A stretch of 49,582 nucleotides of DNA from Chiloscyllium plagiosum (taxonomy: Eukaryota). Every line of letters begins with the position of its first letter. Position 1 is the stretch's first letter. Location: positions 10,680,934 through 10,730,515 of the forward strand of contig NC_057755.1 in NCBI RefSeq assembly GCF_004010195.1, given 5' to 3'. The notes under the pieces were generated by a model. That model was not told where the DNA came from. It did no database searches and saw nothing but the letters and a program-made list of their open reading frames with translations. The position numbers and the translations under genes were made by a program. Shown here in pieces: positions 1 through 49,582 of the stretch.

Positions 1-215
1 GTCAGGCCCAGGCTGCAGCAGTGGAGTCAGACCCAGGTTGTAGCAGTGGAGTCAGGCCCAGGCAGCAGCAGTGGAGTCAGGCCTAGACTGTAGCAGTGGA
101 GTCAGGCCCAGACTGCAGCAGTGGAGTCGGTCCCAGGCAGCAGCAATGGAGTCAGGCCCAGGTTACAGGAGTGGGGTCAGGCCCAGTCTGCAGCAGTGTT
201 GTCAGGCCCAGGCTG
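1..215 (+). repeat. 25-bp minisatellite (GTCAGGCCCAGGCTGCAGCAGTGGA), ~8.5 units, probably extends beyond the window start
   Basis: Units start at 1, 26, 51, 76, 101, 126, 151, 176 and 201; mirrored on the opposite strand at ~22850-23185. Confidence 0.95.
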
Positions 216-699
216 CACCAGCAGTGATAGTGACTGCTTGCGCAGCGGAATACAGCCCAATAAAAGGAAAGACACCCAGAAACACAAAAACAAAAATCAA
301 AAATGTAAGACAACTGATTTCTTCCCCACAGTACACTGGCTGTGGCTAGCTAGCTTGGAGTCAGTCCACAGCTGACGAGATTGCCTGATTATGAATAAGA
401 TTTTTTATTTGCTTTATATAAATCCCCACACTATTGCCAAACAGCGGTAGGGTTTATTTATTCCCAGCAGCCATGTTGTGTGTATGCAGGTGTAGTACAC
501 AGTGAATAACAATGAGCGCATCAATCTTTATTCGTGATCCACCACCAGGAAGTAAGTGGCCAGCGACAAGCAGTGCCCTTCTCATCAAAGGGCAATGCTA
601 GGTGACCAAAGAAGGGAAGGGAACGGCAGGGACTGAATCAAAATAGAGTTGGAAGGGGAAATACTACATTCCTCTCCCTGTGTTGTCCACCACTCCCTG

Positions 700-1470
700 A
701 GCAGAGCAAGGGTGTTCGTAGACACCCTCTGCTCTATCTCCAGGGACACCCACCAGTCAACACCACACTCCAAGCAACCTCCCCTGCCAATGCAGGAAGT
801 GCAAAACCTGCACCCACACCATTTCCCTCACCTCTGCCCAAGGCCCCAGAGTATCCTTTCACATCTGACAGAAATTCACCTGTACCTCTATTGATGTCAT
901 CTACTGTATGTGTTGAATCCAACTTGGTCTCCTCTATATCGGGGAGACAGGATTCCTACTTGTGGATCATTTCAGAGAACATTTCTGGGATGCCTGCACC
1001 ACCTAACCCCACTGCCCCATGGCTGAACACTTCACCACCCCTCTCCCACTCCATCAAGGACATGCAGATCCTGGGTCTCCTCCACCACCAAACCATTACC
1101 ACCCAATGCCTGGAGGAGGAACCCCTCATATTCCGCCTCGGGACCCTGGGGTCAATGTGGATTTCAACAGTTTCCTCATTTCCCCTCTCCCCACATTTTC
1201 CGAGTTGCAAGCCTGCCTCCTGACCTGTCCATCACCTTTCCCATCTATTCCCTTCACCCTCCTCTCCGGCCTCTCCCCTTCTCCCTCACCTTCATCTACC
1301 TACTCCATTTTCAGCTGACTTCCCCCCAACCCCACCACCCACTCATTTATCTCTCAGCTCCCCGGCCCACAGTCCTCATTCCTGATAAAGGGCTTATGCC
1401 GGAAACATCAATTCTCCTGACCCTCCGATGCTGCTTGACCTGCTGTGCTTTTCCAGCATCACACTCTCAA
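700..1470 (+). mobile_element. Degraded Penelope-like element (GIY-YIG endonuclease remnant plus terminal repeat with decayed hammerhead)
   Basis: Frameshifted PCQCRKCKTC and LLYIGET motifs; terminal repeat CTGATAAAGGGCTTATGCCGGAAACATC at ~1382-1409. Confidence 0.8.
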
Positions 1471-1479
1471 AGCTGTCCT

Positions 1480-2330
1480 TATGTGCTGAATGCCATTTCA
1501 CTTTAGGAAATGTTCAAATTGCCTGCTGGTAAATGACATTCCATTGTCAGTGACTCATACTTCCGAGGATCTGTGTATCACGAATAATGCTTGCACCTTG
1601 TCAATCATTACCCCTGAGTTTGGTGAAAGAATCTTACACACATCCAACATTTTTGAACGGGCGTCTGAACCAACCAGGAACACTGAGCCAATGAAAGGAT
1701 CCGTATAGCCAATGTGTCCAGGGTGTGTTCCCGGACATTCCCGTGAATATAGAGGTACTGTTGGTGACAAATCATGTCGTTGTTTTCACTCGGGGCACTA
1801 TCCCACCAATGCAGCTTCGTTGGCATCCAATCCTGGCCACCATAGCTCCTTACCAGCATCTCCATCTTGGAAATCCCTGGATAATCCTGGCAGGATCAGC
1901 CAGTATCTGGTGGTGGCCATTACTTGAGACGATCACACTTGCCCCTCAGCTGCTTCTGTCCACAGGACAGGACCTTCTTGTGTCCACAGTCAGATAATGT
2001 TCATAGTGGGTGGACGTGCATCCAGAAACATTGAGCTAAAGCAGATTCTTCAAAGGAAGACCCCAACGGGGTGAATATCTGTCACTGGGAGGGGGCCCAA
2101 ATCATCTATAATAGCCACTTGGCTCCAGGACGGTGTTCAAACTTGTCCTTGTAGGCGCTGAGAATAAGGATCCAACGTTGAATTTGACTGGAAGCTGCAT
2201 CATCTTGTTTTCCTTCAGTAGCACGAGCAGAGATTTGTGATCGATACAATGATATCCATAAAGATACTGGTGTAACTTCCTCACGCCAGCCTTTGTACTG
2301 TCTTAAATAAATATCGAGAGGCAGGTAATT
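1480..2330 (-). mobile_element. Ty3/Gypsy pol remnant (RNase H to integrase)
   Basis: Minus-strand fragments RKLHQYLYGYHCIDHKSLL (RNase H) and HIGYTDPFIGSVFLVGSDARSK (integrase core), broken by stops and frameshifts. Confidence 0.8.
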
Positions 2331-3014
2331 CTCTCGATGGAAATCTGACTCACGTAGGTAATGTAATGTGGATTATATAGAATGGGAGGTTTTGCACAGT
2401 GTTAAATCTTTGGGAATAAATACACCGCCCAGGTCAATAAACAAAGGAACTAGCAAACGGGAGGCAAGAGCATCCAATAGAAAACAAGACTAATCACAAC
2501 TTCTGCAGAATATTCCAAAGGAGCCTGTGACAGAGGAATTAACTTTGTCATGAGAGGTATTTAAAATTGATGAGGAAGGAGTGTTGAACGGACTATTGAT
2601 TGTTAACATGAAAAAGGCATCACGACCTGGTGAAGTCCATTCAGGCATATTAAAGGTAGTGACAGTGAGAACTGAAGGGACACTGGCCTTAAACTTTCAG
2701 CCTTCCTGGAGTCAGGGCAAGGGCCAGAGTTTGGAGAATAACAAAATTTGCAGCCTTGCTCAAGAAAGGTTTTCAGGATAAAGGTTGCAGTAACAGGCTG
2801 GGGTTCTGGATCACTAGCCCAGTAAGATTACCACGATTCCAGTACCTGACTCTGTGAAATAATTAGATTAAATCAGTTGAGCAATGCAACACGAGTTTCA
2901 CAATTACAGAGATCGGCACAAAAACAACTGCAACGTGTTTCTTTCTGAATGACATTTCTGTAATTTATTGGTTAGCATGTTCTTCATTGTATCATTCTGA
3001 TAAATAGTGCCAAT

Positions 3015-4753
3015 ATGTGTGGTGATGGTAAACTTGCTGAATATTTTAATTTAGATATAAAACGGCAGCACAAAGATTACCTTCGCAAAAAGAACGAGAA
3101 TCTAACAATCACAGGAGAAAACAGAAGAATTCGGAGATTTCCACTGAGTGAAAGATATACCAAAGTAACTATTGTGCCTTCACTGGGTGAGCAGGAACAC
3201 ACAGACAATTCACTGAAGACCAGGAGTACGGCAGGTGGAGAATTGTGGAGGAAAGCTGAGCAAAATCATCGGGAAGAAATACCGTTAGATAGGTTACTGA
3301 GAAATCATTGTAATCAGACAGGATGCGCTGGGACCATTTTCATCATTGGACCGTCAGGTTTTGGAAAAAGTACCACAATACAGAAAATAATACATGGCTG
3401 GGCAGCAGGTGAAATGTACCGAGAGATTGATGTGATCTTTCCATTTAAAGTTCAGAAATTGAATTCCATCGATGGGGAAACCTGCTTAAATGAACTGATA
3501 TTAGATTTCTTTCCCAATTTCACAAACTACTTAGAGTTTCTGTGGAACAAACCAGAGAAAATATTATTCATATTCGATGACTTGGATCTTTTCCAGAAAC
3601 CCATCGACATCACTGAGATGCCATGTGCCAATGATGATGGATCTCAGAGTTTCGGGCCTGAACATTTGTGTGAAATATCCCACATTGTGTGCAGTCTGAT
3701 AAAAGGGCAGTTGCTGAATGGCTGCTCAGTGTTGGGAACAATTTCCACATGGAAACTGCAAACCTTTGGGAAAGTCGGATTAAATCGGGTTGTCGATATC
3801 CTGGGCTTCAGTGCAGACACAATGAAACAACATTCTCATAGCTGCTCTGCAGCTGGACGGTTTGCTTCAGATTTTATTGAGCAGGATGAGAAATTATACT
3901 CCATGTGCCATAATCCTCGCTTCTGCTCGGTTCTATGTTCAATATTGGAAGCCCAGCAGAAAGAAGGAGCCCAGATACCAGCATTCACAACCTGTACAAG
4001 GGTGTTCCTCACTTATGTCACTTGTCTTTTGAAGAAATGTTTATTTGATGATGTTAATGCTCACAATATGCTTCTGAAATTGGGTAGTTTGGCCTACTGG
4101 GGAATTTGCACCAAAACCATTGTGTTTAAAAGAGGCCATTTCAAACAGCAGCAGCTCCTTATGTCCAATTGGATCTCGGGATTTATGATGGAAATTCATG
4201 ACAATGACGGTATTGGCTACATGTTCACTCACCCCATTTTGAAGGATTTTGTTGCTGCCCTGTTTAAATGTCAAAATACACCAGCTGACCAAGTGAAAAA
4301 AATACTTACTGAATGGCACAACTGCATGGACGACAGGTTTAAATTTTTTTCCCGTTGTTTCATTGGCCTCTCATCACCAAATTCAGTGAAACAAATTGGG
4401 TTTTACTGGGGAGAACTACAGTCTGAAACAGTTTCAAACGTATCAGTCTGGCTGAAAGACAAAATCAACAGTTATGTGCAGAACTTGGAAAGTGAGAGAA
4501 ACCAAAAAGGTCTCCTTGAAATATTGCATTGTCTCCTTGAATTTGGAGATGCCACGCTGCTAAAAGATGTCTTAACTCCAGTGAAGACATTCCGATTCAC
4601 AAAGTGCCCTCTTAAAACCTTTGACTGTACGGTTCTGTCAAAAGCCTTAATGATGGTTCCGGAGATTGAGGAGCTGAATCTGGACAGTTGTGGGATAGGA
4701 AATGAGGGCATCCACCAGCTGGAGTCAGTGTTACATAAATGTGAGGTACTAAG
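3015..4753 (+). CDS. NLR copy A, large NACHT exon (FISNA-like N-terminus, NACHT, winged helix, first LRR); NLRC3/NLRP-like
   Basis: 580-aa ORF; Walker A GPSGFGKST, Walker B ILFIFDDLD, WH motif FTHPILKDFVAA, LRR IEELNLDSCGIGNEG; phase-2 donor AG|GTAATG at 4753/4754. Confidence 0.95.
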
Positions 4754-5296
4754 GTAATGTAACACCATTGTTTAATAACATTGTAACATCATAACGGGAT
4801 GGAGCAGTTTCTGGGGCAATATCTATAAATAACTCATGTTACATTAATCAAGGACAGGATCTTGTCATACCATTCATGGAATCATGATGACATGAAACCA
4901 CTAAACATAATCAAACCATCGGTATAATACCACCTCGTGCAATGATCTGTCAGTTAACAGATCTTAAGAATAGAAAATCTGAATACGCACTGAAAAGACC
5001 TTTTGCTTCTTTGATTTAATCACTCAAATTGTCTCCCCTTTTGCACTTTACCCATATCTGTAGAGTTATAGAGGCGGACAGTAAAACACTACTGTATTTG
5101 GAAGATGTGCATCTGTGATGCCAAAGTGTACAACACTGTTCCCAGCGATGCTGGGTAATGGGATGAGAATAATGAGGGGGTTGTTTATGGGATAGTTTTA
5201 TCCACACACTTTGTGATTAGAAAATAGCACCCGGTGGCATTTTTTTTTTAGACGTGACAAGACTTTGATTACCTTGTTGGTCATTTTTGAACAGAC

Positions 5297-5600
5297 GTCA
5301 GAACAGGAATAGGCCATTCGGCCACTTGAGCCTGTTCTACCATTCATTGGCTGATCCATGTCCTAACTCCACAAAGCTGCCTTTGGCCCATATTCATTAT
5401 TACCTCTTGTTCAACAAAAATATACGTAACTCCAATTTAAAATCAACAACTAATCCGCTGCCGTCTGTGGAACAATGTTACGAAACTCTCCCAAACTTTG
5501 TGTGTAGAAGTGATTCCTCACGTCTATCTTGAATAGTCTGGGTCCTAATTCTCAGATTATGTCTCGCTCTAGAATACTCTATCAGCGGAAATCGTATCCT
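5297..5600 (-). mobile_element. CR1 LINE 3' fragment in NLR-A intron
   Basis: Typical CR1 3'-end sequence (GAATAGGCCATTCGGCC...); mirror copy at ~17880-18190. Confidence 0.65.
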
Positions 5601-6090
5601 GGAATTCTTTTTTTCCCCTGAGCACCAACCTCTCGGCCATTAACACATCTGAAAAGAAGCGAGACTCCGAATAAAATGCCGCGGTAAAACCCAACTAAAC
5701 CTTCCCTTCATACCATTAAACACCCATCAAGATTGCTTGCTGTTCCCTTTTCCTCTCTAGCTTTGTTTTGAAGATTGTTCTGTCCTTTCAGTGCAATTAA
5801 CTTTGTTCAGCCATCCATTCTGGTGCGCATTATGCAACTAATTTTTCTTAAGTGTCATACATTCTACTTCCAGACATCAGAAATACAATTCAGTGAAGGA
5901 TCTGTACCCTCTGACGCTCAGTAATATTTTCATACCAAGACAAATAGATACAAGCCTTAAAACTAAATCAAATTTCACTTCACTTTTTCCTATCGTGTAT
6001 CTCCAAAACACCAGTAACAAAATAGACCTGTGAACATTTCCAATCCTACTAATTTTTCCCTATCTATTATTTCTTTTTATTTTTTGTCAG

Positions 6091-6147
6091 ACTCAACATG
6101 AATAACCTGGGTGATTTGGGAGTGACACATCTCTCTGCCATTCTAAA
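6091..6147 (+). CDS. NLR copy A LRR exon 2, truncated (native donor deleted; 3' end uncertain)
   Basis: Acceptor TTTTTGTCAG|A; encodes RLNMNNLGDLGVTHLSAILK; the paralogous exon in copy B is 87 nt and ends at GTAAGT; the only in-frame cryptic donor seen nearby is AA|GTATTT. Confidence 0.6.
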
Positions 6148-6345
6148 GTATTTACATGTTAGTAATTATCAGCAAATGTTACAGTTCCATTTCTACTATT
6201 CTGGTACTAATTTAGCTGATAAAACAACAATTACAATTAACTTGGAAGTTTAATGTGATTGCTTGCAAGTTGGCATTTATTTTGACATTTCCATGTCGGA
6301 ATGTTACTGGGAATGTAATTTGTGCTTTTCCTTCAATCAATGCAG

Positions 6346-6537
6346 CTTAAAATCCAATAATCTCAAAGATGGCTGTGTGGAAATCTTAATCTCAGCTCTT
6401 CGTGAAAATACTGTGCTGTTAAAAATCGAAATCAGCAATGATGATCTAAATGGTGACCATGCCAACAGGCTGACAGATCAATCTGTTCCTGCACTATCCC
6501 AGTTCATTCAGAATTGCACACAAATGACTGAAATCAA
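6346..6537 (+). CDS. NLR copy A LRR exon 3 (192 nt)
   Basis: TGCAG| acceptor and AA|GTGAGT donor; encodes LKSNNLKDGCVEILISALRENTVLLKIEISN...NRLTDQSV. Confidence 0.88.
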
Positions 6538-6652
6538 GTGAGTTTGTAACTTAAATGTTCTTCTTCCATAATTTATGTGCTCTGATTTGTGGAATAAACA
6601 TAGATCGAAGAGAACCACAGCAGTGAGGAAACAAGTCATTCTGCCCAACAAG

Positions 6653-6825
6653 TGGGCGGCACGGTAGCACAGTGGTTAGCACTGCTGCTTCACAGCGCCA
6701 GAGACCCGGGTTCAATTCCCGCCTCAGGCGACTCTCTGCATGGAGTTTGCACATTCTCCCCGTGTCTGCGTGGGTTTCCTCCGGGTGCTCCGGTTTCCTC
6801 CCACAATCCAAAAAAAAAATGTGCA
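6653..6825 (+). mobile_element. tRNA-derived HE1-type SINE, 5' half (young)
   Basis: A-box GGCACGGTAGCACAGTGGTTAGC, B-box GGTTCAATTCC, core GGGTTTCCTCCGGGTGCTCCGGTTTCCTCCCACA. Confidence 0.9.
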
Positions 6826-6995
6826 GCATTGCCAATTCACCCAAACCTGGAATGTGGGAGGAAGCTGAAGTACCTGGAGCACAGCGACAGACACAAGGAG
6901 AATGTGAAAACTCCACACACAGTCGCCGAGGCTGGAATCGAACCCGTGCCTCTGACGCTATGTGGTAACAGTGCTCACCACTGAGCCACTGTGCT
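6826..6995 (-). mobile_element. Older HE1-type SINE, 5' half
   Basis: Reverse complement of the SINE head; the full-length counterpart is at ~16465-16775 in arm B. Confidence 0.8.
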
Positions 6996-7471
6996 GTCCT
7001 GAAAATTTGATTTTTAGTAAATGTACCGCCTCTGACAACAGTAACTGAAGGGTACCAGGTATTTTGCAGGCCTAACGTAAAGGCCGAGAACATTTTCTCA
7101 GACATCGATGTCAACACAAACAGTTTTCCACAAATACACACAAAATACTTATTTAAACTTAATTCTTGATCCTTCACGAGTATTTGATCGGTCTCACAAA
7201 TAGTTACCCTGCCAAATGTGACTAAATCAGATTGGGATATCTGGGCAGCATTAACAAGTTGGAGAGAAATGTCTGTTTCCATGTTGTATTAGATTCTAAA
7301 TCACAATTAGAAAATCTCAATAGATGTACAGTCACCAGCTGGATGTCTCTCATTGATAAATACAATAGTTCTAAAAAGTGCAGTAAATAAAATCAGTTTT
7401 AAAAGTTATATCTTTCAGCATCATCAATGTAAGAAGCTACTCTTTATTGATTATTACAATTTATTTTTCAG

Positions 7472-7559
7472 CTTGAAGAATAATCTATTCTCTGAAGAAG
7501 GACTGAAAAGATTGAAGTGGATTCATCCATCAAATGATTTAACTATAATAACAGAGTGA
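7472..7559 (+). CDS. NLR copy A terminal coding exon
   Basis: TTTTTCAG| acceptor; encodes LKNNLFSEEGLKRLKWIHPSNDLTIITE*; AATAAA at 7569-7574. Confidence 0.85.
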
Positions 7560-8469
7560 AAGAGGGTGAATAAATTATTTTGTCATAATTTGGTCCGCAT
7601 TGTGGGGGATGCTCATTCGAATCAGTCCAGTTACGGAAGTGCATTTCGGGACTTGTATGATAGACTGGAAATAGCGTCTGTGTGTGTCAAGGGAAGAGAT
7701 ACAAAATCAACCATCACACTGTTTCCTTTCTCAGTCTCTGGATCCCGAACAGTCCCGACAGAAATCCGTCAAATCTGTTGCTCCTTTTAAAATGTCGATA
7801 CACTGTCCTTACTGTTCAATACTCCATTCCTCTCTTTGTGGAACATAATTCCAACTTGGTGTTCACTTGACTGAGCACTTGTGTTCATTCAGGAAACATG
7901 ACAATAACAGCCCAATCGTGTCACATTGTCATTCTCCATCCCACCCTCACTTTGATCTGTCTGCTCTCAGTCTTCGAAGGCTCAAACACACTTCACGTTT
8001 TATTTTCAGCTCTTTGCCACTTCACGTTTTATTTTCAGCTCTTTGCAATGTGTTGAGGGCCAGCATTTTATCATGTGGTAACTCCACCCACTGGGGCAAC
8101 TGGTGCTGGTAAACCTTCCACAGTACGACAGAGGCACTGGGAGCTCTAGTGGGAGTGGCAGTGATCCTTTCTTTGAGCCAGGACATCTGCGGTCCAGACC
8201 CATCTGCTCTCGTTTGTCTAATAACATCTCTGATCAGTATGACAGAAAAGTTGTGGATGTAAGAACTAAGAGGCACAACCACTGGTTAACAGCATACTAT
8301 TATGAGGAGTTAAAATGTGAGCTGGCTGAGACAAAAGACCTTATTCTTCAATTTGTTTCAGGGACAAGAATATTAAGACAAGTGTTAACTCCAGAAATGA
8401 ACTGGATGTATTCCCAAGGAGGGAGGGGCTTACTGGGTGGCATTTCCAAAGACCAAAAAATTATCATCG

Positions 8470-9142
8470 AGTAACAGAGATGTACAGCATGGAAACAGTC
8501 CCTTCTGCCCAACTCGTCCATGCCGACCAGATATCCCAAGCTAACCAAGTGCCCTTTGCCAGCACTTGGCCCATAGCCCTCTCAACCTTTCCTGTTCATA
8601 TAGCCTTCCAGATGCCTTTTAAACAATGCAATTGTACCAGCAACCACCACATCCTCTGGCAGCTCATTCCATACACGTAACACCCTCTACGTGAAAAAGT
8701 GCCCCTTATGTCCCTTCTATGCTTTCCCTCTCACCCTAAACCTATGCCCTGTAGTTCTGAACCACACTCTCACCCCAGGGAAAAGACTAATTTTCCAACC
8801 CATGCCCCCTTATAAACCTCTATCAGGTTACCCCTCAGCCTCTGATGCTCCAGTGAAAACAGCCCCAGCCTGTTGAGCCTCTCCCTATAGCTCAAACCCT
8901 CCAACCCTGGCAAGATCCTTGTAAATCTTTTCTGAACTCTTTCAAGTTTCACAACATCTTTTTGATAGGAAGGAGACCAGAATTGCACACAATATTCCAA
9001 CAGTGGTCGGTACATTCTGCACAGTCACAACATGACGTCCGAAGTCCTATACACAATACGCTGGCCAATAAAGGAAAGCATACCAAACGCCTTCTTCGCT
9101 ATCCTATCTACCTGCGACTCCACTTTCAAGGAGCTATGAACC
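8470..9142 (-). mobile_element. CR1 LINE 3' end (RT C-terminus plus 3' UTR)
   Basis: RPLLEYCVQFWSPSYQKDVVKLERVQKRFTRILPGL...LGLFSLE. Confidence 0.92.
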
Positions 9143-9672
9143 TGATAGTGACAACAGTACGTTTGTATAACCAAATAATTTTATAAACTCTCATAACAGC
9201 TGAACAGCAAACCAGCTTCAGGATCTGTTTGGAAAATGCAAATTCAGTGTGTTCAGCTAAAACAGGAATGCAATCAGCTCTGCAAGCCTTGAAACAAGAA
9301 TTTGTAGTCTATATTTAAAACTCTGACTTGCACATGAGTATCATGTGGTCAACCTGCATGCTTTCTGGTAAAGAGTTTCATAAAAGGTATAGTGCTATAG
9401 TCAGTAATCTTAGTACTCAAGTGTTAAGTTCACATTAAAATATATATAATTTAAAGATTTACTTAGACTATGCTACATTTGTTAGGCTAACTATTTTTGT
9501 TTGGATTTTACTGATGCTTTGTAGTTCACCCCTAACTCTTTCCCAAAAGCCAAATTACTTATATTGCACAATTTTCTAATACACCAAGTTGCATGAGAAC
9601 TGCGTTATAGAAGTAGCTGTAAAATAAAACATTTATTTGGAAGCATTAGCTTTCAGAGCACTGCTCCTTCAC

Positions 9673-10172
9673 NNNNNNNNNNNNNNNNNNNNNNNNNNNN
9701 NNNNNNNNNNNNNNNNNNNNNNNNNNNNNNNNNNNNNNNNNNNNNNNNNNNNNNNNNNNNNNNNNNNNNNNNNNNNNNNNNNNNNNNNNNNNNNNNNNNN
9801 NNNNNNNNNNNNNNNNNNNNNNNNNNNNNNNNNNNNNNNNNNNNNNNNNNNNNNNNNNNNNNNNNNNNNNNNNNNNNNNNNNNNNNNNNNNNNNNNNNNN
9901 NNNNNNNNNNNNNNNNNNNNNNNNNNNNNNNNNNNNNNNNNNNNNNNNNNNNNNNNNNNNNNNNNNNNNNNNNNNNNNNNNNNNNNNNNNNNNNNNNNNN
10001 NNNNNNNNNNNNNNNNNNNNNNNNNNNNNNNNNNNNNNNNNNNNNNNNNNNNNNNNNNNNNNNNNNNNNNNNNNNNNNNNNNNNNNNNNNNNNNNNNNNN
10101 NNNNNNNNNNNNNNNNNNNNNNNNNNNNNNNNNNNNNNNNNNNNNNNNNNNNNNNNNNNNNNNNNNNNNNNN
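9673..10172. other. Assembly gap (N run)
   Basis: 500 N. Confidence 1.
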
Positions 10173-10757
10173 AGGACCCTTGCTTTTATCAGGCAGGGCA
10201 CTTGGATTATAAGAACATGGAGGTCATGTTGGAACTGCACAGAATGTTGGTTCTCGCACAACTGGAGTACTTTGTGGATCTGCAGTCCCAATACTGTCGG
10301 AGGGGTATGATTGTACCGGAAAGGTGGAGCATCTCAGTGACCAGGAGGGAAGCTTCAATTGTTGTTTTTTTGAAGCAAGAAAGGTTTGGAGCAGAGCGTC
10401 GTGGAAGTGCATAAGAATGAGTGGCACAGGCACTGTAGATAGAAACCAGTTGGTCCCCTTCGTTCAAAGATAAATAACAAGGGGATGTAGTTTCATAGTG
10501 AAAGCCAGGAGGTTTAGAGGAGATTTGAGGGATAACCTTTTCCTCCAGAGGGTTCAGGGGAACTGGAATGTGCTGCCTGGGAGGCCGGGAACCACACAAG
10601 CTTTAATAAGAAATTGGATGATGTCATTAAATATCACAATATTCAAGGCAATTGGTCTAAAGTGGGACTGTGGGCTGAGGAGAGGAAGTTGTATCATTTT
10701 GGCAGGGACAGGCTTGACGGGCTGAAGGTCCTCCTCTGTACTGAATGGTTCTATGAT
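10173..10757 (+). mobile_element. Degraded CR1 LINE 3' end
   Basis: LEYFVDLQSQY, RRFRGDLRDNLFLQRV..WNVLP and a CR1-like tail. Confidence 0.8.
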
Positions 10758-10908
10758 TCAACCACATTTTCACGGAAGACTCATTGATTACAAATACCAT
10801 GGTAACAAGATTATCAACGAACTATTTGTTCATCAAATAACGAAGACAAAGTCTTTCTTACGAACCCAACTTCATGATAGTTCTGTTCGCCGAGCTGGAA
10901 GTTTTTGT

Positions 10909-10950
10909 TGCAAACGTTTCGTCCCCTGGCTAGGCGACATCATCAGTGCT
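10909..10950 (-). ncRNA. Minimal type I hammerhead ribozyme in PLE terminal repeat
   Basis: Minus strand reads GCA-CTGATGA-T-GTCGCCTAGCCAGGGGAC-GAAAC-GTT-TGC. Confidence 0.75.
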
Positions 10951-11480
10951 TGGGAGCCTCCTGCGAAGCGCTTCTTTGATGTTTCCTCCGGTGTTTATAG
11001 TGGTCTGTCCCTGCCGCTTCCGGTTGTCAGTTTCAGCTGTCCGCTGTAGTGGTTGGTATATTGGGTCCAGGTCGATGTGTTTGTTGATGGAGTTTGTGGA
11101 TGAATGCCATGCCTCTAGGAATTCCCTGGCTGTTCTCTGTCTGGCTTGCCCTATGATAGTAGTGTTGTCACAGTCGAATTCATGTTACTTGTTGTCTGCG
11201 TGTGTGGATACCTGGTCGTGTCGTTTCGTGGCTAGTTGATGTTCATGTATGCGGATCGTTAGCTGTCTTCCTGTTTGTCCTATATAGTGTTTAGTGCAGT
11301 CCTTGCATGGTATTTTGTACACTACATTCCTCTTGCTCATGTTGGGTATCGGGTCCTTTGTGAGGACCAATATACCAACCACTACAGCGGACAGCTGAAA
11401 CTGAAAACCGGAAGCGGCAGGGACAGACCACTATAAACACCGGAGGAAACATCAAAGAAGCGCTTCGCAGGAGACTCCCA

Positions 11481-11522
11481 AGCACTGATGATGTCGCCTA
11501 GCCAGGGGACGAAACGTTTGCA
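11481..11522 (+). ncRNA. Minimal type I hammerhead ribozyme in inverted PLE terminal repeat
   Basis: CTGATGA 11485-11491; stem II GTC(G)CCT/AGG(G)GAC; GAAAC 11511-11515; palindromic stem III AACGTT; stem I GCA/TGC. Confidence 0.75.
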
Positions 11523-11560
11523 ACAAAAACTTCCAACTCGGCGAACAGAACCACAACAAC

Positions 11561-12123
11561 NNNNNNNNNNNNNNNNNNNNNNNNNNNNNNNNNNNNNNNN
11601 NNNNNNNNNNNNNNNNNNNNNNNNNNNNNNNNNNNNNNNNNNNNNNNNNNNNNNNNNNNNNNNNNNNNNNNNNNNNNNNNNNNNNNNNNNNNNNNNNNNN
11701 NNNNNNNNNNNNNNNNNNNNNNNNNNNNNNNNNNNNNNNNNNNNNNNNNNNNNNNNNNNNNNNNNNNNNNNNNNNNNNNNNNNNNNNNNNNNNNNNNNNN
11801 NNNNNNNNNNNNNNNNNNNNNNNNNNNNNNNNNNNNNNNNNNNNNNNNNNNNNNNNNNNNNNNNNNNNNNNNNNNNNNNNNNNNNNNNNNNNNNNNNNNN
11901 NNNNNNNNNNNNNNNNNNNNNNNNNNNNNNNNNNNNNNNNNNNNNNNNNNNNNNNNNNNNNNNNNNNNNNNNNNNNNNNNNNNNNNNNNNNNNNNNNNNN
12001 NNNNNNNNNNNNNNNNNNNNNNNNNNNNNNNNNNNNNNNNNNNNNNNNNNNNNNNNNNNNNNNNNNNNNNNNNNNNNNNNNNNNNNNNNNNNNNNNNNNN
12101 NNNNNNNNNNNNNNNNNNNNNNN
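11561..12123. other. Assembly gap (N run)
   Basis: 563 N; hides the 3' end of GPCR copy 1. Confidence 1.
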
Positions 12124-12714
12124 TCTTCCCACGTGTCCCTCTCAGTCCACTGCGGGCTCTGCTGCCGACCAAGATGCGTCTGATTGTCAGAGAGTTAAAC
12201 AGTATGATGAATGTGAAGGGAAGGCAGACAACCCAGGCAACATGAAACCAGGCGTAGGCTGCCCCTGGTGGTGAAGAGAAGAAGCTTTCCCTTGTCCTGC
12301 AACCCCACTGCATCTTATTGATGATTTGCTGAGGTTCAAATGCAAAGAGAAATGGAATGTTCTTTATCCCCATCATGACACAGAATGATACTGTAACGGT
12401 CACTGCAGTTTTCTGGGTGCAATGGCTTGTTCTAAGCTTTTGGCAGCAGATAATTACAAACCTGTCAAATGTGAAGCTGACGGTGAACCAAACGGACAAG
12501 TCAATGGTGACGGTGGTTAAATATAAAATTAGCTTGCAAATGGGAGTTAAGGCCAATAATGAAAATGGAAAATGAAAGGTGAAAATGTGATATAGCATCA
12601 CGTTGATGAGCATCACCAATAGATCTGCTGTTGCCATGGCTACCATGTAGACAGAGATACACTTGGAAAGGCCACAGTTTCCTTTGAAAAGAATCACGAT
12701 CGTCATCAGGTTTG
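12124..12714 (-). CDS. GPR139/GPR142-like class A GPCR copy 1, exon 2 (TM1-TM5; 3' end lost in gap)
   Basis: ANLMTIVIL, MATADLLV, SVWFTVSFTFDRFVIICC, CLPFTFIILFNSLT; acceptor CTACAG| at 12715. Confidence 0.9.
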
Positions 12715-12818
12715 CTGTAGAATTTAAAAAAAAACACAATTACTGAAATACCTTGTTAAAAAAATCTATTAATTAGCATTAGTCATGATACTGGCAACAG
12801 TGAATTCGAAATGCTCAC

Positions 12819-12888
12819 CAGGAATACCAAAGGCAGCAAGAATCGGGTAGTAAGTTGTTTTTATCAACAGAATAACTGACTGTCCCAT
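12819..12888 (-). CDS. GPCR copy 1, exon 1 (70 nt)
   Basis: MGQSVILLIKTTYYPILAAFGIP; phase-1 donor G|GTGAGC; identical length and phase in all three paralogues. Confidence 0.9.
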
Positions 12889-12949
12889 TTTATGTGGATG
12901 AGATAATTCTATGTTAGCTCTAAGCCTCTGGTTAATGGAGAAACCTGTG

Positions 12950-13000
12950 TTTATAGATGCTTCAATTCTCCCAAGAGTCAACCATTTGTAATTACAGTTG
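12950..13000 (-). promoter_or_regulatory. Putative proximal promoter of GPCR copy 1 (TATAAA plus conserved upstream block)
   Basis: TATAAA (minus strand) at 12950-12955, ~60 nt upstream of the ATG; flanking motif shared with the other two paralogues. Confidence 0.55.
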
Positions 13001-13675
13001 GTAATAATTATGATTGAGCAATGCATGGACTTAAGTAGGTTGTTATGTTTGATACATCAGATTGCAGAAGACACTATTACAACGGTGTTTACTGAGAAAA
13101 TTAAATCCCCCTGTGCACCTGCTAAATCTGTTTCTACGGGACGAATGACAACAGCCACTTGGAGTCTCATCATTACAACCCAGGGACCCCATATTCTAAA
13201 TGAGGAGACAGTTTCAGACCAGGCAGTGACATCAATTCGAACAAACCTGTGAATAACTCGATCCCACAATACAAGTAATGACTGAGGCCCTCTGCTTAAT
13301 GATATGCTTCACTTCAACTTGAGCTGACCATCTCAGCCTCTCACTCACTTACATTTATAATAGGGGTCAGCACGTCCCTCCAGTACAAGTGACACTTGAA
13401 ACTATGATATATCTAACCCTCCTGCTTTTGCCCCACCACTGGTATGAATTTCATCTGAAACAACACAATTAATCGAATCAAACAAAACAAACAGGCAACA
13501 CCATGGAGTCAGCCGCAGTGACTGCGATTGTGGGTGTGTTCCCCATGTGGACTGGAGTAACCGATAGGCATGTGTTGCAAATCCTCCAGGTGTGGACAAA
13601 AACTACCAGTGGAGGAATATGCAGTTTTGCTCTGCTCACACATTGGGAGGAGCTGGTGTTGGACTAGGGTTGGTG

Positions 13676-13837
13676 GACAAAGTTAAAACATGCAATGCCA
13701 GGTTATAGTCCAACAGGTTTGTTTGGAAGTATTCGTCATGACACTCATCTTTTTTTGTTAGAAATTGTCTTATGGTCCGGCTCCACAGTTACTGGGTGAA
13801 GGAGCAGTGCTCTGAAAGCTAGTGCTTCCAAATAAAT
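13676..13837. mobile_element. Two oppositely oriented fragments of a PLE-type terminal repeat with decayed hammerhead
   Basis: TGAAGGAGCAGTGCTCTGAAAGCTAGTGCTTCCAAATAAA at ~13797-13836; inverted partner ending in ...TTTGTTTGGAAGTA at ~13676-13731. Confidence 0.6.
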
Positions 13838-14324
13838 GCTTTCCTTTACAGGTAGTTCGATAACGCAGTTCTCATGCAAGTTGGTGTATTAGAAAATTGT
13901 GCAATATAAGTAATTGTTCATACAGGAAAGAGTTAGGGGTGAACCACAAAGCATTAGTAAAGTCCAAACAAAAATAGTTAGCCTAACAAATGTAGCATAG
14001 TCTAATTAAATCTTTAAATTATACATATATTATTGTGAACTTACCACATGAGTACTAAGATTACTGACAATAGCACTGTACCTTTTATGAAACTCTTCAC
14101 CAGAAAGCATGCAGGCTGACCACATGATACTCATGTGCAAGTCAGGGTTCTAAATGTAGACTACAAATTCTTGTTTCAAGGCTTGCAGAGCTGATTGCAT
14201 TCCTGTTTTAGCTGAACACACTGAATTTGCATTTTCCAAACAGATCCTGAAGCTGTTTTGCTGTTCAGCTGATGTGAGGGTTTATAAAATTATTTGGTTA
14301 TACAGTCTTACTGTTGTCACTATC

Positions 14325-15003
14325 AGGTTCATAGCTCCTTGAAAGTGGAGTCGCAGGTTGAAAGGATAGTGAAGAAGGCGTTTGGTATGCTTTCCTTTAT
14401 TGGTCAGAGTATTGAGTATAGGAGTTAGGAGGTCATCTTGTGACTGTACAGGATGTACAGACCACTGTTCGAATATTGTGTGCAATTCTGGTCTCCTTCC
14501 TATCGGAAAGATGTTGTGAAACTTGAAAGAGTTCAGAAAAGATTTACAAGGATGTTGCCAGGGTTAGAGCATTTGAGCTACAGGGAGAGGCTGAACAGGC
14601 TGGGGCTGTTTTCCCTGGAGAGTCAGAGGCTGAGGGGTGACCTTATAGAGGTTCATAGGGGGGCATGGATAGGAAAAGTGGTCTTTTCCCTGGTGTGAGA
14701 GTGTGGTTCAGAACTACAGGGCATAGGTTTAGAGTGAGAGGGGAAAGGTATAGAAGGGACCTAAGGGGCAACTTTTACACGCAGAGGGTGGTACGTGTAT
14801 GGAATGAGCTGCCAAAGGATGTGGTGGAGGCTGATACATTTGCATTATTTAAAAGGCATCTGGAAGGCTATATGAACAGGAAAGGTTTAGAGGGGCATGG
14901 GCCAAGTGCTGGCAAAGGGCACTTGATTAGCTTGGAATATCTTGTCACCATGGACGAGTTGGGTGGAAGGGACTGTTTCCATGCTGTACATCTCTGTTAC
15001 TCT
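14325..15003 (+). mobile_element. CR1 LINE 3' end (mirror of 8470-9142)
   Basis: RPLFEYCVQFWSPSYRKDVVKLERVQKRFTRMLPGL; RGNFYTQRVVRVWNELP. Confidence 0.92.
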
Positions 15004-15895
15004 ATGATAATTGCTGGTCTTTGAAAATGCCAGCCAGTAAGCCCCTCCCTCCTAGGGAATACATCCAGTTCATTTCTGGACTTAGCACTTGTCTTAATAT
15101 TCTTGTCCCTGAAACAAAAATTGGAGAATAAGGTCTTTTGTCACAGACAGCTCACATTTTAACTCCTCACAATATCATGCTGCTAACCAGTGGCTGTGCC
15201 CCTTGGTTCTTTTATCCACAACTTTTCAGTCATGCTGATCAGAGATGTTATTACACAAGCTAGAGCAGATGGGTCTGGACCCCAGGTCTCATGGCTCAAA
15301 GAAAGGATCACAACCACTCCCAAAAGAGCTCCCAGTGCCTCTGTCGTACAGTGGAAGGTTTACCAGCCCCAGTTGCCCCCGTAGGAGGAACTACCACATG
15401 ATAAAATGCTGGCCCTCAATGTCACCCCAACACATTGCAAAGAGCTGAAAATAAAACGTCACATGTGTTTGAGCCTTCGAAGACTGTGATCAGACAGATC
15501 AGAGTGAGGGTGGGATGGAGAATGACAATGTGACACGATTGGGCTGTTATTGTCATGTTTCCTGAATGAACACAAGTGCTCAGTCAAGTGAACACCAAGT
15601 TGGAATTATTTTCCACAAAGACAGGAAGTGGATTATTGAACAGTGAGGACAGTGTATCGACATTTTAAAAGGGGCAACAGATTTGATGGATTTCTGTCGG
15701 GACTCTTCGGGATCCAGGGACTGAGAAAGGAGGCAGTGAGATGGTTGATTTTGTATCTCTTCCCTTGACACACACAGACGCTATTTCTAGTCTGTGGTAC
15801 AAGTCCCAAAATGCACTTCCGTAACTGGACTGATTCTAATGAGCATCCCCCACAATGCGGACCAAATCATGAGAAAATAATTTATTCACCCTCTT

Positions 15896-15983
15896 TCACT
15901 CTGTTATTACAGTTAAATCACTTGATGGATGAACCCACTTAAATCTTTTCAGTCCTTCCCCAGAGAATAGATTATTCTTCAAG
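15896..15983 (-). CDS. NLR copy B terminal coding exon
   Basis: LKNNLFSGEGLKRFKWVHPSSDLTVITE*; 88 nt as in copy A. Confidence 0.87.
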
Positions 15984-16464
15984 CTGAAAAATAAATTGCA
16001 ATAATCAATAAAGAGTAGCTTCTTACATTGATGATGCTTAAAGATATAACTTTTTAAACTGATTTTATTTACTGCACTTTTTAGTACTGTTGTATTTATC
16101 AAAGAGAGATATCCAGCTGGTGAGTATACAGCTATTGAGATTTCCTAATTGTGATTTAGAATCTTGATTTATACAACATGGAAACAGACATTTCTCTCCA
16201 ACTTGTTAATGCTGCCCAGATATCCCAATCAAATTTCGTCACATTTGGCAGGGTAACTATTTGTGAGACCGATCATATACTTGCGAAGGATCAAAAATTA
16301 AGTTTAAATCAGTATTCTGTGTGTCTTGGTGGAAAACTGTTTGCGTTAACATAGACGTCTGAGAAAATGTTCTCGGCCTTTATGTTAGGCCTGCAAAATA
16401 CCTGGTACCCTTCAGTTACTGTTGTCGGAGGCGATACATTTACTAAAAATCAAATCATCAGGAC

Positions 16465-16775
16465 AGCACAGTGGCTCAGTGGTGAGCACTGCTACCTCAT
16501 AGCACCAGAGGCACGGGTTCGATTCCAGCCTCGGCGACTGTCACATTCTCCTTGTGTCTATGTCGCTGTGCTCCAGGTACTTCGGCTTCCTCCCACATTC
16601 CAGGTTTGAGTGAATTGGCCATGCTAAATCACCCATAGTGTTCCGGGATATGTAGGTTAGGTTCAATAGTCAGTGCTAAATGCACAGCAATATGGTAAGA
16701 AAATGGGTCTGGGTGGGATACTCTTTGGAGGTTTGGTGTGGACTTGTTGGGCCGAATGGCTTGTTTCTTCACTGT
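16465..16775 (+). mobile_element. HE1-type SINE (older, full length)
   Basis: GCACAGTGGCTCAGTGGTGAGCACTGC, GGTTCGATTCC, tail GGACTTGTTGGGCCGAATGGC. Confidence 0.85.
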
Positions 16776-16857
16776 TGTGGTTCTCTTCGATCTGTGTTTA
16801 TTCCACAAATCAGAGCACATAAATTATGGAAGAAGAACATTTACATTACAAACTCAC

Positions 16858-17049
16858 TTGATTTCAGTCATTCGTGTGCAATTCTGAATGAACTGGGATA
16901 GTGCAGGAACAGATTGATCTGTCAGCCTGTTGGCATGGTCACCATTCAGATCATCATTGCTGATGTCCAGTTTTAACAACACAGTATTTTCACGAAGAGC
17001 AGAGGTTAAGATTTCCACACAGCCATCTGTGAGATTATTGGATTTTAAG
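16858..17049 (-). CDS. NLR copy B LRR exon 3 (192 nt)
   Basis: CAG| acceptor, |GTGAGT donor; encodes LKSNNLTDGCVEILTSALRENTVLLKLDISN. Confidence 0.9.
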
Positions 17050-17308
17050 CTGTATTGATTGAAGGAAAACACAAATTACATTCCCAGTAACATTCAGAGA
17101 TGAAAATGTCAAAATAAAGACAAACTTGCAAGGAATCACATTAAACTTCCAAGTTAATTGTAATTGTTGTTTTATCAGCTGTTCTTATGTCTAAATTAGT
17201 ACCAGAATACTAGAAATGGAAGTGTAGCATTTGCTGATAATTACTAACATGTACATTAAAATTTGTGTAGATAAATAACTTGTATTGCTTGATATAGTAA
17301 TTACTTAC

Positions 17309-17395
17309 GACAATGTCTCTATTTTGCAATATAAATACTTTAGAATGGCAGAGAGATGTGTCACTCCCAAATCACCCAGGTTATTCATGTTGAGT
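17309..17395 (-). CDS. NLR copy B LRR exon 2 (87 nt)
   Basis: GTCAG| acceptor; encodes RLNMNNLGDLGVTHLSAILKYLYCKIETLS; perfect donor |GTAAGT; phase 2-2. Confidence 0.9.
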
Positions 17396-18731
17396 CTGAC
17401 AAAAAATAAAAAGAAATAACACATAGGGAAAAATTAGTAGGATTGGAAATGTTCACAGGTCTATTGTGTTACTGGTGGTTTGGAGATACACGATAGGAAA
17501 GAGTGAAGTGAAATTTGATTTAGTTTTAAGGCTTGTATCTATTTGTTTTGGTATGAAAATATTACTGAGCGTCAGAGGGTACAGATCCTTCACTCAATTG
17601 TATTTCTGATGTCTGGAAGTAGAATGTATGACACTTAAGAAAAATTAGATGCATAATGCGCACCAGAATGGATGGCTGAACAAAGTTAATTGCACTGAAA
17701 GGACAGAAGAATCTTCAAAACCAAGTTACAGAGTAAAAGGGAACAGCAAGCAATCTTGATGGGTTTTTAATGGTATGAAGGGAAGGTTTAGTTGGGTTTT
17801 ACCGCGGCATTTTATTCGGAGTCTCGCTTCTTTTCAGATGTGTTAATGGCCGAGAGGTTGGTGCTCAGGGAAAAAAAAGAATTCCAGTATACGATTTCCG
17901 CTGATAGAGTATTCTAGAGCTAGACATAATCTGAGAATTAGGACCCAGACTGTTTAAGAAAGACGTGAGGAATCACTTCTACACACAAAGGTTGGGAGAG
18001 TTTTGTAACATTGTTCCACGGATGGCAGTGGATTAGTTGTTGATTTTAAATTGGAGTTAGGTATCTGTTTGTTGAACAAAGGTTCTAATGAATATGGGCC
18101 AAAGGCAGCTATGTGGAGTTAGGACACGGATCAGCCTTTGAATGGCAGAACAGCCTCAAGGGGCCGAATGGCCTTCTCCTGTTCTGATGACTGTTCAAAC
18201 ATGACCAACAAGGTAATCAAAGTCTTGTCATGTCTGACCAAATAATGCCATCGGGTGCTATTTTCTAATCACAAAGTGTGTGGATAAAACTATCCCATAA
18301 ACAACCCCCTCATTATTCTCATCACATTACCCAGCATCGCTGGGAACAGTGTTGTACACTTTGGCATCACAGATGCACATCTTCCATATACAGTAGTATT
18401 TTATTGTCCGCCTCTATAACTCTACAGATATGGGCAATGTGCAAAAGGGGAGACAATTTGAGTGATTAAATCAAAGAAGCAAAAGGTCTTTTCAATGTGT
18501 AGTCAGATTTTCTATTCTTAAGATCTGTTTACTGACAAATCATTGCATGAGGTGGTATTATACCGATGGTTTGATTATGTTTAGCGATTTCATGTCATCA
18601 TGATTTCATGAATGGTTTGACAAGATCCTGTCCTTGATTAATGTAACATGAGTTATTTATAGATATTGCCCCAGATACTGCTGCATCCCGTTATGATGTT
18701 ACAACGTTATTAAATAACGGTGTTGCATTAC

Positions 18732-20470
18732 CTGAGTACCTCGCATTTATGTAACACTGACTCCAGCTGGTGGATGCCCTCATTTCCTATCCCACAACCG
18801 TCCAGATCCAGCTCCTCAATCTCCTGAACCATCATTAAAGCTTTTGACAGAACCGTACAGTCAAAGGTTTTATGAGGGCACTTTGTGAATCGTAATGTCT
18901 TCATTGGAGTTAAGACATCTTTTAGCAGCATGGCATCACCAAATTCAAGGAGACAATGCAATATTTCAAGGAGACCTTTTTGGTTTCTCTCACTTTCCAG
19001 GTTCTGCACATAACTGTTGAATTTTTCTTTCAGCCAGTCTGATACATTTGAAGCTGTTTCAGACTGTAGTTCTCCCCAGTAAAACCCAACCTGTTTCAAT
19101 GAATTTGGTGATGAGAGGCCAATGAAGAAACGGGAAACAAATTTAAACCTGTCGTCCGTGCAGCTGTACCATTCAGTAAGTATTTTTTTCACTTGGTCAG
19201 CTGGTGTACTTTGACATTTAAACAGGGCAGCAACAAAATCCTTCAAAATGGGGTGAGTGAACACGTAGCTAATACCATCATTGTCTTGAATTTCTATCAT
19301 AAATCCCGAGATCCAGTTGGAAATAGGGAGCTTGTGCTGTTTGAATTGGCCACTATTAAACACATTGGTTTTATTGCAAATTCCCCAGTAGGCTAAGCTA
19401 CCCAATTTCAGAAGGACATTGTGAGCATTGACATCATCATAAAAACATTTCTTCAAAAGACAAGTGACATAAGTGAGGAACACCCTTGTACAGGTTGTGA
19501 ATGCTGGTATCTGGGCTCCTTCTTTCTGCTGGGCTTCCAGTATTGAACATAGAACCGAGCAGAAGCGAGGATTATGGCACATGGCGTATAATTTCTCATC
19601 CTGATCAATAAAATCTGAAGCAAACTGTCCAGCTGCAGAGCAGCGATGAGAATATTCTTTCATCGTGTCTGCACTGAAGCCCAGGATATCGACAACTCGA
19701 TTTAATCCGACTTTCTCAAGAGTCTGCAGTTTCCATGGGGAACTCGTTCCCAACACTGAGCAGCCTTTCAGCAACTGCCCTTTTATCAGACTGCACACAA
19801 TGTGGGAGATTTCACACAAATGTTCAGGCCCGAAACTCTGAGATCCATCACCATTGGCACTTGGCACCTCAGTGATATCGATGGGTTTCTGGAAAAGATC
19901 CAAGTCATCGAATATGAACAGTATTTTCTCTGGTTTGTTCCACAGAAACTCTAAGTAGTTTGTGAAATTGGGAAAGAAATCTAATATCAGTTCATTTAAG
20001 CAGGTTTCCCCATCGATGGAATTCAATTTCTGAACTTTAAATGGAAAGATCACGTCAATCTCTCGGTACATTTCACCTGCTGCCCAGCCATGTATTATTT
20101 TCTGTATTATGGTACTTTTCCCAAAACCTGATGGTCCAATGATGAGAGTGGTCCCAGTGCCTCCCGTCTGATTACAATGTTTTCTCAGTAACCTATCTAA
20201 CGGTATTTCTTCCCGATAATTTTGCTCAGCTTTCCTCCAGATTTCTCCACCTGCCGTACTCCTGGTCTTCAGTGTATTGTCTGTGTGTTCCTGCTCACCC
20301 AGTGAAGGAACAATAGTTACTTTGGTGTATCTTTCCCTCAGTGGAAATCTCCGAATTCTTCTGTTTTCTCCTGTGATTGTTAGATTCTCGTTCTTTTTGC
20401 GAAGGTAATCTTTGTGCTGCCGTTTTATATCTAAATTAAAATGTTCAGCAAGTTTACCATCACCATTCAT
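18732..20470 (-). CDS. NLR copy B, large NACHT exon; spliced product ~701 aa from this ATG
   Basis: Same 1739-nt length as copy A; GPSGFGKST, ILFIFDDLD, FTHPILKDFVAA, IEELDLDGCGIGNEG; donor |GTAATG. Confidence 0.95.
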
Positions 20471-21488
20471 ATTGCTAATATTTATCAGAATGATACTATG
20501 AACAAAATGCAAACTGACAAATTACAGAAATATCTTTCGCAAAGAAATTCCCACGTTGCAATTGCTTTTGTGCCGATCTCTGTAATTGTGAAACTTGTGT
20601 TATATTGATCAACTGATTTGATCTAATTTTTTCACAGAAGCAGGTAGTGGTAATCTTACTGGGCTTGTGATCCAGAACCCCAGCCTCTAACTGCTGCCTT
20701 TATCCTGAAAACCTTTCTTGAGCAAGGCTGTAAAGTTTGTTATTCTCCAGCCCTCTGGCCCTTGCCCTGCCTCCAGGAAGGCTGAATGATTACGGCCAGT
20801 GTCCCTTCAGTTCTCACTCTCACTACATTCAGTATGTCGGGATGGACTTCACCAGGTCGTGATGCCTTGTTCATGTTAACAATCATCAGTTCATTCAACA
20901 CGCCTTCCTCATCAATTTCAAACACCTCCCATGACAAAGTTACCTGCTCTGTCACAGCCTCCTTTGGAATATTCTGCAGAAGTTGTGATTAGTCGAGTTT
21001 TCTATTGGATGCTCTTGCCTCCCGTTTGCTAGTTCCTTTGTTTATTAACCTGGGCGATGTATTTATTCCCAAAGATTTAACACTGTGGTAGGGTAGAAGG
21101 TGAGAACGCCCCTGGTGCTCACCTTCCACCCTACCAACCTTTGCATAAACCAAATCATCCGCCGACATTTGCGCCACCTCCAAACAGACCCCACCACCAG
21201 GGATATATTTCCCTCCCCAACCCTCTCCGCCTTCCGCAAAGACCGTTCCCTCCGTGACTACCTGGTCAGGTCCACGCCCCCCTACGACCCACCCTCCCAT
21301 CCTGGCACTTTCCCCTGCCACCGCAGGAACTGTAAAACCAGCGCCCACACCTCCTCCCTCACCTCCATCCAAGGCCCCAAAGGAGCTTTCCACATCCACC
21401 AAAGTTTTACCTGCGCATCCACTAATATCATTGATTGTATCCGTTGCTCCCGATGCGGTCTCCTCTACATTGGAGAGACTGGGCGCCT

Positions 21489-21775
21489 NNNNNNNNNNNN
21501 NNNNNNNNNNNNNNNNNNNNNNNNNNNNNNNNNNNNNNNNNNNNNNNNNNNNNNNNNNNNNNNNNNNNNNNNNNNNNNNNNNNNNNNNNNNNNNNNNNNN
21601 NNNNNNNNNNNNNNNNNNNNNNNNNNNNNNNNNNNNNNNNNNNNNNNNNNNNNNNNNNNNNNNNNNNNNNNNNNNNNNNNNNNNNNNNNNNNNNNNNNNN
21701 NNNNNNNNNNNNNNNNNNNNNNNNNNNNNNNNNNNNNNNNNNNNNNNNNNNNNNNNNNNNNNNNNNNNNNNNNNN
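21489..21775. other. Assembly gap (N run)
   Basis: 287 N. Confidence 1.
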
Positions 21776-21843
21776 TATGCTACTCTCTCCCCACCCCCAC
21801 CCTCCTCTAGCTTATCTCTCCATGCTTCAGGCTCTCTGCCTTT

Positions 21844-21879
21844 ATTCCTGATGAAGGGCTTTTACCCGAAACATCGATT
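21844..21879 (+). ncRNA. Minimal hammerhead ribozyme, slightly decayed
   Basis: ATTC-CTGATGA-A-GGGC-TTTT-ACCC-GAAAC-ATC-GATT; GTC>ATC change and one stem II mismatch. Confidence 0.55.
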
Positions 21880-21973
21880 TTGCCTGTCCTCGGATGCTAC
21901 CTGAAATACTGTGCTCTTCCAGCACCACTGATCCAGAATCTGGTTTCCAGCATCTGCAGTCATTGTTTTTACC

Positions 21974-22375
21974 TTATTGGGTGGTAATGGTTTGGTGGTG
22001 GAGAAGACCCAGGATCTGCATGTCCTTGATGGAGTGGGAGGGGTTGGTGAAGTGTTCAGCCACAGGGCAGTGGGGTTGGGTGGTGCTGGCATCCCAGAAA
22101 TGTTCTCTGAAATGATCCACAAGTAAGGAAACCTGTCTCCCCGATATAGAGGCGACCAAGTTGGATTCAACGCATAAAGTAGATGACATCGATGGAGGTA
22201 CAGGTGAATTTTTGTCAGATGTGAAAGGATCCTCTGGGGCCTTGGGCGGAGGTGAGGGGAATGTGTGGATGCAGGTTTTGCACTTCCTGCATTGACAGGG
22301 GAGGTTGCTTGGTGTGTGGTGTTGACTGGTGGGTGCCCCTGGAGATAGAGCAGAGGATGTCTACGAACACCCTTG
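21974..22375 (-). mobile_element. Degraded PLE remnant (mirror of ~700-1107)
   Basis: Reverse complement of the arm A PLE fragment, truncated at the 21088-21972 insertion. Confidence 0.8.
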
Positions 22376-22849
22376 CTCTGCTCAGGGAGTGGTGAACAAC
22401 AAAGGGAGAGGAATGTAGTATTTCCACTTCCAACTCTATTTTGATTCAGTCCCTGCCATCCCCTTCCCTTCTTTGGTCACCTAGCATTGCCCTTTGATGA
22501 GAAGGGCACTGCTTGTCGCTGGCCACTTACTTCCTGGTGGTGGATCACGAATAAAGATTGATGCGCTCATTGTTATTCACTGCATACACACAACATGGGT
22601 GCTGGGAATAAATAAACTCTACCGCTGTTTGGCAATAGTGTGGGGATTTATATTAAAAAAATTAAAATCTTATTTATAATCAGTCACAATCTCGTCATCT
22701 GTGGACTGACTCCAAGCTAGCTAGCCACAGCCAGTGTACTGTGGGGAAGAAATCAGTTGTCTTACATTTTTGATTTTTGTTTTTGTGTTTCTGGGTGTCT
22801 TTTCTTTTATTGGGCTGTATTCCGCTGCGCAAGCAGTCACCATCACCGC

Positions 22850-23185
22850 TGGTGTAGCCTGGGCCTCAATCCACTGCTGCTGCCTAGGACTGACTCCACT
22901 GCTACAGTCTAGGCCTGACACCACTGCTGCAGCCTGGGCCTGACTCCACTGCTACAGCCTAGGCCTGACTCCACTGCTACAACCTGGGTCTGACTCCACT
23001 GCTGCAGCCTGGGCCTGACCCCACTGCTGCAGCCTGGCTCTGACACCACTGCTGCAGAATGCACCTGATGCCACTGCAGATGCCTGGACCTGACACCACT
23101 GCTGCAGCCTGGCACTTACCCCACTGCTGTAGCCTGGCCTTCCTCAGTGCCATAGCCTGGGGTGACCCCACTGCTGCAACCAGGA
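22850..23185 (-). repeat. 25-bp minisatellite (mirror of 1-215)
   Basis: Repeated CCTGACTCCACTGCTGCAGCCTGGG variants. Confidence 0.93.
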
Positions 23186-23729
23186 CTTGGAGTAAAATAT
23201 TGTAAAAGGAAAATTATATCTGAACAGAAAACTCCCGGATGTCCCCAGAGATGAAGTACAAGGTTTCCTTGCCCATGACATTTTACAGGACTCCGTGACC
23301 ACAAAGAGATATCCCTGGGCAGCTCAATCCCGATTCCACAGTGAGGTGGCTTCATTACTGGAGGCTCAGTCCCGGCACTGGGTTGGAACTTTATCAAGAA
23401 TGATGGTGTCTGCTAACAGGCCTGTCACATAGGGTTCAGTGTTCATGGATATGGCAGGCTATTCTGTCTTTTGTCTGTGGGACAGTTCTCCCAACATTGG
23501 CAAAGGTCCTGATCTTTGTTTATGATGGATTTTCAGGATCAATCTCGGAGTTTCATTTGATACCAGTTAATTCAACGCGTTTGTACAATGAATTACAATT
23601 AATCGTTGTGGTCAGTTGGCACGTTAGATTCAGCCACATTGCTTTGTGTCTGGAGACAAACATAGGCCAGACCATATAAGACTTGCAGATGTCCTTCACA
23701 AAGACCATATTACATAGGAGCAGAAGTTT

Positions 23730-24715
23730 GGCCATCAGCCCATCAATACTGCTTAGCCATTCAATAATGGCTGATAGATTTTTCAACTTCACTTTCCTGT
23801 TTTCTCTCTGTAACCTTTGATCTTCTTGACAATTAAAAACTTACCTAGCTCTGTTTAAAATATACTCAGTGGCTGGCCTCCACAGTTTTCTGTGACAATG
23901 AATTCCACAGATTCACCACTCTCTGGCTGAAGTTGTTTCTCACTCTCTCAGTTCTGAAGGGTCTTCCCTTTACTCGAAGGCTGCGCCCTCAGGTCTCCTC
24001 TGCCCTGCCAATGGAATCATCTTTCAAACATCCACTTTCTCCAGGCCATTTAGTATTCTGGAAGTTTCAATTAGAAACCCCCTCGTCCTTCTAAACTGCG
24101 CCCCATTCTCGTGGACCGCTCCACAGCCAATACATTCTTCCTGAGTTATAGAGGCCAAAAGTCCTCACAGTATTGTAACTGTGGTCTGACCAGAGCCTCA
24201 TAAACCCTCAGAAGTACACCCTTGTTTTAATATTCTCGTTCTCTCTGGGTAAATGACAACATTGTATTTGCATTCCCAACTACCAACTCAACCTGTTCGT
24301 TTACATAAGGAAAACATGGTCTAGAACTCTCAAATCCTTTGGCACTTCAGATTTCAGAATTTTCTCCCCATTTCGAAAATAGTTGGTGTCTCAATTCTTC
24401 CTACCAAAGTGCATGACATTCCCACGTTATATTCCATCTGTCACTTCTTTGCCCACGCTCCTAACCAGTCCCTCCGCCTATCTCTGTATCATCTACATAC
24501 TCAGCCAGAATGCCCACAGTTCATCCATCTAGCCTGTTCATGGAGAAAGTGAGTCGTTGTGGTCCCAACACTGACCCCTGTGGAACACCACATGTCACCG
24601 GCTGCCATCCTGAGAAAGACCTTTTTATGCCCATTCTCTGCTTTCTGCCAGCCTGCCAATCGTCTATCCAGGCTGGTACCTTGCCTCGAAAACCATAGGC
24701 CCTTAACTTACTCAG
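23730..24715 (-). mobile_element. CR1 LINE RT and 3' end, degraded
   Basis: LSKLRAYGFRGKVPAWIDDW...FSGWQPVTCGVPQGSVLGP. Confidence 0.9.
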
Positions 24716-25244
24716 ACTGAAGGACATTATTCAGATAAGTTTACAAAAATCGTCAATGCTCATTACTATGCTGATGTATTTTTTAAAAAGAATAATGAGG
24801 GTTTGTTGAATTCAAATTTTTATCATCCAGGAATGTGGAACTTTGCTGCTGGAAAATTAGGCTGGAGATCTGGAATGTTACTTCCCCGACACAAACCTGT
24901 CAGACTGACTGATTGTAATTATGGAACATGGGCATAACATGGCTCTCATAACCCATACTCTTTAGTTAATATGTAACAAATTGATCAACGATTAGGATTT
25001 CTGTGAACATGATTATCAGTAACCAATATTATTTACTGCAAACTGAAGGTCATCTCCACTCTGAGAAATGGAGTTGGATATAAATGACTTTCTGTTCGCA
25101 TAGTATTAATACAAAAATATTAATAAACCCTATTTTCTGTCGCAGTTTCAGAGCTTGGCTATTTACTGGATGTTTGCAAATTATCATTCTTTCATTTGAC
25201 TTATTTTTCTCACCAACTGGTTTAGGGATGCATAGCATATTTAC

Positions 25245-25690
25245 TCAGTGGTTAGCACTGCAGCCTCACAGCGCCAGGGATCTGGTACTGATCCCACACT
25301 CGGATGGTTGTCTGTGTGGAGTCTGGGTTTCCTCTGGATGCTCCAGTTTCCTCCCAGAGTTCAAAGGTGCGCTGGTCCGGAGGATTGATCATCTGTAATT
25401 ACCCTATAATGTCCAGAGGTGAAGAAGGGCTTATGCCCGAAACGTCGACTCTCCTATTCCCTGGATGCTGCCTGACCTGCTGCGCTTTTCCAGCAACACA
25501 TTTCCAGCTCTGATCTCCAGCATCTGCAGACCTCACTTTCTCCTGTCCAGAGGTGTGCAAGTTAGGTGGATTAGCTGTGGGAAATTCAGCGTTACGGGGA
25601 TATAGCAAGGTGCTGGTCTGGGAGGGATGCATTTTGAAGATTTGGTATGGGCTAAATGGCCTGTAGGGATCACACAGTAGGGATTCAATT
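25245..25690 (+). mobile_element. HE1-type SINE interrupted by a PLE terminal-repeat insertion
   Basis: CAGTGGTTAGCACTGCAGCCTCACAGCGCCAGGGA head; GGGTTTCCTCTGGATGCTCCAGTTTCCTCCC core. Confidence 0.8.
25422..25543 (+). mobile_element. 122-bp PLE terminal-repeat insertion with 12-bp TSD, beginning inside the hammerhead core
   Basis: TGTCCAGAGGTG at 25410-25421 and 25544-25555; insert starts AAGAAGGGCTTATGCCCGAAACGTCGA. Confidence 0.85.
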
Positions 25691-27185
25691 ACACACCACC
25701 TGGGGAACGGTGAGACTTGAAGCCAGGCCTCTTAGCTTTAGGATAGGAACGTTAACACTGCACCACCTTTTTCTCTTGCATGTTATAAACACCACTTGGG
25801 AATTAATAGCAGCCACTGCAGCAGAATGTGCTGATTGTACAGAACCTCGAAACACAAAACGGATGATACTTAATCAATTCATTCCAAACCCCAGTGCAAA
25901 GGTTTCACTCCAAAACCTGACCTTACGGTTGGACTTTTGTTTTGTCTGATAAATGTTATCGCTGAAAGGCGACTCTTGTTACATGTTTTCCAATCTTTCC
26001 CATGCTTAATATTCCTCATTATCAGGAACAATGATGTTCAGCTGTTTGCTAAATACAACCTGAGTAAAGTCAAGTCACTACGTGTCTAAAAATAAAACTA
26101 ATTAACGTGATGATAAAGATTATCTTCAGCCAGATCAGCCCAAGTGCTCCCTCCTGTAACTTTCTGACTAAGAGCTCGGTTTTAACATGCACATTCTTCT
26201 CAATCAAAACCTTTTCATCAAATGTTGGTCTCTTACCCAAAACACCAGTGAAAATGTCCCACCATTTTATAGTAAAACTTGACATTGAGCCTGAAGCAAA
26301 TTGTTCTGTGTCTGTTGGTAGCATTAATCCTGAATCCTTAACTTTCAGCGACTGATCATTGTTTGTGTACTTATTAACTGAGTGTCAAAGGTCACAGATA
26401 ACAAGAGACAAAAACTACTTTGCAGTTTAAATGAAGCAGCGTGCAAGAGAAAAATATGCACGAAACAACTGAAACTAATATGTTAGTTTATGAGATTAAG
26501 TTTCCTTTTAGGTAATTCTATCCCTTTTTATTAGCTTCCAACATTGAATATGTTCCACATTTGAACATGAGGACTGGAGCGAACTGTGTGTGAGACCAAG
26601 ACTCTCGAAACAAACTCCTCTTGATCAATCTGTAATTTTACTTTGCCTTCTGTTTTTTTTTGTATACATATGCTTTTTGTGTTAAAGCAATTGGTTTGTT
26701 TAGAAGCAGGAACGGTCAGTTCTGCTGGTTTATATTCTCCACTAAGGACATGTTTCTGTTCGGCAAACAAACAAAAATTAGTCACAGCTGTAATTTCGTC
26801 ACCATCTCTGCGATAATCACTGTTTCAAATCTTGTTATTTCAAAAATAAACGTTATTCCATATACACATACATAGTTACTAAAGCATTTTTTGGCATGTG
26901 AGGAAAGTAAAACAAATATTGGAGTTTGACTCTATCCAGTAAACAAATCAAAGACATCTCTTATTTATGTAAGAACATATTTACATATATTGAGGCACCC
27001 GGAGGGTCTGCTAACTAAACTGACCCCCATTTCCCTTCAGCTGAATGACCTCAGACAGTGGTCTTTCTCCACTGTGCCTTGGTGGTAGCTGCCACAAGCT
27101 TTAGTACATCCCCTCAGCATGTTGCCTGCACCTTGGACTGTGCCAGTCTACAACACTCGGATATGGTCAACTCCTATCTCTGAAA

Positions 27186-27236
27186 TCTCCTGGATGCTGC
27201 CTGACCTGCTGCGCTTTTCCAGCAACACATTTCCAG
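27186..27236 (+). mobile_element. 51-bp PLE terminal-repeat fragment with 15-bp TSD
   Basis: CTCCTATCTCTGAAA at 27171-27185 and 27237-27251; insert matches ~25460-25507. Confidence 0.85.
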
Positions 27237-27409
27237 CTCCTATCTCTGAAAGACCAACAAATTTCAGAAAGGCCAGAGAGCGTCTTTCACCGAGTTGACA
27301 TTCCTCCCTGTGCAGTGGATGTTTGTCTCAGTGTGTATTCTAGAGAACGACCATTAGCTGTAGCTCACAGAGTCACACAACATCTTGACACAGAATTATA
27401 ACTGAGTGG

Positions 27410-27613
27410 TCGTGTGTGAAATGAACTTCCAGAGGATTTAATGGACGCAGGTTCAGTTACAATGTTTGAAAGACATTTGGATAAGAACATGAATAAGAAA
27501 TGTCTGGAAGGATATGGGCCAAGCCCAGACAGGGTGGGATGAGTTTAGTTTGGGAACATGATTGGCATGCAGTGGTTTGACTGAAGGGTCTGCTTCCGTT
27601 CTGTATGACCCGA
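27410..27613 (+). mobile_element. CR1 LINE 3' tail
   Basis: AAGACATTTGGATAAG...GGATATGGGCCAAG...GAAGGGTCTGCTTCCGTTCTGTATGAC. Confidence 0.75.
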
Positions 27614-28289
27614 TGAACAGTTATTTATTAGGTTTGAATCCTATCAGCGTAAGTTTCAAAGACACCTATTTGAAATCAGAAGCAAGTCTCATCTCTGTTG
27701 GAACACATCAGCTGTTCAGAGCAGACAGGGTAATAAATACACAGGAGGAAGAGGGTGATTTTTGAGAATTGGAGACCCTAAGTGTTTGGTCACAATTATT
27801 AATGACTGAAAAATCCATGTTTCCAACTTTGCATGTATTCAGGGGAAAAGAATTCTCATCTCAATGGAGAGAAAAGGAGAAGAAGCTGTTAATTCAAACT
27901 TAGCTCATGGACAGGGAAAGACAATGTATCTTTATTTTGCCCAGTAGTAAAATGATGGTGTTAGGGAATAGATTGGAAGTTGTTCTGCTATGGATTTTGA
28001 AGGTTATAAACTGTTATGTTCAGGGTTTTAGAGAATGTTCACATTGCTTGCAATTAGCTACCATTTTAGTTTTTCAACCAAACCTGCCAATATCACGTGT
28101 ACATATTTCCGTAAAAAATCATCCCTCACTTTGTTTTTTTTCATTGGGGCATCAAAGGAAGATGAGGCGACATGATAGAAGTTTACAACATTGGGAGAGA
28201 GATGGACTGAATGGACAGTCAGTCATTTAGCTACAAAAGAATTAATATGTGCACATTGTAAAACTAATCTGGCAGGGGGAGGGGTCCCA

Positions 28290-29990
28290 TAATATTGACG
28301 AAATAGAGCCACATCATGTGACAGCAAAGGTCACAGGTCTGCGTGAATTCAGCGATGTTGTATGTCAAGAGACTGAGGCAACGCTGGGTCATCGTTACTT
28401 GAATGCAAGGAGTGCAGTAGATTAGACTGATGACATTGACACATGGAAATGTGCTGATGTTACCCTGACAAAAACATGGCTGTGGGAAGGGCTGTACTGC
28501 CAACTCAACATTCTGGGGTTAAGGGTCTTCAGGTGAGACAGAGGAGGGTGTAAAAATAGATGACGTTGTACCACAATTAACTAAGGTATCAATTACTGCA
28601 ATAAGGAGAGATGATACCTTGGAAGGATCCTCAAACGAGGCTTTGTGGGTTGAACTTGATAATGTCAAGTAGCAGCCAGTTTACTGGGAATGTATTATAG
28701 ACCCCTGAAGAGCTGGCAGATCATAGAGAAGCAAATATATAGACGGCTCACAGACGTGTGTGCAAAGCAAGAATCGGTAATTATACGGGGGAATTTCACC
28801 TTTCCCAACATGAAGGGCGATAGTCATAGAGTCAAAGGTTAGGGGAGTGGATTTCTTGAAATGCATGCAGGACAGTGTTTTTCTAACAATGCATAGAAGA
28901 GATGGTTCAGTGCTGTATCTAGTTCTGGGGATTAAAACCTGACAAGTGTCCGAAATAGCTAAGTGCAGGGGAGCATTTTAGCAAAAGCATCTACAACACG
29001 GTTCAAATTTTTTATGGACGAGGGAAAAGACGGTCACAGAGAAATGGCTTTGGATTGGGGAAAGGCAAATGTTATTAAAATAAAGCAGCTTCTAGCCTAA
29101 GTTGACTCAGTACATCTCCTTGTGGGTAACTCTACAGCAGGGCAGTGGTGGGCATTCAAACAGGAGCTGGGAGGGTACAGCTCCAAGTTGTACCTGAAAG
29201 GGACATGTAACAGCAATAAGTTCAGAGAATCCTGGATGTCCAGGACAATTCGGGACTGAATGAGAGAGAAGAGTAGGGCTCTTAGCAAATCCAAAGTGAG
29301 CAATTCAGCTATCGCCCCACAGGAAGACAGGATGTGCAGGAGGGAACTTGAGAAAGCTGTTAGAAGAACAACAAGGGGGCATGAGAAAGGACTTGCAAAC
29401 AGGATTAGGGAGGGTCCTATGATGCTTTATAAAAACATTAAAGGGAAGAGGTTTACCAGGGAAAGAGTAGAGTCCGTTAGTGACTAAGGGACAGCCTGTG
29501 TGTAAGCAGCAGGATATTCCAAGGGTGTGAAATCAATGCTTCTCCTCAACTTCACTTTGGTAAAGAAGGACATAGGTATGGAATTCAGGAAAAGGGACTG
29601 AGGAACTTCCATAGTTTGACTGAGAGAATGGGAGAGTATGGCTCGAAACAGACAAGTTCCCTGGTCCGGGTGATTTCCATCCCAGGCCACTGTGGGAAGG
29701 GAGCCAGGAAACTGTAGGGTATCCCACATAAATTGTTACCTCCTCTCTGGCCACAGGGAATGTGCCAGAGAACTGGAGGACGGCTGCTGTGGTTCCACTT
29801 TTCAAGAAAGTAGAGATGAGCTCAGGAAATTACAAGTCTTGCATCACTGGTAGGGATATTATTGGAGACAATTTTGAAGAAGAGAATTAATACACAACTG
29901 GAAAGGCATGGGTTAATTAAGGATAGTCAGCATGGCTTTGTCAGTGGGAGGTCATGCCTCAATCTGTTTGATTTCATTCTTGAGTATCCA
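28290..29990 (+). mobile_element. Degraded CR1 ORF2 (endonuclease to RT N-terminus)
   Basis: Fragments such as ELEKAVRRTTRGHEKGLANRIRE, ATGNVPENWRTAAVVPLFKK, and SQHGFVSGRSCL. Confidence 0.85.
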
Positions 29991-30029
29991 TGAGCACCTG
30001 ACTGACTTGGGGCAATTTTGTTTTCTGGG

Positions 30030-30650
30030 AAGAAGTGAGCACGGCAGATGTTGGAGATCAGAGTGGAAGAGTGTGGTGCTGGAAAGCACAGCTGGTAAGG
30101 CAACATCCGAGGAGCAGGAGAATTGGCGTTTCAAGCATGCTCTCTTCATCTGGAATGTGGGGAGAGCCCAAGGAGGGTGAGAGATAAATGGGAGAGGGTG
30201 GGGGAAAGGTAGCCAAGAATTGATAGGTCAATGGAGATGGGGGTGGAAGGTGATACGTCAGTGAGGAGGGTGGAGCAGATAGGTGGGAAGGAAGATGGAC
30301 ATGTGGGGCATGTCATGAAGGTGATAGTGAAGATTGGACCTGGGAAAAGGTGGGGGGAGGGGAAATGAGGAAACTGGTCAAATCCACATTGATCCCTGTG
30401 GTTGGAGGTTCCCAAGGCAGAGCATGAGGTGTTCTTTCTCCAGGCGTCAGGTAGTAAACGTTTGGTGGTAGAGGAGGCCCAGGACCGGCATTTCCTTGGC
30501 AGGGTTAGAGGGGGAGTTAAAGTGTATGGCCATGGGGCGGTGGTGTTTGTTTCGTGCGTGTTTCCCAGAGATATTCTCTGAAGCATTCTACAAGTAGATG
30601 TTCTGTCTCCCCAAGACAGAGGAGACCACATCAGGAGCAATGGATACAGT
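30030..30650 (-). mobile_element. Degraded PLE 3' end with terminal repeat
   Basis: Homologous to ~900-1470 (CGLL...; terminal repeat GATGTTGCC...GCTTTCCAGCACCACACT); decayed hammerhead at ~30120-30155. Confidence 0.8.
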
Positions 30651-31277
30651 GGATAATTCTGTTTCCGAGTGTTCATTGGTTTTATTTCAGGAATGCCTAC
30701 TCGGTAGGGCGGTCAGATAAATTGTATTCTCAGAATGTAACAATAATATCTTGCCATTAACCACAAAAAGAATAAATTAGGTTCTTGGGGACATAACCTC
30801 ACTAGACAAGAGCAATGTAAGAAAATATAACAGCGGTGACATCCACCAGCCTGCCCCCAAACACTTTATTCCCAATGAGTTCCAGTGGGAAACAAAACAG
30901 GAACAAACATTTGGATAACTTAAAATCAGAAGTTGCTCAGAAAACCCTCATCAGGTCTGGCAGCATCTGTGGAGAGGGAACCTTATTGTCCAGTCCTAAA
31001 GAATGGTAACTGGACTCGAAACATTAACTTGGCTTTCTCTCTCCAGTCGCTGCTGGGTTTGTTCAGTGATTGCTGTTTTCATATTTATTTCAGCTCTCCA
31101 GCATCCACACTTTATTTCCTTTTAGTTGCAAATGCACAGTCATAGTTGGCACTCAGAGCCAAGAGAGGTATGATAGCAGACCAGGAATTATTGAGGTTAC
31201 TAACAGACAAAAGACACTCATAATCCGATCCAGACGAGCAAGGGAACCAAAACTGAGAGACAATTTCCAAACAGAAA

Positions 31278-32164
31278 CTACTTTGCATTTCTTTGGCTTT
31301 GAATGATTCTGAAAACCAGTCGCCACGGAGAGTTCAGCACCTTCTTCAGCTCCTCCCTGAACTTCCCGTGTGTTGCAGCATAAATAAATGTGTTTGGGCA
31401 GGAGCTCAAAAGTTTTAACATCATTCCCGTTTCCGTGGCGATATACCCAGATTTTGTTCGGTCCCCTCCATCGTAAATGCTGTTGACCATTCTAGTTGTT
31501 GCAAAACTAATCACCGCCGTCAGCCACAGCAGTAAGAAAGAGCCTGATACAGCAAAGAGGAACATGATGGATTTCTTTCGGTTCTCCATTTCTAGATCTC
31601 GATGATTCTCACTGTGGGTACCTCGGAGACTGATTGTCATAGAATTGAACAAGGCGATTAATGTAAAGGGAAGCCAGATGACCCACACAGTGTGAAACCA
31701 GGCAAATGCAGCCCCTGGGGGTGAGGAGAAAAAGGCTACACGTGTCTGACACCCCCACTGCAGCTTGTGAATTACTCGCTGATGTTCATAGGCAAATAAG
31801 AAGGGGATGTTCTTTAACATAATCACAACAAAGAGGGTTGTTATAACCAAAACCGCAGTTCTCTTGGTGCAATACCTCGCCTTAAACCTTTGCCAGCAGA
31901 TCATTACAAATCGGTCAAATGTGAAAGAAACAGTAAACCAAATGGACACATCAATTGCGACAGGTGCTTTCTCCAGAAGTAACTTACAAATTGAAGTGAG
32001 TGAGAGGAATGAAAGCGGAAAGTTATAACTGATAACATGGTACAGCAGCACATTGTTGAACATGAGCAGTAGATCTGCTACTGCCATGGCCAACATATAG
32101 ATGCAGATACACCTGGAAAGGCTGCAGTTTCCCCTGCAAAGAATCACAATTGTCAGGGTGTTTG
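31278..32164 (-). CDS. GPR139/GPR142-like GPCR copy 2, exon 2 (spliced product 318 aa; 33-nt in-frame deletion after TM5)
   Basis: 7TM; MAVADLLL, FTFDRFVMIC, SGSFLLLW, SSCPNTFIYA; acceptor CCAG| at 32165. Confidence 0.92.
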
Positions 32165-32278
32165 CTGGAAGGAAAAAGAGAGGAGGGTTATAATGTCTCA
32201 AATCATTGCCAGGAAAGAAATGCATCATTTGACATTATCCAAAAAATGTCAATGAAAAAATTATTTGGAAACGCTTAC

Positions 32279-32348
32279 CAGGAATCGCAATGGCCACCAG
32301 TGTTGGGTAATAAATGGCTCTTATCAGCAGAATAACTGGTTGTCCCAT
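32279..32348 (-). CDS. GPCR copy 2, exon 1 (70 nt)
   Basis: MGQPVILLIRAIYYPTLVAIAIP; donor G|GTAAGC. Confidence 0.9.
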
Positions 32349-32422
32349 CTTCTGGTGGTTAAAGTATTCTCTCAGATTTGAAGCATCCAGCTGGTGCACA
32401 ACTGAGGCAATAAATATAACCC

Positions 32423-32530
32423 TTTATTTATAGAAGCTTTGATTCTCCAGGCAGCCAATGATGAAATCATATTTAGCTTTAGCTACAAGCATTCAGTAAA
32501 TAGAGTCGGCTCAGTTGTTTTGTACGTATC
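32423..32530 (-). promoter_or_regulatory. Putative proximal promoter of GPCR copy 2
   Basis: TATAAATAAA ~79 nt upstream of the ATG, plus a CCAAT-containing block conserved with copy 3. Confidence 0.55.
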
Positions 32531-34439
32531 AGGTTAAAGAAAAATTGAGTTGCTATTAGTCAGTAAAAAGAAATAAAATGTTCAATGTGGAAATTATCCC
32601 ATTGTGCTGCGCTGAAACATTTTCCTCCAGAAAGTGTGACAATCAGACATCAGGCTTCAATGTAATGTTTAGTTTCTCACAATCCGAGAACATAAAGTAC
32701 AAACAAGGAATCAATAAGAAGTGGGATCCACTTAGACAAAATGACAAACTGAATAGCCAGGCCTACAAGCCGTCTGTGACTGATACAAAGTTGAGCGAAA
32801 GTCCAGTATATGTAACTGTTAACTAAATATGTTATTGATACAATTAGAGAGAAAACATTAGCATTCAGATCAAGATGTCCTATCATTTAGTTCGAGATGA
32901 GAGAGTGAAGGGGCGGTGTTGTTAGGAGCTTGGGCTGAGTGTCAGAGGTCATAGGGTTGACTGATGGAGGCCAGTGAGCCAAGAGCCTTCTTCACTGCGC
33001 TAACTGTGACTCCATTTTCAGAGAACAGTGCACCTGAATGCCATGATCCCTCTGTTCTACTACACACCTTTAGATCCTATCATTCACCATGATTTCTTAC
33101 CTTGATTTGACTTTCCAAACCTCTCACTTATCCATATGAAATTCTATTTACCATTTCGCGGCCCACTTCCCCAGCTGATCAAGGTCCTGCTGCAATTCCT
33201 GATAACCTTCCTCATTGTACACAATACCACATATTTTAGTGTCATATGAAAACTTACCAATCAGCACAGCGCAGAAATAAACCCTTCCATCCAACTACTC
33301 TTTGACGACCAGATTTTCTGAACAAATCTCATCCCATTTACCAGCATTTGGCCCATAGTGCTCTTATCCATTTCTACTCATTTATCCATCAAGATGCCTT
33401 TTAAATGTTGTAATCGTACCAGCCTCCAGCAATTGTTTTGGCAGCTCATTCCATACACGCACTGCCCTCTTGGAAATAGATACAAAGAAATAATGATGAC
33501 TGTGTGAAAAATATTATATGTCATGAGTGACTTTAATCTATTTATACAACAGGTACATACACGCAGACCGAGGTAGTTTAGGTCTGGCAGCATTGCTTGA
33601 GAAAATACAGAGTTCAACTCCATTTCTCTCCCCACAGGTACTGTCAGACCAGCTCAGTTTCCCCAGTAATTTCTGTCTTTGTTTGTGTCAGGTATCTATC
33701 ATCTGCAGTTCTTTATTTTATCTTAAAGGAGATTTAAAAATAGTCCATCACCTGGTTGCAGGTCACTTTCACAGAACGACGCATTCTACAGCTAACCAGA
33801 CAGCAGACAATATTAGATCTGCTAATGTTGCAATAACACAGGGTTATTCATGACCACAAAGTGGCGGCACCCCAAGGTAACAGTGGTCTTAACATAATTA
33901 GTTATCATTTCAGGTTTTTAGAGGGAAATGAGTGGATCTAAAGGTAGTGAATTCACTTTAAATGGGCCAACTGTGAGGACACCAGGATGAAGTGAATTTG
34001 AGAATTAGGTCATGCACGAGGTTAGTCCAGACATTGTGTCAGACAGTTGAGAAAATATTTCAGAATACACAGCACAAGTACAATTTAACAAGAGTAAAGT
34101 TTGCAATAGGATAATGCATGAAGTGAACTGAAGAATTCAAACATTGAAAACACATTCATTGCCAAAGTAAGAAGAATGTAAAAGAGTTGGAACATGGCAA
34201 GGATTTTGTTTTTAAAATGGCTCATAAAGAAGGGAAAATTGTTTAGCAGACAAACAAAATAGTGAGAAATGTAACAACAGATAGTAAGTGTATCTATCGG
34301 CATTATTGAACATAAACGCAATATTTTCATGACCTGGTTTTCTGGATAATATATTTGGGGAATATATGTTGAAAAATAAGGAAATGACAGATATTAAAAT
34401 CCAAATTAGATACAAAAGTAGGTAACTTGTCCTTTCATG

Positions 34440-34860
34440 TAATCTCCATCACCTCAATGAGATTATGTCTGATCTAACAAGCTTCAACTCCACTTTTCTG
34501 CCTGTTCTCCAGAACTCTTCATTCCCTTCCTGATCAAAATCTGTCTCTCTCAGCCTTGAATATACTTAATGACCCAACTTTGACAGCCCGCTGCAGTAAA
34601 GAATTCCAGAGATTCACTGCCCTCTGAAAGAAGAAATTGCTGCTCATCTCTGTCTAAAAGGTATGACACCTTGTTCTTAGATTATAACCTCTATTCCTAG
34701 ACTCTCCCAAAAGGGGAAACAATCTCTCCACATCTACTCTCTCAAGTCCCCTAAGAATATTGTATGTTTCAATAAGGTCTCCTCTCTTCTTTCTACATTC
34801 CAGTGAGTACAGGCATAACCTTGTCACTGCCTCCTCCACAGACATGCCCTCTGGGTAGGA
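34440..34860 (-). mobile_element. CR1 LINE 3' end
   Basis: LYSLECRKKRGDLIETYNILRGLERVDVERLFPL.GESRNRGYNL. Confidence 0.88.
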
Positions 34861-35039
34861 GGAGAAGGCAGAGTGGGGGTAGACGAGATTCACAAGACCA
34901 AGAAGATTGCTAAGTCAGAGCAGTAAACATTGTTTACTTGGACTTTATAAGAGCCTTTCACTTGGTGGACTAATTAGCAAAGTAATATCACATGAGATTC
35001 AGGGGGAGCTTGCCAATTGAATATGAATTGCCTTCACTG

Positions 35040-36035
35040 TAGGATACAGGGAGTCATGGGGGGAGGTTGTTTTTCAGACTGGAGGCCTGTGACCAGTGGT
35101 ATCCCACTGGAATTGATGCTGTTTGTCATTTGCACAAAAGATTTAGATGAGAATATATACGGCCTGCTTATTAAGTTTGTGGGTGACACCAAGACTGGTG
35201 AAGACGGTCATTTTAGATTACATTGAGATATTCATCAAATAGTTCAATGGGCTGGAGAGGGGCAAAAGGAGTTTAGTTTGGACAAATGTGAGGTATTGCA
35301 TTTGGAAAAACAAACAAAGGGGCAGGACTTACAAACTATAAGTGGGGCCTTAGACAGCATCGTAGAACAGAGAGAGACCCACGGGTTCAGGTCGATAATT
35401 CTTTGTGTCACGGGTAGACAGGGTTGTTAAGAAGGTGTTTAACATGCTTTCCTTCATTGCTCTGAGCTTTGAGTATTGGTACATCATGTTGAGTTGCACA
35501 GACATTGGTGAGGCCACTCTGGAGTACTGTGCACAATTCTAGTCACCTTGTTCTGGGAAGGATTTTATTAAGCTGGAGAGGGTTTAGAAGAGATTTACCA
35601 CAATGTTACCACAAATGGAAGATTTTTTAAATCAGGAGAAACTGGATAGGCTGGGACTTTTTTCACTGGATCATAGGAGGTTGAGGGGTGATCTTAGAGG
35701 TTTATAAAATCATGAGAGGTGCAGGTAAGGTGAAAGGCAGGTGACTGGTCCCTAGGGTGATGGATTTCAAGACCGGGTGCATATTGTTTTAATGTCAGAG
35801 AGGAAAGATTTAAACAAAACATGAGGGACATTTTTTAACAGTGTTGAACGATCTGCCAGGGGAAGTGGTGGATGCAGGGACAATTACAAAATTTAAAAGA
35901 CATTTGGATAAATTCATGAATAAGAAAGATTGGAAGGGATATGGGCCAAGCCCAGCCAGGTAGGACTAGTTTAGTTTGGGTTTATTGTCAGCAGAGACCG
36001 GTTGGCCGAAGGGTTAGTTTCTGTGCTGTATGACT
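35040..36035 (+). mobile_element. Degraded CR1 RT and 3' end
   Basis: FSDWRPVTSGIP, KFVGDTK, RPLWSTVHNS/LEYC-like segment and CR1 tail. Confidence 0.88.
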
Positions 36036-36539
36036 ACATGAGTTTACAATTGTTAGGAGGAACCCCTCTGGGTTACTAATGCCCATTAGGGAAGGAAACT
36101 GGTGTCCAGGCCTGCTCAGGCCTAGTCAGGACTCCAGACCCACAGCAATGTGGTTAACACTTAGCTGTCCACTGGGCAATAAGAGAATGTGCAATTAATG
36201 CTGATTATAGCCGGTGACACCCTCTGCCTGGTAATGAGCAATGAAAAACAATCATTCCTCTATTTTATTGCTGAAAGTGTGAATATGAACATTACCTCAC
36301 TCAGACTTAGACTCACCTTTTTTTGGGTTTAACTGATTTATTCGTTATTTTCTCTCCTTCATCTTAAAGATTTGGTCTTGTTCTTCATCTTGGGATTGAA
36401 GGTCATGTCTGACCTGTGGGCAATGTTATGATCAACAATTTCATCATTCCCAAGAAGCTCAGTCATTTATTAGGGATGAATTAAGCCATCAAAGTGTCAG
36501 CAGAATAATTTACTTTTGCTTCAGATTCCTGTTGAATTT

Positions 36540-36830
36540 TCATAGAATCATAGAATTCGTGCAGCATGGAAACAGTCCCTTTGGTCCAACACGCACACAC
36601 CGACCCTCTGAACAGTAAACCAACCAGACCCATTTCCCTATCCTATTAATCTCTATTAATCCCTGACTAATGTACCTAACCGACACATCGCTGAACCCTA
36701 TGGGCAATTTAGCACGGCCATTTCATTTAACGTGCACATCTTTGGACTGTGGGAGGAAACCGGAGCACCCGGAGAAAACCCACACAGACATGGGGAGAAA
36801 GTGCAAACTCCACCCAAACAGTGGGCAGAG
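36540..36830 (-). mobile_element. HE1-type SINE
   Basis: TGTGGGAGGAAACCGGAGCACCCGGAGAAAACCCAC (reverse complement of the SINE core). Confidence 0.85.
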
Positions 36831-37248
36831 GCTGTCCTTGCTACTTTTAACTTCCCTCCAACTCTCACTATTTGGCAAGATTCAGTGTACAGGCATTGGC
36901 CTTAGTTACAACTGAATATGGATTTCACAGGTACATTCCCATGTGCCTATGTTTCTGCCTTTCCAGTGGAATATATTTGTTCTTATCCACACTGATCATC
37001 TTTGCAATATTTTCCACTGTCGTATCTGTTATGAAGTTGAAGGCATATATGTTCACTCGAAAAGAGAAAGCGTTTCCTGAAGTTTGAAGTGAAGTTCAAG
37101 TGCAGGTTCAACTTTCTGAATGGAAAGGATGGCAAACAGGCTGTTCCCAAAATAGGAGGAGAAAGTGAGGACTGCAGATGCTGGAGATCAGAGCTGAAAT
37201 GTGTTGCTGGAAAAGCGCAGCAGGTCAGGCAGCATCCAAGAAGCAGGA

Positions 37249-37286
37249 GAATCGACGTTTCAGGCATAAGCCCTTCTTCAGGAATC
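37249..37286 (-). ncRNA. Minimal type I hammerhead ribozyme
   Basis: Minus strand reads GATTC-CTGAAGA-A-GGGC-TTAT-GCCT-GAAAC-GTC-GATTC; intact CUGANGA, GAAA and GUC. Confidence 0.75.
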
Positions 37287-37287
37287 T

Positions 37288-37325
37288 GATTCCTGAAGAA
37301 GGGCTTATGCCCGAAACGTCAATTC
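37288..37325 (+). ncRNA. Minimal type I hammerhead ribozyme
   Basis: CTGAAGA 37293-37299; stem II GGGC/GCCC with TTAT loop; GAAAC 37313-37317; GTC 37318-37320; first stem I pair mutated. Confidence 0.7.
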
Positions 37326-37416
37326 TCCTGCTTCTTGGATGCTGCCTGACCTGCTGCGCTTTTCCAGCAACACATTTTCAGCTCTGTTCCCAAAATAGAT
37401 ACACATAACAAATAGC

Positions 37417-38170
37417 TGTAAAATGGATACCCAAGTTTTGGTTGCTGTTTTGACAAAAATGGGAATTTAATCAATTAGTTTGAATTATGCCCAGGATACT
37501 AAAATCCAATTGTGTTTAAATTTATTGTTTGGCAACATTTGACCAATGGGATGGGGAGTATAAAAAAGTGAAGGCATTTTGAAAATTGGTGAGGGAGAGC
37601 AACTGCCACTGATTTGCAGAGCACCTGCCACAGAGCCGGACAGCTAACTGCCATAGAGCCGGACAACTAACTGCCATGCAGCCAGACAATTAACGGCCAT
37701 AGAGTTGGACAGCTAACTCCCTTAGAGCCAGGCAGCTAACTCCCATAGAGCCAAACAGCTAACGGCCATAGAGCCAGACAGCTAATTTACATAGAGCCAG
37801 AGAGCAAACTGCCCATTGCACATCTCGCTCTCAAAGGAATTAGAAAACACTGTGTATCAATGTACCTTTTCGTGGAGGACCTACTTCCAGTAAAAAGAAA
37901 GGAAGCAGATGACCCAGGGAAATCAGAGACAGAAGATTGAACACAGAAGAGCAGACAGAGACTGTGTGGCCTTGAGATTAAGTTAATGTAATGTTTAATA
38001 AATGTCTTATTGGAACAGCATTTTATTTAAAGATTTGGGGTCAGATACTGAGTAGTTCAGAAAACGGGGCTTGGATTTGTGACTAGTTCTTATTTAGTGT
38101 TCACTATTAGAGTCAAGAAAATAAATTGTTATTTTTCTTTAAAGACTCAAATTTAGGAGATTCCTGTCAC
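37417..38170 (+). mobile_element. Possible solo LTR (boundaries uncertain)
   Basis: TG start, CCAAT 37543-37547, TATAAAA 37559-37565, internal tandem array, downstream AATAAA signals. Confidence 0.4.
37628..37811 (+). repeat. 23-bp tandem repeat, 8 units (CCATAGAGCCRGACAGCTAACTG)
   Basis: Contiguous units with no spacers. Confidence 0.95.
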
Positions 38171-38489
38171 TCTCTGATATAAAGACTGTGAATAAACCTG
38201 CTTCGTGGCCGTGTACCTCAGGTAACATTCTTGATTCTGCACATCTGCCTTGCATTCTGTTTCAGCTGGTTAATATCATGAAAAAAGATGTGTTTCATAT
38301 TGAGCCTGTTACCTGCTCCACTTTTTAAACATGTTTTGTTTAACCTTTATGTTTCACCTTTTTGAAAGCATCAAGTAACAAATTTTGACCTGACTGTTGG
38401 TTTGTCACAATTAAGATAGAGTTGTGTAATTCCTCACTAAAAGGTAGCACACGTTAGAAATGCTGACCATTGTTTCCCATCACCTGTGG

Positions 38490-38810
38490 GACATGGGCAT
38501 CGCTGGCTGGGTCAGCATTTATTACCCGTCGCCAGTTGCCAATTGAGAAGGTGGCGTGGGCTGCCTTCTTGAACCGCCACAGTCCCAGGGAATTCTGGGA
38601 TTTTGACTCAGCGACAGTGACACAATATCTTTTCCAAGTCAGGATGGCTTGGAGGGGAACTTGCGGGAGGTGGGTGTTCCCATGTATCTTCTGCTTCCCC
38701 CCACCCCCACCCTGTACTACTAGATGGAATTGGCCTTGGATTTGGAAGATGCTGTTAAGATGCTGATACTTATCGAATTTCTACAGCGTACCTTGTAGAC
38801 TGTGCACACT
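38490..38810 (-). mobile_element. Ancient LINE 3' fragment (clade unresolved)
   Basis: GCTGGCTGGGTCAGCATTTATT...GCCTTCTTGAACCGC recurs at ~47610-47790, ~48470-49060 and, inverted, at ~46050-46490. Confidence 0.6.
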
Positions 38811-38983
38811 GCTCAGGTGTTGGTTAGCTCAGTTGGCTGAATGGCTGGTCTGTGATGTGGAATGATGACAATAGCATCGGATGAGGTCACCATGGAAGCC
38901 CCACCTTCTCAACATCAGGTTAAAGCTGATGAGCGGTCATCTCTCTCAGATGGGAGAACAATGGTCTCATTATCCAGAAATAT

Positions 38984-39910
38984 TGTGACACTCAATGCAG
39001 ATTGACACTCAATGTCTGACTGTGCACAAGGGCCCTGGTAGAGGGTGCTGAAGAGCTCCATAGAAACTAACTTGTTTCAAAGAGAAACTAGCTACCGAAG
39101 GATCGTTAAACCCATGAGCTTTGCCCTGAAGCCTTTTATAAATATTGTTGAACCCAGGCCTCTGAAGCACTATGTAAATATTTTCCCAACTGAGATACTC
39201 TGAAACAGGATGACTCACCCCTGAAGCAGGTACAAATGGAAACCTGGGGGCTCCTGGCTGTTTTGGACCAGGCCAGGCCCCTTCAAAATATTTTAAGAAA
39301 GAAGCCGAGAACCTCATGTTTTCCCATTTTAAAGGTAGATGTGAAATGCCGTTTTCCAAATGCGATGCAACTGGTCAAAAGCCTCGATGTTCAGCAAAAC
39401 AATGTATTTAAACACTGCTGTTAAACTACAAACAAAGGAAAGAGGAATTTAGAACAGCTTAACTATTGAAAAACATCGCTGAATAATAGATACAGTAACA
39501 CTATAGTTCCAATATAGTAACCATCCCATAAACACACCTCCTGGCAAAAAAGGAACATTCAGACAAGGATTCTCACATAAAGTTTTCTAATCCAGGAGGC
39601 AAAGAACACACAAGAGAGAATTCAGAGAGTATAACAGATAGGAGTTATTCACTGAAGATACCAAAGCTTTTAATATCCAATACCTTTTTCTTAATACCAA
39701 ACCTAAACACGAAATAAGAGTAGAAAGGCTGCTCTATGAGAGCTGGCTATGCCCAGGCTGCTTCCATTGTTCCAACATTATCATAAAAAACACTCCCAAA
39801 GGCCTCACACTTCGTTTATTTTCTTACAGATAGCTCCACATGTCTGCCTTGCAACCTCTCTTCAAAAAAAGACTGGACAAAATAACTCTGAATGTGACAG
39901 CATTGTCACA
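38984..39910 (-). mobile_element. Probable LTR-retrotransposon remnant
   Basis: Bounded by inverted TGTGACA...TGTCACA termini; no intact ORF; no TSD seen. Confidence 0.4.
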
Positions 39911-40178
39911 TTGCTCAGAGGCAGGGACACTACCACTGTGGCACTAGAGCTCTCCCTGAGCCTTTCTCAAGCTCCAGTGGTCTCAGTGTTGGAATAAGAA
40001 TCAAGAAGCCACGTAGATTCATAGCAATGCTCAAGGAGACTCTGCATTACATTGATATATGAGAGAGGTCGGATTGCAGTCCAGAAATTCATCAGGTTAC
40101 TATCAGATTAAAGAAAATCAGGTTCCAGGCCAGATCAGCAAGGGAAACAAAACTGAGACCAAATATTCCAAACAGAGG

Positions 40179-41098
40179 CTACTTTGCATTTGCTCGGTTT
40201 TGGATTACACTTAAAATTAGAAACAATGGAGCTTTCACCACCTTCTTCAGCTCCTCCCTGAACTTCCTTTGTGTTGCAGCATAAATAAATGTGTTTGGGC
40301 AGGAGCTCAAAAATTTTAGCATGGTTCCAGTTTCGGTGGCGATATACCCAGGATTTCTGAAATCACCTCTGTAGTAAATGCTGTTTACCATTCTAGTTGT
40401 AGCAAAACTAATCACCGCCGTCAGCCACAGCAGTAAGAAAGAGCCTGATACAGCAAAAAGGAAAATGATGGATTTCTTTCGGTTCTCCATCTCTGGATCT
40501 CGATGATTCTCACCGTGGGTACCTCGCAGACTGTTCCGTGCTCTGCTGCCAATCAAGACATGTTTGATTGTCATAGAATTGAACAAGGCAATTAATGTAA
40601 AGGGAAGCCAGATGACCCACACAGTGTGAAACCAGGCAAACGCAGCCCCTGGGGGTGAGGAGAAAAATGCTACACGTGTTTGACACCCCCACTGCAGCTT
40701 GTGAATTACTCGCTGATGTTCATAGGCAAATAAGATGGGAATGTTCTTGAACATAATCACAACAAAGAGGGTTGTTATAACCAGAACTGCAGTTCTCTTG
40801 GTGCAATACCTCGCCTTAAACTTTTGCCAGCAGATCACTACAAATCGGTCAAATGTAAATGAAACGGTGAACCAAATGGACAAATCAATTGCGACAGGTG
40901 CTATATATAGAAGTAACTTACATATTGAAGTGAGTGACAGGAATGACAGGGGAAAATTATAACTGATGATATGGTATAACAGCACATTGTTGATCATGAG
41001 CAGTAGATCTGCTATTGCCATGGCCAACATATAGACGGAGATACACTTGGAAAGGCTGCAGTTTCCCCTGCAAAGAATCACAATTGTCAAGGTGTTTG
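40179..41098 (-). CDS. GPR139/GPR142-like GPCR copy 3, exon 2 (spliced product 329 aa, intact)
   Basis: Full 7TM; MAIADLLL, LSIWFTVSFTFDRFVVIC, DPEMENRKKSI, SSCPNTFIYAATQRKFREEL. Confidence 0.95.
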
Positions 41099-41212
41099 CT
41101 GGAAAGAGAAAGAGAGTGCAGGTTGATAATGTTTACATGCATTGTTCAAAAAATTATATCATTTGACATTATCCAACAAGTGGCAAGGAACAAATGACTT
41201 AGAAATGCTTAC

Positions 41213-41282
41213 CAGGAATTCCAATGGCCACGAGCATTGGGTAATAAATGCCTTTTATCAGCAGAATAACTGGTTGCCCCAT
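41213..41282 (-). CDS. GPCR copy 3, exon 1 (70 nt)
   Basis: MGQPVILLIKGIYYPMLVAIGIP; donor G|GTAAGC. Confidence 0.92.
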
Positions 41283-41356
41283 CTTCTGGTGGTTGGAGTA
41301 TTCTTTTTGAGATTAACCTTCTCGCTGCTGCACAACCAAGGCAACGAAAATAACCA

Positions 41357-41467
41357 TTTATTTATAGACATTTTGATTCTCCAGGCAACCAATGATGAAA
41401 TCATAATTAGTGTTAGTTACAAGCATTCAGTAAATAGAGTTAGGTCATCTGTTTTGCATATGTCACA
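41357..41467 (-). promoter_or_regulatory. Putative proximal promoter of GPCR copy 3
   Basis: TATAAATAAA ~79 nt upstream of the ATG; CCAAT and TAATTA motifs in the conserved block. Confidence 0.55.
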
Positions 41468-43579
41468 TTAACGGAAAATAATGCAGTTCCAGAGGTGTGT
41501 AATAACATCTGTAAATATGTTGATTTGAAAAATACGAGTGTTTCAGGACTTCTGATCGCTAGAAATAGATTAGATTACTCACAGTGTGGAAACAGATGTT
41601 CAACATAATGTTCGTTTTTCATCAGGAAGATAGTTAAACTTACATCAGCAATTAAAAACATAGAATAATTAGGAAATGGTATCCAGTACTCAGCCCTGGT
41701 TCCAAGATGACAAACACTGATACCTAAATATGCGAGACTACCAAGAATCTGTGAGATATGGGAAGCTTGGAGAAAGATGGGTGGGTGTAACTGTTAAATC
41801 AAGGATGACATTCATACGATGGAGAGAAACTTTAGCATAAAGACCAAGGTGTTGTAATTGTTTGGTTAGAGATGAGAAAGAGTAAAAGGAACAAGTTTTT
41901 TGGAATTTTGGGATAAAGATGCTTTGACATTAACTAATTGTAGCAGGGATGGTTAGGGCGAAGTAATGGGGATTTTGCGAAAGGCTTGGCATAATCACGG
42001 ATGGTTTTCCTCATTGTATACACTGGCTGACACTGATGAATTTCATTTAGATCTGATAGCACTGATGGAGGGAAAACAGAGTTAATCTATATTATTGTAC
42101 TACAGGGGCCACCAAACCAGCTGAGTTTCTCCTGAAATTTGTGTTTTTGTTTGTCTCAGATCTCCAGCATCCACACTCCTTTTGTTTCTCTTCAGAAAAG
42201 AAATGCTCTTTAGTTTGAGATAGTACAGATGCCAATTTGTGATGTGTTTTCAGGACAGTTTCTAGGGGTGTCATACTCTAGAGCTAACAGAAGAGCAGGC
42301 AATACTCGACCTGGAATTATTACAAAGACACAGGATGGTTCATGACATCATCTTGAAGGTAGCTTGAGTTAAAAGTGACCATAACAATGTAACACATCAG
42401 GTTTGATGGGAAGTTGAGAGGTTCTAAACATGGTGATATCAGCTTTATTGGGGCGATTGTGAGGGCATAAAAACAAAGAGAATTTGGAAATCAGGTTTTG
42501 TGTCAAATTAGTAGAGACAGTGTCTGACATTGAAGAAGATATTTCGGAATGCTCAGCAGAAGTGCATTTTAATAAGAACAAAAGAATGCAAGGGAAAAAA
42601 TTATCTAAAGTGAACTGAGGAAATGAAACATTGAAAACATTGATTAAAAAAAAAGGAGTAGGTCGTACAGAAGAACAGGTAGTATACCAAACATTAGATG
42701 TAAAAAAATGCAGAAGGAAGGGGAACCACAATACCACTGGAAATGTAACGACAAATAGCAAGAATTTCTGAAGACACATTTGAACAACAAAAAAGTAAAA
42801 GGCCAATATCTGATTTCAAAAGGATGTATTTGGGGAATGTAGCTTGGGAACTAAGGAAATAATAGACATTCACCTTCAAACAAGAAGCTGAAACAGGTCA
42901 TTCATCCTTCTAGCCATGCTCCATCATCCAATAAGATCGTGATTGATCCGTCTAAGTTCCACATTTTACATTTATGTCTGTCCCTGGTGACCTTCAATGC
43001 CTTACCGACCCTGAATCTACCTCCCACCACCATCAGCATAATTCAAAGAACGTGCCTTGACTCTCGTCTGAGGCAGAAAGCTCCAGAACCAAACAGCCCT
43101 CTGAAGTGATGTTTAATCTTGTCTCGAAGCAACATTTGCCATCACACAGGGTTCAGGCAGACCGAGAACAGGGTGCTTTACTTAACTGAGGGCCAAATTG
43201 TGAATATGGGGTCGGGGGACCTCTTGGGAAACAGTTCTCACATCAAACAAGAAGATCTATTTGACAACTTTAAGAAGTATAAAGCAATGGCAGTCTGGTT
43301 AAGATTCTGAAAGTTCGAAATGCACACATAGTAGTCACCCAAATAAATCTTAATAACAGTATAAGGTCGCTAATCAGTAGGTGCAAATTCTATAAGCAGG
43401 AAGCATTAATCACTGCACAGAGAGCTGAAGTATAAAGTGCTGTCAGTACACAGTTTATGAAGCGAGTCTTATGTCATTGAAATTGAATAATCAGTGCACG
43501 TTAAGAATGACGATATCTATTTTCCATTTTGTTGGTTTTTCTCCAGAATGTGAGAGGCAGATCCCAATATGTAGCCTGT

Positions 43580-44500
43580 CACCCCTCCGTACCCCTTCAC
43601 TTCTCCCCCACAACAAGGTTCAGGACCCCGGTTCTCTCTCCCTCTCCCACCAGCTTCCACATTGATAGGATCATTTCCCATTATTTCCACTATTCCAGCG
43701 GAATTCCACCACCAGATACATACTCCACTCCCCTCCCTTTACCTGTCAGCTTTCCACAGGGAGCCTTCCCTCTGGGACACCCTGATCCACTCCCCCATTT
43801 CCAACTCCTCCCGACATCATCATGGCACCTTACATTGCAACCCCACACAGTTTAACACCCACCTGTTACCTTCCTCTGTCCTCACTACCCAAGGCTCCAG
43901 AGAAACACCTTCCAGGTAAAGCAGTGATTTACCTGCAGATCACTCAATCTGGGCTATTGTATTGGCTGCTCACAATGAGGTCTCCTCTACACAGGGGGAT
44001 GAAACGTAGACTGAGTGACCGCTTTGCAGAACACCAATGATCTGTCCATAATAATAACCCAGAGGCTCCTATTGCCTGACACTTCAACACTCCACCCTGT
44101 TCCCTGGCCACCATGGTTGTCTCAGGCTTGCTGCAGCGCTCCAGTGAAGCTCAGCACCAGCTGGAAGAACAGCATCTCCTTTTCCACATGGGACCCGACA
44201 GCCTTCAGGCCTCAATATTGAGTGCAACAGTTTTAGTGTATGAGCACCTTCTTCTGTTTTCTTTCCCCACTCCCCACAATCCCAGATCCTGCCATAACAT
44301 GGCTTCCTTCCAGCACAGCCACCTCCTTATTACCCGTCTAGATTCTCTTCATCCCTGGTTGACCATCAACAATACTTTGGTCTGTCTCTCTTCTTTCTCT
44401 CTTTCCCTGTCTACTCAGCTGCTGACTCCTTTAGCACCATACCCTCTCATCAGTATTTATACCACCTTTTCTGAGCTGCTGTCAGTTCTGAAGAAGGGTC
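43580..44500 (+). mobile_element. Degraded PLE (GIY-YIG region plus truncated terminal repeat)
   Basis: LSAFHREPSLWDTLIHS, KRRLSDRFAEH, LEEQHLLFHMG; ends TTCTGAAGAAGGGTC (start of a hammerhead core). Confidence 0.8.
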
Positions 44501-44599
44501 CACAAGACCATTAGATACCGGAGCAGCATTAGAGTATTCAGCCCATTGAATATGCCCCATGGGTAGTGTAGTGGACAGCCAAGAATGTTACCGCAGTGT

Positions 44600-45285
44600 A
44601 CAATGGGACCTTGATCAGCAGGGCTGAAGGGCCAAGGAGTGACAGATGGAGTTGAATTTAGATAAAGGGGAGGTGCTGCATTTTGGTAAAGCACATCAGT
44701 GCAGGATTTACACACTTAATGGTAAGGTCCTGGGGAGTGTTGCTGAACAAAGAGACCTTGCAGTGTCGGCTCATACTTCCTTGAAAATAGAGTCGCAGGT
44801 AGACAGGATGGTAAAGAACGTGTTTCATATGTGCCCATTATGCCTAATGCCGACCAGATAACCCTAATTAAATCTCGTCCCAATGGCCAGTGTTTGTCCC
44901 ATATCCCTCCAAACCCTTCCTGTAAATATACACATCCAGATGCCTTTTAAATGTTGTTATTGTACCAGCTTCCGCAAACTTCTCTGACAGCTCATTCTAT
45001 ACCCACACCATTCTCTGTATGAAAACATTTCCCCGGAGTTCCCTTTTATACATTTCCCCTCTCACATTTAACCTATGCCCCCTAGTTCTGGATTCCCCCA
45101 CGTTACGGAAAAAAACCTTGCCAATTTCCCCAACCCTTGCCCCTCACGATTCTATAAACCTCTATAAGGTCACCCCTCTGCCTCCGACGCTCCAGGAAAA
45201 ATAAGTCCAGCCTGTTCAACCTCTCCCGACAACACTAATTCTCCAATCCTTGCAACATCCCAGTAGATCTTTTCTGCACCCTGGT
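44600..45285. mobile_element. CR1 fragments in opposite orientations
   Basis: + strand MELNLDKGEVLHFGK...EQRDLAV; from ~44830 a minus-strand CR1 3' end. Confidence 0.8.
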
Positions 45286-46049
45286 GGCTAATGTCGAATT
45301 GTAGTTATACTTTTTTACAGAGCAGCACACAAGAAATAATTGAATTGTTGTCATCAATTCAGTTCAACACACATTGGCAGTGTCTAATACATTAGATGAG
45401 CAAATTTAGATGAGGTGGACTGGAGATTTATTTTGTAGAATGCTTTGTGCCCATTTTCTGTAACAACGCAGTGTGGAAAGGATTGAGAAAAAGCTGTTTT
45501 TACATTGTCGGGTTGTGAGATAAGGCTGAGCTAATTAGTAATATTATTTAAAAAGAACCATATAATGCAATGCAATGGACTGAGGAGTGGCACACTCCAG
45601 TCACAGTGCAAACGTTTTAACTGAATCAAAAATAAATACATAAGCATGACAGGAAAATTGTCGAAGCTTGATTGATTAAATGGGTCAAAATTTCAAAAAC
45701 TGCTGAATATTTAAATCGATATTTCAAAATGTTCAAAACTATACTCCGTTTAAAAAATAATCTTCAGAAAGAATTATAAGTTAATCAACTTGAGAAGGTT
45801 TTACACACAAAGGTGCACTTAATAATGTTGCGAAACAAATCAGGATTGAGAACGTTTTAGAAACCATTAAAGGGATTCCAAAAGTTGATAAAGTTTAGGG
45901 GGTGAAAGAATACAAGGCCAAACTGCTAAAGATAGATAAAAGAGAGTCGCTAAAGTAAGCATGGTTACTTAGTGATCATAAGAGGAATTACCATGGGGGA
46001 GTGAGAAAAGTGGCCTCACAGTCCATGGGTCAACAAGAAGCAGCAATGA

Positions 46050-46490
46050 TCTCCAGGTTTGTTGCTTGGATGAGTCCAGCTTCAGCAACACTCAGGAAGT
46101 TTAACACTATCCAGGACAAAGAATCCACTGGATCCACAAAAATGCTGCCCTTCTCTCACTGACATCAGTGGCAGCGTTCCCAAGATGTACTACAGAAAAT
46201 CTCCAAGGATTCCTGGACAGTGACTTCCAAACCCATGTTCACTTACGTTTGGAGGGACAATCGGAAAACCATCACATACAAGTTCCACTCCGAGCCGCTC
46301 ACCATCCTGACTTGGAAATATGTTGCCATTCCTTTACTGTTATTGTGACAAAGTCCTGGAACTGTGTCTTCAATGACCTTGTGTGTCGGCCTATACTAAA
46401 TGGTTCAAGATAGTGGCTTAAGGACAATTATTGATGGGCAATAAATGTTGTCCTCGCCAGCAAAGCAGACCTCCCATCAATGAATAAGAA
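46050..46490 (+). mobile_element. Ancient LINE 3' fragment
   Basis: Reverse-complement similarity to 48470-49060. Confidence 0.6.
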
Positions 46491-46933
46491 AATCCCATGA
46501 TGTTCCTGTGTTGGGAGTGTTTGATTTGGACAGTATAGAGGGCCCTCTGATTCTTACAGTGTCCTCTCATTCCACCCAACCTCATTCTCCAGACATCCTG
46601 AACAACTGTTATCAACTTCCCAGGGCCTGGGAAAATTAAGGCCCTAATTTTTCAAAGGATTTCGTGGATAACAGGGTGATCTGGAAAAAAAAAAGTTATA
46701 TTAATTACCTTTTACTCTGGTCCAATCTCAGTTCGACAAAATGAGAAGTGACCAAGAGAGTGAGGATTGATCTCACAGTAATAAAACAGATACTGGAATG
46801 AAAGAACTTTTCAAAATTAAACTCGTTTGACACAAGTGTTCATCTAGTGGATTGCTTTACAAAAGAAGTCCTTGCTTAAATAAGTTGTTAGAAGGTCTCA
46901 AACAGGATGGTCTTGTGTTGTAGTAAGTATCAC

Positions 46934-47240
46934 GGGCGCCCAAGTGGCACAGTGGTTAGCCCGGCTGCCTCACAGCGCCAGAGACCCGGATTCAATTCGC
47001 CGCCTCAGGCGACTCTCTGTGTGGAGTTTGCACGTTCTCCCCGTGTCCTCCGGGTGCTCCGGTTTCCTCCCACAATCCAAAAATGTGCAGGTTAGGTGGA
47101 TTGGCCACGCTAAATTGCCCGTAGTGTTAGGTGAAGGGGTAAATGTAGGGGAATGGGTCGGGGTGGGTTGCGCTTTGGCAGGTCGGTGTGGACTTGTTGG
47201 GCCGAAGGGCCTGTTTCCACACTGTAAGTAATCTAATCTA
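46934..47240 (+). mobile_element. HE1-type SINE, near full length
   Basis: tRNA-like head GTGGCACAGTGGTTAGC...TTCAATTC, conserved core, tail GGCCGAAGGGCCTGTTTCCACACTGTAAG(TAATC)n. Confidence 0.92.
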
Positions 47241-48469
47241 TCTAAAGTTATGAGAACAGAAATATTGATGGAATACACTGAATTTGTAAAAGATTTAGAA
47301 TAATGAAATACATAAGGAATTATATTTTTGCATAGACTTTGGGCTTTTTCTGGTTATAAAGGAAAGGAATCTGTATCTAAATCTTTTCATGGGATGCTAA
47401 ATAAATATGAGTTAAATGTAACAAACAGATGTTTTGAAAAAATTCGTCAATTGTTTTGAATATTACATGAGCCAGCCCAATGTTTTATGGTGTGTGGTTT
47501 GGTTGAAATGAATCTCTCACTGGGGGAGTATCCCAGGGCTGCATCTAAAGCATTTATCTTCAAGGAGACATACTCTGGATAACGACCAACGTTTTGTTTT
47601 ATTCACTTGTACGCATTAGTCGTGCCACCGGTTATTTCCTGTCCCGAGATGCCCTTGAGAAGGTGGGGGTGAGCTGCCTCCTTGAATCGCTGCTGTCTAC
47701 CTGCTGTATTTTGCTCCACAGTGACCCCCAGGGAGGGAATTCCAGGATTTTGAGCCAGCAACAGTGAAGATACAGCAATATATTTCCAATTTCAGCTTTT
47801 TTCCCTTGCAGTCAGTTTTCCACTGAGGAAATTCTAATCTCCTGCTCACATTTTATTCTCTTTATTTTCAGTAGCACCTTTATCCCCAGCCCTCCCCCCT
47901 GCCCACCCACAGTAACTGTGCTGTGTGTGTAGGTGCAGGATATAGTGAAAAACACCATTGCGCAAATAACTTTATGAATATTCCATCAGCAGGAAAAGCA
48001 CCCATGTGTCCAAGGAACCAGTGACAAGCAGAGCTCCGCTTGTGTGACAGAAAGAGCGCCCGGACAGAAATTGGAAAAGGAAATAAAGCACTCCACCCTC
48101 CCCCCACCTCCCCAGTTCCCACATCGATTCAGCTCATTTGTCCATGTTTGAACCAAGGCTGTAATGAGGACAGGAACTGAGTGCCCTGGTGGAACCCAAC
48201 TGGGTGTCACTGAGCAGGTTATTGCTGAACAGGTACTGCTTGATAGCACCATCAATGACATGAGAATATGAAAACAGTTTACCAGCAGGCTACATATTTG
48301 CACCTTTAAAATAGTGGACAGAGCCTTGAGGAATTAAGAGTTACTTGCAACAGAATTTCAAAGTTGAAATCTCCTGGTCAATGGCTAACACCAAAATGCT
48401 TGCATTTTGGATACATTGTTGGCAATATCATTGAAGGTCAAATGCAGATGGTTATAAGCTCTATTTTTG

Positions 48470-49060
48470 ATTCATTCATGTGATATGGACTTCACTGGCT
48501 GGACCAGCATTTATCAGCAGTCCCCAGTTGCCCCTCAACGTGGTTGAACTGCCTTCTTGAACTGCTACAGTCCAGCTGGTGTTAGTGTATCCACAATGTT
48601 TTTAGGGAGAGCATTCCAGGAATTTGACCCAACAATACTGAAAGAACTCTGACATATTTTCAATTGAGGATGGTGAGTGACTTGAAGGGGAACTTGCAAA
48701 TGGTGGCATTCAACCGTCTGCCTCCTTTGTTCATTTTCACATGAAATGTTGGTGGGATTGGAAGGTACTGTCTGAGCAGCCTTGGCAAACCTCTGCAATG
48801 CATCTCGTAGATGTCACACACTGCTGCTACTGTGCAGGGAGGGACTGAACGCTTGTGGATATGATGCTCGTTCAGCATGCTGCTGTATCCTGGATGGTGT
48901 TAAGCATCTTGTGTGTTATTGGAGGCGTACACATCCAGGAAAGTGGGATTAGTCTATCACATTTCTGACTTGTGCCTTGCTGCAGGACACCAATTGCCTG
49001 ACCTGCTCTTGTAGCCACAATATTTGATTGGCTGACACAGTTCAACTTCTGGCCCATTGA
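48470..49060 (-). mobile_element. Ancient LINE 3' fragment
   Basis: SWNALPKNIVDTLTPAGL, MLNTIQDTAAC; same family as 38490-38810. Confidence 0.65.
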
Positions 49061-49104
49061 AACCCACAGAGAGAATAAAGATGAAGTTTTCTGGCCGAAG
49101 TGTT

Positions 49105-49582
49105 CAATAACCCTTACTCCCCGAAACAGTCCTCAATCTCCTCAAAAGCTCACACTCTTAACCTCTTCCATACACTTCACCCCCTCAATAATCCTCAAAA
49201 CATTCTCCTCCACAACACATAATCCCATTCTCCTCTATCACACTCACACCCATTCCCCTCCATCACATTCACTGCCATACCCTTCCATAATCTTCATTCC
49301 CCTCAATAATCGTCACTCTCATTTCATCAATAAACCTCAGTCCCCTCAATAATCCTCAATTCCATTCTCCTCCATAACCTACTCTCCCCTCAATGATGCT
49401 CACTCCCAAACCCTCCATGACACTAATTCCCATCCAACTCCACAACCATCACTCCAATCACCTTCCATAAACCTAACTCCCCTCAGTAAACCTCACGCCC
49501 ATCCCTGTCCAAAACACTCACTCCCATCCACCTCCACAACCCTCTCTCACATCACCATCCATAACACCCACTCCCCTCAATA
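49105..49582 (+). repeat. Degenerate C/A-rich tandem repeat (~19-20 bp, CTCACTCCCCTCAATAATC-like)
   Basis: Almost G-free strand with recurring CCCCTCAATAA and CCTCCATAAC. Confidence 0.8.

What the first reader, a model, noticed from the sequence alone, without database searches (positions are those of the whole stretch)
37141..37398. Back-to-back palindromic double hammerhead ribozyme inserted as a 228-bp unit with a perfect 15-bp TSD
Seen: CTGTTCCCAAAATAG flanks both sides. Inside, two near-identical ~97-bp arms fold back around a single T (GGAATC-T-GATTCC). Each strand reads CUGAAGA, stem II GGGC-UUAU-GCCY, GAAAC, GUC. The inversion point sits exactly at the 5' edge of ribozyme stem I. Established: Penelope-like elements carry minimal type I hammerheads with a palindromic stem III that cleave as dimers, and often insert with an inverted terminal repeat. 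Inference: this is a non-coding, terminal-repeat-only (retrozyme-like) mobile unit. Transcription in either direction would give one hammerhead, but that hammerhead would be sequestered in a long dsRNA hairpin (a possible ADAR/Dicer substrate or cruciform).
Basis: partly seen in the sequence, partly recalled or inferred. Interest (0 to 1): 0.7.

Follow-up and report, generated by a model that had tools for sequence, protein, structure and literature searches.

The report
Head-to-head Penelope retroelement stubs, shark
This 228-base hairpin-shaped insert in a shark genome is two mirror-image end pieces of a very common Penelope-like jumping gene, each with a worn copy of that family's small self-cutting RNA motif, so it is a clean example of a known kind of insertion rather than a new mobile element.

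Summary
In detail: a 15-bp target-site duplication, a 228-bp insert, arms folded about T37287 and two minimal hammerhead cores. A contig from a second species joins the flanks with one copy of the target, so the insertion is real. It is not a retrozyme. The arms are the end repeat (pLTR) of a very abundant Neptune-type Penelope-like retrotransposon, and three older copies in the window lie downstream of GIY-YIG coding DNA. Inverted pLTR, one-sided tail and TSD together are the described Penelope insertion pattern. Most likely both target ends primed cDNA, at the family's two start sites, and the two cDNAs were joined head to head. Each hammerhead carries one damaging change. A transcript holds only one sense copy, buried in a -200 kcal/mol hairpin. 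Open lead: both arms share two non-consensus letters, one a G just before an initiator-like ATTCC, as if one capped RNA had been copied twice to its 5' end. The scan found this architecture before on other pieces of this genome. Low interest.

The parts
37141..37155 (+). Left copy of the 15-bp target-site duplication
   Evidence: Exact repeat. The empty site in run X9, record 19, keeps one copy.
37156..37191 (-). 36-nt 'tail' of the Penelope-like end repeat, on the left arm only
   Evidence: The main loose-end places of the family are 37156-37158 (X1: 347, 1420 and 900 contigs), and tail-only repeats join 37189 or 37191 back to 37157 in all 3 contig runs.
37192..37285 (-). Left arm: pLTR piece, hammerhead sense on the - strand
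   Evidence: 93.6% identical to the solo copy at 25420-25544 over 125 nt; alignment.
37249..37286 (-). Left minimal type I hammerhead (C3 37281, C17 37254); G10.1-C11.1 has become G.U through the change at 37262
   Evidence: 37262 A>G variant.
37286..37288 (.). Junction C-T-G: a mirror pair of non-family letters around one extra base
   Evidence: The family reads C or T, not G, before ATTCC. Other contigs lack 2 letters at 37285 or 37287, or read C at 37288.
37288..37325 (+). Right minimal type I hammerhead (C3 37293, C17 37320); the stem I pair next to the cut site is broken (A.C) by the change at 37321
   Evidence: 37321 A>G variant.
37289..37383 (+). Right arm: pLTR piece without tail, hammerhead sense on the + strand
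   Evidence: It ends at the same family position as the solo copy 27188-27238.
37384..37398 (+). Right copy of the TSD; its first 6 letters match the family's continuation at 5 of 6 (CTGTTC against CTGATC)

Best explanation
The insert is a dead-end integration product of a Neptune-type Penelope-like retrotransposon (PLE), made in one event after the window's lineage split from a related species, or still polymorphic. Shown: the TSD, the empty site, the family identity, the arm orientation and the one-sided tail. Inferred: the element's GIY-YIG endonuclease cut both strands 15 nt apart, leaving two 3' overhangs. Each overhang primed reverse transcription on the end-repeat RNA, one at the outer start site (arm position about 131, which gives the tail) and one at the inner site (about 96), helped by a 5-of-6 match between target and RNA. 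Both arms are antisense to the RNA when read from their own target end, as this model needs. Both cDNAs stopped at the same point, ATTCC, 28 nt beyond the ribozyme cut site, so the template was uncleaved RNA. The two cDNAs were then joined head to head and filled in. The hammerheads are passengers: each has since taken one CpG-type hit, and no transcript of the insert can hold two same-sense copies, which this class needs in order to cut.
For: Empty site: X9 record 19 runs 37047-37140 straight into 37384-37600, with 9 other letters in 311. Family size: 116,068, 97,135 and 101,602 contigs laid in the 3 contig runs, and 5 other clear copies in the window. 3 of these 5 (1378+, 21844+ across an N gap, 30156-) lie downstream of DNA that matches the endonuclease end of PLE proteins. 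The best protein match is 89% identical to a Chiloscyllium punctatum protein. Relatives carry RT, GIY-YIG and a C-x4-C-xx-C linker, which fits the CX2-5CxxC linker of Neptune elements (PMC8557442). The other 2 copies are solo stubs with 12- and 15-bp TSDs, one ending at the tail and one at the inner site. Literature: an inverted pLTR with a 30-40 bp tail at one end (PMC8557442); head-to-head junction palindromes are the most frequent arrangement, with TSDs of 8-10 bp (PMC3846280); a purified PLE protein cuts and extends both strands, starts at two internal sites that bound the tail, and uses uncleaved RNA (PMC11167929); paired min-HHRs occur on opposite strands (PMC4209133).
Against: No full-length element of this exact young subfamily was seen. 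The link to an ORF rests on older copies 79-85% identical to the arm, so the template could have come from a non-coding source copy. Both arms share two non-consensus letters (G at position 1; T at position 46, where 90-95% of the laid depth reads C), which snap-back copying explains just as well. [quoted passage not shown] The published opposite-strand pairs are about 100-700 bp apart, and these cores are 12 bp apart. None of the pieces listed from X1 or X5 spans either insertion junction, so presence of the insert in other individuals of the same species was not shown.
Confidence: 0.62

Rival explanations
1. Same element, other chemistry (snap-back or self-priming). One cDNA is primed at the tail end, reaches the end of the template, folds back and copies itself. 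Its new 3' end is captured on the second target overhang by the 5-of-6 microhomology.
For: The arms mirror each other to the last letter and share the non-consensus G1 and T46. Self-priming was proposed for PLE junction palindromes, on an antisense template (PMC3846280).
Against: The inner end point is also used by a solo copy with its own 15-bp TSD and no inverted arm (27188), so it is a direct priming site. Asymmetric head-to-head joints with one short arm occur (for example 37251 to 37288 with 3 letters between, and 37226 or 37250 to 37289), though most are marked 'between: not known'. A 1-nt loop cannot close without extra untemplated letters.
Confidence: 0.27
2. One reading: the palindrome is a non-coding, retrozyme-like unit that is transcribed, processed by its hammerhead and moved as a whole by PLE proteins.
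For: A clean TSD; two recognisable cores; raw RNA reads of the family exist (2,630 laid, 21 covering 37288); animal retrozymes are proposed to derive from pLTRs (bioRxiv 10.64898/2026.07.22.740005).
Against: It has no tandem same-sense hammerheads, so no monomer or circle can be released. The core is paired in the hairpin. Centres vary: 2 letters are left out at 37285 or 37287 in 19 and 23 contigs (X1), 4 and 6 (X5), 9 and 9 (X9), and C is read at 37288 in 60, 34 and 38 contigs. No pile-up of molecule ends was listed anywhere (table 6).
Confidence: 0.06
3. The host has put the hairpin to use (an ADAR or Dicer substrate in the 3' region of the GPCR gene that ends at 40179, or a cruciform).
For: A near-perfect 95-bp stem, about 2.8 kb downstream of a 7tm_1 gene on the - strand.
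Against: Absent from the one contig of a related species that spans the site, with flanks about 97% identical, and zero RNA depth on 36850-37135 in the 2% of X21 read. That is one library and a weak negative.
Confidence: 0.03
4. Assembly fold-back artefact.
For: The window has 3 N gaps, and no listed piece from the same species spans the insert.
Against: The arms differ at 3 places and in length, and both differences by substitution are CpG-type. The correct right flank resumes after a second TSD copy, exactly as the empty site predicts.
Confidence: 0.02

Closest known systems
Complex insertions of endonuclease-bearing Penelope-like elements: inverted pLTR, one-sided 30-40 bp tail, TSD (Arkhipova et al. 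2013, PMC3846280; Craig et al. 2021, PMC8557442)
   Same: Head-to-head inverted end repeats with a palindromic junction, a tail on one end only (36 nt here), a TSD, and a hammerhead inside the pLTR.
   Different: No ORF between the repeats: the whole insert is the two stubs. The TSD is 15 bp against 8-10 bp in the rotifer examples read. The arms mirror each other to within 1 nt.
Minimal hammerheads (min-HHR) of metazoan PLEs (Cervera and de la Pena 2014, PMC4209133)
   Same: CUGANGA core, an extra nucleotide before stem II, G10.1, palindromic ACGU in place of helix III, a short stem I. Opposite-strand pairs and solo truncated copies were reported there.
   Different: Stem II is 4 bp, not 7-8 as in Schistosoma. 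The pair is 12 bp apart, not about 100-700. Sharks are not named in the parts read (supplements not seen). Each copy here has one damaging change.
Poseidon element of the green anole, PAc (Frangieh et al. 2024, PMC11167929)
   Same: Two internal reverse-transcription start sites bounding the tail, both target strands extended, and an uncleaved hammerhead RNA as the template.
   Different: Other clade (Poseidon, against Neptune-type here). PAc starts without homology to the target, while two inserts here show microhomology at the inner site. Head-to-head products were not described in the parts read.
Animal non-LTR retrozymes (Cervera and de la Pena 2020, PMC7229834; Li et al. 2026, bioRxiv 10.64898/2026.07.22.740005)
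   Same: Non-coding, 150-450 bp scale, type I hammerhead, TSDs longer than 4 bp, proposed PLE origin.
   Different: Those are head-to-tail tandem repeats with canonical type I ribozymes that release circular RNAs. This is head-to-head, minimal, decayed and cannot release a monomer.
L1 twin priming (Ostertag and Kazazian 2001; title seen in a reference list; mechanism recalled)
   Same: Both target 3' ends prime cDNA, giving a head-to-head inversion inside one TSD.
   Different: In L1 the two cDNAs copy different parts of the RNA; here both copy the same 95 nt.

Membership tests
EN+ Penelope-like element insertion (Neptune type) | End repeat belongs to an element coding RT plus C-terminal GIY-YIG | tested here: met
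   3 of 5 other window copies lie downstream of GIY-YIG-like coding DNA; relatives carry RVT_1 and GIY-YIG. The link is through older copies 79-85% identical to the arm, not a full-length copy of this subfamily.
EN+ Penelope-like element insertion (Neptune type) | CX2-5CxxC linker between RT and endonuclease | tested here: met
   C-x4-C-xx-C is present in P0001, P0002, P0003 and P0009 and at window 770-1042; the last C is lost in 21097-21486. No tree was built, so Neptune against Nematis rests on the literature.
EN+ Penelope-like element insertion (Neptune type) | Inverted pLTR at the 5' side, head to head | tested here: met
EN+ Penelope-like element insertion (Neptune type) | 30-40 bp tail at one end only | tested here: met
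   36 nt, left arm only; tail-sized repeats of 33 and 35 nt in all 3 contig runs.
EN+ Penelope-like element insertion (Neptune type) | Target-site duplication made on insertion | tested here: met
   One copy at the empty site in X9.
Metazoan min-HHR | Core C3-A9, G12-A14, U16.1, H17, extra base before stem II, palindromic 15.2-16.2 | tested here: met
   Both arms.
Metazoan min-HHR | G10.1-C11.1 pair and a 4-5 bp helix I | tested here: inconclusive
   Left: G.U at 10.1-11.1, stem I 4 of 5. Right: G-C intact, stem I 3 of 5 with A.C next to the cut. Without the junction G, stem I is one pair shorter.
Metazoan min-HHR | Self-cleavage as a dimer or with protein help | not testable with these tools
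   No pile-up of read ends was listed in X21 (table 6); a polyA single-cell library is a weak test.
Animal non-LTR retrozyme | Head-to-tail tandem repeats, each with a type I hammerhead | tested here: not met
   Head-to-head, one sense copy per strand.
Animal non-LTR retrozyme | Canonical type I hammerhead | tested here: not met
   No helix III, and no Rfam hammerhead model at E up to 10.
Animal non-LTR retrozyme | Abundant monomeric linear and circular RNA | not testable with these tools
   Only one polyA library was laid, 2% of it read.

The most novel reading that the evidence does not exclude
These mini-palindromes record the Penelope 'strong-stop' step. The element's RNA starts at the A of an initiator-like CTCATTCC just upstream of the hammerhead. 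A dimeric RT-endonuclease holds one capped RNA and both target ends, and copies the same RNA twice, once from each of the two start sites. Each cDNA ends with a C opposite the cap, which gives the mirror G seen on both arms. This one model would explain why the tail is on one end only, why inverted repeats are head to head, and why the arms share rare variants. Full-length insertion would be the case in which one cDNA jumps on to the 3' repeat of the RNA.
Probability: 0.25. Interest if true: 0.6.

Novelty: new member of a known kind. Interest (0 to 1): 0.22.

Why it matters
As a single locus it matters little: it is one of very many dead stubs. Its use is as a clean mechanistic specimen. TSD, empty site, both start sites and the junction are all readable in 258 bp. 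How Penelope elements build their inverted repeats and one-sided tail, and what the hammerhead is for, are stated as open in the papers read (PMC8557442, PMC11167929). A shark genome with a very large number of such stubs allows a genome-wide test of twin priming against snap-back, and of a cap-derived G, without new experiments.

Tried and rejected
No whole genome is held for this window, so no genome-wide count of palindromes was possible. Rfam gave only miRNA-hairpin look-alikes below their gathering scores and no hammerhead. mir-4662 at E 8e-10 is rejected because it scores the perfect hairpin (52.8 against a cut-off of 97 bits). Pattern scans for the palindrome centre and the hammerhead found 0 stretches in metagenome contigs and 0 in viral contigs. 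A protein search with the 79-aa frame that crosses the centre, meant to read other centres, found no candidate; that frame is taken as spurious. Pfam gave 0 families for the three broken window ORF pieces; tblastn with relatives was used instead. Single-arm folds are no better than shuffles (z -0.79, 0.10, -0.51, 0.78). The two-strand dimer folds were not informative: the constrained structure (-12.3 and -10.9) was weaker than the free minimum (-18.5 and -20.4 kcal/mol), and the bracket string may not encode the pairs intended. No paralogous empty site was found inside the window. The look-up of sequencing runs listed no RNA holder on record, which is no evidence either way. Depth sums were not turned into a copy number, because the tool says they are not one. 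The share of G at 37288 (about 63% of depth in X1) was not used as support for a cap G, because records that match the reference letter are favoured. Joints that land on 37289-37291 (7 of the 15 shown; 900 not shown) were not counted as proof of a fixed 5' end, because 6 of these 7 are marked 'between: not known'. Paper searches: 'hammerhead ribozyme + Penelope + shark' gave 1 review whose only 'shark' is the shape simile; 'shark genome + Penelope + palindrom' gave 0; 'twin priming + Penelope + inverted' gave 2 unrelated listings. Repbase, Dfam, subscription journals and all supplements were not seen and may already list this family.

Full report
Observation. The described features are in the sequence. 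The 15-mer CTGTTCCCAAAATAG lies at 37141-37155 and 37384-37398 and nowhere else in the window. Between the copies are 228 bp. The inverted repeat 37197-37286 / 37288-37377 is 98% complementary with one base between the arms, and aligned with one gap the arms run to 95/96 nt with 2 substitutions. The whole folds at -200.3 kcal/mol, z -22.95, 0 of 200 shuffles as good. A minimal hammerhead pattern hit 2 places in the window, both here, against a mean of 0.03 in 100 Markov controls (the pattern was written after seeing the motif).

It is a real insertion. I laid 4 of 24 listed runs on 36850-37600 at 88% likeness. In run X9, labelled as a different organism from the best holders, one 392-nt contig matches 37047-37140 and continues directly with 37384-37600, with 9 other letters in 311. 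That is the empty site with a single copy of the target. None of the pieces listed for X1 and X5 (the best-holding organism) spans an insertion junction, and 273,700 pieces were not shown, so the filled allele was not confirmed in another individual. A fold-back artefact is still unlikely: the arms differ in sequence and length, and the correct right flank resumes.

What the arms are. The arm matches 5 other clear places in the window: 25420+ (93.6%), 27188+ (93.2%), 1378+ (84.9%), 30156- (80.0%) and 21844+ (79.0%). Three of them lie just downstream of DNA that tblastn aligns to the C-terminal part of Penelope-like proteins (770-1263; 21097-21489, separated from its repeat by an N gap; 30666-30264). 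A search with the 130-aa piece at 21097 gave 11 proteins among 104 candidates, the best 89% identical and named from Chiloscyllium punctatum, then Stegostoma (65%) and Mobula (61%). The host is therefore most likely a carpet shark (inference). These proteins carry RT and GIY-YIG domains (GIY-YIG in 3 of 4 scanned, one just under the cut-off; RVT_1 in 3 of 4, one under) and a C-x4-C-xx-C linker, which PMC8557442 (passages) gives for Neptune elements. The other two copies are solo stubs with TSDs of 12 and 15 bp. One ends at the tail end, the other at the same inner point as the right arm. The family is huge: 116,068, 97,135 and 101,602 contigs were laid in the three contig runs. The largest loose-end counts on the outer side fall at 37156-37158, and tail-sized repeats of 33 and 35 nt appear in all three runs.

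The architecture is described. PMC8557442 (passages) states that an inverted 5'-truncated copy often adjoins the 5' end and that a 30-40 bp tail is often present at one end only. PMC3846280 (parts 1-4 of 5) shows inverted pLTRs with 8-10 bp TSDs, calls head-to-head the most frequent arrangement, and proposes self-priming. PMC4209133 (parts 1-2 of 4) defines the minimal hammerhead, reports pairs on opposite strands about 100-700 bp apart, names Neptune elements of fish, and found no cleavage by a single motif and low cleavage by dimers. PMC11167929 (parts 1-2 of 4) shows that a purified PLE protein cuts and extends both target strands, starts at two internal sites that bound the tail, needs no ribozyme cleavage, and that no RNA-seq reads end at the cut site.

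The ribozymes. Both arms have the full core, the extra base before stem II and the ACGU palindrome. Each has one CpG-type change at a sensitive place: C11.1 to U on the left (37262), and G1.1 to A on the right (37321), which breaks the pair beside the cut. Stem I has 4 and 3 of 5 pairs. That these changes lower activity is inferred from hammerhead chemistry (recalled), not tested. Rfam found no hammerhead, which is expected for a motif without helix III (inference). A transcript of either strand carries one sense copy and its complement, and the core region is unpaired with mean probability 0.037 (+) or 0.001 (-). In X21, 2,630 of 12,955,460 records were laid (2% of the run), none on the unique left flank, and no place with many molecule ends was listed. 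These reads come from the family at large. Their polarity is about 2 to 1 in favour of one strand, the hammerhead-sense strand if the library follows the usual convention, which I could not check.

How it most likely arose. Read from each target end, each arm is antisense to the element's RNA, which is what two 3' overhangs of a 15-nt staggered cut would give if each primed cDNA. The left began at the tail end and the right at the inner site, where the target matches the family's continuation at 5 of 6 letters. Both ran 28 family-templated bases past the cut site, so the template was uncleaved. The priming and joining steps are inferred. Other records cross the centre with other letters: 2 left out at 37285 or 37287 in 19 and 23 contigs of X1, 4 and 6 of X5, 9 and 9 of X9 and 3 reads of X21, and C at 37288 in 60, 34 and 38 contigs. 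So such palindromes recur, with varying centres. The main rival is snap-back copying of one cDNA. It is favoured by two shared non-consensus letters: T at arm position 46, where 92-95% of contig depth and 90-91% of RNA reads have C (37241 and 37333), and G at position 1. One RNA copied twice explains these equally well, and the present data do not separate the two.

The lead worth keeping. The family reads CCTC|ATTCC at the junction (loose ends begin GAGG in X1, X5 and X21, with low overall agreement of 0.35-0.51), and 0 of 3 long window copies have G before ATTCC. TCATTCC fits the initiator consensus YYANWYY (recalled). An untemplated 5' G is taken as a sign of cap copying in L1 (PMC9341517, passages). 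If the RNA starts at that A, both arms are complete copies to the capped end. This rests on one locus: a private source copy with G, or chance end-joining, would look the same. I noted the idea before looking up earlier findings, and several of those also read the shared 5' end as the RNA start. They are unchecked notes and not independent support.

Membership and novelty. It meets the testable features of a PLE insertion and fails the two testable features of an animal retrozyme, tandem same-sense repeats and a canonical ribozyme (PMC7229834, passages; bioRxiv 10.64898/2026.07.22.740005, parts 1-2 of 5 and passages). I found no paper on this shark family in three searches (PMC6155905 passages), but supplements, Repbase and subscription journals were not seen. 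The scan's index lists 99 notes in this genome that fit 'hammerhead', 8 shown, and several describe the same palindromic stubs. Verdict: observation confirmed, interpretation partly supported, new member of a known kind, interest 0.22.

Noticed in passing
window 25410-25555: A 124-bp solo stub of the same young subfamily, with tail and a 12-bp TSD, inserted into a SINE-like repeat; its 5' end cuts into the hammerhead core.
   Followed up: partly
window 27171-27251: A stub of about 50 bp with a 15-bp TSD that ends at the inner start site, with microhomology to the family's continuation, and has no hammerhead.
   Followed up: partly
window 10880-11551: A second inverted structure: 10880-11064 mirrors 11367-11551 at 98.4%, around a GIY-YIG-like piece at 11328-11062 (-) of a different Penelope-like family, next to an N gap.
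   Followed up: no
window 1-9672 against 13796-23188: A large inverted duplication at 91-94% identity holding two NLR genes with NACHT exons at 2976-4757 (+) and 18728-20521 (-) (only the first was scanned against Pfam).
   Followed up: no
window 31278-32234 (-), 40179-41132 (-), 12124-12739 (-): A cluster of related single-exon rhodopsin-family GPCR genes; the first two are 84.5% identical in DNA and match 7tm_1, the third runs into an N gap.
   Followed up: no
window 37602-37831: A tandem array of 23-bp units about 200 bp to the right of the insert.
   Followed up: no
window 37420-37500: The right flank holds a piece of another multi-copy repeat: contig depth up to about 120,000 against tens on the left flank.
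   Followed up: no
window 36535-36834: A SINE-like repeat with several other copies in the window; it resembles the shark HE1/V-SINE kind (label recalled, from no call).
   Followed up: no
window 43728-44277 and 30932-30967: An older, more diverged Penelope-like endonuclease remnant, and a short piece of a related end repeat of another family.
   Followed up: no
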